From NCBI GenBank assembly GCA_964475005.1, contig CAYYUZ010000006.1:1-56965 (forward strand): a DNA stretch of 56,965 nucleotides. The letters run 5' to 3'. Positions 1 to 56,965 of the stretch are shown here, piece by piece. Within the stretch, counting starts at the first letter, position 1. Each line of letters starts with the position of its first letter. The position numbers and the translations under genes are program-made. Source of the DNA: an uncultured Spirochaetales bacterium. GTDB lineage: Bacteria; Spirochaetota; Spirochaetia; JABEVK01. Below the pieces are notes generated by a model. The model was not told the origin of the DNA, did not search any database, and worked only from the letters and a program-made list of their open reading frames with translations.

Positions 1-2
1 AG

Positions 3-89
3 ATCGTCGGAATACATGTCTTGGATCACATCATCATCGGGAAGTCCGGTTTCTTTAGCTTCAGGGAATCTGGGGAGGCCCTGACATGA
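3..89 (+). CDS. radC: RadC/JAB-domain protein, 3' end only (runs off the left edge)
   Basis: Frame from base 3 reads IVGIHVLDHIIIGKSGFFSFRESGEALT*, matching the RadC C-terminal LDHIIIG...SF.E.G motif. Confidence 0.8.
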   Translation: MVGIHVLDHIIIGKSGFFSFRESGEALT

Positions 90-90
90 C

Positions 91-490
91 ATGAAGGACA
101 CAGAAATTGGACCCGCCTTCTCTTCCCAAAAGCGATTGAGGATTGCAGTCGTTGGCTCGAGAGGGTTCACCGACTGGGAGCTCTTCTGCACCGAGCTCGA
201 CCGCATCCTAAGCACCAGGAACGTCGAGTGCCTAGTCAGCGGCGGGGCCGTCGGAGCTGATCAGTTTGCGGAGCGGTACGGAGCCCTTAGGGGTATCCCT
301 GTCACCGTGTTTCCCGCGGACTGGAATCGCTTCGGTTCAAAAGCCGGCCCAAAACGCAACAAGCAGATCGTAACCCCACTCGGACCTTGTGGTTGCTTTC
401 TGGGACGGCGTCAGCACCGGCACCACGATGACTGTTGCTTGGGCTCAACAGCAGGGTCTGGAAGTCATCGTAATCCCGGTCCAGGCCTAG
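91..490 (+). pseudogene. SLOG-superfamily DUF2493/YspA-like protein with a 1-base frameshift
   Basis: IAVVGSR..., SGGAVGAD, AGPKRNKQIV motifs; the homologous continuation HSDLVVAFWDGVSTGT...QA* lies in another frame after the CCCC run at 374-377, with TAG at 488-490. Confidence 0.75.
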
Positions 491-904
491 TCTGAGATAA
501 TCCAGCGGAATGTTGGGTCTCAAGATCCGCAGAAAGCTCTTCGCCCTTCCGCCAGAAGGCCTGAAGTGACACCCTCGTCAATTACTGCGTGACGCAGCGA
601 TAGTCGAACCTGGAAATCGGTCAATAGTCTTTGCCGGAGACTCTCCCGAAAGCTAGGACTTTCCGTCAAGATCGAAGTCGTTCGCTACAGATGCCAGCGA
701 GGACTCGATTCGGTGCCAAAGACTCAGAAGGGCAATCTTGTTCTGGTCATTGTCTGCTTTGCCTGCGACAAGCAATCGGTCTGGAGTGGTTCCCAAGGCC
801 TTTGCCAGCGAGGATTCTCTAAGAGGTAAGCGTTTCCGAACCCGCCAGGCGGATTTGCGAAAGCCACCTTTATGAGGAGAAGTGATGGCCGATCTGGGTC
901 TTCA

Positions 905-2362
905 TCATTTCTGGTGGACGACCAGATGACCCTCTTCGTCAATTTCTTCCTGCCGAGGCAAGAGCGCGACCAAGAGACTGGCAGCCGAGAAACCTGCCAA
1001 TACCCAGAAGCTGAACTGGAAGCCGGAGATGAACTGTGCTAGGGCCTTGTCGGGCAGTCCTGTGCTGATACCGGCAAAGATCGAGAAGAGGTCTTTGGAG
1101 TCGATGTGACTGCTGACCAGAGCCAAAACCAGAGCGATGCTGACCACACCACCAGAATTCGCGAGCATGGATCGTGTTCCGGCGGCAATACCCCGTCGAT
1201 GGGGAGGGACGCTGGTCATGATCATCCGCGTGTTGGGCGAATTGAAGAGCCCGCCTCCAAAGCCCATGATGATCATTGCCGTCAAGATGAACGGGAATGT
1301 CGTGTTCACGTCCAAGAGTGCCATCATCACAAGGCCCGCCGTGTTCAGGGCGAGTCCGATGATGCTCAGCAGCCGTGAACCGTAGCGGTCGGCCAGAAGC
1401 CCCGAGAACGGTGAGGCCACCAGCATACTGGCGGCGATGGGCACCAAGAAAAGACCGGCTGTGAGGGCGTCCAGTCCCTTCAGTCCTTGATAGTAGAAAA
1501 CGAAGAGGATGGTGACCCCGCTTCTAGCAATTGAGTTGAGAAAAACGGCAAGGTTGCCTAGTGAAAACGGAGGGCGTTTGAAAAGCGTGACATCGATCAT
1601 CGGGGCGGAACTGCGACTCTCGATCCAGGCGAAGAGAGGAAAGCCAAGGAGGGCCAACAAGATGCCCGGCAGGACGAGTGGAGTTGACCAGCCCTCGATG
1701 CCTCCGGCAGTCAACGCGACCAGCAGTCCCGTCATGGCCAGCATGTAGACGAGAATTCCCGGAACATCGTGTTCCCGGCTGTGGTCAAGCTGGGAGAGTT
1801 CTTTCAGGTTAATGACGGCCCAAAGCGTGCCAAGCAACGCAAAAGGAACATTGAACCAGAAGACCCACTGCCACCCCAGCGTCGTCAGCCAGCCTCCCAG
1901 GATGGTTCCTATGATGCTTCCTACGGAGAAGACGATCATGTTGGTTCCAAGAGCTAAGCCTAGTTGCGTCTTGGGAAAGGCGTCCGTGACGATTGCCGAG
2001 GCATTGGCGATCATGAAGGCACCCGCAGCACCCTGGAAACCCCGGATGACAACCAGTTGCCAAGCCTCCGTACAAAATCCCGCCGCGATACTGGTGATGC
2101 CAAAGAGGGCGAAACCAACAACGTACATAAACTTTCGGCCGAACATGTCGGCAAGTCGTCCAGCGGTGAGGACCAAAATGGTTTGGACCAGCATGTAAAC
2201 GATCAAAATCCACACGGCTGAAAAGAGATCAGCCTTGAGCGACCTCATCAGGTCAGGAAGGGCGATGATGAGGGTCCCACCGTTCATGCTAGCCATCAGG
2301 GTCCCTAGGCTTGTGCAAGAAAGGGCTGTCCACTTGTAAGTGGGTGTTACCCTATTGTTCAT
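905..2362 (-). CDS. MFS drug:H+ antiporter, DHA2 (EmrB/QacA) family
   Basis: Many hydrophobic segments, motif A-like GRLADMFGRK, LGGWLT..GWQWVFWFNVP; ATG start at 2362 chosen over TTG at 2422. Confidence 0.9.
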   Translation of the reverse strand: MNNRVTPTYKWTALSCTSLGTLMASMNGGTLIIALPDLMRSLKADLFSAVWILIVYMLVQTILVLTAGRLADMFGRKFMYVVGFALFGITSIAAGFCTEAWQLVVIRGFQGAAGAFMIANASAIVTDAFPKTQLGLALGTNMIVFSVGSIIGTILGGWLTTLGWQWVFWFNVPFALLGTLWAVINLKELSQLDHSREHDVPGILVYMLAMTGLLVALTAGGIEGWSTPLVLPGILLALLGFPLFAWIESRSSAPMIDVTLFKRPPFSLGNLAVFLNSIARSGVTILFVFYYQGLKGLDALTAGLFLVPIAASMLVASPFSGLLADRYGSRLLSIIGLALNTAGLVMMALLDVNTTFPFILTAMIIMGFGGGLFNSPNTRMIMTSVPPHRRGIAAGTRSMLANSGGVVSIALVLALVSSHIDSKDLFSIFAGISTGLPDKALAQFISGFQFSFWVLAGFSAASLLVALLPRQEEIDEEGHLVVHQK

Positions 2363-2615
2363 GAAGTGACCGGATGGTGGAGGTTTCTCCTCGGATGGAG
2401 GGGGAGGTAGTGACTCGTACAAGAAGACTGGGGTTCATTGCGTCAAAGGTACCAATAATCTGTTGGAGTACCTATTAATATTTACTGACACTCAGCAAAT
2501 TAATTAATGTGTTGCTTTCAAAAAGATGGATGTCTACCTTGTGGGTGAAAGGCTACTCAAGATTTGAGGCAAGGTTTCCTTCTAGGTCGGCCTGGCAATC
2601 GGCCCGATCCATGTT

Positions 2616-3233
2616 TTGACAGTGGGGGTCCACAATATGACGTTCTTCCTGTGCTTCATTCCCATCTTGGTCGCCGTGGACCCCATTGGTAACATCCCCT
2701 ACTTCATGGCTCTCACCGACGGGCTTGACCAAAAACAGATGCGGAAGGTTCTGACCCAGGGTCTGATCACCGCTTTTGTCGTATCGATGGCTTTCATGCT
2801 GCTGGGTCATTCGATTCTGCGATACCTCGGAATCACCTTGGCCGATTTCATGATCGCCGGAGGGGCTCTTCTGTTTGTTTTCTCTCTCAAGGATCTGACA
2901 GGCTCCGAGAGCGAGGCCCATGCACCTATCGACGACGGCGTCGGGGCCGTTCCTATCGGGGTGCCGTTGATCGCAGGCCCAGGTCTGCTCACCACTCTTT
3001 TGGTTCTGATCGGCGAGCACGGCTGGCCGATGGTCAGCGAGGCCCTGACTGTCAATCTCGTCCTGGCAGGACTATGCTTGGCCTTCAGCCAGGACTTGAG
3101 CCGCATCTTGGGTAAGACGGGTTGCAAGACCGTGGGGAAAATTGCCAACCTGCTACTGGCCGCGATTGCCGTTATGTTCATGCGCAAGGGGTTGGTGGAG
3201 ATTCTGTCGCTTGTGAAGGCCACCAAAAGCTGA
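2616..3233 (+). CDS. MarC family integral membrane protein
   Basis: VAVDPIGNIPYF, FMIAGGALLF, VPIGVPLIAGPG motifs. Confidence 0.9.
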   Translation: MTVGVHNMTFFLCFIPILVAVDPIGNIPYFMALTDGLDQKQMRKVLTQGLITAFVVSMAFMLLGHSILRYLGITLADFMIAGGALLFVFSLKDLTGSESEAHAPIDDGVGAVPIGVPLIAGPGLLTTLLVLIGEHGWPMVSEALTVNLVLAGLCLAFSQDLSRILGKTGCKTVGKIANLLLAAIAVMFMRKGLVEILSLVKATKS

Positions 3234-3383
3234 GCGCACAGGTCAAGAGAACTCTTGCGACCCGAACCGACTTGTTGCCCATTCTCCTTTGATTAAATTA
3301 ATACATTCAATAATAGTTAATGAATGTTATTGCCTTTGTTAAAGTATGATTCTATATTTGTTTCAAACCCAAAGGGGGGAACA

Positions 3384-3620
3384 ATGTCGATACACACTCA
3401 CCATCAAGATGCCGCCAAGCACCACGAAGCTGCGGCGCATCATTTCCAAAAGGCCCATCTGGCTCACCTGGCCGGTAACCACCAGGAGTCAGCGCACCAG
3501 GCTCAGATGGGACAAGGTCACGCCGTCCTCGCGCAGCTCCACCAAGAGAATGCCGCGATGGAGTATGCAAAAGTTCATTCGGACCAGCACCCTGTGAAGT
3601 TAGTTCGCGATTTGAAGTAG
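3384..3620 (+). CDS. Small histidine/alanine-rich helical protein (78 aa, 15 His)
   Basis: GGGGGA RBS before ATG 3384; HH..AA.HHE.AA.H pattern; AT-rich promoter-like region upstream. Confidence 0.75.
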   Translation: MSIHTHHQDAAKHHEAAAHHFQKAHLAHLAGNHQESAHQAQMGQGHAVLAQLHQENAAMEYAKVHSDQHPVKLVRDLK

Positions 3621-3995
3621 ATGGTCCGGGATCTCCAGAGTCGTATCTCTGGAGGTCTGCCGTCACGTTCGATTCTGTAATTCGGTGATCCATCCCGCAA
3701 GGTCTTCACCCATATCTACCAGATGCTGAAAAACAATGACAGGCACCGCTACGTTGCTGCAGAAACCGTAACCGTCAGTTCTTGGCACCGGGCGCGATGT
3801 TCCAGGTGGCGTCCCGTCAAGTGGTGTAAGAGCGGTGGTCAGCGTAAACCTGCAATAGGTGCCCCTCTCAGGGTCCACATCCATACCGAAGTACAGTTGG
3901 TAGGCAGGCGCAGGCTCCTCGGTAGCCTTCAAATTGCTCAAGAAAGACCAAGCGAAGGCACTCAGGAAGCCTATACGACACTCAGGAATTCGATA

Positions 3996-5144
3996 TCACG
4001 GAAGGTTGGCGTTGGGCCCATTGAATGATGAGGACCTGCCGGAATCGGCTTTGAGTGTTTCGAAAACGTCGTCGAAATCGGTAGCGAGTTCACGGAAGGC
4101 ATTCAGAATTCGCGGGTCGAAGTGCGCGGGCTGGCTCCGGCCGTCCCCCTTGGTTAGGATGTCGTAGGTAGTCGTCGCGTCGAAGGGCTCCTTGTATGGC
4201 CTTCGGTTACGTAGAGCGTCATACTGGTCAGCCAGAAATAGAATCCGTGCCGACAAGGGAATGACTTCCCCGACCAGGCCTTCAGGGTATCCGCTTCCGT
4301 CCCAGCGTTCATGGTGAGATCGGGCTAGTTCCGTTCCCATCCGAATGAATCGATTTTGGGGATATGTATCCAAGATGGACTCCAGGGTTTGGGCACCCAA
4401 CCTAGCGTGAGTCTTCATGATGTCGAACTCTGAATTAGTCAGGGGGCCTGCCTTGAGGAGTATCTTGTCTGGAATAGCCACCTTGCCTATGTCGTGAAGA
4501 GCACTGGCCTGATAGAGAGTCGCGATGAAGTCTTCGTCGATCAGGTTGCCGAAGGTCCCTTTATTGGCAAAGTATTGGGCCAATGCACGGCAGTATTGTT
4601 GAACCCGGAGGATGTGGTTCCCTGTGTCCTCGTCACGAGATTCTGAGAGTTTTGCTAAAGCCAAAATTGTCGCAATCTGAGACTCAGAGATTTCCTTAAT
4701 CTTCTCCTGAACCATTTGCTCAAGACTATGGCTGTAGCGGTCCACTTCAACCTGTAGTCGCCTGTTCCTGAGGTGGGTTTCCACCCTCGCAATCACCTCC
4801 CCCGGATGAAAGGGCTTGGTAATGTAGTCGAGGCCCCCCGCGGCAAAACCACGAAGCTTATCTTCGGAATCACTATTGGCGCTCAGGAAAAGAATTGGAA
4901 TCTTGGCAAGCTTTGGGTCCCGCTTGAAAGCCGCGCAAACCTCGTACCCGTCCATCTCGGGCATGTTGACGTCGAGCAGCACAAGGCCAGGGGGCTCCCG
5001 TCGCGCCACCTCGAGGGCCAGTCGGCCGTCTCTGACCGGCCGAGTCCTGTGTCCATGAAGTGCCAAGGTTTCGACAAGCACGTCTAGATTTTCGGGGATG
5101 TCATCGACCACGAGTATGTAGTCCGAACCAACAGCTTCGGTCAT
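3996..5144 (-). CDS. Response regulator with HD-GYP c-di-GMP phosphodiesterase domain (RpfG-like)
   Basis: REC domain (LVVDD, LLDVNMP, ITKPF) followed by LHDIGK and HHERWDGSGYP. Confidence 0.92.
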   Translation of the reverse strand: MTEAVGSDYILVVDDIPENLDVLVETLALHGHRTRPVRDGRLALEVARREPPGLVLLDVNMPEMDGYEVCAAFKRDPKLAKIPILFLSANSDSEDKLRGFAAGGLDYITKPFHPGEVIARVETHLRNRRLQVEVDRYSHSLEQMVQEKIKEISESQIATILALAKLSESRDEDTGNHILRVQQYCRALAQYFANKGTFGNLIDEDFIATLYQASALHDIGKVAIPDKILLKAGPLTNSEFDIMKTHARLGAQTLESILDTYPQNRFIRMGTELARSHHERWDGSGYPEGLVGEVIPLSARILFLADQYDALRNRRPYKEPFDATTTYDILTKGDGRSQPAHFDPRILNAFRELATDFDDVFETLKADSGRSSSFNGPNANLP

Positions 5145-8100
5145 GGTGTCTTCTCCGTTTGACTTTCGAGTAGAGCGATTATCCTCGGGTAGTCGTATTG
5201 AGCGGCCAACGTGCGGATTTGCTGGGCCCGACGGCTGTCAAGGGACTCCACTTCGTCCGTTAGTTGTAGAATCAGGTCGCGATCAGCACCCCGCGCAGCT
5301 TGGATGAGCCGAACAGCCAGCTCGGAACCGAGGTTCTGAGAAGCGCCGGCTATTTGCGCGTGGTGGCCGACAGCCGCCTCGGCCCTCACGTACTCGACGC
5401 CCAACAGTGCGGCAATCATCACAAACAATACCTCGGGCCGAAAGGGTTTTGCCAAGTAGTCATCTGCCCCGACCTCCAAGGCTACAATCCTATCATTTTC
5501 GAAGGCGTTGGAGGTCACCGCGATAATCTTGACCACCGCACCACCGACAGAGGCCCGGACTGCCTGAATGACCTCGGGGCCGGAACCCACCACAGGCATG
5601 TGAAGCTCGCAAAGCACCAGACTAGGTCTCCAGTCCTTGAAGATTTCCAGGGCCCGAGGGCCGTCCGCAGCCAGCTTCACCTCAAAGCCAACCCCGACAA
5701 GCAGATCGCGTAAGAAATATCGGCTATCTTTGTCATCGTCAGCGATCAAGAGGCGGTAGCTAGGATGCCCGAGAACAAGGGCGGTGACGGTACCCACGCA
5801 CGGTACGCTCATTTTCCCTTGACCGGGATCTTGGGGCAAAGGAAGCTCCAATCGGAAAACGCTTCCCATGTGCTCGGTGCTAGTCGCCGTCAAGTTTCCC
5901 CCCAGGAGTTCGGCGTAGCTCCGGCTAATGGACAGGCCTAGGCCAGTGCCCGACATCTTCTTTCTTCCACTTTCGGTCTGCTCGAAGGGCAGAAAAAGCT
6001 GACCCATTTCCTCTGGGGCGACCCCGACCCCGGTGTCCTCGACCTCCAGCAACAGCCGCGCGGAGTCCACCTTGGCCCTTAGCGCGACCTGGCCCACCTG
6101 AGTAAACTTGAGTGCGTTCGACAGCAGATTCAAAAGTATTTGCCGAATCTTGATTTCATCACTGACGATGAAACAAGGCCCAGACGGCCACAACTCGGTC
6201 AGGAGTCGAAGTCCCTTTTCGTGGGACTGCAATTGAAACATCGAATGGAGGTCCTCGATCACTTCCCGGAGGTCGAATACAGCTTCTTCCTTCACGACCC
6301 GTCCCGCCTCGATTTTCGAGATGGCGAGGATATCGGAAATTAAGTTCAGCAGGTGTTCGCCGCTGCGGACAATGGTCGAAACATATCGGTTCTGTTTCTC
6401 GGTTAGGCTCAAGTCGCGGTGGAGGAGCTGGGCAAAGCCCATAATGGCATTCAACGGAGTTCGGATCTCGTGTGACATACTTGAAAGGAACGTACTCTTT
6501 GCCTTGTTGGCCACCCTGGCGGCCAATTCGGCCTGCTCGAGTTGCTTCAGCACCATCTTCTCTGAAGTGATATCCCAATTGGTTCCAAACATGCTTGTCG
6601 GTTGTCCCCTGGAATCTCTGTTGACCTTGGCGAGGGCGTGAAGATAGCGAATGACTCCATTGGGCCAAACCACTCGGAACACTGAGTCAAATTCCTTCTC
6701 ACCGCTCAACGCTGCCTGAAAATCACTATTGCTGCGTTCCCTGTCCTCCGGATGCACGGACTGTTGCCAGGCATCGTAAGCGTTATCAAATTTACTTGCC
6801 GTAATTCCATAGAGGCTATACATCTGTTGATCCCAGAAAAGCTGTTTTTCGACGACTTCGTAGTCCCAGAGTCCCACACCTCCTGCAAGTACGGCCAAGG
6901 ATAGGCGTTCCTTGAGTCCCGTCAGGGCTTCGGTGGCGAGTTTCAATTTCGCTGTACGGTCAAGAACCCTCTGCTCAAGGGATTCGTTGAGGTCTCGAAG
7001 GTTCTTTTCTGCCAACCGGCGAGCCGAAACGTCGATAATGATTCCGTCGTAGCCTTGGACCTTGCCCTGGTCGTCAAACCGGACAAAGGCTGTGTCGCTT
7101 ACCCAACGGGTCACCCCATCCTTTCGCACGATTTGATGCTCTATCGGTTGCGCCAGTTGCCCTGAAAGCACTTCCAAACCATGGCTAATCACTGCCTGCC
7201 GGTCTTCGGGTGGCACCATGTTGATCCAAAGCGAGGTGTCGTTCTCAAGTTCAGCGGGACTATAACCAGTTATTTTCTCACTGCCGGGGTGATGGACCGT
7301 CCCAACCACCGATCCATCGTGCACCGACACGCTGTAGACGTAGTCACTTATGCCTTCTACGATCTGCTTGTAGCGGTTCTCGCTTCTTGTTAAAGCCCGC
7401 AACAGTCTAGCGTGCTCGCTGAAGTCTGCGAAAATGGAGACTATGGTGGGTCGGCCGTTGTCGTCGCTTAGCTGGGCAGTGTCGATTTTGCACAGCACGG
7501 TGGTCCCCTTTTTGGTTAGGGCGTCAACTTCAATCGTCTTAAGCACCATACCTGAGGCGATCTCAGCGATGCGTTTTTGGAACCGAACCCGATCCTGTAA
7601 CTGGACAGTAGGCAGAAACTGACCAACGGCCTCCGTATCCGACCAGCCGAAGAGCTTCTGGGCAGTCTGAGACCAGAAGGAGACCGTCCCTAACGCGTCG
7701 TAGACAACGACCGCGAGCGGGCAAGCATCAAGTATCAATTGAAGAAACATCCTTGTGCGTTTCAGTTCGCTGGTTCGCCCAAGAACATCCTTGTGGGCCT
7801 CGTTCAGTTCGCTTGTTCGACGGTCGACATCAGTCTCGAGCTGCAAGTGGGACTCCCTCAGGAGGTCGTTGTATTTTTTTACGTCGATCAATGACCTCAC
7901 TCGCGCCAATAGCTCTGGTTTGTGGTAGGGCTTGGAAATGAAGTCATCACAACCAGCTTCAATCCCAAGGACCCGGTCCTGATTGCTCTTGAGTGAGGTG
8001 ACAAGCACTATAGGCAACAGACGAAATTTCGGGTTCGCGCGGATCTCCTTGGTGACCTCGAACCCGTTCATCCCGGGCATCATCACATCGAGGAGGATGA

Positions 8101-8251
8101 GGTCGACGTTGTTTGAGGCCAAGAGGGTCAAAGCCTCCTCTCCGGTGGAAGCCGTCAAGATAAGGTAGCCTTGGGCGGCCAATTGGGCTTCAAGCAGTTC
8201 ACAGTTCAGGGGATTGTCGTCGGCGACCATGATGACGGGGACTTTATTCAT
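5141..8251 (-). CDS. Hybrid sensor histidine kinase (REC-PAS x3-HisKA-HATPase-REC)
   Basis: N-terminal REC, PAS/PAC segments, SHEIRTPLNAI H-box, NLLSNALKFT, DTGVG, GTGLGL, C-terminal REC; 4-bp overlap with the HD-GYP gene. Confidence 0.92.
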   Translation of the reverse strand: MNKVPVIMVADDNPLNCELLEAQLAAQGYLILTASTGEEALTLLASNNVDLILLDVMMPGMNGFEVTKEIRANPKFRLLPIVLVTSLKSNQDRVLGIEAGCDDFISKPYHKPELLARVRSLIDVKKYNDLLRESHLQLETDVDRRTSELNEAHKDVLGRTSELKRTRMFLQLILDACPLAVVVYDALGTVSFWSQTAQKLFGWSDTEAVGQFLPTVQLQDRVRFQKRIAEIASGMVLKTIEVDALTKKGTTVLCKIDTAQLSDDNGRPTIVSIFADFSEHARLLRALTRSENRYKQIVEGISDYVYSVSVHDGSVVGTVHHPGSEKITGYSPAELENDTSLWINMVPPEDRQAVISHGLEVLSGQLAQPIEHQIVRKDGVTRWVSDTAFVRFDDQGKVQGYDGIIIDVSARRLAEKNLRDLNESLEQRVLDRTAKLKLATEALTGLKERLSLAVLAGGVGLWDYEVVEKQLFWDQQMYSLYGITASKFDNAYDAWQQSVHPEDRERSNSDFQAALSGEKEFDSVFRVVWPNGVIRYLHALAKVNRDSRGQPTSMFGTNWDITSEKMVLKQLEQAELAARVANKAKSTFLSSMSHEIRTPLNAIMGFAQLLHRDLSLTEKQNRYVSTIVRSGEHLLNLISDILAISKIEAGRVVKEEAVFDLREVIEDLHSMFQLQSHEKGLRLLTELWPSGPCFIVSDEIKIRQILLNLLSNALKFTQVGQVALRAKVDSARLLLEVEDTGVGVAPEEMGQLFLPFEQTESGRKKMSGTGLGLSISRSYAELLGGNLTATSTEHMGSVFRLELPLPQDPGQGKMSVPCVGTVTALVLGHPSYRLLIADDDKDSRYFLRDLLVGVGFEVKLAADGPRALEIFKDWRPSLVLCELHMPVVGSGPEVIQAVRASVGGAVVKIIAVTSNAFENDRIVALEVGADDYLAKPFRPEVLFVMIAALLGVEYVRAEAAVGHHAQIAGASQNLGSELAVRLIQAARGADRDLILQLTDEVESLDSRRAQQIRTLAAQYDYPRIIALLESQTEKTP

Positions 8252-8481
8252 ACAAAGTCAATCTACGAATTAAAATATCAATAGTATATTAATATTATGA
8301 CCTCATCGGAAATGAATGCTAAATTCTTGCAAGACGACCGACTCGACCAAAGGACCCTTCTACGAACCTGTAGAGGACACGAGGGAAGCTTGATCCGGCA
8401 GGGCAGTCCTCGGCCTCAATGGCCAACGACCGCTATCCGCAGCCAATCAAAAGTCCTTGCCGGTTGTCCCTAAAAGGCGAA

Positions 8482-9042
8482 CTACCGATTGAGTTCCAGC
8501 TGAAGGAGTTTGAAGTAGGAAGTCTTCTTTAGCCCAAGAAGTCTCATTGCTTCAACATGCTTCACCTTGCCGGCTGAGACCTCTGCATAGACTTGAGGCC
8601 ATTTGGGCGGTACAACAAGCTTGGGTCGTCCAAGGTGTTTCCCCCGAGACTTCGCGGAAACAATGCCTTCCCGCTGTCTTTCGAGGATGGTCTCCCGTTC
8701 AAGGGTCGCCAGAGCACCGAAAATGGTTAGGACGAACCGACCCTGGGGGCTCCGGGTATCGAGAGCCTCTTTCTTTGAAACGAAGACGACGCCCTTTTTA
8801 TCAAGTTGATCCACGATGTCCAGAAGATCTCTTGTGGATCTGGCCAGGCGTGAGATTGACTCAACATGGACCTCGTCGTCTTTACGGACAAAGGCTAGGA
8901 GTTCCTTCAGGCCAGGGCGAGAAGTGTCCTTTCCTGAGGCCCTGTCCTGGTAGACCTTTTCGACTCCTAGCTCCGTCATCAGGTCAGTTTGGCGGTCAAG
9001 GTTCTGTTCTTCAGTCGAGACGCGAACATAGCCGACTTTCAT
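8482..9042 (-). CDS. Serine recombinase, resolvase/invertase family
   Basis: GYVRVSTEEQ with catalytic Ser, SRLARS, ERQREGI..AK.RG..LGRP, C-terminal HTH. Confidence 0.95.
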   Translation of the reverse strand: MKVGYVRVSTEEQNLDRQTDLMTELGVEKVYQDRASGKDTSRPGLKELLAFVRKDDEVHVESISRLARSTRDLLDIVDQLDKKGVVFVSKKEALDTRSPQGRFVLTIFGALATLERETILERQREGIVSAKSRGKHLGRPKLVVPPKWPQVYAEVSAGKVKHVEAMRLLGLKKTSYFKLLQLELNR

Positions 9043-9048
9043 ATCGTT

Positions 9049-9149
9049 CTCCGTAAAGGTGTCAGTTTATTTCCGAACGTTCATAAAGTGAAAATATGAC
9101 CTTTACGGAGTCTTGTCAAGATGGTTCATAAAGGTAGGCCTTTATGAAC
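9049..9149. promoter_or_regulatory. Probable res site / resolvase binding subsites
   Basis: Perfect 11-bp inverted repeat GTTCATAAAGG-tagg-CCTTTATGAAC at 9124-9149; related half-sites CTCCGTAAAGG 9049-9059, GTTCATAAAG 9079-9088, CCTTTACGGAG 9100-9110, directly upstream of the resolvase. Confidence 0.65.
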
Positions 9150-9301
9150 ATGACGTAGTTGGGAATCGAACCAGCATCTAGTCCTGACAAAGGAGCAGGT
9201 TTCCAGCTCCCCAGACCCGCGACGATCCTCCTCGAGAACGTTGTTGTATAATCACCTTGAGAAAACATCGGCTGAAGAAAGCCAACAAAAGGAGAATGTA
9301 T

Positions 9302-9646
9302 ATGAACAACCAACGGAGACGGGAAATTGAGAAGATCGTGGTCGGGGTCGAATTGACCGGCGAAGACCTTCGCCGCCATCAGTCAGACTACCCCTCGTTG
9401 GAGCGTTTGTTTGCGCCTCTGACGGAGCAGTTGGCGACCGTCCGCAACGAAGAAGCGGAGAGCCTCCAGTCGATGCCGATCGGGTTGCGCAACGGTTTTC
9501 GTGGCCAGGTTGCCAAAGAGCGGCTTGGGTATCTCAATGAAGCCGTGAGTATCGCCGAGGCACTCGAGGAACAGACGATCGACGACTTGGAGATTCCCTA
9601 CCACCTGGGCAACATCTCGAAGGCACTTGAGAACGCGATGGCGTAG
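9302..9646 (+). CDS. Hypothetical helical protein of a type seen in mobile elements
   Basis: AGGAG RBS; MNNQRRREI...EEAESLQSMP pattern resembles the MNxxRRxxI..EEE..DNMP phage/ICE proteins (recollection, unsearched). Confidence 0.6.
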   Translation: MNNQRRREIEKIVVGVELTGEDLRRHQSDYPSLERLFAPLTEQLATVRNEEAESLQSMPIGLRNGFRGQVAKERLGYLNEAVSIAEALEEQTIDDLEIPYHLGNISKALENAMA

Positions 9647-10339
9647 TCAAAGGGCCGTTGACTGCGCTCAGACCTGGTCAACTTCACGGAGAATGACCCG
9701 TGGCCAATCTGGCTTTTTCTGTGTGTGAGACAGGCCTGCGATGAGACGAGGTCCCGCCGGGAGGACCAGTCTGGCCGCAAGAAACGGTCTCCCTCCCGGT
9801 TTTCGAAGCTTCGGAATGCTCGTGGCTGCCCCTTCGTGGACACAGTCACGAGCGGTTCCTAAAGCCGACCGCTGCTGACCCCCTCGTCGCCAAAAGTACG
9901 TCGACGCTCAGTCGGCTGTGCGTTCCCGGTAATATAGGATTATCGGGAAATTGTCGAGAGATGGGTGTCTCGCTCTCGAGGCTTAGCAGAACTAGATGGG
10001 AGTGTCGGGTACCGCTTGATCCGGCGATGCGTTCGATAGGCAGGCCTAGGGAAAGCGATGCTTGGCAACACACTTGTCTGAAATCTGCCATGTTCCTGCA
10101 ACGATGGTGCAGTATTGACCCTAGTAGTTGCGAAAATGATTGTTCATCGAGCAGGCAGTCCGCGGCTGAAGCTGGTTCACTGGTCTTGAGGTTCCGTAGG
10201 CGCTGGATTTTGGCAATCGAACGGAGAGGTCGGTGCCCAACAAGTAGTCGATAGTTGGCTATTCTTTTCGCTTGACCCCACGCTTTGGATGTAGCAGGAT
10301 GATCGATGTCGTAGCGAACGGAATCAATGGGGGCAATTT

Positions 10340-13141
10340 GTGCACCTGAACTCGATCCTCAGCCACAACCGTCTCGAGAGACCTGATGGCCGACCTTTGT
10401 TTCGCTATCGGGTTCCGCAGGAGCTATTGCTACCCCTTGAAGAGGAAGTGCGATCAGAGTTTCGTAACACGTCCACACGCGAGGGTGCTCCGCTATTCTG
10501 CCTCTGGGCCAGCAGGAAGCTCCGCTCTCTCAACGACGAGATCCCTGGTCATCTGAGCTGGAATCTTCTAGGGCTTGGGCCGAAGATCGGCCGCAACCTA
10601 ATGGTAGCGTGGACTGATTTGGGTTTCAGCTATTTGAGGCGTCCGATCCACCGCAGCGAGGACGAATCGCAGCTCCGGTTGTACTCCCTCTACCTCGAGG
10701 GAGGAATTCCTCTGCGCCAACTTCAAAAGGAACTGTGGTCCGAAGTCAAGGAACTTTTTGGCTCTCTTCGCCATCTGGGAAATACCATCGAACTGGCGAT
10801 GATCTACGCTAGAGTAACTGAGACCTTGCCCGACCTCCCGGGGCTGAAGTCCCAAGCTCTGACGATCCTTCTCCGCGGTCTACTTCTGCTCGATCGGGAC
10901 CTACAGTTTCAATCGACTTTTCCCTCTGCTTGGTCGGAATCGACCCGTACTAGCGCCTCCACACTGCTAAACGTCGAGCTGGTAGGGGACTTGTCCTGGC
11001 TCGACAGTTTGCTGAAGGAGACGCCGAGGGTGGTCCGCCGACGAACTTGTGAGGGAGAATGGCTTGTGGCGCGGGTGAGCGACGGGGGCCATGGTCTGAC
11101 TTTCAACTATCGTCCGGACCTGCCCAAGAAACTGCTTCCCGGGGAGCTACTCCGAGATACTTGGATATACATTAACGTCGACCAGCGTCGCCACTTTGTG
11201 GGTCGGTATGAGCGGACAGCCCTCGGTCCCATCCTTCAGGACCAGAGGTCGGTAGTCTATGACCCAGCGGACTCCTGGAACTCGGTTCGCCTTGAGGCAG
11301 AGGACGAGGACGAAGAACCATCGAAGTGTCCCGTGAGTCTCAAGAAGTTCGAGCGACCCGGATTTCCATGTCTCGTAAGAAGAGAAGGAGGAGCCGGCGA
11401 AAAATGGCTGCTGGTTCCGAATGATTGGACCCTGGAGCGGACTTCCGGTGCGGTGGAAACCCTGGCCGACTGGAAACTCTGTCCGTTTGAAGCCTCTTTG
11501 CGGGTACTTGACCCCCAAGGGTTCGAGTATCAGGAGGAGCAGGCCTCCCAGAACCCAGTTCCGCCCCTCGACGGGTGGCAATCGCTCGAGGGGGTCCTTT
11601 TCGGAGGAAAGCCAGTCCGGACATCCCTTCCGGGAACCTTGAAGGCCTGGTCCCGAGACCGAGATAACGGCCTAGTTCGGTTCCGTTACCGGACCGAGGC
11701 TGGCAAGATCCGAAAGAGGGTCGACGAAGTAATCCTTCCTGGCTTGTCAGTGGAAGGAAGAATCTTCCCGCCGTCGTCTGCCCAAGTCATGCCGAAGGTC
11801 TCATGGACAGTGAGGGTTCCCGCTGGCTGGGCCTGGACAGAGGATGGCATCGTCAGGAACCAGGACGGCGATCTATGGAAGTTCCAAACCAATTTCCGAC
11901 TCGACCGAGGAGAGGAGGCGGGGGAGCCGTTCACATTCACCGACACGACCCAGACCCTCACGCTGACATGTTTTGCTTCTCCGCAGATATTCCTAAGTGA
12001 GACTGAATACTCTCCGTTTCTCGCTGACAAGACAAGCACACTTTGGGAGAAAGACGTGGGCGAAAAGTGGTGGGTCTTCAAGACAAAACGAGTCAAGAAA
12101 CTGGTGGTCAACGATGTCGCTTTCGACCAGGACATCCCGGAGGATGTCTCGGCTCGGCCTGGACAGATTCTGCTTCGGTCCTTAGTCGAGGGTCTAGTCC
12201 CCGAGTTCGACGAAGGAGACCCTCTACGGAGATTTCGGGCCTTCCGTCTCAGAGTCCACCACGATGAGGCCGTCCACACTTCCGGCTATCATGACGAATT
12301 GAATCTTTCCTTAGAGAACTGCGGAGTCTACTTGGCCAGCGAGTCGCTCAATCGCCTGGGCCAAGGCCAATGGGTGTCCATAAACGCCACCGGCCTAAGC
12401 GCCCGGCCAGAGCCTCCAGCCTTGTGTGCACTAGCGCTCTGGAATTCCGGTACCGAACCGCTCCTCCTAAACCAGCTTGGTGACGAATACTGCCTACCCG
12501 AGGGATGGAGGTCGAGCCCCGACGGAATGTATCTCATCTACTGCGAGATCGAACCACTGTGGCTCCGGCCAACCCTGTTTCACCTTCAGAGCGAGGAGTC
12601 CTTTCGAGGTAAACTGCTCCCGCTTGAGGTCATTGCCAGGGGCGAACAGGTTCTCCAGCAACTCTTGGACCACCCCGGCTCAGTGGACAACTACTACACA
12701 CTATCGCTCAAGCAGTATCACGAAGTGTTTGATACCCTGAAGCTTGACCCTGATAACCCGGAATGGAGGTCTCTTTGGCTGCTCGCTGAGCGGTTCAGCG
12801 CCTTCGGACCCGATTTTCTTTTTCAAATGAAAGTCCTTCGGGACATGCTAGAAAACGGCGGCGTTGAGGCGACTACTTCGCTCCTGTGCCTACTCTGGTT
12901 GTACAGGAGTGGCCACCAATCTGGGGCCGATGTCGAGGTCCTCGTCCAGCGATTTCGCCGTCTACTCAAAAGTCTTGAAACGAAGGTACAGGTCCCGTTG
13001 CCCTTGAAGGTGCTGTTGTCGAATTCCGTGCTGGCTGGGGCCTTCGTCGAAGCTCTCGAGTTCGTCCCCGAGGCCTGGCTTGAAGCCCAAGCCGACCTGA
13101 GACAGGTAGTTCAAGTTCTAAGACCAGAGGCCTTTGTATGA
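10340..13141 (+). CDS. STY4851/ECs_5259-like protein, probable Druantia type III DruH
   Basis: N-terminal L..PDGRPLFRYR motif and LYSLYLEGGIP; 4-bp ATGA overlap with a DUF1998 helicase. Confidence 0.6.
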   Translation: MHLNSILSHNRLERPDGRPLFRYRVPQELLLPLEEEVRSEFRNTSTREGAPLFCLWASRKLRSLNDEIPGHLSWNLLGLGPKIGRNLMVAWTDLGFSYLRRPIHRSEDESQLRLYSLYLEGGIPLRQLQKELWSEVKELFGSLRHLGNTIELAMIYARVTETLPDLPGLKSQALTILLRGLLLLDRDLQFQSTFPSAWSESTRTSASTLLNVELVGDLSWLDSLLKETPRVVRRRTCEGEWLVARVSDGGHGLTFNYRPDLPKKLLPGELLRDTWIYINVDQRRHFVGRYERTALGPILQDQRSVVYDPADSWNSVRLEAEDEDEEPSKCPVSLKKFERPGFPCLVRREGGAGEKWLLVPNDWTLERTSGAVETLADWKLCPFEASLRVLDPQGFEYQEEQASQNPVPPLDGWQSLEGVLFGGKPVRTSLPGTLKAWSRDRDNGLVRFRYRTEAGKIRKRVDEVILPGLSVEGRIFPPSSAQVMPKVSWTVRVPAGWAWTEDGIVRNQDGDLWKFQTNFRLDRGEEAGEPFTFTDTTQTLTLTCFASPQIFLSETEYSPFLADKTSTLWEKDVGEKWWVFKTKRVKKLVVNDVAFDQDIPEDVSARPGQILLRSLVEGLVPEFDEGDPLRRFRAFRLRVHHDEAVHTSGYHDELNLSLENCGVYLASESLNRLGQGQWVSINATGLSARPEPPALCALALWNSGTEPLLLNQLGDEYCLPEGWRSSPDGMYLIYCEIEPLWLRPTLFHLQSEESFRGKLLPLEVIARGEQVLQQLLDHPGSVDNYYTLSLKQYHEVFDTLKLDPDNPEWRSLWLLAERFSAFGPDFLFQMKVLRDMLENGGVEATTSLLCLLWLYRSGHQSGADVEVLVQRFRRLLKSLETKVQVPLPLKVLLSNSVLAGAFVEALEFVPEAWLEAQADLRQVVQVLRPEAFV

Positions 13142-16100
13142 ATCCACTCTTATCCTTTCCGAGTGACCTGCGTGAAACCATTGCGGATTCGGTTCTCTCC
13201 GACTGGAAACTCAAGCATCCTGACCTTTCCATCTGGCTTCGGGATCAGTTCATTCAGGGTTCCGGGGCCGATCTATCCCTGATGGCCGAACCCGTGGCAA
13301 AGGCATTGTTCCGCTACCAGACCTATCCGAGGACTTTGAGCCAGCTTGCAGCCGCGGGCCTGCTCAACCCACTGCTTCTTAAGGAAGTTCCGAAACTCCT
13401 TGGTGGAATGCCAAACGAACTTGCGAGTCCCTATTCCCACCAGGGCCTCGCGTGGGAGTCGCTCCTGGCCAATCAGCCACGGGCAACTCTACTGAGCGCG
13501 GGCACGGCCTCCGGCAAGACTCAGGCCTTTATGGTTCCCATTGTTAACACTCTTGTCGACCAGCTTTCGAAGAGGGGCGTCGTCGACGAGGGGGTCCAGG
13601 CGTTGATCCTCTATCCTCTCAACGCCTTGATCGAGGACCAACAGCAACGGCTGACAAGTTACCTCAGGCCCTTTGGGGGAGAGTTGAGATTCAGCCGTTG
13701 GAACGGCCAGACTCCCGAGGACGTCCCGAACGCCGAGCAGGCTCGAGTTCCCTGGGAGGTCCTGGATCGCCGTGGAATGCGTTCCCGGCCCGCCTCCATC
13801 CTCATCACGAACATCACGATGCTCGAATACCTTCTCCTCCGCGACGCTGACGCCCCCATCCTCGCCAAGTCGAGGGGCAAGCTCCGCTATGTGGTCGTGG
13901 ATGAGGCCCACAATTATCAAGGTGCTCAGGCCGTTGAACTTGCGTTGCTTCTCAAGCGAGTCCTCGATGCCTTTGACGTGAGTCCCGATGACGTGCGGTT
14001 CTCGGCCTTTTCGGCAACCCTGGGAGACCGCACAAAGCCGGAACCTCTCGTCGAGTTCTTGAGGAATCTCTCGGGTAGAAGCGACGACCGGCTGGACGTC
14101 ATTCACGATCAGCCCGTTCCGGTCACCCCTACCCTCAGTCCAGGTTCTCGCTATTTTACGTGGGCCCAGGCTTTCGAAGGGGCCGACAACGCCTCAGTGT
14201 TCCTGAGGGACCTTGCCGCAATTGAAGGGAGTCCACCGACGGCGTTCCTGGCCCAGCTGGAGGAATTCAGCCTGGAACCGCCTCGGGGCACTGGCTTGAG
14301 CCTGAGGCTGAATCTGTTCGTGAAGACCCTCCCCGGACTGTACGCCTGCTCGAATTCCTTCTGTGAGGCGAAGCCAGCGGTCCCTTCCTGGCCTTACGGA
14401 CGGTTCTTCTCCGAAACGCAAATCCACTGCCCGGCCTGCGGGTACCCTGTGGGCCAAGTCGTCCGGTGCGATACCTGTGGCGAGCCCCATCTATCACTAA
14501 TGGAGGATCCCGATGCGGCGGGAAAGCCCCATCTCACGGCGTTGCCCAAACCATTCTACCAATTGGTGGGCGACGAGGACCTCGACGACGAAACCGAGGC
14601 GAAGCCTGGAAATCTTCGACTCTTAGGGCCACCCTTGCCGGAGAGGACCAAGTATCTAGCCTCCACCGGTCGGGTGTTTGAAACCCAAGGGAAGGGGAGT
14701 CCCATCGCTTACGACTACTACTTGGATCAGGACAAGCAGACTCAGCCCATCTGTGTTTCGTGCGGCATAAGGGGAATCCGCCATTTCGCCGCTCTCCGAG
14801 CGGACGAGCCTTTCCTTCTTAACTTGTTCCCGGCGGAAGTTCTCAGGGTCTCCGCTCCCGAGCCGGACCAAGAGAAGGCGAAGCTACTTCCGCTGGGTGG
14901 CCGTCGGGCCCTCTCGTTCACAGATGCACGCCAGAAAACGGCGCGCTATTCGCTGAACGCACGTCTGGACGCCGAACGCAACTGGGTCCGTCAGTGGCTC
15001 GTGAGGACTCTCGTCCACGGCGCCAAAACACCCAAGGTGCTAATCAACAAGCTTTCGGCCCAACTCGAACAACCTCCGCTCAGGTTTCTGCGGGACTACT
15101 ACGAGCCTGCGGTCTCAAAGGCCCGGGACCTTGCCTCTATTCTCGTCCTTCGGGAGCTGGGCCGCCGTTCCCGCCGAGGCAGCAACCTCGAGAGCCTAGG
15201 TTTGGTTACGCTAGAATTTCCCGAACTGACCGTGATTCCCATTCCGGCAGTGGTCAGCGAACTCCACATTTCAGACGGGGACTGGCGCCGATTCCTGACG
15301 ATCTTCGCGAAGACCCGGGTGCGTACCAACTGGTGGTTTGACCTCGACGACTGGGACGAAGCCGTGTACCTGCTCCAGTCCTACGTGACCTTCAACCGCA
15401 ATCAGCCTCTCCTGAAAGGCTTTGGTATCGACGACTGCTCGATGGTCAACGGCGCAACGAAAAAGGCGAACCAGTTCGGGGAACTGCTTTTCGGCCCTGA
15501 CAGCGCGGTCGTCGAGAATCCCGCTACTCACCAACGGTTGATGGCCGCCGTTTTCGACGGGCTTGCCCCGCTTTGCAATTCCGATTCCCCCGGACTCCAG
15601 CGGTTGGATTTCCTGGAACAGGTTTCTGTCCGGTTGCTTCCTGAGTTTTCCTATGGCTCGGGGTCCGGTGAAATCGTTGCCGAGACGCTTCATGGGCGGC
15701 ATCCAATGTTCGGAAGGGGCGCAGTCGGCACGACGCCTTGGGGTTTGGACTTCATTGAGCTCTGTAGCATTCCCAGGGCCGACCTGAACCCCAAGACGAC
15801 CGATCGACTTCACGAGCTAAGGCAGATGGGCTTCTGGAACCGCTACCAAGAACGGATCTTCTTCGGTACGCACAGCTACGTCATCCAAGAACACAGTGCT
15901 CAGATCGGTGCTGCCGAGTTGAAGGTCCGCAACGAGGGTTTCCGCGACGGGACGATCAACTACTTGTTTTGCACGACGACCATGGAGATGGGCGTCGACA
16001 TCGGTGAACTCAGCGCCGTGGTGATGAACAACGTCCCGCCGTTGCCCGGCAACTATCAGCAACGGTCTGGGCGGGCTGGACGAGCCGGACAGAAGGTCTC

Positions 16101-17784
16101 GGTGGCCCTCACACTCTGTCCGCCCCGGCCCCTCAGCCTTCAGATCTACCAGAATCCACTATCGCTCCTTGGGCCGACCCCGGTACCTCGGGTGCAGTTT
16201 CTTTCGCGTGAAGTGGTATTCCGCCAGTTCCGGGCCCTGGCCTTGGGACTCTGGATTCGGAGCGCCCATACGGTGGACCCCTGGAAGTCGGTAGGACAGT
16301 TTTTTGTCTCCGAAATTCCAGGGGCTCCCAGCCGCTCCGAGGCATTCCTGATCTGGTTGCAGGCGCCACCGATCGAAGCGTTGGATCGGCTCACAGCTTT
16401 CTTGGCCGGGACACCCTTTGAGGCCGACAGTTCGTTCGCCTTGGTCCGAGCCCACGACCTGATGTCCGCGGTCGCGGGTGAGTGGAAAGACATCGTCGAG
16501 CGGGTGGAACAGGAGATACGTGTTGCGATTCAGGAAGGACGAGCAAGGGCAGCAACGGCGTTGGGCTTCAAGCTTGGTTCCCTCAAGGGTGAGAACCTGA
16601 TCGGGCATCTTTGCCGACAGTTGTTTCTACCAACCTACGGCTTCCCGACCCGTGTGGTCGAACTCGAGCTTCCCAAGAAGTACTACTCAGGCAGTGGGGC
16701 TAATGGAGGGTCCTCGTTTCGCGGTGGCTCGGGTCCAAGCCGCTCGACCTCTATGGCCATCCGTGAGTACGCCCCTAGCGCCAGTGTTCTGGTGGACCAG
16801 CATAATTTTAGGGTAGCTGGCGTGATTCCTAAAAGACGGTATCGCGATAGCGGCGCGAAACAGCAGGTGGTCAATCAACTTTGGTACTGCACCCACTGCG
16901 GGGCGGCGGGTGACGACTACCTCCCGAACTGCCCGAATTGCTTGAAGCCAGTCGATGCAGTGAGGTTCCTTGAGCCACAGGCCTTCTCGGTCGACGAGGA
17001 GTTTCCGTTAGTCCCTCTGGAGGAAGACTCACAAAGGGGCCAGATCGAAGTTCGCCCGCTGCTTCCCTCTGACCCGAAGGCGGCCGTCGTGTATGCGGAC
17101 ACCTCGGGGAAACTGGAACTCGACTTCTACAAGGACGGGACGGCCCGAGTCTTCCAGGCCAACCGAGGCCAGGGAGCCGGACGTCGCTACAACGGTTTCG
17201 TCTACTGCAATCGCTGTCATCGTGCCGAGCTTCGAACTTCAGGCACGGCCTGGCGTGACTCCTTCACCTTGAACAACGCCGGGCGGCACTACGACCTCCA
17301 ACACTCACGGAAGTTCTGCGGGGCTGTCGAAACTGACCTTACCCAGGGTCTCGCGCTCGGGTTCGTAATGAAGACCGATGTGCTCCTCCTCAAGGCCCCG
17401 ACCCTTTGGGGCCACGACGAGGTCAAAGCCTGGACCGTCGGCGCGGTACTACGGGACGTACTGGCCCGGGAGCTCAGTATCGTCACCGACGACCTCGGCC
17501 TCGAGATTCTGACCTGGGAGGGGCAGCAGGTGATCATTCTCTACGATAGCCAGGAAGGTGGCGCGGGCCTGGTCGCCCAGGTGCCAGAACGATTGTCAGT
17601 GCTTTGGACTCAAGCTCTCAGGCTCCTAGCTTGCCGTGACAGTACCGACCAAGGCTGCGACCTAGTCTGCCACCATTGTCTACTGTCATACCAGACCCAG
17701 CATCTCGCAGATCAAGGGCTTCTTGACCGCAAGAAGGGACTCGAAGCATTGAAGACACTTCCGAATGGGCCCCATTTCGACTAG
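13138..17784 (+). CDS. SF2 DEAH helicase with C-terminal DUF1998, probable Druantia DruE
   Basis: GTASGKT, YPLNALIEDQ, DEAH, TTTMEMGVDIG, QRSGRAGR, several CxxC motifs, C-terminal C..C..CHHCLLSY Zn cluster. Confidence 0.85.
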   Translation: MNPLLSFPSDLRETIADSVLSDWKLKHPDLSIWLRDQFIQGSGADLSLMAEPVAKALFRYQTYPRTLSQLAAAGLLNPLLLKEVPKLLGGMPNELASPYSHQGLAWESLLANQPRATLLSAGTASGKTQAFMVPIVNTLVDQLSKRGVVDEGVQALILYPLNALIEDQQQRLTSYLRPFGGELRFSRWNGQTPEDVPNAEQARVPWEVLDRRGMRSRPASILITNITMLEYLLLRDADAPILAKSRGKLRYVVVDEAHNYQGAQAVELALLLKRVLDAFDVSPDDVRFSAFSATLGDRTKPEPLVEFLRNLSGRSDDRLDVIHDQPVPVTPTLSPGSRYFTWAQAFEGADNASVFLRDLAAIEGSPPTAFLAQLEEFSLEPPRGTGLSLRLNLFVKTLPGLYACSNSFCEAKPAVPSWPYGRFFSETQIHCPACGYPVGQVVRCDTCGEPHLSLMEDPDAAGKPHLTALPKPFYQLVGDEDLDDETEAKPGNLRLLGPPLPERTKYLASTGRVFETQGKGSPIAYDYYLDQDKQTQPICVSCGIRGIRHFAALRADEPFLLNLFPAEVLRVSAPEPDQEKAKLLPLGGRRALSFTDARQKTARYSLNARLDAERNWVRQWLVRTLVHGAKTPKVLINKLSAQLEQPPLRFLRDYYEPAVSKARDLASILVLRELGRRSRRGSNLESLGLVTLEFPELTVIPIPAVVSELHISDGDWRRFLTIFAKTRVRTNWWFDLDDWDEAVYLLQSYVTFNRNQPLLKGFGIDDCSMVNGATKKANQFGELLFGPDSAVVENPATHQRLMAAVFDGLAPLCNSDSPGLQRLDFLEQVSVRLLPEFSYGSGSGEIVAETLHGRHPMFGRGAVGTTPWGLDFIELCSIPRADLNPKTTDRLHELRQMGFWNRYQERIFFGTHSYVIQEHSAQIGAAELKVRNEGFRDGTINYLFCTTTMEMGVDIGELSAVVMNNVPPLPGNYQQRSGRAGRAGQKVSVALTLCPPRPLSLQIYQNPLSLLGPTPVPRVQFLSREVVFRQFRALALGLWIRSAHTVDPWKSVGQFFVSEIPGAPSRSEAFLIWLQAPPIEALDRLTAFLAGTPFEADSSFALVRAHDLMSAVAGEWKDIVERVEQEIRVAIQEGRARAATALGFKLGSLKGENLIGHLCRQLFLPTYGFPTRVVELELPKKYYSGSGANGGSSFRGGSGPSRSTSMAIREYAPSASVLVDQHNFRVAGVIPKRRYRDSGAKQQVVNQLWYCTHCGAAGDDYLPNCPNCLKPVDAVRFLEPQAFSVDEEFPLVPLEEDSQRGQIEVRPLLPSDPKAAVVYADTSGKLELDFYKDGTARVFQANRGQGAGRRYNGFVYCNRCHRAELRTSGTAWRDSFTLNNAGRHYDLQHSRKFCGAVETDLTQGLALGFVMKTDVLLLKAPTLWGHDEVKAWTVGAVLRDVLARELSIVTDDLGLEILTWEGQQVIILYDSQEGGAGLVAQVPERLSVLWTQALRLLACRDSTDQGCDLVCHHCLLSYQTQHLADQGLLDRKKGLEALKTLPNGPHFD

Positions 17785-18031
17785 GTGGTTGTAGCCGGGA
17801 ACTCCCTTTTGGTCTTAATGCCCATCGCCTCGGCTTGATCGAATACCGACAACGCTCGTGCCAAATCGTGATACTCCGTATGAAAAGAATGACCCGATAA
17901 TGTATGCGACCCTGCGTCCGATTATCGAAACAGTCAAGAAGCTGTGTTTGCCTTGTTTTCCAGATGTGGCGGGCATATGGTAAGGCAGCCCTAGAACTTG
18001 ACTCGGATATCTATCCGAAGGAGCCCAATGT

Positions 18032-19855
18032 ATGCCTGAGACAAAAACCAATCGGTTTACGAAGTACTTTCCACTACTACTGGACGCCCTGCGCTCGACC
18101 GACCCCACACCAATGAAACCTTCCGATGTACGAGACTGGGTTGGGACACATGGAACTGTCTCACAAGAAGACCTTTCTCGAAGAATTGTTAATGGTGTTC
18201 AGTCCATATTCGAGAATGACATTCATTGGGCTCGCTTCTATCTCGCCAAGGCTGGGCTCATTTCCAGCCAGAAGCGGGGCTTGTGGAGCCTGACACCCGC
18301 CGGCCGCGATACCCGCTTGACTCCAGAGAGCACCTGGGAGCTCTACGTTAGGATCAGAGACGCTAACAGACCCGGCGCGACAGACGAAGAGGCCTCACCT
18401 GCACCTCAGGACGATGATGCTGAAGCTCAACGCCAAGCCTTCTGGTTTGTTGGGGCTTTTTGGGATGATGGCACACAGGACCAGACCGAGAGGTTTCTCA
18501 GAGAAGGAATATGGACCAATGGCTGGGAAGGCAAATTTCAGAATCTCGTTACCAAGATGAAACCAGGTGACAAGATTGCTATCAAAGCTTCCTTCGTGCA
18601 GAAAAGAAAGCTGCCGTTCGATATTGGGGGCCGATCAGCCTCATGTATGAAAATAAAGGCCACGGGGACAATCACCGGTAACAAAGGCGATGGGAAGACT
18701 GTGACTGTCGATTGGGACCCTCTCCCATCCAAGCAGCGTGTTTGGTATTTCTATACATACAGGAGCACTATTGTCGAGGTCGATATCGACGATGAAGGGG
18801 CCCTGCAGCTTATTAAGTTCTGCTTCAATGATGTTCCACAGGACTACGCTTGGTGGCTGGCTCAGCCCTACTGGGTCAATAAGTACGGGACTCCAAGACA
18901 GGTGCTTTTGCAGACAAACACGGATGCTGATGAAGACGACTCCGACGAAACCGAGGAGCCAGCTTACACGCTGAATGACATCATCAGCGACGGTAGTTTT
19001 CTAGCAATCGGTACTCTCGATGAAATCATGGCACGGTGGAGAGAAAAGAAGAATTTGATTCTTCAGGGACCCCCTGGTACAGGGAAGACCTTCTTGGCCA
19101 AAAGACTTGGTTACGCGTTGATCGGCTCAAAGGACAGAGAAACCACTCGATCACGTCTTCGAGTCGTCCAATTTCACCCTTCTCTTGCCTATGAGGATTT
19201 TGTACGAGGGTGGCGACCACTTGGAAAAGATGGACTCGGTCTTGTCGACGGGATCTTCATGCAAGCTATTGCGGCCGCGGCTAGCGAACCGGATAGGGAA
19301 TACGTTTTGGTTATCGAGGAGATCAACCGAGGAAATCCTGCCCAGATTTTTGGTGAATTAATTACCCTCATTGAGTCTGGGAAGCGTCGGCGCGATGAGG
19401 CTATCGAACTCGCCTACAAAAAGGCCGACTCCGAACAGGTTTTTGTCCCGGAAAATCTCTACATCATTGGCACAATGAATGTTGCCGACCGGTCCTTAGC
19501 CCTTGTTGATCTAGCGCTTCGTCGACGTTTCGCCTTTGTCGATCTCGAACCAACCCTGGGTCCAGCATGGGCAGCGTGGTGTGACGCTCGTGGCTTGTCC
19601 CAGGATATCGTCGGACTCATCCAAAAGCGGATCGATACCCTTAATAACCAGATAAGTACCTCACCTTCACTAGGACCTCAACTTCGTGTAGGTCAGAGCT
19701 ATGTGACACCCGATCGTGAAGAGCGGATTCTCGACGGAAAGAACTGGTACCGACGCAAAGTAGAAACAGAGATTGGACCCCTGCTCGACGAGTACTGGTA
19801 CGATAGTCCTGAGGTTTCTAAGAAGGCCCGCAATGAGCTCCTCCTCGGACTCTGA
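18032..19855 (+). CDS. mcrB: McrB-family AAA+ GTPase with N-terminal Mrr_N-like winged helix and a second putative DNA-reader domain
   Basis: GPPGTGKT, EEINRGN, GTMNVADRS (NxxD), ALRRRF; N-terminal FENDIHWARFYLAKAGLI...RGLWSLT. Confidence 0.9.
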   Translation: MPETKTNRFTKYFPLLLDALRSTDPTPMKPSDVRDWVGTHGTVSQEDLSRRIVNGVQSIFENDIHWARFYLAKAGLISSQKRGLWSLTPAGRDTRLTPESTWELYVRIRDANRPGATDEEASPAPQDDDAEAQRQAFWFVGAFWDDGTQDQTERFLREGIWTNGWEGKFQNLVTKMKPGDKIAIKASFVQKRKLPFDIGGRSASCMKIKATGTITGNKGDGKTVTVDWDPLPSKQRVWYFYTYRSTIVEVDIDDEGALQLIKFCFNDVPQDYAWWLAQPYWVNKYGTPRQVLLQTNTDADEDDSDETEEPAYTLNDIISDGSFLAIGTLDEIMARWREKKNLILQGPPGTGKTFLAKRLGYALIGSKDRETTRSRLRVVQFHPSLAYEDFVRGWRPLGKDGLGLVDGIFMQAIAAAASEPDREYVLVIEEINRGNPAQIFGELITLIESGKRRRDEAIELAYKKADSEQVFVPENLYIIGTMNVADRSLALVDLALRRRFAFVDLEPTLGPAWAAWCDARGLSQDIVGLIQKRIDTLNNQISTSPSLGPQLRVGQSYVTPDREERILDGKNWYRRKVETEIGPLLDEYWYDSPEVSKKARNELLLGL

Positions 19856-20948
19856 GATTCCTCCTACTTTCGAAGGACGCTTGGTAGGACGAATCCCGGT
19901 ACGGAACATCTGGCTCCTCATGCTTTATGCCTCTGATCTTTCTCATTTCTCGGGTCGGTTTGCAGGGCTACTCGAGAATGATCTTGAAGACCTTCCCAAT
20001 CTCATTGGACGGCTGCTCGCGGATGAAGTAGCTCGCAGGTTGGCACGGAACCTATCACTTGGGTATCGACAACGCTCAGAGACAATCGCAAGAGTTCGAG
20101 GCCGAATTGACCTTCTCGCCACAGCCTCTGGCCAACTCATGGATAGGGGCTTGATAGCCTGTCGGTTCGAAGAAATCACAATTGATACTATTAGAAACCG
20201 TTTTGTCCTGTCCGCTCTTGAACGAATCGGTCGATACCGCGTTGATCCTTCAGTTGCACTGGTCTGCCGAAGCCTGGTCACCGATTTAGGGAGGGCGGGT
20301 GTGTCTCGAAGAATGCCATCTCGGGCGGAGCTTGCCAAAGATCAAATCAGCCGAAATGACTCCAGAGATTTGTTTATGCTAGCATTGGCTAGGCTCGCTT
20401 TCGACCTGGCCTTGCCTACCGAGGAATCCGGACTGGTCCACCTCCGCTCCGTCGAACACGATGAACATTGGGTTCGGAAGCTCTTTGAGAAGGCTGTCGG
20501 AGGCTTCTACAGGGTGGAGCTGATACCCGCTGGCTGGGGGATTCACCCCGGCCAGTTGCTGCAATGGCAAATCGCAGAATCTTCGCCGGGAGCGCAAGAA
20601 ATCACACCGAGTATGAGGACCGATATTGTTCTGGACACACCCCTGGGTCATCGAATAGTCATCGATACAAAATTCACTTCTATGGTCACTAGGGGTTGGT
20701 ATCGCGAATCAAGTCTAAAGACAAATTATCTGTACCAGATGTACGCTTATCTCCGATCCCAGGAGCGTCAGGATGATCCTGGAAGCCCCTGGAACACGGC
20801 TACCGGCATCATGCTTCACCCAGCTATCGACAGGAGCTTCGACGAATACTTGGTGATCCAGAACCACCGAATACGATTCGCCACAGTTAACCTTTCTGGA
20901 ACAACGGTTGAGATTCGCCAAGCCCTGCGGAGTCTTGTTTTAGCATGA
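19833..20948 (+). CDS. mcrC: McrC-family PD-(D/E)xK restriction endonuclease subunit
   Basis: IPVRNIWLLMLYA, LFEKAVGGFY, TDIVL...IVIDTKF, YLYQMYAYL; overlaps the mcrB 3' end. Confidence 0.9.
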   Translation: MSSSSDSEIPPTFEGRLVGRIPVRNIWLLMLYASDLSHFSGRFAGLLENDLEDLPNLIGRLLADEVARRLARNLSLGYRQRSETIARVRGRIDLLATASGQLMDRGLIACRFEEITIDTIRNRFVLSALERIGRYRVDPSVALVCRSLVTDLGRAGVSRRMPSRAELAKDQISRNDSRDLFMLALARLAFDLALPTEESGLVHLRSVEHDEHWVRKLFEKAVGGFYRVELIPAGWGIHPGQLLQWQIAESSPGAQEITPSMRTDIVLDTPLGHRIVIDTKFTSMVTRGWYRESSLKTNYLYQMYAYLRSQERQDDPGSPWNTATGIMLHPAIDRSFDEYLVIQNHRIRFATVNLSGTTVEIRQALRSLVLA

Positions 20949-21062
20949 AGCGGCTATCCTCTCCGGTTTGGTAGCCCTCTATATAAGACAGTCCACCTGC
21001 GCTCGGAGAAGAGCGCCATGGCGGGTTGTTCCACTAGGTTGTCTTCCGTGAGAGGGCGAAAA

Positions 21063-21986
21063 TCAGGGAGCCGATAGACTTGAAAGGCTCTTCAGTCTGT
21101 ATGTCGATCTAGTCCGACCATTCTTGAAACTGATGGTGGTCTTGGTCAAAGCAGCTCGGCAATGTTCATTAAAATACTGCTTCGTAAGTACCGTCGCCTC
21201 ATCTTCAGTCAGGTCATCATCGAGTCGTCCAGAGATTGGTTCAGCATCGTCAGGAACAAAGTCAAACTTCCACGATTCGAGGAGGATTCCTTTGCATACG
21301 CCTGTCAGCGATACTTCTGCCTCGACGGTGATCGTACTGGACACCCGAGAAAAGGCTTCTAGAGCCTGTGCTGGCGACAGAATGAAGCGCAGATCGCCAC
21401 TTTCAAGTTGAAGTCCAGCTTTTCCCTTAGAAACAATTTCCAAGAAGCCTTTGAGATTTTGCACAACCCGAGGCGGTGCCCCGTCGAGAGTCGCGGCGAA
21501 ATCCTCGTCGCTCTTTGCCGAAGCGTCGATTAGCCGCGCCACATCGGCCAGGGTGTCGGCTAACTGGTCCTCGGCAAAAAGCTCGTCATCGTCCGATCTG
21601 GTCAGTTCTAGGCCGAATGACCCACGAGGAAGCGCCGTTAGTAGCAGTCTTGACTGCGACTCTCCCGCGATACGGCCGCGAGAGCCAAGCATTCCCCGCC
21701 ACCGATCAGCATATTGGGTCCTAACCATCGTTTGAAAGGGCTCGAGAACCTTCCCTGCAAAAAGTGCGTCGATCCCTTGAGACCCTTGAACAGGTTCTCC
21801 CGAGAAGAACAGCACCACCTTGGCTTCTTTCTGGCCAAGAGGTAAGGTTTCGATTTGTCCACGAATCTCCGTTTCTCGTTCCCTGTACGAGACTGACATA
21901 ATAGGATGGTCCCCTGCCAGCGCTTTAAGTCGTTGGACTTCTAACAATTGAGTCCTAAGAAAATCTCGATGGGTTCGGGTACTCAC
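21063..21986 (-). CDS. Conserved hypothetical protein, partner of the DUF6932-like NTase
   Basis: 307-aa ORF, GTG start overlapping the upstream stop (GTGA); soluble; F.G.PV.GS.GI and LLT...GSFGLEL motifs. Confidence 0.75.
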   Translation of the reverse strand: MSTRTHRDFLRTQLLEVQRLKALAGDHPIMSVSYRERETEIRGQIETLPLGQKEAKVVLFFSGEPVQGSQGIDALFAGKVLEPFQTMVRTQYADRWRGMLGSRGRIAGESQSRLLLTALPRGSFGLELTRSDDDELFAEDQLADTLADVARLIDASAKSDEDFAATLDGAPPRVVQNLKGFLEIVSKGKAGLQLESGDLRFILSPAQALEAFSRVSSTITVEAEVSLTGVCKGILLESWKFDFVPDDAEPISGRLDDDLTEDEATVLTKQYFNEHCRAALTKTTISFKNGRTRSTYRLKSLSSLSAP

Positions 21987-22546
21987 AGTTGCAGATCCTG
22001 AAGAAACTTAAGTGCCATCTTGTCCTCAGCGGGAGTGTTCAATTCGACCCGGAGCATCCCTTTCCATACTCCTTGGCGGTTATGTGAAAAAAGCATTGCC
22101 CAGCATCGGGCCTGATCGACCGTCAATGCGGGATGGAAGGCGGCGTCCATAGGGTAATGATCGACATGAAAGACGGCTTTTGACAACCTGAAGTCCGCGA
22201 ATTCCGGAAAAGCTACGACAAGCCTCTGCTGGAACGCGTTATCGTAGCCCCAATAGAAGGTCACAACGTCGATATCGCCTGGAGGCCGGCCTTCCTGTGT
22301 CTCGATGTCCTCGGTGAAACTCCCGTCAATCCATTGGAACCCGTTGACGACCCCTTCGTCATGAATTCTTTCTCGAAAAGCCAAGAACCCAATCAAGATT
22401 TCCTTCCGCTTGGACGAGGTTGCAAACCGTTCACATAGGGCAAGGGTGGTACAGGGGTAGGGAGACAATTGGTCTGATCGTCGTGGGTCCCCGAGGTGCG
22501 GTGGAAGGACTAGGTTGTGGTCGAAATCAGGAATTGCCGTCGACAT
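21983..22546 (-). CDS. DUF6932-like protein, putative minimal pol-beta-fold nucleotidyltransferase
   Basis: QWIDGSFTE...PGDIDVV, a GS plus DxD catalytic signature; N-terminal P.F....LPP. Confidence 0.7.
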   Translation of the reverse strand: MSTAIPDFDHNLVLPPHLGDPRRSDQLSPYPCTTLALCERFATSSKRKEILIGFLAFRERIHDEGVVNGFQWIDGSFTEDIETQEGRPPGDIDVVTFYWGYDNAFQQRLVVAFPEFADFRLSKAVFHVDHYPMDAAFHPALTVDQARCWAMLFSHNRQGVWKGMLRVELNTPAEDKMALKFLQDLQL

Positions 22547-22899
22547 AGTTCATATTAAGGTTGCTTAGGACGTTCTGTCCACTCATAAGCGGGGGAGGAG
22601 AAGATTGGGGGGCTGTCGAAGGTTTTGGACTTTGGCCACCGAGTCATGTTGCTCTTCTAACCCCGTTTACCTAACCGTTTACCAAAAGCGGGTTGACCGA
22701 TCCTGAAACCCGGTGATAGCCTCTGAACGGTAGCGGTAGCTACTGGCTGTTCTTGGTCAGACTGGTGGGAAAGAGCCTCTGAAACCTCTTGAATGGTCCT
22801 GACTGGCGGTGAAGTAGCACCCTTACGAGCTTGAGGTGCTGGTATGTGTCGTGACACTTCTTGAACCGGACACTGGCGGACCAAGAAGGGGGTGCAACG

Positions 22900-23520
22900 A
22901 TGAGATGGAAATCTTGGATCGACATCCACAAGGGGCTCACCCCGCTTCTGATCCTGACGTTGATAGTCCTTTTCAGAGCCTGGGACAATACGACGGCTTG
23001 GCTCTATCTAGGTCTGCATGGCACCTACGGGGTGCTGTGGGTACTCAAAAGCCGAATCTTTGGCGACAAGACCTGGGAAAGGAGGGTTCCTTTCTTGTTA
23101 GGCATCGGAACCTGGATCGGACTGAGTCTGTTCTGGGTGGCCCCCTACTTGATCGTTAGCCAACGCCTAGCTGCTCCAGCCTGGCTGATGGGCGTTTCAA
23201 CGTTCGCCTTCACGCTTGGCGTCTTCTTACATTTCGCCTCAGACATGCAGAAACATACTTCTCTCGCCCTGAACCCCGGACACCTGATCACCACAGGCCT
23301 TTTTCGGCGCACACGAAATCCTAACTACCTTGGCGAGCTCTTGATCTACGCAGGATTCAGCTCTCTTGCGATGTCTTGGTTCCCGATAACCGCAGTTCTT
23401 GGCTTCCTCGCCTTCATTTGGGTTCCAAACATGCTTCGCAAGGACAAGTCCCTTTCCCGCTATCCCGAGTTCGCTGAGTATCGACAGAAATCCAAACTCC
23501 TGATTCCCTTCGTGGTTTGA
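22900..23520 (+). CDS. DUF1295 / isoprenylcysteine methyltransferase-like membrane protein
   Basis: Hydrophobic; LITTGLFRRTRNPNYLGE motif. Confidence 0.8.
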   Translation: MRWKSWIDIHKGLTPLLILTLIVLFRAWDNTTAWLYLGLHGTYGVLWVLKSRIFGDKTWERRVPFLLGIGTWIGLSLFWVAPYLIVSQRLAAPAWLMGVSTFAFTLGVFLHFASDMQKHTSLALNPGHLITTGLFRRTRNPNYLGELLIYAGFSSLAMSWFPITAVLGFLAFIWVPNMLRKDKSLSRYPEFAEYRQKSKLLIPFVV

Positions 23521-24009
23521 TGCCAGCTTCGGCGAACGCTGACCCGGGTGTTCTTGGAGGCGCCCTAGATCAGAAGGCGAATTGTACGACTTCACAAAAA
23601 AGGCCAATCAGGAAGGCGGCGCGGAGGGTTTAAGGAAGAACTACGCCGCGCCGGGACTCTGACTGACGTCGACATCCGGTTCCGGCATTGGGCCACCACT
23701 GTTTGTGAGCGTTTGACATTACCCACTTTCGTGGTGGGCACTACCCACAAAAAGCGTCCTTGGATTCAGTCCAGCAAGTTTTCCAAGTACCTTCCTTGCA
23801 TGCCGGTGAGGACGTGGATCGGATTGCCAGAATCAAGGAACTAGGCTACGAGAACCTCGTCATGGCGGATCAAGGCTTTGTTCAAGCCCTCTCCGAGAAT
23901 GGACCGAGGTTCTCGCAGGCTTTTTCAGGTATGGTCTGGGAACAAAAAATCAAGGGAATTCAATAACGAGTGAAGTTCTTCGGAAAGATTCTTACTGTGT
24001 GACACGGTT

Positions 24010-24753
24010 TCAGCCGTTGATCTGCGAAAAGACCTCGGCATAGTTGCCTTTCGACTCAGCGAACCTCAGGAACTTCACCCGCTCAACGAGCACTTCCTTG
24101 ACGCCCTGATCGGAGCTCAAGATTTCGATCACCTCTGCGATGAAATCTTTCAATGGCATGGCGTAGGGGTCGTGCGCCTGATGTGATCCCATGAGTTCGG
24201 TCTGAACGTACGGAGGAGCGATTTCGATGACTTGAACGGATGAGCCTGCCAATTGGTGTCGGAGCGACTCGGAATAGGAGTGGATAGCAGCCTTGGTTGC
24301 GCTGTAGGTGATAGTTCCAGCCATGGGAACGAAAGCTAACCCTGACGACACGGTCAAGATGGCGGCATGGACCTGGCCCAAGAGGTGGGGAAGCAGCGGT
24401 GTAGTGAGTCGGATCGGACCGAGGAGGTTGGTCGCGATGGTTGCCTCAGCCACGTCAGAGTTTCCTGCCTTCGAGTCTTCCGGCCGCATGATACCGGCAT
24501 TGTGGATGACGACGTTGAGGGCGGGGAAGTCAGCCTTGAGCTTCTCGGCGAAGGCTGTGATTGAACTTGCGTTTTCGATGTCGAGCACAACCGACTTCAT
24601 CCCCGGGTTGACCTGGGTCACTTCGTCGAGCAGAGCCTTTCGGCGCCCTGCGATAATGACTTGGTTTCCTAAAGCGTGGAAGGCTTCGGCCAACCCTCGT
24701 CCGATCCCCGATCCCCCACCGGTGATCAAGATCGTATTTCCTTTCATCTGCAT
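24010..24753 (-). CDS. Short-chain dehydrogenase/reductase (DltE-like)
   Basis: TGGGSGIG, NAG, YSATK catalytic motif. Confidence 0.93.
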   Translation of the reverse strand: MQMKGNTILITGGGSGIGRGLAEAFHALGNQVIIAGRRKALLDEVTQVNPGMKSVVLDIENASSITAFAEKLKADFPALNVVIHNAGIMRPEDSKAGNSDVAEATIATNLLGPIRLTTPLLPHLLGQVHAAILTVSSGLAFVPMAGTITYSATKAAIHSYSESLRHQLAGSSVQVIEIAPPYVQTELMGSHQAHDPYAMPLKDFIAEVIEILSSDQGVKEVLVERVKFLRFAESKGNYAEVFSQING

Positions 24754-24892
24754 GATGATACTCCTTCAATTTGGGACATAACTTAAGGATAGCCACGGCG
24801 GTTCCGACAGGCTTTCCCAAAAGAAGCGAGTTATTGCCTAATCATGCCGAAGAACTTGTCCCAGGCGAGTTCCGGATCTATCATATTTCAAT

Positions 24893-25792
24893 ATGAACTT
24901 TCACGACAGGCTCATCGAGGCGGCTCTCCGCTGGGCGGAATCGGGCAGTTCGAATCTCTGGATGGGGAAGGTAAACGTTCAGAGAATCCCGATGCCGACT
25001 GAACCACAACCTATGGTCTATGAGCCGATTGTGGCCCTGGTGCTCCAGGGCAAAAAGCGCACAATGATCGGTCACCAAACCCTGGAGTATGGAGCGGGTG
25101 AAGTATTTGTGGGAGCGATAGACATGCCGGTTCTTTGGCAGGTCATCCAGGCCAACGCGAGCGAACCTTTTGTTTCGGTGAGCCTTTTCATTGACCCGAG
25201 CAAGCTCCAGGGTATCCTACTCGATATGGAACCCAGCGATCTGCCTGCCTTTGCCTCAGGTTTTGGAGTCACCCCGGTCGAAGAGGAAGTGGTCGAAGCC
25301 TTCTCGAGACTCTTGAGAGTCTTCGCGCGCCCCCAAGACGTGAACTTCTTGGCGCCACTGGTAGAACGGGAGATTCTTTTCCGCCTCCTCCAAGGGCCTC
25401 ACGGTGCAATGCTCAGGCAAATGGCTGTCTCTGGTAGTCGTCTGACACAGGTCAGGACGGCCCTTACTTGGCTGAAGGCTAACTTTGCCGTTCCCATCCA
25501 CATCGACGATCTTGCCTCCTTGACGGGCATGAGCGTCTCCGTATTCCATCGGCATTTCAAAGCCGTTACCGCGATGACTCCTATCCAATATCAGAAACAA
25601 CTGAGGCTCCATGAGGCACGTCGTCGCTTGATGGAGGAATCGGGGGACGCTACGGGCGTTGCGTTTTCGGTGGGCTACGAAAGTCAATCGCAGTTTACCA
25701 GGGAGTACTCACGACTCTTTGGCGCACCCCCCATTCGAGACGTCAGACGCTTGCATCGCTTACGTGCAGATCGATTTTCGGCGAACACTTGA
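24893..25792 (+). CDS. AraC family regulator with AraC_N domain, divergent from the SDR gene
   Basis: LVLQGKK, MSVSVFHRHFKAVTAMTPIQYQKQLRL, VGYESQSQFTREYSRLFG. Confidence 0.93.
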   Translation: MNFHDRLIEAALRWAESGSSNLWMGKVNVQRIPMPTEPQPMVYEPIVALVLQGKKRTMIGHQTLEYGAGEVFVGAIDMPVLWQVIQANASEPFVSVSLFIDPSKLQGILLDMEPSDLPAFASGFGVTPVEEEVVEAFSRLLRVFARPQDVNFLAPLVEREILFRLLQGPHGAMLRQMAVSGSRLTQVRTALTWLKANFAVPIHIDDLASLTGMSVSVFHRHFKAVTAMTPIQYQKQLRLHEARRRLMEESGDATGVAFSVGYESQSQFTREYSRLFGAPPIRDVRRLHRLRADRFSANT

Positions 25793-26110
25793 GTAGCCCT
25801 CTGGTGTGGAGCGACAACCCACTCTGGTCTCAAATCTGGCTTATCTCGAGAGCCGGTTGGACCGCGAAGCCGCGCGCACGCTCCCCCTCGGTGCCTCCGG
25901 CAAGGCCATCGTAAACCGTGAGACACGTTCGCCGCCTTCCTTGAGCACGGCGACTGGACGACGCTACTTCGTTGGAACATGATGATGTAAGGGTTACATA
26001 CTGCGGGTTCGCAGAACAGGTTTTTGGGCCCGGCCGGGTCACAGTGATTCCTTTGCACAAATTCGATCCATGAGAAAATGGGAATCTCCACGAATCCTTC
26101 TCGGCAAGCC

Positions 26111-26137
26111 TGTCGATTTTCTTCTCTCTGGTTCGTC
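26111..26137 (+). promoter_or_regulatory. Putative ECF42-type sigma promoter
   Basis: TGTCGA-N17-CGTC upstream of a YciI/DGPF-family gene, the known ECF42 target context. Confidence 0.5.
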
Positions 26138-26169
26138 GACTGGAATGACTGATGAAAAAGGAGAAACAC

Positions 26170-26335
26170 ATGAGAGTCATGGTGATCGTCAAAGCCACGA
26201 AGGATTCCGAAGAGGGTGTCATGCACAGCACGCAACTACTCACGGAAATGGGTGCGTTTAATGAAGAGTTGGTCAAGTCGGGCATGATCCTAGCCGGCGA
26301 CGGCCGCCACCCGAGCAACATGGGGGTGAGGGTCG
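26170..26335 (+). pseudogene. Truncated YciI/DGPF-family gene
   Basis: MRVMVIVKATKDSEEG...MGAFNEELVKSG...G..P...GVRV, then homology stops before the DGPF motif where CRISPR-like sequence begins. Confidence 0.75.
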
Positions 26336-26661
26336 CCCCACGGCCATTCTTGCACCACTTGACGGGACACTACCACCTACAAAACCAATTACTGTCTTCC
26401 CCCGCCCGTGGGGTGTTTCCATACCCTAGTTTCAGCAGTGGGTATCCCAGGAGTCTTCCCCACGGCGGTGGGGGTGTTTCTAGTCCTCAAGCCAAAGGTA
26501 GATGTCACCGGAGGTCTTCCCTGCGCTGGTTGGGGTTTCTTGAGCGAAAAAGTCAGTAGTCTGCTGAGGGTCCAGACTTCCCTTTGCTGCTGGGGATGTT
26601 TCCGGTCTAAGGGGACCTTGCGGCCCCCTCTGTTGCCTTCCATCGGGCGCTCGGAAGTCTC
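26332..26661 (+). CRISPR. Degenerate orphan CRISPR array, type I-E-like repeat GTCTTCCCCACGGCGGTGGGGGTGTTTC
   Basis: Clear repeats start at 26394, 26453, 26514, 26575 (periods 59/61/61; spacers 33-35 nt); weak partial copies at 26332 and 26635; CCCC..GGGG hairpin; no cas genes in the window. Confidence 0.85.
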
Positions 26662-26889
26662 GGGAGAGTATCAAGTTCACATCAGACATGTGTCAGGAGT
26701 CGCACAGAAAGTCGCACTTTCGAGTTGGCTTTTGGGTTATTGCCGGTTGACTGCCACAGGGAACCGGGACTAGCCTCAAGATGCCAGGACGCACCATTCT
26801 CCAGCTGTTAGAAGGAGTTACTCTATCGGCGCAAGGAATTTTTGGTGCATCTTGGTTCGTTGTGATACGTCCCGATATGGGTCCAAATT

Positions 26890-26914
26890 GGTTTCAGGTA
26901 CTAGTGCCGCGAGG
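26890..26914 (+). repeat. 25-bp direct repeat, copy 1 (duplicate of the integrase 3' end)
   Basis: GGTTTCAGGTACTAGTGCCGCGAGG matches 28941-28965 at 23/25. Confidence 0.8.
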
Positions 26915-26993
26915 CATGAAGGTTTGAGCAAGGACCTCCGCTCCTTCCCGAGCGGTGTCTCGGGTCTAGGTCATTTTGTGGTAAAGTACAGGA

Positions 26994-27671
26994 ATGAACA
27001 AGAAAGAGCTTTGGCTTCGCCTCTCGGGTTACCAGTTTGACCATATTGTCCTACCAAAGTTTCAGGACCGAATCGTTGCAGTGTTCGGCGGTGATGACCC
27101 ATCGACCCACGCTTTCGTAGCCAAGATCTCGAAGAAGCTCGGGTGGGATTCGAAATTCACGATGAGAGCCCTGCGCGAGTACAAGAAGTTCGTCTATTTG
27201 GGGGTGGTTGCCGGGTTCCCTGTGACTCCTCCCAAACTTCTCGACCAGGTCTGGCATGAACATTTGTTGTTTACCAAAGCTTATCGTGAGTTCTGTTCGG
27301 ATATCCTAGAACGTCCTTTCGACCATAATCCAGAACTTCTGCCTTCGGACGAACAGACGGAGGTCTACCAGGCCCAGTACCAAGCTACCCTTGACCTCTA
27401 CCAGACGGAGTTTGGGTACGAAGCACCTGTTGCTGTCTGGGGAACCCCAAAGTTTGAGGCAGTGTACAGGAAACCAGAGCCACAACTAACAGCTGGCGAC
27501 TTCTCTCCCTCATATTCGGCCTATCACGACTATTCCGGCGACCCCCCACTCGTGCTCTGGAGCGATCTGGATCTTGCCGGCACTTTTGATAGCGATCCAG
27601 GTTCGGATTCCGGCGGCGGTGGCTCGTCGGATGGTGGTGGGTGTAGTTCGGGATGCGGTGGAGGGGATTAG
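26994..27671 (+). CDS. Glycine-rich-domain-containing protein (GRDP/TIGR04222-related)
   Basis: GW....A..EYKKF, TPP..LDQVWHEHLLFT..Y..FC...HNP motifs; Gly/Ser/Cys tail GGCSSGCGGGD. Confidence 0.75.
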   Translation: MNKKELWLRLSGYQFDHIVLPKFQDRIVAVFGGDDPSTHAFVAKISKKLGWDSKFTMRALREYKKFVYLGVVAGFPVTPPKLLDQVWHEHLLFTKAYREFCSDILERPFDHNPELLPSDEQTEVYQAQYQATLDLYQTEFGYEAPVAVWGTPKFEAVYRKPEPQLTAGDFSPSYSAYHDYSGDPPLVLWSDLDLAGTFDSDPGSDSGGGGSSDGGGCSSGCGGGD

Positions 27672-27685
27672 GCCTTCCTTGGGTC

Positions 27686-28792
27686 CTAGGACAGGAAATG
27701 CGGACCGGCTATTGCCGACATACTAAAGGTCAAGCGTATGTCGAGATTCTCACGAATCCTCCCGGCTGCAACATCATCAAAGACTCGAACGACTACCCGC
27801 AGGTTCGGTTGGCAAGTCCGCGCGTTCAGCGCGATTTCAATGTTTGCGAAGTCGTCATTCACCACGGCAACTACCGCCCGAGCCCGATGTGCCCCCACGT
27901 CCCGTAGAACTTGAGGGAGACGAGCATCTCCGATATAGACATCAATCCCAAGAGCTCGAAGATGGTCAGCGGCTGGAAGCCCGTCGGTCTTCTCTACAAC
28001 AATGACTTTTTCTTTTCTTGCAACTAAATCCTCGGCGATACAGGCTCCCAGTCGACCCAGGCCGCAAAGAATGATGTGGTTCCTGTTAGGATAGACTTTG
28101 CGACCCTGCGATAGTTCTGCCCGGCGGCTCAGCATAGACTGGGTTGTCAGTGAGAAGATGGCCCAAATAAAGACTGCGGAACCAAGAATCAGCAGGATGG
28201 CGACCACCTTGCTCATGGCGGCGGCGCTGAGGAGATTCAGATCGCCATACCCTACCGTTGATGCGGTAACGACCACGAAATATAACGAGTCGAGCCAGCT
28301 GAACCTTTCAGCGATGTGAAAGTACGTCGTTGCGAGGGCGAGAACAATACCAAAGGTCACCAGAAGCCGCCGCAAAAGGGGGTCCCGTCGGCTACGTCTC
28401 CTCGTGCTGGGCCGAGAGTGACCCGGTAAGGGAGCTCGATCTAGCGGAACCTCCAGGGCTCTCAGGAAAGATGGTGCAGCGAGAGCTGCCGGATTTAGGA
28501 TTGTGACTTCGGGGTGCGCGGCGCGGATTGGAGCCGCGACATTCTCGTTGAACAATGCCGCCACAATCTGGAGTTCGGACTTGAAAGAAAGGAAGGCGAT
28601 CAAGAGTTCGAGGTTCCGGTCGTCATTGTCGTCGACGAGAATCGCCTTGACCCACTGTGTCTCGCCGACTTTCGGATGCTCCGGAACTCCTTCATGACAC
28701 CGTTCGACCATGCTCCCCTGTTCGACCAGGAGGTCAGCAATCCGTTGAGCCAGATGTCCAGAGCCAGCAACCAAAAAGCACCTTGAGTTCAT
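27686..28792 (-). CDS. Potassium channel protein with TrkA-N/RCK domains
   Basis: Pore signature TASTVGYGD between two TM helices; GSGHLA and CGLGRLG Rossmann motifs. Confidence 0.85.
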   Translation of the reverse strand: MNSRCFLVAGSGHLAQRIADLLVEQGSMVERCHEGVPEHPKVGETQWVKAILVDDNDDRNLELLIAFLSFKSELQIVAALFNENVAAPIRAAHPEVTILNPAALAAPSFLRALEVPLDRAPLPGHSRPSTRRRSRRDPLLRRLLVTFGIVLALATTYFHIAERFSWLDSLYFVVVTASTVGYGDLNLLSAAAMSKVVAILLILGSAVFIWAIFSLTTQSMLSRRAELSQGRKVYPNRNHIILCGLGRLGACIAEDLVARKEKVIVVEKTDGLPAADHLRALGIDVYIGDARLPQVLRDVGAHRARAVVAVVNDDFANIEIALNARTCQPNLRVVVRVFDDVAAGRIRENLDIRLTFSMSAIAGPHFLS

Positions 28793-28940
28793 GTCTCCAA
28801 TCTAGCACACCATTGAGAGTGGCGATCCATCATGCTGGAAGCATTCGAGTCGGGAATGTTTGACAGACAACCCTGTTCAGGAGGCTACAAGTAGCCGCAA
28901 CGAGGCAAAATCAAGCACAAACCCTACTGGACCCGGTTAC

Positions 28941-28965
28941 GGATTCAGGTGCTAGTGCCGCGAGG
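28941..28965 (+). repeat. 25-bp direct repeat, copy 2 (spans the integrase stop codon)
   Basis: GGATTCAGGTGCTAGTGCCGCGAGG; TCA at 28945-28947 is the integrase stop. Confidence 0.8.
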
Positions 28966-30141
28966 TCCATGGGTCTTCGGCGGTTTCGAACCAACGGAAC
29001 TCGGGACCCTGAAAGAATCAGTTCCATTCATTCTTGCCAGGGCCTCCTGAAAGTCGACCACACCGACCCTCGTGTATCTCTCGGTCATCGTCATGTCAGA
29101 ATGACCGGCCAGCCGTTGTACTACGAAGTCGGGGATTCCTTGGCTGCGGGAATTGCTAACGAAAAAGTTTCGGAGTCCGTGAAAACAGATTGCTCGATCC
29201 TCACGGGCCTTCGCGCCAACTCCGATCTTGTCTAGAATTCGCGTGAAGCCTCGTCGAATGGAAACCAGCTCCATAGGTCGATCAACGCGGTCGTCGTTGA
29301 ACAGAACGAACGGTGAGGCCCGGAGGTTCATTGTCTGGACGGTCTTCAGAATGTCCAGGACGACCTGAGGGCAGGGTACTTGACGGGACTTCGACCATTT
29401 AGGAAGCTTGACACCTTCCTCGGCAGTCACGAAATTGTTCCTCACTTCAATGGTCGAAGTTCCAGCGTTGACGTCTTCCCATTGCAACCCCCTGGCCTCA
29501 CCAGCCCGTAGGCCACAAAAAGATGCCAAGAGGATAGCAGCCTTGATTCGAGGACTTTCCACTAAGGCAATGATCTTCGATAGTTCTTCATTCGAGAGGA
29601 TTCCCCGGAGCTTGGGGCGATCGAGCACCCTTTGGACAGTGACGAGCGGATCCGGTTGGCCGTGCTTTCGGAAAAAATCGGCGACCGCAACTTTCAGAGA
29701 ACAGAGAGCTGTGTTGATCCTGTGCCCGCTAAGTCCCTTTTCACTCAGAGCAAGAACAAGTTTCTCCACGGAGCCGGGTGAAAGTTCTCCCAGTCGTGTT
29801 TCGCCGAGGGTCGGGATAACATGGACTTCGACGGCAGACAGGCAGTCTCGAACGTAGTGGACCGACAAGGCACGACCTCTGAGCGCTTTTCCCTTCGCGT
29901 AGTCAGAGTTCATTGTCCAAAACTCTTTGAGGAAGTCGGCTAGCCGGGGATTTTCACTATTTGGAAGAACCCCAAGCTCAAGTTTGTTCTGAGCAAGTCT
30001 TTCAGCCTGTTTTCTGGATTTCGCCTCTGGGAGGCTAATGGTCCGAAAGACTTTGCCTTCGGAGTCGAGAAACCGGACAGACCAGGACTTCTTTCCTGTT
30101 CTGCCGATCCTCTGGAACACTCGAAACGGTAACGCATCCAT
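28945..30141 (-). CDS. int: Tyrosine recombinase / phage-type integrase
   Basis: GLRAGE, HGLR, LAGHS, RYT catalytic residues; GGAG RBS before ATG 30141; adjacent to a tRNA 3' end. Confidence 0.93.
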   Translation of the reverse strand: MDALPFRVFQRIGRTGKKSWSVRFLDSEGKVFRTISLPEAKSRKQAERLAQNKLELGVLPNSENPRLADFLKEFWTMNSDYAKGKALRGRALSVHYVRDCLSAVEVHVIPTLGETRLGELSPGSVEKLVLALSEKGLSGHRINTALCSLKVAVADFFRKHGQPDPLVTVQRVLDRPKLRGILSNEELSKIIALVESPRIKAAILLASFCGLRAGEARGLQWEDVNAGTSTIEVRNNFVTAEEGVKLPKWSKSRQVPCPQVVLDILKTVQTMNLRASPFVLFNDDRVDRPMELVSIRRGFTRILDKIGVGAKAREDRAICFHGLRNFFVSNSRSQGIPDFVVQRLAGHSDMTMTERYTRVGVVDFQEALARMNGTDSFRVPSSVGSKPPKTHGPRGTST

Positions 30142-30157
30142 ACGATTCTCCATTCCG

Positions 30158-30178
30158 TGGTAACACATTTGGTAACAC
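30158..30178 (+). repeat. Tandem TGGTAACAC x2 (12-bp period), candidate integrase arm-type sites
   Basis: Direct repeats at 30158-30166 and 30170-30178 between int and the tRNA. Confidence 0.5.
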
Positions 30179-30248
30179 GGTTGTGATTCTCGATGGTTTG
30201 CGTTTTCGCTCAACCTGATAAGTTCTTCCAACAGAAGAACTTGCTAAA

Positions 30249-30321
30249 TAGCAGGGCTAGGACTCGAACCTAGGACCTTCGGGTTATGAGCCCGACGAGC
30301 TGCCAACTGCTCCACCCTGCG
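30249..30321 (-). tRNA. tRNA-fMet (CAT)
   Basis: Reverse complement CGCAGGGTGGAGCAGTTGGCAGCTCGTCGGGCTCATAACCCGAAGGTCCTAGGTTCGAGTCCTAGCCCTGCTA; GGG/CCC anticodon stem and unpaired C1 typical of initiator tRNA; CCA not encoded. Confidence 0.95.
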
Positions 30322-30339
30322 TCGTTTGTGTTGGACAGC

Positions 30340-31413
30340 TTAACGAAGGACGGGTACTGTGTCAAGCGCCCGCTGGAGTGCGGTCAGACACCGCTGGTTT
30401 TGCTGGAGCGTTCCGACGGTGATCCGAATCCAGTCGGGCAAGCCGAAGCTGGTCATCGGACGGATGGTGACGCCCTGGTCGGCCATGGCCGAGAACACGG
30501 CCTGCGCGTCGCGATCAACCTTGACGGCGATGAAGTTGGCCTGCGTAGGGTAGAAGAACAGCCCCAGCCTTGCAAGATTCTCGTTCCAGAATTGTTTTCC
30601 CTCACGGTTCACCTTCCGCGATTGTTCGACAAAGCTCGTGTCGTCCAGGGCGACCCTAGCGGCCACCTGCCCCAACGTGCCGACGTTAAAGGGCTGCTTT
30701 ACCACCGACAACTGCGCGATGATCTGGGGAGAGGCCACTGCAAATCCGACCCTCAAAGCCGCCAGACCGTAAACCTTGGAGAAGGTTCTGAGCACTAGCA
30801 GATTGGGAAACCGTTTGAGAAGTTTCATGGAGTCGGGGTAGTCGGCGGCTTCGACGTAGTGCACGTAGGCTTCGTCGAGCACGACAAGCACAGACGGGGG
30901 AACGGCGGCTAGGAAGGCCTCAAGCACAAGACTTGAAAAGTAGCCGCCTGTGGGATTGTTGGGATTGCAGAGGAACACCATTTTGGTGTGCACATCGATC
31001 GCGTCAGCGATGGCGGTGAGGTCGAAGGCTCCGTCTTTCAGGGGCGTGTACTTGACCGATCCGCCAAACAGTCTGACGGCAAAGTGATACTCAGAAAACG
31101 TCACGTCAGCGGTGACGGCGTTGTCCCCCACACGGATGTAGGCGCCCGCGATCAGCGTCAGCACTTCGTCGGACCCATTGCCCAGCAGAATTTGGTCGGC
31201 TGCCACGCCCAAAACCGGCGCCAGAGCGTCCCGAAGCGCAGAGGCCGCCCCATCGGGGTAAAGATGGACCGAGTCGACCGCCGCGATCAGCGCCTTGAGG
31301 GCGAGGGGGCTGGGCCCCAGCGGATTTTCGTTCGACGCCAGTTTCAGGGCGCCGGGCATCAGCTTTCCTGGGGAGTACGGCTTGAGGTCTCGCAGGTCTT
31401 CTCGGAGTTCCAT
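30340..31413 (-). CDS. hisC: Histidinol-phosphate aminotransferase
   Basis: LASNENPLG, GNGSDE, CNPNNPTG, DEAY, RTFSKVYGLAALRVG. Confidence 0.93.
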   Translation of the reverse strand: MELREDLRDLKPYSPGKLMPGALKLASNENPLGPSPLALKALIAAVDSVHLYPDGAASALRDALAPVLGVAADQILLGNGSDEVLTLIAGAYIRVGDNAVTADVTFSEYHFAVRLFGGSVKYTPLKDGAFDLTAIADAIDVHTKMVFLCNPNNPTGGYFSSLVLEAFLAAVPPSVLVVLDEAYVHYVEAADYPDSMKLLKRFPNLLVLRTFSKVYGLAALRVGFAVASPQIIAQLSVVKQPFNVGTLGQVAARVALDDTSFVEQSRKVNREGKQFWNENLARLGLFFYPTQANFIAVKVDRDAQAVFSAMADQGVTIRPMTSFGLPDWIRITVGTLQQNQRCLTALQRALDTVPVLR

Positions 31414-31445
31414 CTTCTTGTTCTAGCTGACGCAGGCCCAGGGGG

Positions 31446-32141
31446 TCAAGGCGAACCTCCCGGTGTTAACCAGCCTTCGAAGATCAAGTAGAAGCAAAGC
31501 GTGAGTCCCAAATAGCTCAAGTTGTAGAAGAAGTCTTCTAAGGGAATCGTTCCGATGCGGAGTCCCACGATGGCCTTGGGGTTGTACCAAATCGTTGGCA
31601 AGGCGGTGTAGATTCCATCGACCACGACGAAGGCCACGAAGCAGAGGGCCAGCCAGATCCAGAAGGTCGATACCCCCATGAGCGCTGGTTGAGCGAGGGC
31701 CATCGTAGACAGGAAGATGGCGACCGATCCCATCGCGAGCACGGTGTACGCAAGACGCCGAACAATCCAGGCTGCCACCACAAACACCAGCGAACCAGCA
31801 AACAAGGAAATTGGGTTCACGTTGGCGAACACAACGGGGCTGAACCACGCCCGGACCACTTCGAACAGAAACAGGCACGCGTACGGAACTGTGATAAAAA
31901 AGAAAAACTCCCCAACCGGCAGGTAAAAAAGCCGGAAGGTTCCGGTGAACTCGGGATTGAACTTCCAGTCCCCGCGCCGAACGACCAGCGAATCCCAAAA
32001 CAGGTAGAGAAACCCCGTGATCGCCGACGCGAGGCCGACGGCTGGCCAGTGGGTCCAGAAATGGACCTTGGCCTCGAACGAGGCGGCGAAGGGACCGGCA
32101 AGAACGGCAAGAGCAATCAACGAGTACACATGTTTCTTCAC
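31446..32141 (-). CDS. Membrane lycopene cyclase domain protein (tandem CrtYc/Yd-type domains)
   Basis: WD...V.RGDWKFN....G......LPVGEFFFF and IPLEDFFY; GTG start overlapping the crtB stop. Confidence 0.8.
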   Translation of the reverse strand: MKKHVYSLIALAVLAGPFAASFEAKVHFWTHWPAVGLASAITGFLYLFWDSLVVRRGDWKFNPEFTGTFRLFYLPVGEFFFFITVPYACLFLFEVVRAWFSPVVFANVNPISLFAGSLVFVVAAWIVRRLAYTVLAMGSVAIFLSTMALAQPALMGVSTFWIWLALCFVAFVVVDGIYTALPTIWYNPKAIVGLRIGTIPLEDFFYNLSYLGLTLCFYLIFEGWLTPGGSP

Positions 32142-32983
32142 GACAAACTCCCATTGTCCGATTTGGAGGGAAAGCAGAAGAGGTTGGCCACCGCTGTGGC
32201 CAGAATCCTGGGACGAGAAGGCTTGATCTTTCGTCTCCACACTTCGAGTGGATCCTTCATGATGACTCGGGCTGTCCAGTTGTACAGGTCGGAGGCCGTT
32301 TTGATGGCCACTCGAAACCGCCACGGCAGGAATCGGTAGCCCGCCTCTCCTCCTTTTTGCCAGGCTTGATACTGTCTTGTCCAGGTCCGCATGAAGTCGG
32401 CAAACGCTTGGGGATTGGCCAGGGCGGTCTCGCGAGAGAGGTCCTTGAGGTGCCCGTCCAAGGGGAGGTAGCGTCGGCCGAGGGCGTGGTCCTCGGCGAC
32501 GTCACGGAGAAAGTTGATGAACTGCATGCTTCGGCCAAGGAGCTGCGCCGCTGGCCGTGCCTCGGACGGGATTCCCAAGATGCTGATCATGAACAAGCCG
32601 ATGACCTCGGCCGACCCGAAGGTGTAGTGAAGCACATCGTCGAGGGTGTCGAAGGGACTCGCCTTCAGGTCGCTCTCCATGGCGTCCAGAAAGGCTTCTG
32701 TCCACTGGTTCTCGAAGCCCCGTCGCCGCGAGAGCTCGACGAAGGGGTCGATGACCCAGTCCCCGGCCGGAGTTCCCGCGACGGCGGCCCGCCAGCGCTC
32801 TCGAAAGGCAAAGAACTCCTCGGGATGAACGGGTTGATCGTCGACAAGATTGTCGGCCACACGAACAAAAGCGTAAAACGTCGAGATGTCCCGGCGGAGG
32901 GCCTTCGGAAAGAGCCTACTGGAATTGTAGTAGGTCGTGCTTCCTTGGCGGAAGATCTGCTGGTGGAGCTGGTCAATGTCCAC
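32138..32983 (-). CDS. crtB: Phytoene synthase
   Basis: FYAFVRVADNLVDD, FLDAMESDL, LGRSMQFINFLRDVAED...GRRYLP. Confidence 0.92.
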   Translation of the reverse strand: MDIDQLHQQIFRQGSTTYYNSSRLFPKALRRDISTFYAFVRVADNLVDDQPVHPEEFFAFRERWRAAVAGTPAGDWVIDPFVELSRRRGFENQWTEAFLDAMESDLKASPFDTLDDVLHYTFGSAEVIGLFMISILGIPSEARPAAQLLGRSMQFINFLRDVAEDHALGRRYLPLDGHLKDLSRETALANPQAFADFMRTWTRQYQAWQKGGEAGYRFLPWRFRVAIKTASDLYNWTARVIMKDPLEVWRRKIKPSRPRILATAVANLFCFPSKSDNGSLS

Positions 32984-34451
32984 GGCGGGTCCTGACGATC
33001 TGGCGAACGACAACTTCGCTTGAAATCAGCGTCATGGGAACCCCGACGCCCGGGTGGGTGTACTGGCCGGCGTACCACAGGTTGTCGACTTTTTTGGACC
33101 TATGGGAGGGACGGAAGACCGCCGTCTGAAACAGCGTGTGGGCCAATCCCAACGCGGTGCCTTTCCAGGCGTGATAGTCGTTCTCGAAGTCTCGGGGTCC
33201 GAAGACTCTCAGGGTTTCGATGGAAGTTTGAAAGCTCTGACCAAGGACGGTTTCCACATGGGTCAGGAGCTTGGGGAGGTAGCCCGCGCGAAACGCCTCG
33301 GTGTCGTCAAGCCCCGGGGCGACCGGAACCAGCAAGAAGAGGTTCTCGCAGCCCGGCGGGGCCATCGAGGCATCGGTCTTGGTGATGGCGCTCAAGTAGA
33401 AGCACGGGTTCTCAGGCCACGACGGCTGCTTGAAGATGGTATCGAAATGCGCGTCCCAGTCGGCCTTGAAATAGAGGTTGTGGTGCTCGAGCCCCGGTAA
33501 CCTCTTCTTGACCCCGAGGAAGACCAGGAACATCGAGGGAGCCAGGACGCGCTTGTTCCAGTAGCGTTGGCGGTAGGTCTGCCAGCGGGGTTCCAGCAGC
33601 TGCGTCTCGCTCCAGGCGTAGTCGGAACAATTGAGGAACACATCGGCGACAAACGCTCCGTGTTCGGTGACCGCTTCGGCGACAGTTCCCGCCACGACGC
33701 GAAGTTTGGCAACCTCATGGTTGCACAGGATTCGCCCGCCCCGCTGAGCCACAAGTCTTGCCATGGCAGTTGCGACCCCATTCATGCCACCGGCCGGGAA
33801 CCTCACCCCGAGCTTCAGGTCGATGTGGCTCATGATCGAGTACAGCGCCGGGGCGTCGTGGGGGCTTGTCCCCAAGAAGACCATGGCGTACTCAAGAATC
33901 TGACGGGCCCGGGTGTCGGTGAAGAACCGCCGCACAAACTTGTCGAGCGACTGGAAGATTCCCAGGCTCAAACCCTTGGTCAAGACCTTGAAACTCAAAA
34001 AATCGAACACAGTTCGGTACGGACGGTACAAGAAGTCACTCATCGCCGTGTCGTATTTGTACTGCGCCTCATCGATGTACTTTTGCAGCCGCAGGGCACC
34101 GCCGGGCTCGAAGGCCTCGAACAGCGCCTTGGTCTTTTCAAGGTCGTCGGTGACCGTGACCGAGGTTTGGCCTTCAAAAAAGACTTGGTAGTGGGTCTTG
34201 AGTTTTGTCAGGCTGTAGGCTTCGGCCACCGAACTGCCGACCGAAGCGAAGAAATTCTCAAACACTTCGGGCATTAGGTACCACGAAGGTCCCATGTCGA
34301 ACTGGTACCCCTTGTCGCTCCACAGCCGCGCTCGGCCGCCGGGCTGGTCGTTCTTTTCGAGGATGGTCACCCGCCATCCCTCATGCAAAAGGAGGAGGGC
34401 CGACGCCAAACCCGAGTAACCCGCACCGATGATCAGAGCGTGCTTTTTCAT
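32973..34451 (-). CDS. crtI: Phytoene desaturase
   Basis: IGAGYSGL, FDMGPSWYLMP, NLWYAGQYTHPGVGVPM. Confidence 0.93.
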   Translation of the reverse strand: MKKHALIIGAGYSGLASALLLLHEGWRVTILEKNDQPGGRARLWSDKGYQFDMGPSWYLMPEVFENFFASVGSSVAEAYSLTKLKTHYQVFFEGQTSVTVTDDLEKTKALFEAFEPGGALRLQKYIDEAQYKYDTAMSDFLYRPYRTVFDFLSFKVLTKGLSLGIFQSLDKFVRRFFTDTRARQILEYAMVFLGTSPHDAPALYSIMSHIDLKLGVRFPAGGMNGVATAMARLVAQRGGRILCNHEVAKLRVVAGTVAEAVTEHGAFVADVFLNCSDYAWSETQLLEPRWQTYRQRYWNKRVLAPSMFLVFLGVKKRLPGLEHHNLYFKADWDAHFDTIFKQPSWPENPCFYLSAITKTDASMAPPGCENLFLLVPVAPGLDDTEAFRAGYLPKLLTHVETVLGQSFQTSIETLRVFGPRDFENDYHAWKGTALGLAHTLFQTAVFRPSHRSKKVDNLWYAGQYTHPGVGVPMTLISSEVVVRQIVRTRRGH

Positions 34452-34510
34452 AATGTTCTAAGAATACGAGGGCCTGTCCCCAAAGGCAAACCCCTCGCGG
34501 GTATGGGCGA

Positions 34511-35200
34511 CTAGTAAAGATAAATTCTGGCCGGCGCCGCCCGGCCAATGCGGATGGGTCGGGCGAGCCCATCCAGTTCCTTTTCGAGTTCGGCCACGGT
34601 GAACCCGCGTCGGATGGACAGGCGGCCGTCGGAAAACGCGAGACTCCCTTTGATCAGCAGACCCGTGAAGATGGTGTAGCCCACGTAAGCCCAGAACGAC
34701 CGTCGCAGGTCGTTGAGCAAGAAACCGTGCCTGGCATGGATCAGACAAAGCTCGACGGCGCGGCGCACCTGCGGGTAGGTGAAATGATGCAGAGTGTGGT
34801 TTGACACGATGAAATCAAAGTCACCCAGCGTGGCAAGGTCAAAGATCGAACCGGCTATCGGGGTAATTTCCGGGTAGTCACGGCACAAGTGCTGTGCCCA
34901 CGGCAAGACCCTGGCGTCGAGATCGAGGGCGGTGACCTTCACCTTCAGCCCCTTCTTGCGGCACAGGCGAACCACTGCGCGGTCGATGTCGCCACCGCCC
35001 GACCCGAAGTCGAGCACGGTCCAGAGGCGATCGGGCTCGGCCAGCATTTTGGGCAAAAGATGTTTTTTGAATAGAGGGATCGCCGAGGCGAAGAGCCGAT
35101 TGAGCAGGTCGAACTGCTCAATGGTTTTCTTCAGGCGTTTGGGATCGGCATCTTGCCGGTCCATCAGCTCCTCTTCGTACGATCGTTGGTTCAGGTTCAC
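34511..35200 (-). CDS. Class I SAM-dependent methyltransferase
   Basis: RS..EELMD, VLDFGSGGGD, NHTLHH, NDLRRS, DG.LSI.RGFT; start uncertain (35200 or 35308). Confidence 0.8.
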   Translation of the reverse strand: MNLNQRSYEEELMDRQDADPKRLKKTIEQFDLLNRLFASAIPLFKKHLLPKMLAEPDRLWTVLDFGSGGGDIDRAVVRLCRKKGLKVKVTALDLDARVLPWAQHLCRDYPEITPIAGSIFDLATLGDFDFIVSNHTLHHFTYPQVRRAVELCLIHARHGFLLNDLRRSFWAYVGYTIFTGLLIKGSLAFSDGRLSIRRGFTVAELEKELDGLARPIRIGRAAPARIYLY

Positions 35201-35330
35201 AAAGAAGAGCGGATGACGCGGCAAGGGACCCTCCCAGAAAGCCCATCCTAGCGCAAAAACGCCGGGATGGGCATGGGGGCTAGTAGGTGGTGACATTCCC
35301 TTATCCACTTCATACGAAGCGGCAATTCCC

Positions 35331-35475
35331 GATAACTATCATCGCTTGCTTGCGATAGTTGTCAGCAGGATGCTACTCAACAATCCCCCGACCCTTGGGA
35401 TAGGTATCCTAGAACTTCGCGATACCTATCCCACAACCCCTGATCGACCTAACCACGCCCCTGAAGATAGCTATC
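35331..35475. promoter_or_regulatory. Phased array of GATA-NN-TATC palindromic boxes
   Basis: Boxes at 35331, 35354, 35399, 35421, 35466; weak copies at 35376 and 35444; 22/23-bp period. Confidence 0.6.
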
Positions 35476-35520
35476 GTGGCGGTCACGCGAACTCTTGGCA
35501 TCGGCCTTGCGTTCCGTGAA

Positions 35521-35552
35521 GCCCCAGCCGGGCAAAAAGGCTAGGCTGGGGC
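35521..35552 (-). terminator. GC-rich hairpin after the lipoprotein gene
   Basis: GCCCCAGCC/GGCTGGGGC 9-bp stem; weak U-tract. Confidence 0.5.
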
Positions 35553-35558
35553 GCGGGT

Positions 35559-37046
35559 TCAATAGGTGGTCACAGCACCATTGTCGAGATTCATCGACGA
35601 TGTTTTCTCACTCGAAATGGTGGTGGCGGCAAAATCGGCCTGACTGATCCACAACGTTGACCCTTGAACTGGTCCTGCGATGCGGTTAGGGAGGATGAGT
35701 TGCGTTGCGCCGGTGGTGAGGATTGCAAGGGCACTCGGGCCTGTGTGAGAGTATGGTGCAGAGGCAGGGTAAGTTTGGATTGGATTCAAGAAATCGTCAT
35801 ACGTCTGAACCTCCGCCGTCCCTGTGTTATGCGTGATTGAGGCGGAAGCCCAACTGGTGTAGGGGCTAAGCAGAACCCACGCCTTGCCCTGGTCCCAAAC
35901 CACATCGGTGAAGATCGACGCGGTCGGGTCACTAGTGGTGACCGTGTTCTGAATCGAGTAGTACTCTAGGGAATCACCGTAGTACTGAAGGACCCCTGTG
36001 TGGACCGTCGAACTGCCGTCACTGCTGTAGTAAGTGACATAGACGTCTGAGTACGTCGAATCGACGGCAACACCGGTCACGACCACGTTGGGCAACAGAC
36101 CAGAGGAAGTAATATCGCTAGTGAACTCGTAGGAATCAGCGAGAGCCGGCGTGCTTGAGGCGTTCGTGATTTGGTAGTACCACCAGTTGGCTCCAGAGTT
36201 TTCAGAACCGACCAGCCAGATTGTATCGGCAGTCGTCGGATCGGCACAAGCCGCCGAAATCGCCGGTGCGGAGCGGCCTGTGAGGCCCGCAACGATGGCC
36301 CCGGTGATTACTGCGTCGGTGCCTGACATCGGTGAATTGATATTGGTCCAGTGGTATACGGAGTTGGAGAATTTGTTGAAATAGTACAATCTAGCATCTG
36401 CGCCATAGAAGAACCTGTCCGCCGGTTGAACTGTAAGCGCCGACGCAAAGAGGCTTGGTGTTGCGGTTGGATTGTGCATTTGCACCGTACTCGACGACCC
36501 CGACACCACCGACGCCGGGTCAAAAACAACGGCCTGGTTTGGATGTACCGTCAAGTCAACGTAGGTGTCGTAGGCAGGATCGACAAGGAAGTCGGCCTGG
36601 TCACCATAAGCTGTGACTCCCGCAAAGTAGCCGGGAGCCGTCGCGTTGATGCCGAGGCTGACAACAATGCGGTAGTTCTCATTGGGCGTCAAATAAAGAT
36701 CTACGAAGGGGTTGTTCGGGTCGATGGTGCCGCCGCCAGCCGGGCCCGACCCGGAAGGTCCCATGTCGGTCACCGCATAGGTCATCGTAGTTATGCTGCC
36801 GACCCCGATGTCGCGGGCTAGTGACCGGATCACGTGCGAGGACCGGGTCGCGGCACCAAGCCGTTTAGTCGCCGCCGATTTAGCTGGCTTGGAAACACGG
36901 GCCACCGTTCCGGGTTTTTGTGCGCCTGTCGCCGAAAGGATGACCCTTCCGTTCTTAGCCGGACTTGAGGACACCGTCTGCATGGAGCAGGCACAGAATA
37001 GACCAAGCAGACCCAGAGCCGTAAGAATGGCGAAATGATACTTCAT
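35559..37046 (-). CDS. Ser/Thr-rich lipoprotein of unknown function
   Basis: MKYHFAILTALGLLGLFCAC signal with lipobox; ATGA overlap with the FecR gene. Confidence 0.75.
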   Translation of the reverse strand: MKYHFAILTALGLLGLFCACSMQTVSSSPAKNGRVILSATGAQKPGTVARVSKPAKSAATKRLGAATRSSHVIRSLARDIGVGSITTMTYAVTDMGPSGSGPAGGGTIDPNNPFVDLYLTPNENYRIVVSLGINATAPGYFAGVTAYGDQADFLVDPAYDTYVDLTVHPNQAVVFDPASVVSGSSSTVQMHNPTATPSLFASALTVQPADRFFYGADARLYYFNKFSNSVYHWTNINSPMSGTDAVITGAIVAGLTGRSAPAISAACADPTTADTIWLVGSENSGANWWYYQITNASSTPALADSYEFTSDITSSGLLPNVVVTGVAVDSTYSDVYVTYYSSDGSSTVHTGVLQYYGDSLEYYSIQNTVTTSDPTASIFTDVVWDQGKAWVLLSPYTSWASASITHNTGTAEVQTYDDFLNPIQTYPASAPYSHTGPSALAILTTGATQLILPNRIAGPVQGSTLWISQADFAATTISSEKTSSMNLDNGAVTTY

Positions 37047-37882
37047 GGAGTGATTCCCCCTATACTGACATATGTTGTTACAGGAACAGGTGTTGGGGTG
37101 ATACCCCCGATTGAAATGTGGGTGGCAATGGGAACTGGTGCCGGAATGATTCCTCCTATCGATAGATGGGTTGCTCCAGGGGTGCCGTTCCAATCGTAGT
37201 AGTAGCTGTAGAGATCCCAGGAACTCGAACTGTCCCAACTAAAGTAGTCACCACTGCTCGATGTAGAATCTTGGCCGAAATCTGAACCGGCTTGGGCCGT
37301 CACGACGGAGTTTTGGGTGACGATGGTCAGATTGCCCGCCAATATTTCGTTCGTGCCAGGCGTTGGCGCCCGGGCCGATTCGCCTGCGGAAACGGTGGTG
37401 GTGTTTCCGTTGGAGTCTGTGACAGTGTAGTGACCTTCAATACCCTCAAACGTGTACCCGTCTGACCCTAAACTCGTACCACGCACCGACGCGGTGGCAA
37501 CAGGACTCGAGATTTTGAAGGTCTGAGTCTTGACGGACTCGGACTTGTTGACTTGGGCTTCGACCTTTCCGACTCTGAGGTAAACGTCGGTCTGTAGATC
37601 GGTGCCGCTATGGGTAAGCTCCCGAAGGGTAAGCCGGCTCAAGGCCTTGAGCGTCACGATTGACGTGCCGATCTTGACTTGGAGTTCGGACCTGAACCCC
37701 GTCGATACGGTGTCGCCCAGACTGATCAGATCACCAATGGACAACGGGACCCAATCCTCTCCCTTCTGAATTTGGGCTTTGCCGGTTATTTTCGAAACAG
37801 TCGCTGTCACATCAGCCGAAAAGGCCGTCTGCGGAAGGGCGAGGCAGGCGACCGCGAGGACAAAGAAGAAAATTTGACGCAT
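37043..37882 (-). CDS. Secreted FecR-domain protein with C-terminal repeats
   Basis: Signal peptide; GDTVSTG, ISSPVATASVRGT FecR motif; three T[HY]xSIGGIxP repeats. Confidence 0.8.
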   Translation of the reverse strand: MRQIFFFVLAVACLALPQTAFSADVTATVSKITGKAQIQKGEDWVPLSIGDLISLGDTVSTGFRSELQVKIGTSIVTLKALSRLTLRELTHSGTDLQTDVYLRVGKVEAQVNKSESVKTQTFKISSPVATASVRGTSLGSDGYTFEGIEGHYTVTDSNGNTTTVSAGESARAPTPGTNEILAGNLTIVTQNSVVTAQAGSDFGQDSTSSSGDYFSWDSSSSWDLYSYYYDWNGTPGATHLSIGGIIPAPVPIATHISIGGITPTPVPVTTYVSIGGITP

Positions 37883-37896
37883 AGAAACCTCCACGA

Positions 37897-39306
37897 TCAA
37901 AAACTTAAATTCACGTTGGTTTGAACCTTGTATTCAACATTCCTGGTCATCGCCGACTGATTGGGGACAAAGAGTCCGACACCAAGACTGCCGCCCAGGT
38001 CGCTTGTGGGGCGCAGGAGAGCCGTCAGGTCGCTTTCGGTCCCCAAGTATCGTTCTTTGTTCCGGTTGTTCCCCTGGCTGTCAAGGTTCGCAATCAGTCC
38101 CGACTCGGTGATGGCTCCAGCTCCGTCTAGCGAAGGCCTCACGAACACAGAATTGACGGAAAGAAGCTGGAGAAACTCAAAGGGTTTGACCGACGCCGTC
38201 AGTTGAGTGGTTAGCATGTTTGTCGGCTGGGGGTTGAAGATGAGGTTCCCCGCGGCGGGGGTGATGGCCACCCAACCTGTATATGTATTCGGCTTGAGCG
38301 AACCGGGACTAACTGGGTTGTTTTGATTGACCGAACTGCCATCGGGGTCCCAGCTTCCCATCTGAACACCCAGGTCGATAAGCAAGTTGGCCAAACTGGG
38401 CATGACCAGCGAAAGGTCAATGTTCCCCATCCCGGCTAGAATCGTCGACGTCTTCCAGGTTTGAAACACACTCTTGGAACGGTCAGCGCTGGTCACAGTT
38501 GTTGAAGGACCGACAAGGGTGAGGCTGGACCCTGTCTCGAGGTATGCCCACAGGTTCCAATAAAAGGGTCCGATAATCCGCCCTTCACCCCCTGCGCCAA
38601 AGTAATTTGTTGAGACCGGCGCTCCGACTTGTCGACTACTGATATTGGTATTTCCAGAATCCCCGTCTTTTGCCTCACCGGCCCTCATATCCTGCTGAAC
38701 GAGAGCGCCCAAATGAAAGGTCTGATCAGGAATCCACTCTTTGCCGGTGGCTTCGACATACACAAAGAGCCGAGGAGGAGCCCAAAGGGTGGAAGAGTTG
38801 CGAAAGTCCTCAAGAACCTGGCGTTCTTTGGTGTCATCTTCACTAATGACGATGGTATTTCCACTTTTGAACAACAGAGCCGAAGTCCCGGCCATCCCCT
38901 TCAGGTCGAGATTAGGTCTGGAAAGAACCGCCTGAATGCCGTCGAGTTTGGTGTTGAGAACGGTGGCGCTGAAGTCGCGGAAATCGGTTCGGCCGATCCA
39001 CAATGACTTAGTCGCGAAGACGAAATAGTCGATGTCGCCAGTAAAGGTGTTGGTAGTAGAAGAACCGTTTCCGTAACCAAGGGCATAGGTGTCAGTCAAG
39101 TTGCCTTTCACCAGTAGCGTTGTTACCTGGTCAAAATTCCAGTTGGTCCACAGCCTGGTCACGGGAACCTCCGAGAAGGTTGAGTTGGGAGAACCAGTCT
39201 TGGTGACCAAGACATAAGAAGTGTTCTCGAGGCTCCCGCCCCAGTCGAAGGCTGAGGCCGGCGCAATCAGCGCCACAATGAGAAAGAAGACTGCGAGACC
39301 TCTCAT
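37897..39306 (-). CDS. Putative outer-membrane beta-barrel protein
   Basis: Signal peptide, alternating amphipathic strands, C-terminal VNLSF. Confidence 0.65.
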   Translation of the reverse strand: MRGLAVFFLIVALIAPASAFDWGGSLENTSYVLVTKTGSPNSTFSEVPVTRLWTNWNFDQVTTLLVKGNLTDTYALGYGNGSSTTNTFTGDIDYFVFATKSLWIGRTDFRDFSATVLNTKLDGIQAVLSRPNLDLKGMAGTSALLFKSGNTIVISEDDTKERQVLEDFRNSSTLWAPPRLFVYVEATGKEWIPDQTFHLGALVQQDMRAGEAKDGDSGNTNISSRQVGAPVSTNYFGAGGEGRIIGPFYWNLWAYLETGSSLTLVGPSTTVTSADRSKSVFQTWKTSTILAGMGNIDLSLVMPSLANLLIDLGVQMGSWDPDGSSVNQNNPVSPGSLKPNTYTGWVAITPAAGNLIFNPQPTNMLTTQLTASVKPFEFLQLLSVNSVFVRPSLDGAGAITESGLIANLDSQGNNRNKERYLGTESDLTALLRPTSDLGGSLGVGLFVPNQSAMTRNVEYKVQTNVNLSF

Positions 39307-39767
39307 GGGTGCGATCCCTTCCAGGTCTGCGCAGATTGGAGGAAATACATCGCGCGTTCTCCGGAAACAAGGGCATCGGGTCTCGCCGAGCCCGTCAGCA
39401 CGCGCCGGAAGATCAATTCGCGGAAGGCATAGCGGCCATCGGGGAACACCTTATACAGAAGACCGGTTGGCATGTTCAGTGCTCTGACAACAAGCTGACT
39501 ATACGTCGCCAAGTCTATCGCTTTCGTCGGAGCGAGACCTTTGGGACCCCAACCCGCCTCCGACGCTTTCTGAGCGGCCTGCGCCGGGGTTGTGGTCTCG
39601 TCAAACGTGCCGACCGAGCGGCCGACCAGCCAGGCGGCATTGTCCCAAGTAATGGCCGATTGCGAAAGCAATTTGTCAATCACCGCGTCGTCCGGAACGG
39701 CGGCTTGTCCCGCAACCGATCCGATTCCGACGAGGGTCCAAAGGACAACCTCCATGACGAATCTCAT
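39303..39767 (-). CDS. Secreted hypothetical protein
   Basis: GGAGG RBS, signal peptide, ATGA overlap with the next gene. Confidence 0.65.
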   Translation of the reverse strand: MRFVMEVVLWTLVGIGSVAGQAAVPDDAVIDKLLSQSAITWDNAAWLVGRSVGTFDETTTPAQAAQKASEAGWGPKGLAPTKAIDLATYSQLVVRALNMPTGLLYKVFPDGRYAFRELIFRRVLTGSARPDALVSGERAMYFLQSAQTWKGSHP

Positions 39768-39839
39768 GGATACCTCCATTTTGCTATTTACTTGGACTCA
39801 TTCTAGACCATTTTTGAAAAATTGACTTATGCTAACTTT

Positions 39840-42503
39840 ATGAAAACCTCGCGTTCTTGGGTGACTCTTGCCGTTCCTGCCTCTGTCATATTGTTCATGG
39901 GAGTTCTTGTCTTCACTGGCGCAACCCGGCAGCTTGAACTGCAGATCCTCGACCTTTACACGCGGTTCGTGGCCCCTCCCCCTGAGCAGCCCGAAGTGGT
40001 GATCATTGACGTTGACGATCAGGCCATGCAGAACGTCGGCACCTGGCCCTGGAGCCGCGACATTCACGCCAACTTGCTGGCCGATTTGAAGGCGCTCGGG
40101 GTCGACTCACTCTCGTTCGACGTGGAGTTTGTCGACCGGGGGCCCGTGGGCGTCAACAGCAGCGAACGCGACGCCGTGTTGGCGGCCAAAGGCCAGGAAC
40201 TCGACGAGGTGTTTCAGGCTCTGAAAGCCAAACAAATGAAGGTAGACGAGGTTCATGACGCGACTAAGACTCTGCTCAGCGAAGGCGTGCTGCTGACGGC
40301 TCGCGATAACGACGCTTACTTCGGTCAGGCCATGAAGGTGTTCGGGCGGGTGTTCACCACGCTCAACTACGACCAAAGCAATGACAACGCCGACGCCAAA
40401 GACGCGGAGGCCTACCTGAAGGAGCATTCGACGATTGGTCCGGTCACGGGAACGCTGGATAGGTTGCGTCCCGTGCTGACTCTTCGGGGGGCCATTGTGC
40501 CTATCGCCAGCCGGGCCGCAGGAGCCGCAGTAACTAACGTGATCAAGGACGCCGACGGCACGCTCAGGCGGATCAACCTGCTGTTCCGTATGCCTGGGGA
40601 GAATGGCGCGCCCGACAAGATTTTTGGCCAACTGGCGTTCGTTCCGGTCTGGGTGAGGCTGGGAAAACCGGCCATCGAAGTGACTCCCAGCCGTCTGATC
40701 TTGAAGACGTCGGCGTTGAAGGAGAACGCTCGTCCCGACATCGTCATTCCTCTCGATTCCGAAGGCAAAATGGTGATCAACTGGCCGCACGCGACCTACT
40801 GGAACAGTTTCCGTAACGGCCACGTTCGGGTCAGCGAACTCCAGGAATTGCAGGAGGACACCGCCATCCTCGAGGCGCAAGTGAAGGCCATGGAGGACCA
40901 TGGGTACTTTGACCAAGACCTCATGGGAATGTCCTCGCAGGCCAAGGCCGACCGGGCCGCAGCCTTGGCCGCGGGCGATTCGAAGGCCTTTGACGCGGCG
41001 CTGGCCGAAGAGTCGTCCTGGCGTCAGGCGATTGTCGCGCTGGCAGAAGGAACGCGCGAACAGGACCTCAAGACCATCCTTCAAAGACAGGCAAGAGATC
41101 CGAAGATTCCCCAGGCCTCCAAGGATAAAATTCCAGGGCTCATCGACGACGTTGGAGTGACCTTCACCGCGTTCCGGAACAAAGTCCACGCCTTCACCGA
41201 CCTCAGGACCTCGCTAGAGAAGCGCTTGAAGGGCGCGATGGCGTTCTACGGCTGGACCGCGGTAGCCACCACCGACTTGGGCGTCACTCCCTTTGATTCG
41301 GTCTACTACAACGTCGGCACCCATGCAGCCGTGGCTAATACTATCCTTTCGGGGGCTTTCTTGAACCAGTGGCCGTCGTGGGCCACGTTCCTGCTCGGGG
41401 CGCTTGTGGCCATCGGGGCGTCGTTCTTGCTGACCCGGATGGGTACGCTCGCCGGAGTCTTGGTAGGGTTTGGGGTCTTTTTGGCCTTGATGTTTGGCGT
41501 TGCCATTGGCTATGCAGCCACGGGGGTGTACGCCGGGGCGCTGGCTTCGGGTGCCACGGTCTTCTTATCGGTGCTCGGGTTGACGCTTGTAAGGTTTTGG
41601 AGCACCGAGGCCGAGAAACGCTTCATCCGCGGGGCCTTCGGCACGTACTTGAGCCCGGAAGTCATCAAACAGCTGGAGGCTGACCCCGATAAACTCAGCC
41701 TCGGCGGCGAGAAGAAGGTGCTGACGGCGGTGTTCACCGACGTGAAGGGCTTTTCGACCTTCAGCGAGTCGATGGACCCGAACGAACTGGTTCAGCTTCT
41801 CAACGGCTACCTGACCGAGATGAGCGATATTATCCTCGACACTCGGGGTACCATCGACAAGTTCGAAGGCGACGCCATCATCGCGTTCTGGGGGGCTCCT
41901 CTTCCCTTTGACGACCACGCCCCGCAGGCCGTCCACGCGGCGCTCCGCATGAAGAAAGCCGAGGCCGCCATGAACAAGCGGTTCGTTGAAACCGGTCTGG
42001 CCAAGACTCCTCTGCTGACCCGGATCGGCATCAACACAGGCGAAATGACGGTGGGCAACATGGGGACCGCCAGACGCATGGATTACACCATGATGGGCAC
42101 GTCGGTGAACCTCGCCGCCCGCCTTGAAGGCGTGAACAAGGAGTACGGTACCTGGATCTTGACGACCGAGGCCACCCGAAGCCGGGTCGACGACCGTGTG
42201 CTCTTCAGGCGCCTCGACAGGGTCCGTGTCATCGGCATCAAGGCCCCCGTCCGCTTATTTGAAGTCACGGCCTTCCGCGACGACGCCACTACCCCCCTCA
42301 TCGAGAAGTTGGACTTGTTCGACCATGCCCTCGAGGCCTACGACGCCGGCGAATGGGAACTGGCCCGCAAGGGGTTCGACCAAGTTCTGGCTCTTGACCC
42401 TTCGGATGCCCCGGCTCAGAATTTCGTGACCAGAACCGAAACCAACCGGGCCGCGGGTCTGGGGCCAGGTTGGGACGGCGTGTTCGAGATGAAGACCAAG
42501 TAG
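39840..42503 (+). CDS. CHASE2-domain class III adenylate cyclase
   Basis: IDVDD..WPWSR, DADGTLRR, GTHAAVANTI (CHASE2), 3 TM, FTDVKGFS, DKFEGDA, DYT..G.SVNLAARLEG; Lys/Asp specificity residues indicate ATP. Confidence 0.92.
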   Translation: MKTSRSWVTLAVPASVILFMGVLVFTGATRQLELQILDLYTRFVAPPPEQPEVVIIDVDDQAMQNVGTWPWSRDIHANLLADLKALGVDSLSFDVEFVDRGPVGVNSSERDAVLAAKGQELDEVFQALKAKQMKVDEVHDATKTLLSEGVLLTARDNDAYFGQAMKVFGRVFTTLNYDQSNDNADAKDAEAYLKEHSTIGPVTGTLDRLRPVLTLRGAIVPIASRAAGAAVTNVIKDADGTLRRINLLFRMPGENGAPDKIFGQLAFVPVWVRLGKPAIEVTPSRLILKTSALKENARPDIVIPLDSEGKMVINWPHATYWNSFRNGHVRVSELQELQEDTAILEAQVKAMEDHGYFDQDLMGMSSQAKADRAAALAAGDSKAFDAALAEESSWRQAIVALAEGTREQDLKTILQRQARDPKIPQASKDKIPGLIDDVGVTFTAFRNKVHAFTDLRTSLEKRLKGAMAFYGWTAVATTDLGVTPFDSVYYNVGTHAAVANTILSGAFLNQWPSWATFLLGALVAIGASFLLTRMGTLAGVLVGFGVFLALMFGVAIGYAATGVYAGALASGATVFLSVLGLTLVRFWSTEAEKRFIRGAFGTYLSPEVIKQLEADPDKLSLGGEKKVLTAVFTDVKGFSTFSESMDPNELVQLLNGYLTEMSDIILDTRGTIDKFEGDAIIAFWGAPLPFDDHAPQAVHAALRMKKAEAAMNKRFVETGLAKTPLLTRIGINTGEMTVGNMGTARRMDYTMMGTSVNLAARLEGVNKEYGTWILTTEATRSRVDDRVLFRRLDRVRVIGIKAPVRLFEVTAFRDDATTPLIEKLDLFDHALEAYDAGEWELARKGFDQVLALDPSDAPAQNFVTRTETNRAAGLGPGWDGVFEMKTK

Positions 42504-42508
42504 TTGCC

Positions 42509-43141
42509 GTGAAGCGCTACGTGGTCCTTGCAGGGAACATTGGCGCCGGGAAATCGACGCTGGTCGAACTGTTATGCCGACGCTGGGGTTGGACACCCTA
42601 CTATGAGCCGGTGGCCGAAAATCCGTACCTGAAGGACTTCTACGGCGACATGGAACGCTGGGCGTTTCACAGCCAGGTCTTCTTTTTGATGCACCGCGCA
42701 CGAAGCCACCGCGAGCTTTCGTTGGAGCCCGGGTCGGTGGTGCAGGACCGGTCGCTTTACGAAGACGCCGAGGTCTTTGCCGAAAATCTGTTCCTCAACA
42801 ACCGCATCAGTCCCCGGGACTACGGTGTGTACCGCGAACTTTACGCAGTTCTTTCGTCGCTGCTGCCCAAACCCGATCTGGTGGTCTACCTCAAGGCGTC
42901 GGTGGCCACCCTTCGCCGCCGAATTGTGCAGCGAGGCCGCCCCTTTGAGCTGACGATCACCGATGAGTACCTGGAAGGTCTCAACGTCCTCTACGATCGG
43001 TGGACGACCGGTTTTGCCGTGGCGCCGATCTTGACCGTCTCGGCAGACGAAAACAATGTGCTCGAATACCCGGAAGACTTCGACGGCATCGTGGCCCGCA
43101 TCGAAATGGCGCTTCAGGATCGGCAGGGGACCTTGTTCTAG
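42509..43141 (+). CDS. Deoxynucleoside kinase
   Basis: AGNIGAGKST, EPV..NPYL..FY, QDRSLYED. Confidence 0.9.
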   Translation: MKRYVVLAGNIGAGKSTLVELLCRRWGWTPYYEPVAENPYLKDFYGDMERWAFHSQVFFLMHRARSHRELSLEPGSVVQDRSLYEDAEVFAENLFLNNRISPRDYGVYRELYAVLSSLLPKPDLVVYLKASVATLRRRIVQRGRPFELTITDEYLEGLNVLYDRWTTGFAVAPILTVSADENNVLEYPEDFDGIVARIEMALQDRQGTLF

Positions 43142-43190
43142 AAGGTTATCCTCCTCTATATTGGGGAAATTCTTTTTCTAGGAGCTCCCC

Positions 43191-43676
43191 ATGAAGATCG
43201 CCTCCAACAAAGTCGCCACCCTTCATTACACCCTCAAAGACGACAAAGGGGCTCTCATCGAGAGCTCCGTCGGCAACGAACCCTTGACGTATATCCACGG
43301 CATCGGAAATCTGATTCCCGGCCTCGAATCGAAACTGGAAGGCAAGCAGGTTGGTGACAAGTTGTCCGTGGTCGTAAAGGCCGAAGATGCCTACGGCGAA
43401 CGCGACGAAGAGTTGATCGAAGAGGTTGAACGCACGGAATTCGACGACGGCGAGGAACTCGAAGTCGGCAAGGAATTTCAGTACGACGATGAGGATGGCA
43501 ACGTCTACCATGTCCGCGTTGTGAAGATTGACGACAAGATGGTTACCATCGACGGCAACCACCCCCTTGCGGGTCAGACTTTGGCCTTTGATGTCGAGGT
43601 CTTGGGTGTTCGTGATGCTAGCAAGGAAGAGTTGGAGCATGGCCACGTCCATGGCGCCGGCGGTCACCACCACTGA
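43191..43676 (+). CDS. slyD: FKBP-type peptidyl-prolyl isomerase
   Basis: LHYTL, PLTYIHG...LIPGLE, DGNHPLAG, His-rich tail. Confidence 0.92.
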   Translation: MKIASNKVATLHYTLKDDKGALIESSVGNEPLTYIHGIGNLIPGLESKLEGKQVGDKLSVVVKAEDAYGERDEELIEEVERTEFDDGEELEVGKEFQYDDEDGNVYHVRVVKIDDKMVTIDGNHPLAGQTLAFDVEVLGVRDASKEELEHGHVHGAGGHHH

Positions 43677-43686
43677 GGCTCGGATC

Positions 43687-43831
43687 TCGGTTTTTTGGCG
43701 TCGCCTCAAGGAAGTTCCGGTCCTCGGCGTAATTCAATTACGCCTGCGGGCGTCACTCCCTCTCGGTTTAGCCAAAAATCCGATCTCCTTCGCCTAGTTT
43801 GCCATGGACTTCGCTTCGCTCGCTGTGGCAA
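43687..43831. repeat. REP-like palindromic intergenic element
   Basis: Outer arms 43687-43699/43771-43783 (12/13), inner palindrome GGCGTAATTCAATTACGCC 43726-43744, second hairpin TTGCCATGG..CGCTTCGCTCG..CTGTGGCAA. Confidence 0.5.
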
Positions 43832-43833
43832 TG

Positions 43834-43863
43834 AAAAAAGCCTCCCGCTTGGGAGGCTTTTTT
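43834..43863. terminator. Bidirectional intrinsic terminator
   Basis: AAAAAAGCCTCCC-GCTT-GGGAGGCTTTTTT between convergent genes. Confidence 0.9.
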
Positions 43864-43878
43864 GTTGTCCAGGAAGGA

Positions 43879-44541
43879 CTAGAGGGAATAGCCGACTTCT
43901 ACGCCGCCTCGCAAGCCGATGCTGGAGGAACTGCTATAGGTGACTCCGGAATAGTAGGCAGTCGAAAGTTTCGAGTTCAGACCAACGCCAAGGTCGAGCG
44001 GGACTCGGACGAACCATTGGTTATCGAGGTCAAAGTTGAGGTCGACGCCGAGCGTGACATAAACAGGGCTGAACTGCTGTTTTTCGTCGGTTGAGCTTGA
44101 AACGTCGGTTGAGCCGATCGAGCCACCTAGGAATCCGACATAGTCCAGACCAACTTTTGGGGCAATGGAAAATGTCTTGTTGACCTGGAACGGGTACTTG
44201 AGCTCCCCTCCCAATTCAAACTGGCTCACGCTATTGCTGTAGTTGGAGGTGCCCGAAAGAGTTCCCCAGGTTGCCGTGCGATTGAGCTGGCCCATAGCGC
44301 CGCGGAAACCGAAATTGACGGTGATGAACTGGGTGATGTCGACGAATCCGTTGAAGCCAAAAGACCCCGTTGTGTCTTTCAACTCTAGAGAGGCACCGGA
44401 CAGGGTAGCCTGTTGGTCAAAGGTATTGCTCAAGAGAGAAAATCCGGCGCCGACGTTGAATTTGATGCCAGAATTTTCTTGGGCGTAGGCCGCTCCAAGA
44501 GTGGCCAGGATAAACAGTGCCGAGAGTAGCAGGGGCTTCAT
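43879..44541 (-). CDS. Small outer-membrane beta-barrel protein
   Basis: Signal peptide ending AYA, amphipathic strands, C-terminal VEVGYSL. Confidence 0.7.
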   Translation of the reverse strand: MKPLLLSALFILATLGAAYAQENSGIKFNVGAGFSLLSNTFDQQATLSGASLELKDTTGSFGFNGFVDITQFITVNFGFRGAMGQLNRTATWGTLSGTSNYSNSVSQFELGGELKYPFQVNKTFSIAPKVGLDYVGFLGGSIGSTDVSSSTDEKQQFSPVYVTLGVDLNFDLDNQWFVRVPLDLGVGLNSKLSTAYYSGVTYSSSSSIGLRGGVEVGYSL

Positions 44542-44743
44542 TAGGGTCTCCTAAAAGAAAAACAGTGGGGTCTTTATATCACAGGTCTTGGCTAAATAGC
44601 TACTCAATGTTCCAATATTTAATGATTATTCGCATAAGTCAAATATGTCCAGAGTGGAGCACTAAGCCTTGGCGCCCCTTGGACCGACTGGCTTGCAGAT
44701 CACAAGTTTGTCGCCTAGACTTTGAAAACGCTGGAGGCTTCGC

Positions 44744-45487
44744 ATGACTCGGGTCTTCGTTGTCCTCTTTCTTTCTTTGCTGGGGTCGAGTTTGTACTCG
44801 CAAGCCGTCAGGGTTGGTGAATTTTTGCACCCGCCCTTTGCTGACATTGACCAACAAACCAAACAGGCCAAAGGGGCTGAAGTTGAATTCGTGAAACAGG
44901 TCTTCTTGGAACTGGGGTACAGGCCAGTTTTCGTCTTCGTGCCCTTTCCCAGGCTTCTTGAAGAGTTGAAGAGGGGAGAAGTCGACCTCGCGGTTTCGTT
45001 GATGAAGACTCCGGAACGGGCGGAATTCCTCTTCTACTCTGACACTTCCAACGTCCTCATCAGACCGGTTCTTGTTTTCAGAAAGGACAGCCCGGTTCAG
45101 ACCATCCAGTCGGTTTCTGACATCAAAGGCTTGAGAATCGGTTTTGTGAGAGGGCAAGCCCTCCCCCTGTTTTTTGATAGGCAGGAACTTTACACCCTAG
45201 ATCTGTATTCAGGGCCAGATCCGGGGTTGGTGAACCTCAACAAACTGCTTGTCGATCACCTCGACGCCGCTTTGGACCTCAACCTTTACAATGTGGAATC
45301 GAATCTTAAGAAGCTGGGAATCGCCGACCAGGTGAAGATCGTTCGGGTGCCCAAGAGCGAGATTCCCTGCTACCTTGTTGTCTCCAAAAGGTTCCCCGGC
45401 GCCTTAGCGTTGCTTTCCAAGTACAATAGCCTTACAAAGCGAAAAAAGTACGACCTTGGCGCCTTCGTCGAGGCCGAAACAAAATAG
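44744..45487 (+). CDS. Substrate-binding protein, family 3
   Basis: HPPFA, PFPRLLEELKRGEVD, KTPERAEFL, GLRIGFVRG. Confidence 0.85.
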   Translation: MTRVFVVLFLSLLGSSLYSQAVRVGEFLHPPFADIDQQTKQAKGAEVEFVKQVFLELGYRPVFVFVPFPRLLEELKRGEVDLAVSLMKTPERAEFLFYSDTSNVLIRPVLVFRKDSPVQTIQSVSDIKGLRIGFVRGQALPLFFDRQELYTLDLYSGPDPGLVNLNKLLVDHLDAALDLNLYNVESNLKKLGIADQVKIVRVPKSEIPCYLVVSKRFPGALALLSKYNSLTKRKKYDLGAFVEAETK

Positions 45488-45540
45488 CCCTTGCTTGATT
45501 TCCCTGGCGGCGAGAGGTACGTTGACCCGCGGAGGTTCGC

Positions 45541-46149
45541 ATGATCGACGTCTTGCTCAAAGGGGGACCCATCCTCTGGGTCATTCTCGTCTTGGCGGTT
45601 CCCGTGCTGGCGATTGTTGTGGAAAGGCTCCTCTACTTCCGAAAGATCGCCACCGACGAAGAGAAGTTGTTCGCTCGGGTCAAAGGTGCGATGGAAAAGG
45701 GGCATTTCGACGAGGCCTTGGCGATTTGCGACACCGTGGAAGCTCCTCTGGGTGCCTTGATCCGTGTTGGCATCGAGAATCGTCTGCTTCCCGAAAACGA
45801 CCTCAAGGAGGCGGTTCGCGATGCGGCGGTTCGGGAACTTCCCCTGATTGAACAGAACATCCAGGCCGTCAACGTCATCGCCAATATTTCGCCGATGATC
45901 GGCCTCTTGGGAACCGTTGTCGGTATCATCAATTCGTTCAATGTTTTGGGTTCGTTCGGTGCGGTTTCTGACCCTTCGGTCCTCGCGAAAGGCATTAGTG
46001 AGGCCCTCCTGAACACGGGAGCGGGAATCCTTGTGGCCGTCCCCTCGATGGTGGCTTACGCTTGGCTCTCGGGCCGGGCCAACGCCGTCATCGGCCGGCT
46101 AGAAAGCCAGGCCAACGATTTGGTTCGGGTCGTGAGGCGCAAACCGTGA
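45541..46149 (+). CDS. exbB: MotA/TolQ/ExbB proton channel protein
   Basis: SPMIGLLGTVVGIINSF, GISEALLNTGAG. Confidence 0.9.
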   Translation: MIDVLLKGGPILWVILVLAVPVLAIVVERLLYFRKIATDEEKLFARVKGAMEKGHFDEALAICDTVEAPLGALIRVGIENRLLPENDLKEAVRDAAVRELPLIEQNIQAVNVIANISPMIGLLGTVVGIINSFNVLGSFGAVSDPSVLAKGISEALLNTGAGILVAVPSMVAYAWLSGRANAVIGRLESQANDLVRVVRRKP

Positions 46150-46562
46150 GGCTCCCCCGCCGGTTGGCCCCCGCAGGGTTGCCCAACTTGATTCCTTTGA
46201 TCGATGTGGTGCTCATCCTCGTCATCTTCTTTCTGGTGGCGACGGTCTTTCGACTTGGCCCTGGGTTGGCCCTCGATCTGCCCAAGAGCACCTCGGCCCA
46301 AAACGTCACCCTCACCGAACTGCGCATCACGGTGGCCGGCGAAAACGACGTCTGGCTGGGTAACGTCAGAACCTCGCTTTCGCAGCTCGATTCTCTCCTC
46401 AAAGACAAGCTCAAGGGCAAGGATCTCAAGACCCTGCGGGTTGTTGTGGAGGGAGGGAGAGACGCACCCTACCAGGTCGTGGTCTCTGTACTCGACGTTT
46501 TGCGCCAGAATCAAGTGGTCGGCGTCAACCTGATGACCAAAGTGGTCGGGTCGCCGAGATGA
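46146..46562 (+). CDS. exbD: ExbD/TolR protein
   Basis: NLIPLIDVVLILVIFFLV, LDLPKS; GTGA overlap. Confidence 0.9.
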   Translation: MRLPRRLAPAGLPNLIPLIDVVLILVIFFLVATVFRLGPGLALDLPKSTSAQNVTLTELRITVAGENDVWLGNVRTSLSQLDSLLKDKLKGKDLKTLRVVVEGGRDAPYQVVVSVLDVLRQNQVVGVNLMTKVVGSPR

Positions 46563-47548
46563 AACCCCAGCGGCCGCCCTCGGCCTGGGAAAGTTGGCGC
46601 CAGCGCCAGCGCTTCAAACGGCGTTGGATAGCCTGGGGTTCTGCCGTTGGCACCGCGGTTCTGGCCCTCGGGTTGGCTTTTTGGGGAGGCTTCCCGGCTT
46701 GGTTGACCCTTGGTGAAAAAGGCGAGGCCTTGGCCGTGAAACTGGGAAACCCGGAAGGCGAAGATTTGCCGCTTTCGGTCTCGGCGCTTCCCGATCCGTC
46801 CATGCAGGCCGTGCTCGAGGCCCAACGCCACTCAGCGCTAAACACCGTCGAGGAAACCCGTGCCGTTCCTGAAGAACCCGGTCCCGCACCGGCGCCTAAA
46901 AAACTTGCGGTTCAAAAACCGGCTACCACCAAACCGGCGCCCTCGCCGACGCCGACCCCGGTGGAAAGCAAACCCTCAGAGCAGCCCCCCCAACCTGTCG
47001 TCACAGAAAAGGTAATCCGAGGGTCAGAAAAGGGCAATTCGTCCGAACTTATCCTCAAGCCCCAAGGGGAAAAAATCAGCCAGAATGCTTACTGGCCTGT
47101 CTACTTGTTCATGCCACTGCCTGCCAAACTCGACGCGGGGTTGTTGGCAAGAGTGGCCTCGAACAAGCTGTATTCGGCCGACGAGAGGAAGGCCCTTTTG
47201 CTTCAATACTACAGCAAAAGCGGCGATGGCCTCGTGCGAACCAACGATCCTGATCTGCCGGTTAGGCCGGCATTGTGGGAGGTTCTCGAAAGCGCCGGGT
47301 ACGATGTCGCTAACGCCGACTATAAGAAGGGCAAGGATCTCACCCCCGTCGTGATCACCTTTGAGTTGGGTATTCCAGCCTCATCAAACGACAATCCGGA
47401 GTTGCGCCAGGTTCACCTCGACCAGTCTTCGGGGAACGATCAGGTCGACGAGGCCGTACTCTACGCCTTCAAAAAATCCACCTTCGCCAACGGCACGGGG
47501 CAGGTCGCCCAGGGCCGTTACACCTACGATTTCACCGCGCCGAAATAG
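46559..47548 (+). CDS. TonB-like energy transducer
   Basis: One TM anchor, Pro-rich linker, C-terminal QSSGNDQVDEAVL..F; follows exbBD. Confidence 0.7.
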   Translation: MKPQRPPSAWESWRQRQRFKRRWIAWGSAVGTAVLALGLAFWGGFPAWLTLGEKGEALAVKLGNPEGEDLPLSVSALPDPSMQAVLEAQRHSALNTVEETRAVPEEPGPAPAPKKLAVQKPATTKPAPSPTPTPVESKPSEQPPQPVVTEKVIRGSEKGNSSELILKPQGEKISQNAYWPVYLFMPLPAKLDAGLLARVASNKLYSADERKALLLQYYSKSGDGLVRTNDPDLPVRPALWEVLESAGYDVANADYKKGKDLTPVVITFELGIPASSNDNPELRQVHLDQSSGNDQVDEAVLYAFKKSTFANGTGQVAQGRYTYDFTAPK

Positions 47549-47558
47549 GAGGTTGGCC

Positions 47559-47951
47559 GTGGCTCAGGTTCGAAAGACTCAAAAAACCGAGGTCTCGGTG
47601 GAGGAGTTTCTTGATTCGATCGCGGATCCGGTTCGGAAGGCTGACGCCACAACGATGGTTCAGCTGTTGCGCGAAGTCACCGGGGCCGAAGCCAGAATGT
47701 GGGGCCCAGCCATCATAGGCTTCGGAGACGGCTCCTACGTTTCGGCCAACGGGAAATCCAACGATTGGTTCCGTTTGGGGTTCAGTCCCCGAAAGGCCAG
47801 CACCACGCTCTACGGGATGGGGAATTTTCAAGGGGACGAGCTGACGCGCCTGGGAAAACATGAATTGAGCGGAGGCTGCCTCCATTTGAAACGACTGGCC
47901 GACATCGACTTGAACGTTCTCAGGAAGATTGTGGAGAGGCTTTGGGCTTAA
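47559..47951 (+). CDS. DUF1801 domain protein
   Basis: MWGPAIIGFG.G.Y, GFSPRKA..TLY, LGKH....GCL..KRLADID. Confidence 0.85.
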   Translation: MAQVRKTQKTEVSVEEFLDSIADPVRKADATTMVQLLREVTGAEARMWGPAIIGFGDGSYVSANGKSNDWFRLGFSPRKASTTLYGMGNFQGDELTRLGKHELSGGCLHLKRLADIDLNVLRKIVERLWA

Positions 47952-49021
47952 GAATCACTGCCGCGCTACTTTTGGGTCTCTTCTTTGCGTCTTGCTCGCC
48001 CGAACACTTTCCGCTCGTGGTTATTCATGGTCGGACCTACCTTGAAGGCCGCGACGCCTTGGGTCGGGCTGTGCGATTTTCCGTCGACACAGGGTCGGAC
48101 CGAAGTTTCTTGTCACGATCTTGGGTGGAGGAGGTTGGGGGGCAAGTGACGCCTGGTTCTCCCGGAAGCTGGGGCGGAATCCGCCTGTTCGCCCAATGGA
48201 GGGAGAGGGCCAAAAGGGTTCCTGTCCCTGAAGGAGTTCCCGCCGTTCTTGAGGGCCTTCCGGCCGCTCGCGGCAGTCCTTCGAGCCCTCTTGCAGGGGC
48301 CGTTCCCACCGTCGGGCTGTTGGGCACCGATGTTCTTTGGGATTGGTCCATCGATTTCCGCGGTGAAGTTCCCTACCTCGTCCATGGTTCGGTATCGACT
48401 ACGGGCCGCACCGTCGGGCAGGTCCTTGTTCAGGACGACGGTCGGTTTGCCGTTTCGGTGGAGGACGGGGTGGAAAGCTCGCTACCGGGCCGGGCAGTGG
48501 TCGACACCGGATCGCCTTTTCCCGTCGTCCTGTTTCAAGGCGATCCCCCTCAAGGGGTGTACTCTGTGCAGAATGCGCGCAGTCCCCTGACCGCCAACGG
48601 CACCTTGACCCGATTTTTTTCCATCGGAGACTTTCATGTCGGCCGGTTTCGGTTTCCGACCCTTGCGCTGTCGGGAGAATTTGCCGGTGCGCGGATTCTC
48701 CTTTTAGGAACCCCAGCCTTGCAGGCTCTTGGCGCCATTGTCGATTTGAGGGATTGGAACCTGATTCTGAGTCCCCGAGTCAAAGAGGTAGAGCTCACTG
48801 TCGACTCGCCCGAGGCTTGGGCCTGGTCGGCCACGGTGTTGCCCGGACGGGGAATTCGTGTCGACGGCGTGGTCGAAGGTTCCTCGCTGGCGCGCCGGGG
48901 CCTCAAGGCAGGCGACGTGGTCGCCAAGATCGGCGCCGAGCCCGCGGACCAACCGCGGTCCGTGCTCGAATGGAAACGCGCTTGGCGGGCGTTCGCCCTC
49001 GAAGCTCCCGCTACTCCTTGA
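47942..49021 (+). CDS. Lipoprotein with two retropepsin-like aspartyl protease domains and a PDZ domain
   Basis: LFFASC lipobox, two DTGS motifs, GLKAGDVV.KIG PDZ signature. Confidence 0.7.
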   Translation: MGLRITAALLLGLFFASCSPEHFPLVVIHGRTYLEGRDALGRAVRFSVDTGSDRSFLSRSWVEEVGGQVTPGSPGSWGGIRLFAQWRERAKRVPVPEGVPAVLEGLPAARGSPSSPLAGAVPTVGLLGTDVLWDWSIDFRGEVPYLVHGSVSTTGRTVGQVLVQDDGRFAVSVEDGVESSLPGRAVVDTGSPFPVVLFQGDPPQGVYSVQNARSPLTANGTLTRFFSIGDFHVGRFRFPTLALSGEFAGARILLLGTPALQALGAIVDLRDWNLILSPRVKEVELTVDSPEAWAWSATVLPGRGIRVDGVVEGSSLARRGLKAGDVVAKIGAEPADQPRSVLEWKRAWRAFALEAPATP

Positions 49022-49370
49022 GTGCCTCTTCGGTATCGGCCAAGTTCAACTTGGCGCTCTCCATCGAGGAATCGCGCTTCAAGGCCTCGACAAACTTGTT
49101 CTTGGCTTGCTCGTAATCGCCGCGGACAAAGAATGTGACACCCCAATTATTCCAGGCCTTCGCGAACGACGGGTCCAGAAGGACGGCTTTTTCATAGCAT
49201 TCGGCCGCAGCGGAGATTCGACCGTCTTCGTCGAAAATGATGCCGATCTCGTTCCAAGCCGGGGCGCTGGCGGCGTCGTTGCCTGCAGCTTCCTCAAAGG
49301 CTTCAAGAGCTTGTTCGATTTGGCCTTCCTGCTTGAACAGAAGGCCCTCGTAGTATCGGTCGAGGTCCAT
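49011..49370 (-). CDS. TPR-repeat protein
   Basis: AWNEIG, YEKAVLLDP.FAKAWNNWG repeats. Confidence 0.85.
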   Translation of the reverse strand: MDLDRYYEGLLFKQEGQIEQALEAFEEAAGNDAASAPAWNEIGIIFDEDGRISAAAECYEKAVLLDPSFAKAWNNWGVTFFVRGDYEQAKNKFVEALKRDSSMESAKLNLADTEEALKE

Positions 49371-49453
49371 GGTGCTACGATACCAGAGCCAAGAGGAATT
49401 TTGAACCAGGGCCAGTTCTTGCTTAATTGGGGGGATTTGCCCAAGATACTTCT

Positions 49454-50131
49454 ATGAATGAACGTATTCTCGTGGTCGAAGACGAAGCCAAGATCGCCAA
49501 TTTTTTGAAGAAAGGGTTGGAGGAGGAGGGGTACCACGCCGATGTCGCTGAAGATGGCAAGCAGGGTCTTGAGGCGGCCCTGTCGCGTACCTACGAGTTG
49601 ATTGTTCTCGACATCGGGTTGCCCGAGGTCGACGGCATGGAGGTCTGCCGCGAGCTTCGCGCCCAGGGTCGGCTGACCCCTGTCATCTTCCTGACCGCCC
49701 GCGATTCCGTGCACGACAAAGTGGTCGGCCTCGACCTCGGCGCTGACGACTACCTCACCAAGCCCTTCGCCTTTGAGGAGTTCCTGGCCAGGGTCCGCAC
49801 GCTGTTGCGCAAGGCCCAGCAGAAGGCCGACACAAGACTGAGGTTTGCCGACCTGGTTCTTGACACCAAGAGCCGCAAAGTCGAGCGCAATGGGCAAGCG
49901 ATCGACCTTTCTACCAAGGAGTTTGCCCTCCTTCAGTATCTGTTGGAGAACCAGGGAACTGTGCTCTCGCGCATGGACATCAGCGAAAAAGTCTGGGACA
50001 TCCATTTCGACACGAGCACCAACGTTATTGACGTGCACATCAACCGATTGCGAAAGAAAGTTGACCACGACTGGCCGGTCAAGCTGATTCAGACGGTTCG
50101 GGGGGCCGGCTACACCCTTGGCCAAGAATAG
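49454..50131 (+). CDS. OmpR-family response regulator
   Basis: ILVVEDE, LDIGLP, GADDYLTKPF, IQTVRGAGY. Confidence 0.95.
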   Translation: MNERILVVEDEAKIANFLKKGLEEEGYHADVAEDGKQGLEAALSRTYELIVLDIGLPEVDGMEVCRELRAQGRLTPVIFLTARDSVHDKVVGLDLGADDYLTKPFAFEEFLARVRTLLRKAQQKADTRLRFADLVLDTKSRKVERNGQAIDLSTKEFALLQYLLENQGTVLSRMDISEKVWDIHFDTSTNVIDVHINRLRKKVDHDWPVKLIQTVRGAGYTLGQE

Positions 50132-51569
50132 GAGCATCCGGTTCACGCTGACCTTTCAGCTGACGGTCTTTCTCTTCTTTATCATCACACTGTTTGCGGC
50201 CCTCGTGCTTAACCGTTTCCAAGAGGTGCTTTACGACGATACCGACGCGCTGTTGCGCTCTAAGGTCGAAGGGCTCGAAGATTCCATGAACATCTACTGG
50301 GTGATCTACGCCAAGACCCCGGTGAACGAACAGAATTTCACCCAGATCGCGCGTGACTGGATCAACGCCAACGCCGGTTCCAATTCACCGCTCTTGGCTG
50401 ACCTGATCGTGCGCATCTACAAGACCGACGGCACCCCGGTGGGGACCAACCGCAAGGACCTCGACGAGGTGCAGATCAGCAGGAAACTCCTCAAGGAACT
50501 CAGGGAGAAGAAGTCTCTGGTTCAGAACGTGGCGCTCAGAAACATGGTCGGGTTCGATGTTCGCGCCGAGAGTCTGTTGACCTATGTGGAGACCAAGCGC
50601 CAAGCGTACATCATTCAGACGGCCCTTGAGAACCGCAAGATCGAAGACCCCTTGTATCGGCTGCAAGTCGTTATCCTCATCCTTTTGCCGCTCTTTCTGA
50701 TCGTCGGCGCCCTGTTGGAGTGGATGCTGATCCGGCGTTCGCTGGTGTCTCTTGGAACTTTCATGGAGGGGCTCCGCCTGACCGAGGGTGGCGGCCACCG
50801 CAAGCCGTTTGATCCGCAGATGTTTGCCGAAACCGAAACCCGCGACCTCGCGGTGACGTTCAACGCCATGATGAGCCGCATCGAAGAGGCTTTCGACCAG
50901 CAGGGAAGGGTGTTTGAGGATCTGTCTCACCAACTCAAGACTCCGCTCGCGGTCATGCGCGGCGAGGTCGAGATCGCCCTTAAGAAGCGCCGGACCATCG
51001 CCGACTATCAGCACATCTTGGCCTCCTCTCTCGAGGAAGTCGAAAGGATGGGCGCCATTGTCGAGAACCTCTTGAAGCTGGCGCGGTTCGACGCCCAAGA
51101 AGTGCGGTTGGAAATCACCGCGGTCGCGCTGAGACCTTTTTTGGAGTCGTTGCTGAATCAAGTCGCCAAGTTGGCCGACACCCGCGAGGTGGAGCTGGCT
51201 CTGGACTGCCCGGAAGAGCTCACGATTCGCGCGGACCGCTTCAAACTCGAACAGGCGCTTTCGAACCTGCTGGACAACGCGATCAAATACGCCCGGGCCA
51301 GGACGACGGTCACCCTTTCGGCCGCCGTTGAGGGCGGATCGGCGATGCTCCGTGTCCACGATATTGGCGCCGTCATTCCGGCCGAGGAGCATCCTCAAGT
51401 GTTCGAACGCTTCTGGCGGAGCCGGTCGACCATGCGCGAGAAGGGCTACGGTTTGGGGCTCTCCATCGTCAAGGCGCTTGTCGAAATGCACGGCGGCACG
51501 GTGTCGGTCACCAGCAGCGAGGAAAAGGGAACCGAGTTCCTCGTTAAGTTTCCCCTTGTCTCCTTGTAG
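50118..51569 (+). CDS. Membrane sensor histidine kinase
   Basis: Two TM segments, HAMP-like region, SHQLKTPLAV, NLLDNAIKY, GYGLGLSI. Confidence 0.92.
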   Translation: MAKNRSIRFTLTFQLTVFLFFIITLFAALVLNRFQEVLYDDTDALLRSKVEGLEDSMNIYWVIYAKTPVNEQNFTQIARDWINANAGSNSPLLADLIVRIYKTDGTPVGTNRKDLDEVQISRKLLKELREKKSLVQNVALRNMVGFDVRAESLLTYVETKRQAYIIQTALENRKIEDPLYRLQVVILILLPLFLIVGALLEWMLIRRSLVSLGTFMEGLRLTEGGGHRKPFDPQMFAETETRDLAVTFNAMMSRIEEAFDQQGRVFEDLSHQLKTPLAVMRGEVEIALKKRRTIADYQHILASSLEEVERMGAIVENLLKLARFDAQEVRLEITAVALRPFLESLLNQVAKLADTREVELALDCPEELTIRADRFKLEQALSNLLDNAIKYARARTTVTLSAAVEGGSAMLRVHDIGAVIPAEEHPQVFERFWRSRSTMREKGYGLGLSIVKALVEMHGGTVSVTSSEEKGTEFLVKFPLVSL

Positions 51570-51644
51570 GCTAAAGACTCCCCCAGTTTTTTCTTCGGCC
51601 CCTTGAACTGTGAACCCAGGTTGGTTATACTCTGACATAATTGT

Positions 51645-53222
51645 ATGAATACCACGATAATGTCAGTGAATATTCAGAAGACGACGTTGTCGTCAGTGGG
51701 TCTGCCGTTCCTGGCGCAAGTAGGGGCTCTGATCAGCGGGAGCGCCGACTTGGGCCAAACGCTCGCCGTGCTGCTGCGGATCATGGAGCGTCAGTTGGGC
51801 CTTCTTCGCGGCATGGTGACGCTCTACCACCGCTCATCAGGCAAGGTTCTTGCATGCGGAAGCCTCGGATTGACGGACGAAGAGGCCATCTTCGGTGTCT
51901 TTCCTCGGGCTTCAAACTTAACGAGCAAAGTTGTCGAGTTCGGTCGTCCCATCGTTGTGCGCGACATCCGAACGGAGCCTTCGTTGGCCAACACAGACCG
52001 AATCGTTTCCTCGGATGCGGAGGTTTCTTTTTTTTGTTTGCCCATCCTGCGAGGGAGCAAGGTTCTGGGGACCATCAGCGTTGAGACCCTCTTTGACGGC
52101 GAAGAGAACCTAGAACACCTCGTTGAGCTGCTTGGCGTTGTGGCCGTTTTGGTCGCGCAGGAAGCGGAACTCTACCTTCTGGAACGTGAGGAGCCGTCGC
52201 GGCTGGGGGAAGAAAACCGCAGGCTGCAAAATGAACTTCAGGCGCGGTATCGCCCCTCGAACATCCTGGGTGATTCGCCGGCGATGAGAACCGTATTCCA
52301 TTTTGTCGAGAAGGTCGCAAAATCTCGCGCTTCGGTCGTCATTCTGGGTGAGAGCGGCGTCGGTAAGGAACTTGTCGCCTCGGCGATTCACTATGCAAGT
52401 CCGTGGAGCGCGGGACCCTTTGTGCGGCTCAACTGCGCAGGCCTTCCGGAAGCCTTGGCGGACCAAGAGCTCTTTGGTTCCGAAAAAGGACTCTTCGAAG
52501 CGGCTAGAGGCGGGACCTTGTTTCTCGACGAAGTTGCCGAGCTTTCGCTGTCCTTGCAAGCCAAACTTCTGAATGCGCTTCACGAGAAACCAGACAGCAA
52601 CCCGGCACCGAAAGCCGGCCCAAGGGTGCTGGCCGCGACGCGTCGCGATCTCGAGGTGCTTGTGGCCCAAGGAAAGTTCCTCGAGGACTTCTTCTATCGT
52701 CTAGGCGGCTTTCCCATCACGGTTCCGCCGCTTCGCGACCGGGGGGGCGATGTGCTGACCTTGGCCGATCACTTTGTCACCAAAGCCGCGCGTGAGGCGG
52801 GAAAAACCATTCGTGGAATTTCGACACCTGCGATCAACCTGCTGATGGCGCATCCCTGGCCCGGCAACGTCCGCGAGCTGGAGAGTTGCCTGGAACGCGC
52901 CGTCCTGTTGACCGACGAGGAGTTTATTCACGCCCACCACCTGCCTCCGAGTCTTCATGCCAGCCAAGCGGGTTCGACTCGCGTGGCTGAACCCGCGCCG
53001 GTTCCCGGCCTTTCCCCTGGGACGACTTTGGAGGACCACTTGGGGTCGATCGAAAAGGCTTTTCTAGTTCGAACCCTCGAGGAAACCCGCGGCAACATGG
53101 CCGAAGCGGCCCGGCGACTGGGGCTCACCAAGAGGATGATGCTGCTGCGCATGGACAAGTTCGCCCTGGACTATCAAGTGTTCCGTCGAGCCGTAGCCGA
53201 AACTTCCGCCCTCCGGCGTTAG
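51645..53222 (+). CDS. GAF-AAA+-HTH NifA-like enhancer-binding protein lacking the GAFTGA loop
   Basis: GESGVGKE, LFLDE, WPGNVRELE, Fis-type HTH; QELFGSEKG joins directly to LFEAARGG. Confidence 0.85.
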   Translation: MNTTIMSVNIQKTTLSSVGLPFLAQVGALISGSADLGQTLAVLLRIMERQLGLLRGMVTLYHRSSGKVLACGSLGLTDEEAIFGVFPRASNLTSKVVEFGRPIVVRDIRTEPSLANTDRIVSSDAEVSFFCLPILRGSKVLGTISVETLFDGEENLEHLVELLGVVAVLVAQEAELYLLEREEPSRLGEENRRLQNELQARYRPSNILGDSPAMRTVFHFVEKVAKSRASVVILGESGVGKELVASAIHYASPWSAGPFVRLNCAGLPEALADQELFGSEKGLFEAARGGTLFLDEVAELSLSLQAKLLNALHEKPDSNPAPKAGPRVLAATRRDLEVLVAQGKFLEDFFYRLGGFPITVPPLRDRGGDVLTLADHFVTKAAREAGKTIRGISTPAINLLMAHPWPGNVRELESCLERAVLLTDEEFIHAHHLPPSLHASQAGSTRVAEPAPVPGLSPGTTLEDHLGSIEKAFLVRTLEETRGNMAEAARRLGLTKRMMLLRMDKFALDYQVFRRAVAETSALRR

Positions 53223-53347
53223 CCTGTCCTCTGCACTCGCCCGGTCCAATCCTTGACAGTCCTGAAAGCCACCAACGATACTTCGTAGCATCATGAACTT
53301 TGCTGGACCCGAAGAACATGCCGCTTCCCGAGTCAGGGGTCTGAGCC

Positions 53348-55513
53348 ATGTTGCGCCCCAATAGCCTCACCGTCGCCCAGAAGCTCCTGGGCCTCTGTCT
53401 GGTGCTGTACATCCTGACGGCCGTCGTCGTGACCGTGGGCGAGGTTGCCCTGGTTTCGACGCAGGCACGCCAAGAATCTGAGCATCAGATCGACTCGCTG
53501 GCCGAGACTCTTGGACCCCCGATTGCCCAAGCGCTGTGGAATTTCGACACCACAGGGTTGAAACTTCTCCTTCAGACGCTTTCTTCAGTTCCGGCAGTCG
53601 GCCGGGTCAAACTGGTCGAACAGAGCGGCCAGACCCTGCAATCCGGCCTTCAAACCGAGCTTGGGCCCCCGAAAACCTATCCGCTGCTGTACGACCACAG
53701 CGGTCGCCGCGAATACCTGGGCTTCCTGAGTCTGGAACCCTCAATGTCGAGCTCGCGTTCGGTGATCATCAACCTCCTCTGGGCGGCCGTCGGGCGGACC
53801 GCCATTTTGGTTGCCCTCCTGTCGATGGTCCTGGTTTTCGTCGTGAACCGGTCGGTGCGCGTTCCCCTTCGGCATCTAGCCGCCCAGATCACACGCCTCA
53901 ATCCGCAAACCGACAACCGCAGCGGCCTGGCCTTGGACCGCGGCTCTGGCGCCGAACTCGTCTTGGTGACCGACTCCTTCAACACTTTGCTGAATCAATT
54001 TCGGACGGCGTTGCGCGAGCTTGGCCTTCAAACGGCCCAGCTCAGAACCCTTCTCGACACCTCGCCCGACTTGATCTGGCTGAAAAACCCGCACGGGGTT
54101 TATCTGACCTGCAACCGTCGGATGGAAGGTCTTGTCGGCGTCTCCGAGCGGCAGCTTGTGGGAAAGTCCGAACACGAATTGCTGGATTCGAAATTGGCTG
54201 ACACGCTTCAAGCCCTCGACGCGCAAGCCTTTGCCGCCGGAAAAGCTACGACCAGCGAGCAAGAGCTTGTCTTTTTCGATGGCCACAAGGAATTCGTAGA
54301 GACCGTGATGACACCCATCTCGAACCCGGCCGGACAGGTTGTCGGGATTCTGGGAATTGGCCGAGACCTGACCGAACGTAAACGCGCAGAAGCCGAAAAG
54401 CAACTGATTGAGGCCCACTTTCAACAGTCGAGGAAGATGGAGAGTCTCGGCAACCTGGCCGGTGGAATTGCCCACGACATGAACAACGTCTTGGGGGCGA
54501 TTCGCGTCCTCGCTTCGGCCAGCTTGACCAACCATCCCGTCGGCAGCGCGGAGTATCGGACCTTCGAGATCATCAACAACGCCACCGAGCGCGGTGGCAA
54601 GATGGTTCAGAGCCTGTTGGGTTTTGCGCGGCAGAGTCCCGCCGAGGAAAGGGAACTGAACCTTAACGCCATTATTGAGGAAGAAGCCATTCTGCTGGAA
54701 CGGACCCTCTTGGCCAAGGTTCGGATCGAGCTCGCGCTGGAAGACGGGCTGCCCTCGATTCGCGGCGACGCCAGCGCGATCAGCAACGCGGTCATGAACC
54801 TCTGCATCAACGCCTTCGACGCGATGCCCGAATCGGGAACGCTCACCCTGCGTACCCGAAACCGGGGCACCACTGTGGAGCTCGAGGTGCAGGATACCGG
54901 CGTCGGCATGCCCAAGGAAATTCTGGAAAGGGCGATGGACCCCTTCTTCACGACAAAACCCGTGGGCAAGGGGACGGGCCTGGGTCTCTCGCTGGTTTAC
55001 GCGATGGTCACGGCGCACAAAGGACGAATGGACCTTCACAGCGAGCCGGGGCGCGGGACCGTCGTCAAGTTGGTCTTTCCGGCCGTCGCGGCGTCCTCGC
55101 CGCCAAAGGAAGTCCGTGCCCAGACCTCGACCTCCGAACGGCCTCCGTCGTTTCACATTATGCTTGTCGACGACGACGCGTTGATTCGAAGCTCGGTGGA
55201 GGAGACACTAAAGCTCCTGGGCCATTCAGTGACTACCGCCCCCAACGGCGAGCAGTCGCTGGCTTTGGTCGAGGCTGGTTTGCGCCCCGATCTGGTCCTC
55301 ATCGACATCAACATGCCGGGCTTGGGCGGTCACGGAACGATTCCCCATCTGAGGCAGCTTCTGCCCACGGTGCCGGTTCTTCTCATGTCGGGACGCGTCG
55401 ACCAGTCGGCCTTGGATCTTGCCGCCTCGCACTCGGGGGTCAGCCTGCTGTCGAAACCGTTCACCGTGAGGGAACTGAGCGAGAAACTCCTGTTGGTTCT
55501 TCAAGAGATTTAG
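53348..55513 (+). CDS. Hybrid sensor kinase (periplasmic-PAS-HisKA-HATPase-REC)
   Basis: [39 protein letters not shown]-terminal REC. Confidence 0.92.
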
Positions 55514-55556
55514 CGGTCCGCCGTTTCGGGGCACAGCAAAAAAAAGGAGGTCTTGA

Positions 55557-56315
55557 ATGATTTTACGACCCCGCCCGTGGTTCCTCGCCAGCCTTGCCTC
55601 AACCCTCCTGTTGTTGGGTCTCACGGCCTTCGCCCAGACCGTTCCGCGGTTGGTCCTTCCGCAAATCGACGGTCTTATCGAGCCCGATGGCAGCGGATCC
55701 TACCAGAAGGTTCTTTCGCAGGCGGCTCAAGAGGCCGGGGTGGAGTTCACGGCCGACGTTTACCCGCGGGCCCGAGCCTTGGCGCTCTTCCTCGACCGAA
55801 AGTACGATGGCATCTTCACCTTCACGCAAACCGCGCGCGACAAGTTCGGGGTCACAGCCATCGTGGCCGGCTACCCGTTGGGTGCCTACAGGGGTTACGT
55901 CTTCCGTGCGAAAGGGAGGTCGGCCGTATCGCAGTTCACCGAACTTTCCGGCAGGATTGTCGGAGGCGTCGTCGGATTTGACGGCACCTACGGGGCGGTC
56001 GTGCGTGCCGGAGCGGTGCTCGAACTTGTCAACGACGACTCGCTCAACCTGGCCAAACTCCGCGTTGGTCGGCTCGACGCCATGCTTGGCTTCCTTCCCG
56101 ACCTTTACAACCAGTTGGACCAGCTTTCCTTCGACCCCGCGGCCCCATTCTTTGAGTCGTTCGACCGCCTGACCTTGTTCAACTCGCCCGAAAACCGGCT
56201 TTGGCTCGAAAAGATCTCGGTGGCTTTGAAAAAGATGCATACGACCGGGGCGGTGGCGGCGTTAGTCGGCCCCTCGTACCTTCCCGTCGTGGGCAACTTT
56301 CCCCTCGACAAGTAG
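55557..56315 (+). CDS. Substrate-binding protein, family 3-like
   Basis: Signal peptide, YPRARAL..F, LAKLRVGRLDA. Confidence 0.75.
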   Translation: MILRPRPWFLASLASTLLLLGLTAFAQTVPRLVLPQIDGLIEPDGSGSYQKVLSQAAQEAGVEFTADVYPRARALALFLDRKYDGIFTFTQTARDKFGVTAIVAGYPLGAYRGYVFRAKGRSAVSQFTELSGRIVGGVVGFDGTYGAVVRAGAVLELVNDDSLNLAKLRVGRLDAMLGFLPDLYNQLDQLSFDPAAPFFESFDRLTLFNSPENRLWLEKISVALKKMHTTGAVAALVGPSYLPVVGNFPLDK

Positions 56316-56460
56316 GGCAGTATTCTTTAACCGATTTGTCCGGCGATGTCCTAAGACAGGACGCTTGACCCACGTTTCCACCTGGGGTGTACACAAGAGC
56401 AACCTCGAGGTGCTGGCCCGTCGGGAGCGGACGCTGTAGGCTCAGAACAGGGGGAGCACC

Positions 56461-56965
56461 ATGGCATTTGGACCGCAATTGTCGGATCTTCGGAGGACTC
56501 GAGGCTTGTCGCAGGAATCTCTGGCCGAGAAACTAGGGGTTTCGCGTCAGGCCGTCGCTAAATGGGAAGGCGGTCAATGCCTGCCCGAACTCGAGACCTT
56601 ACTGGCCGTCGCCGATTTGTTTCAAACCAGCCTCGACCGCCTTGTAAGGGAGCTCGACAATTGCAGCGCCGTCTCTAGGGCATCGGTCCCCGTGAACGAC
56701 GCCGTCGCGGATTTTCTGGTGCGGGCCAAACGCGCCACGTATGCTGGCAAAGGACCCCAAGGCGCCTCTTCGCGACCAGCTTCGCACGACTTCCGCTACA
56801 CGGAGGCCAACCTCCTCTACGTTGACACCTACCTGGGCGCCTCTCCCTTTGCCGGCCAAGAGGCCCTCTGGGACGACGAGGTTCCCTTTTGGGCCATGAA
56901 CTACGTGGGACGTGTCACAGACGAAGGTTTTTCGGGGGATTTTCTCAAAGACTGCCTGGCGTTGG
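56461..56965 (+). CDS. XRE-family HTH fused to a DUF5680-like domain (runs off the right edge)
   Basis: GGGGAG RBS; RGLSQESLAEKLGVSRQAVAKWE, then FLVRAKRATYAG...D.YLG...FAGQE.LW....PFWAMNY. Confidence 0.8.
   Translation, partial: MAFGPQLSDLRRTRGLSQESLAEKLGVSRQAVAKWEGGQCLPELETLLAVADLFQTSLDRLVRELDNCSAVSRASVPVNDAVADFLVRAKRATYAGKGPQGASSRPASHDFRYTEANLLYVDTYLGASPFAGQEALWDDEVPFWAMNYVGRVTDEGFSGDFLKDCLAL

What the first reader, a model, noticed from the sequence alone, without database searches (positions are those of the whole stretch)
26332..26661. Degenerate cas-less type I-E-like mini-array on a mobile island
Four clear and two weak repeats keep an about 61-bp period although their sequences diverge, with the best copy (26453) in the middle. 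Spacers: CATACCCTAGTTTCAGCAGTGGGTATCCCAGGA, TAGTCCTCAAGCCAAAGGTAGATGTCACCGGAG, TTGAGCGAAAAAGTCAGTAGTCTGCTGAGGGTCCA. It may be a decaying relic, but MGE-borne degenerate repeats are also known to act as RNA anti-CRISPRs (Racr), as regulatory CRISPR-like RNAs (CreA type), or as mini-arrays that borrow host Cascade against competing elements.
Basis: partly seen in the sequence, partly recalled or inferred. Interest (0 to 1): 0.72.

Follow-up and report, generated by a model that had tools for sequence, protein, structure and literature searches.

The report
Decayed stump of a CRISPR array
This is a real but broken leftover of a type I-E CRISPR array, fused to a truncated gene inside a defence island, with no cas genes nearby and no sign that it still works, so it is ordinary genomic debris rather than a new RNA device.

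Summary
Four repeats (26394, 26453, 26514, 26575) sit 59-61 nt apart on the + strand. They belong to a widespread 28-nt repeat family, GTCTTCCCCAC-NNNN-GTGGGGGTGTTTC, with a 61-nt period, which lies next to type I-E cas genes in intact loci. R2 (26453) is a perfect family member. R1 carries two 1-nt deletions, R3 and R4 six mismatches each, and R5 eleven. R0 keeps only a 9-mer in phase. The 57-kb window has no cas gene and no leader. The array starts exactly where a YCII-family gene is cut off after codon 55. It lies in an integrase/tRNA-Met island carrying Druantia III and McrBC. Hairpins are lost without compensatory changes. The spacers have no significant match in the window, in phages or in plasmids. 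Virus-borne solitary repeats and mini-arrays of the same family keep their hairpins and handles, unlike this one. The best explanation is the trailer-end stump of a lost I-E locus, left by a deletion. Use as a borrowed guide, an RNA anti-CRISPR or a crRNA-like regulator is not excluded, because the host genome and transcripts were not available, but no test supports it.

The parts
26170..26334 (+). N-terminal 55 codons of a YCII-family gene (pseudogene). It keeps its AGGAG ribosome-binding site and ATG. The reading frame then runs on through the array to a stop at 26559.
   Evidence: tblastn: residues 1-55 of full-length YCII proteins P0001/P0014 match 26170-26334 at 75-80% identity, and nothing else in the window matches the C-terminal part. 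Pfam YCII is weak, E 0.0086.
26332..26360 (+). R0: partial repeat at the junction with the YCII fragment. Only CCCCACGGC (26336-26344) is repeat-like; the 3' half is unrelated.
   Evidence: The 9-mer is identical to R2 and 122 nt (2x61) upstream of it. The ungapped score is at background. No hairpin: -3.3 kcal/mol, z -0.28.
26361..26393 (+). S0, spacer-like, 33 nt
   Evidence: No match beyond chance.
26394..26419 (+). R1, 26 nt. This is the commonest family repeat (loop GCCC) with two 1-nt deletions (the A of CCCCAC, and one G of GGGGG). The stem is reduced to 4 bp.
   Evidence: score 19; -7.0 kcal/mol against -11.7 for the canonical repeat.
26420..26452 (+). S1, spacer, 33 nt
   Evidence: Its 3' 20-22 nt match a Toprim primase gene of IMGVR_UViG_3300011116_000444 (L249 7918-7939), but the 5' 13 nt do not, and 80 relatives match no better. 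Inconclusive.
26453..26480 (+). R2, 28 nt. Perfect at all 24 family-conserved positions, loop GGCG, 7-bp hairpin. With its TGTTTCT tail it also looks like an intrinsic terminator.
   Evidence: 24/24; -12.6 kcal/mol; terminator-like site 26457-26474. This exact 28-mer is absent from 185,579 species genomes.
26481..26513 (+). S2, spacer, 33 nt
   Evidence: No match.
26514..26541 (+). R3, degenerate repeat: 6 of 24 conserved positions changed, stem interrupted by a U-U mismatch, 3' handle altered.
   Evidence: 18/24; -6.4 kcal/mol.
26542..26574 (+). S3, spacer-like. The boundary with R3 is uncertain by 2-3 nt.
   Evidence: An 11-nt match at 30203-30213 (-) upstream of the integrase gene is at chance level (E 0.28) and does not extend.
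26575..26602 (+). R4, degenerate repeat: 6 of 24 conserved positions changed. Only the outer 3-4 stem pairs remain.
   Evidence: (18/24).
26603..26634 (+). S4, spacer-like, 32 nt
   Evidence: Only chance-level matches (E of 3 or more).
26635..26661 (+). R5, terminal and strongly degenerate repeat (13/24). It keeps G-CTTCC at its 5' end, as terminal repeats of this family usually do.
28945..30231 (-). Tyrosine recombinase (phage-integrase family) marking the right end of the island.
   Evidence: Pfam Phage_integrase, E 7.4e-18.
30249..30321 (-). tRNA-Met (CAT), the presumed integration site of the island.
   Evidence: ARAGORN and Rfam.

Best explanation
The element is the non-functional trailer-end stump of a former type I-E CRISPR array.

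Proposed history: a I-E CRISPR-Cas locus, probably one more cargo module of this defence island, lost its cas operon, its leader and the younger part of its array. The same deletion or rearrangement cut the neighbouring YCII gene after codon 55 and joined it to the inside of the array.

What remains is five spacer units flanked by six repeat copies. These were probably already graded in quality, as the old ends of arrays are, and they have decayed further by point changes and 1-nt deletions. With no leader, no Cas1-Cas2 and no Cas6e or Cascade in cis, the stump neither acquires spacers nor yields crRNAs.

If it is transcribed at all, it is as the tail of the YCII pseudogene transcript. The one intact hairpin (R2, followed by UGUUUCU) would then most likely just act as a terminator-like stem.

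Shown: repeat-family membership, I-E association of the family, absence of cas and leader from the window, the YCII truncation at the array edge, loss of hairpins without compensation, and absence of detectable targets.

Inferred: the deletion history, the lack of processing, and the lack of function.
For: 1. The family is real and is I-E. The pattern GTCTTCCCC-N7-TGGGGGTGTTTC hits more than 119 genome loci with a 61-nt period (1,424 of about 1,500 spacings). In L058 the array follows cse1, cse2, cas6e, cas7, cas5, cas1 and cas2 in the same orientation.
2. The window has no cas. tblastn with the seven L058 Cas proteins gives nothing better than E 0.65. Pfam and PADLOC on the large ORFs find no Cas protein.
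3. There is no leader. YCII homology runs 26170-26334, the repeat phase starts at 26332-26336, and the missing YCII C-terminus is nowhere in the window. That is a deletion scar, not a simple insertion.
4. The copies have decayed. Scores are 24, 19, 18, 18, 13 and background. Indels change the spacing to 62/59/61/61/60. Hairpin energies fall from -12.6 to between -6.4 and -8.8, or to none. The three inner stem pairs are broken in three of six copies scored with no excess pairing over shuffles (72.5% against 65.8%; 48 of 500 shuffles as high).
5. In 41 intact arrays of the family only the last one repeat, rarely two, is degenerate, and it keeps its 5' half. The window shows the same polarity (R2 to R5) but is more degenerate than any of them.
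6. Virus-borne solitary repeats and 2-3-repeat mini-arrays of this family keep at least 20 of 24 positions, the hairpin and the GTGTTTC handle. The window's copies do not, apart from R2.
7. No target was found. Spacer seeds match the window no better than shuffled spacers (best 11-13 of 15; null mode 12). There is no phage or plasmid hit below E 3.
Against: 1. R2 is intact and R1 nearly so, while R3 and R4 carry six changes each. Splitting events 2 against 12 between the two pairs gives p of about 0.013 in a post-hoc binomial test. Uniform neutral decay from identical copies does not predict this. I explain it by pre-existing trailer-end degeneracy, but selection on R1-S1-R2, or on R2 alone, would also produce it.
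2. R0 keeps the 5' part of a repeat and not the 3' part. A single clean deletion breakpoint inside R0 would leave the opposite.
3. The 330 nt have not been deleted, although the island is otherwise compact.
4. The host genome outside this window was not available, so a I-E system acting in trans cannot be excluded.
5. All five other assemblies carrying the locus are identical across the array, so neither drift nor constraint can be measured.
Confidence: 0.72

Rival explanations
1. It is a cas-less mini-array that borrows a host type I-E system. The island transcribes the array from the YCII promoter. A chromosomal Cas6e/Cascade processes at least the R1-S1-R2 unit, and perhaps R2-S2-R3, into a crRNA that targets a competing phage or plasmid.
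For: The orientation fits read-through from the YCII start. R2 is a perfect family repeat and R1 retains loop, handle and a 4-bp stem. R1 and R2 are significantly better kept than R3-R5 (counts). Twenty to 22 nt of S1 match a viral Toprim primase gene, a typical spacer target. The island is a defence island.
Against: The S1 match covers only the PAM-distal part. The seed-side 13 nt do not match (1 of 13), and 80 relatives of that gene match no better. About 0.1 chance 20-mer hits are expected per scan, by my rough estimate of the collection's size, and four scans were run. R1 has lost one stem base and one G at the stem/handle junction. R3, which would give S2 its 3' hairpin, is broken. No host I-E system is known. 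The exact R2 repeat occurs in none of 185,579 species genomes. Virus-borne mini-arrays of this family keep all their repeats near-perfect.
Confidence: 0.08
2. It is an RNA anti-CRISPR (Racr-like decoy). R2, the one intact repeat, is expressed as a solitary repeat unit that ties up Cas6e/Cas7 of a resident I-E system and so protects the island from CRISPR targeting.
For: Racrs are repeat mimics on mobile elements, and I-E Racrs have been shown to work (PMC10651486). R2 has a canonical hairpin and handle. True solitary units of this family exist in viral contigs (L333, L339, L343).
Against: The element is not solitary; it is embedded in a periodic array of decayed copies, which a decoy does not need. 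No + strand promoter-like site was found in 25700-27100, whereas Racr candidates were selected for a promoter within 250 bp. There are no acr/aca-like neighbours; the neighbours are an AraC regulator, a 225-aa UCP032817-like protein and a K+ channel. The element sits in a chromosomal defence island rather than a phage. The host repeat is unknown.
Confidence: 0.05
3. It is a crRNA-like regulator (CreA or crlRNA type). One degenerate repeat-spacer unit guides Cascade, by partial pairing, to repress a promoter of a toxin or of one of the island's defence systems.
For: Degenerate repeats plus a defence-island context resemble the CRISPR-supervised defence systems described in bioRxiv 10.1101/2024.12.27.630466.
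Against: Those units lie inside or beside cas operons, and none is present here. Their spacers show about 11-16 bp of seed pairing next to a PAM. Here the best seed matches anywhere in the 57 kb equal those of shuffled spacers. The single 11-nt match upstream of the integrase gene is at chance level, straddles the repeat/spacer boundary and does not extend.
Confidence: 0.03
4. The remnant has been exapted as a plain structural RNA/DNA element. R2's GC-rich hairpin and U-rich tail are kept as the terminator of the upstream transcript, insulating the downstream 225-aa gene, with no link to CRISPR any more.
For: R2 (26457-26474 plus TGTTTCTAGT) and R3 meet the intrinsic-terminator pattern. This would explain why R2's stem is intact while the other copies decay.
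Against: Three terminator-like sites against 1.6 expected in shuffles is not an excess. The upstream gene is a pseudogene, so there is little to terminate. There is no comparative evidence.
Confidence: 0.1

Closest known systems
Orphan or degenerate CRISPR arrays left after loss of cas genes (for example cas-less CRISPR2 of Enterococcus faecalis, PMC4580645 and PMC5491264; other cas-less remnant arrays, from my own knowledge)
   Same: A periodic repeat-spacer structure of a recognisable subtype, no adjacent cas genes, and degenerate terminal repeats.
   Different: Here nearly every copy is damaged, the leader is replaced by a truncated protein-coding gene, and only five units remain. E. faecalis CRISPR2 keeps intact repeats and can function when Cas9 is supplied in trans.
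Type I-E CRISPR arrays of the GTCTTCCCCAC-N4-GTGGGGGTGTTTC repeat family (for example Allopseudospirillum japonicum DSM 7165, L058)
   Same: Repeat consensus, 28 + 33 nt = 61-nt period, and orientation. R2 is identical at all conserved positions.
   Different: No cas operon, no leader, a loop variant (GGCG) not seen in any species genome searched, and five of six copies degenerate.
RNA anti-CRISPRs / solitary repeat units (Camara-Wilpert et al. 2023, PMC10651486)
   Same: A CRISPR-repeat mimic without cas genes on a mobile element. Solitary units of the same repeat family exist in viral contigs (L333, L339, L343).
   Different: Not solitary, most copies lack the hairpin, no predicted promoter, no acr/aca neighbourhood, and chromosomal defence-island cargo rather than a phage.
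CreTA and crRNA-like regulatory RNAs (crlRNAs) supervising toxins and defence systems (bioRxiv 10.1101/2024.12.27.630466)
   Same: Degenerate repeat-like sequences flanking spacer-like sequences, close to defence genes.
   Different: No cas operon alongside, and no seed-complementary promoter target with a PAM in the window.
Virus- and plasmid-borne mini-CRISPR arrays (reviewed in PMC11656645; examples of this family in L335, L337, L338, L344, L348)
   Same: A short cas-less array of a host-type repeat on a mobile element.
   Different: Those keep at least 20 of 24 conserved positions, the stem and the 5' handle in every copy, and have 1-3 spacers. This one has five units, most with broken stems or handles.

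Membership tests
Type I-E CRISPR array (GTCTTCCCCAC...GTGTTTC repeat family) | Repeat sequence matches the family consensus. | tested here: met
   R2 24/24. R1 19, R3 18 and R4 18 of 24, against a null maximum of 19. Family defined.
Type I-E CRISPR array (GTCTTCCCCAC...GTGTTTC repeat family) | Regular period of about 61 nt with unique spacers of 32-33 nt. | tested here: met
   Spacings 62, 59, 61, 61 and 60. Spacers are unrelated to one another.
Type I-E CRISPR array (GTCTTCCCCAC...GTGTTTC repeat family) | Repeats near-identical within the array, with only the last one degenerate. | tested here: not met
   Mean column identity 72%. Intact arrays show one, rarely two, degenerate terminal copies.
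Type I-E CRISPR array (GTCTTCCCCAC...GTGTTTC repeat family) | Adjacent I-E cas operon (cas3, cse1, cse2, cas7, cas5, cas6e, cas1, cas2). | tested here: not met
   tblastn with the L058 Cas set gives E of 0.65 or more across the 57 kb. Pfam and PADLOC find none. The rest of the genome is not available.
Type I-E CRISPR array (GTCTTCCCCAC...GTGTTTC repeat family) | Non-coding leader with a promoter upstream of the first repeat. | tested here: not met
   The sequence upstream is YCII coding sequence up to 26334. No + strand promoter-like site.
Type I-E CRISPR array (GTCTTCCCCAC...GTGTTTC repeat family) | Transcription and Cas6e processing into crRNAs. | not testable with these tools
   No expression data. 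Hairpin predicted intact only in R2.
RNA anti-CRISPR (Racr / solitary repeat unit) | Encoded on a virus or other mobile element. | tested here: met
   Integrase plus tRNA-Met island. The island is identical in a strain whose flanking core differs.
RNA anti-CRISPR (Racr / solitary repeat unit) | Solitary repeat that mimics the sequence and hairpin of the host's own CRISPR repeat. | tested here: inconclusive
   R2 mimics the family, but it is one of six periodic copies, and the host's repeat is unknown.
RNA anti-CRISPR (Racr / solitary repeat unit) | Own promoter within about 250 bp upstream. | tested here: not met
   No sigma-70-like site on the + strand in 25700-27100. This is a weak test, because the organism's promoter type is unknown.
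RNA anti-CRISPR (Racr / solitary repeat unit) | Frequent clustering with acr/aca genes. | tested here: not met
   The neighbours are an SDR, an AraC regulator, the YCII fragment, a UCP032817-like protein and a K+ channel.
RNA anti-CRISPR (Racr / solitary repeat unit) | Inhibits the cognate CRISPR-Cas system. | not testable with these tools
   Needs an interference assay.
CreA / crRNA-like regulatory RNA | Located within or next to a cas operon. | tested here: not met
   No cas genes in the window.
CreA / crRNA-like regulatory RNA | Spacer-like part with about 11-16 bp of seed pairing to a promoter flanked by a PAM. | tested here: not met
   Best seed matches are 11-13 of 15, the same as for shuffled spacers. 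The 11-nt hit at 30203-30213 is at chance level. Only this window was searched.
MGE-borne functional mini-array | All repeats retain the hairpin and the 5' handle. | tested here: not met
   compared with the viral examples.
MGE-borne functional mini-array | Spacers match competing elements. | tested here: inconclusive
   Nothing significant in phages or plasmids. A partial 20-22-nt match of S1 in IMG/VR does not extend. The collections probably lack this habitat's elements.

The most novel reading that the evidence does not exclude
The R1-S1-R2 unit, or R2 alone, is kept by selection on a defence island. It would work with a type I-E system encoded elsewhere in the host, either as a single guide against a competing element with a Toprim primase gene or as a repeat decoy that shields the island. 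R3-R5 would be the decaying remainder. That would be a cas-less CRISPR module travelling as cargo of a Druantia/McrBC island.
Probability: 0.08. Interest if true: 0.55.

Novelty: new member of a known kind. Interest (0 to 1): 0.17.

Why it matters
As a relic, it matters only as a small piece of natural history. It shows that this tRNA-Met defence island, or its donor, once carried or bordered a type I-E CRISPR-Cas locus. It also shows that defence modules are lost by deletions that leave array stumps and truncated neighbouring genes. Such stumps are a known source of false positives when screening mobile elements for RNA anti-CRISPRs, crRNA-like regulators and mini-arrays. The comparison made here (decayed hairpins and handles, against the intact ones in viral solitary units of the same family) is a practical way to tell them apart. 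If the minority reading were true, it would add a chromosomal defence island to the list of elements that carry cas-less CRISPR guides or decoys.

Tried and rejected
- Looked for the source genome with an 88-nt exact piece of the array in 185,579 species genomes: no hit. The nearest HisC is 76% identical, in a MAG labelled Spirochaetaceae. The host's cas content therefore could not be checked.
- Looked for diverged copies of the island:
  - Exact-protein look-ups returned only contigs 99.8-100% identical, with no difference in the array.
  - Relatives of the 225-aa downstream gene (at most 59% identity, Bacteroidota) have no YCII gene or repeat nearby.
  - Relatives of the AraC gene (at most 54%, JGI metagenomes) also have none.
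  - The locus of the closest YCII homologue is not syntenic.
- The exact R2 28-mer occurs in no species genome.
- Rfam gave nothing at gathering thresholds or at E up to 10.
- Spacers against phages and plasmids: only hits at E of 3 or more.
- Four 20-mer scans of IMG/VR gave one hit, the 3' part of S1. It did not extend in that contig or in 80 relatives. I do not count it as a protospacer.
- CreA/crlRNA-type self-targets in the window: at chance level.
- A fuzzy-regex scan timed out and was replaced by a vectorised score.
- A search for an attL copy of the tRNA end found nothing longer than 12 nt, so the left end of the island is not defined.
- 'Chance periodicity' and 'protein-coding repeat' were both rejected. 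R2 is a perfect member of a CRISPR repeat family. The reading frame through the array is only a read-through from the truncated YCII gene.

Full report
**1. What is there**

Reading 25900-27100 and an independent repeat search show four similar copies on the + strand, with start-to-start spacing of 59, 61 and 61 nt:
- 26394: GTCTTCCCCCGCCCGTGGGGTGTTTC
- 26453: GTCTTCCCCACGGCGGTGGGGGTGTTTC
- 26514: GTCTTCCCTGCGCTGGTTGGGGTTTC
- 26575: GACTTCCCTTTGCTGCTGGGGATGTTTC

Tandem Repeats Finder does not report them because they are too diverged.

**2. Is it more than chance, and what family is it?**

Most hits are long arrays.
- In those loci the consensus is GTCTTCCCCAC-NNNN-GTGGGGGTGTTTC followed by a variable T or C.
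- 1,424 of about 1,500 start-to-start distances are exactly 61 nt.
- In Allopseudospirillum japonicum (L058) the array lies directly downstream of, and in the same orientation as, cse1, cse2, cas6e, cas7 (CT1975), cas5, cas1 and cas2 (CT1978). The family is therefore type I-E.

I scored every window position against the 24 conserved positions:

| Copy | Score of 24 |
|---|---|
| R2 (26453) | 24 |
| R1 (26394) | 19 |
| R3 (26514) | 18 |
| R4 (26575) | 18 |

In 200 order-2 Markov simulations the best score anywhere was 16-19. Four such hits in phase on one strand cannot be chance.

The two weak copies:
- R5 (26635) scores 13/24, a value reached by about 6% of background positions. It is marginal on its own.
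- R0 (26332) is at background in an ungapped comparison. It does share the exact 9-mer CCCCACGGC with R2, precisely 122 = 2x61 nt upstream. Its 3' half is unrelated to the repeat.

Nothing is in phase beyond these six copies.

**3. State of the copies** (alignment)
- R1 is the commonest family repeat (loop GCCC) with two single-base deletions.
- R2 is perfect, but has a loop (GGCG) that occurs in no species genome as this exact 28-mer.
- R3 and R4 each differ at 6 of 24 positions, and R5 at 11.

Predicted hairpins:

| Copy | Energy (kcal/mol) |
|---|---|
| Canonical repeat | -11.7 |
| R2 | -12.6 |
| R1 | -7.0 |
| R3 | -6.4 |
| R4 | -8.8 |
| R0, R5 | no canonical stem |

Counting the six stem pairs across the copies gives 72.5% paired, against 65.8% in shuffles, and 48 of 500 shuffles are as high. 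The three inner pairs are broken in three of six copies scored, and there is no compensatory pattern.

The damage increases from R2 towards R5. This matches the polarity of intact arrays of the family, where the trailer-end repeat is degenerate and keeps its 5' half. But in 41 intact arrays only one, rarely two, terminal copies are affected (L067 is the nearest parallel). The window's array is more decayed than any of them.

**4. Surroundings**

The array begins exactly where a gene ends prematurely.
- An ORF with a good AGGAG ribosome-binding site starts at 26170.
- Its first 55 codons are 75-80% identical to full-length YCII-family proteins.
- Homology stops at 26334, the repeat phase starts at 26332-26336, and the missing C-terminal part (about half of the gene or more) is nowhere in the window.
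- The frame simply reads on through the array to 26559.

So there is no leader, and the junction looks like a deletion or rearrangement scar rather than an insertion.

No cas gene is present in the 57 kb:
- tblastn with the seven L058 Cas proteins gives nothing better than E 0.65.
- Pfam and PADLOC scans of the large ORFs find no Cas protein.

The array lies in an island whose right end is a tyrosine integrase (28945-30231, - strand), 18 nt from tRNA-Met (30249-30321, - strand). The island carries:
- a serine resolvase (8482-9042)
- Druantia type III: DruH-like 10340-13141 and DruE 13138-17784, E 1.7e-292
- McrB/McrC (18032-20948)
- a DUF6932/PDC-M63A candidate pair
- an SDR with a divergently transcribed AraC regulator
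- a 225-aa UCP032817-like gene and a K+ channel

**5. Relatives**

Exact-protein look-ups found the locus in five other assemblies. All are 99.8-100% identical, with no difference in the array.

In L122, the stretch corresponding to window 16994-31317 (the right half of the island, the tRNA and most of hisC) is identical to the window. The next 2.4 kb of core genes carry 30 differences. This suggests recent spread of the island by recombination, but it says nothing about constraint on the array.

No diverged homologous island could be found:
- The source genome is not among the species genomes.
- The closest HisC is 76% identical.
- Relatives of the flanking 225-aa and AraC genes are at most 59% and 54% identical, and have no YCII gene or repeat nearby.
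- The locus of the closest YCII homologue is not syntenic.

**6. Tests of the functional readings**

Guide against other elements:
- The five spacers give no hit better than E 3 in 50,697 phage and 72,556 plasmid records.
- Four exact 20-mer scans of IMG/VR gave one hit. The 3' 20-22 nt of S1 match a Toprim primase gene (L249 7918-7939).
- The 13 seed-side nucleotides do not match (1 of 13).
- Eighty relatives of that gene match no better.
- About 0.1 chance 20-mer hits are expected per scan, by my rough estimate of the collection's size. I count this as inconclusive.

crRNA-like regulator (CreA/crlRNA; features taken):
- There is no cas operon.
- The best seed matches of any spacer anywhere in the window (11-13 of 15) equal those of shuffled spacers.
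- An 11-nt match upstream of the integrase gene (30203-30213) is at chance level, straddles the repeat/spacer boundary and does not extend.

RNA anti-CRISPR (features):
- R2 alone would qualify as a repeat mimic.
- But it is not solitary, no + strand promoter-like site precedes it, and no acr/aca-like genes are nearby.

Viral contigs do contain this repeat family as true solitary units (L333, L339, L343) and as 2-3-repeat mini-arrays (L335, L337, L338, L344, L348). In all of them every copy keeps at least 20 of 24 positions, the stem and the GTGTTTC handle. That is unlike the window.

**7. Interpretation**

The simplest account of all this is the trailer-end stump of a type I-E array. Its cas operon, leader and younger units were removed by a deletion that also truncated the YCII gene. 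Further slow decay followed.

It should have no CRISPR activity. At most, R2's hairpin followed by TGTTTCT, which meets the terminator pattern, ends read-through from the pseudogene.

Three things do not fit perfectly:
- R1 and R2 are clearly better preserved than R3 and R4: 2 against 12 changes, post-hoc p of about 0.013.
- R0 keeps the 'wrong' half for a single clean breakpoint.
- The stump has not been deleted.

Pre-existing trailer degeneracy explains the first. The other two remain unexplained. They are why I leave about a quarter of the probability to the alternatives: a borrowed guide 0.08, a decoy 0.05, a regulator 0.03, and a terminator exaptation 0.10.

**8. Novelty and score**

Orphan, degenerate CRISPR remnants are well known. 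This is a new example in an uncultured lineage. It has a tidy deletion scar and a defence-island context. Interest is low (0.17). It would rise to about 0.55 if the host proves to carry a matching I-E system and R1-S1-R2 or R2 is processed or active.

Noticed in passing
window 10340-17784 (+): Druantia type III defence system. A DruH-like 933-aa protein (weak, N-terminal match only, E 1e-11) is followed by a 1548-aa DruE helicase (PADLOC DruE3, E 1.7e-292; Pfam DEAD, Helicase_C and MZB).
   Followed up: partly
window 18032-20948 (+): McrBC-type restriction pair. The 607-aa protein has Mrr_N plus an AAA_5 GTPase-like domain, and the overlapping 391-aa (371 by gene call) protein is McrC. As I recall, Druantia III remnants also sit next to mcrBC in the E. 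coli K-12 immigration-control region.
   Followed up: partly
window 21063-22546 (-): Two-gene module: a DUF6932 protein (PADLOC candidate PDC-M63A, E 1.3e-11) with an overlapping 307-aa partner that has no family match. Possibly another defence candidate.
   Followed up: no
window 16994-33711 versus L122: A contig from another sample is identical to the window over 16994-31317 (island, tRNA-Met and most of hisC). It differs at 30 sites in the next 2.4 kb of core genes, 22 of them clustered in 33507-33711. This suggests recent exchange of the island between strains, or a patchy recombination history.
   Followed up: partly
window 8482-9042 (-) and 30226-30330: A serine resolvase lies near the probable left end of the island, but no direct repeat of the tRNA-Met 3' end longer than 12 nt exists in the window. 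The left boundary (attL) is undefined, so the island may no longer be excisable.
   Followed up: partly
L335 1647-1736; also L337, L338, L344 (IMG/VR contigs): A conserved two-repeat I-E mini-array in several viral contigs. The first repeat is altered in its first 5 nt and in the stem (CCATTCCCCGCATACGTGGGGGTGTTTCT), the second is canonical, and a (CT)n tract lies upstream. L333, L339 and L343 carry true solitary repeats of the same family. These are better Racr or mini-array candidates than the window's element.
   Followed up: partly
L249 7247-8183 (IMGVR_UViG_3300011116_000444): A viral DnaG-like primase, apparently split into a zinc-finger ORF and a Toprim ORF. The Toprim ORF contains a tandem GGGTATCCCAG duplication (LGIPAVGIPG). 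The 3' 20-22 nt of spacer S1 match this spot.
   Followed up: yes
window 26994-27671 (+): A 225-aa UCP032817-like protein with a Gly/Ser/Cys-rich tail. Its closest relatives in the species genomes are mainly Bacteroidota (Chitinophagaceae, at most 59% identity). The flanking hisC is closest to a MAG labelled Spirochaetaceae. The gene was probably acquired horizontally.
   Followed up: no
window 34511-35308 (-): A 265-aa ORF with a weak PADLOC match to mad2 (MADS system component, E 2e-9), outside the island.
   Followed up: no
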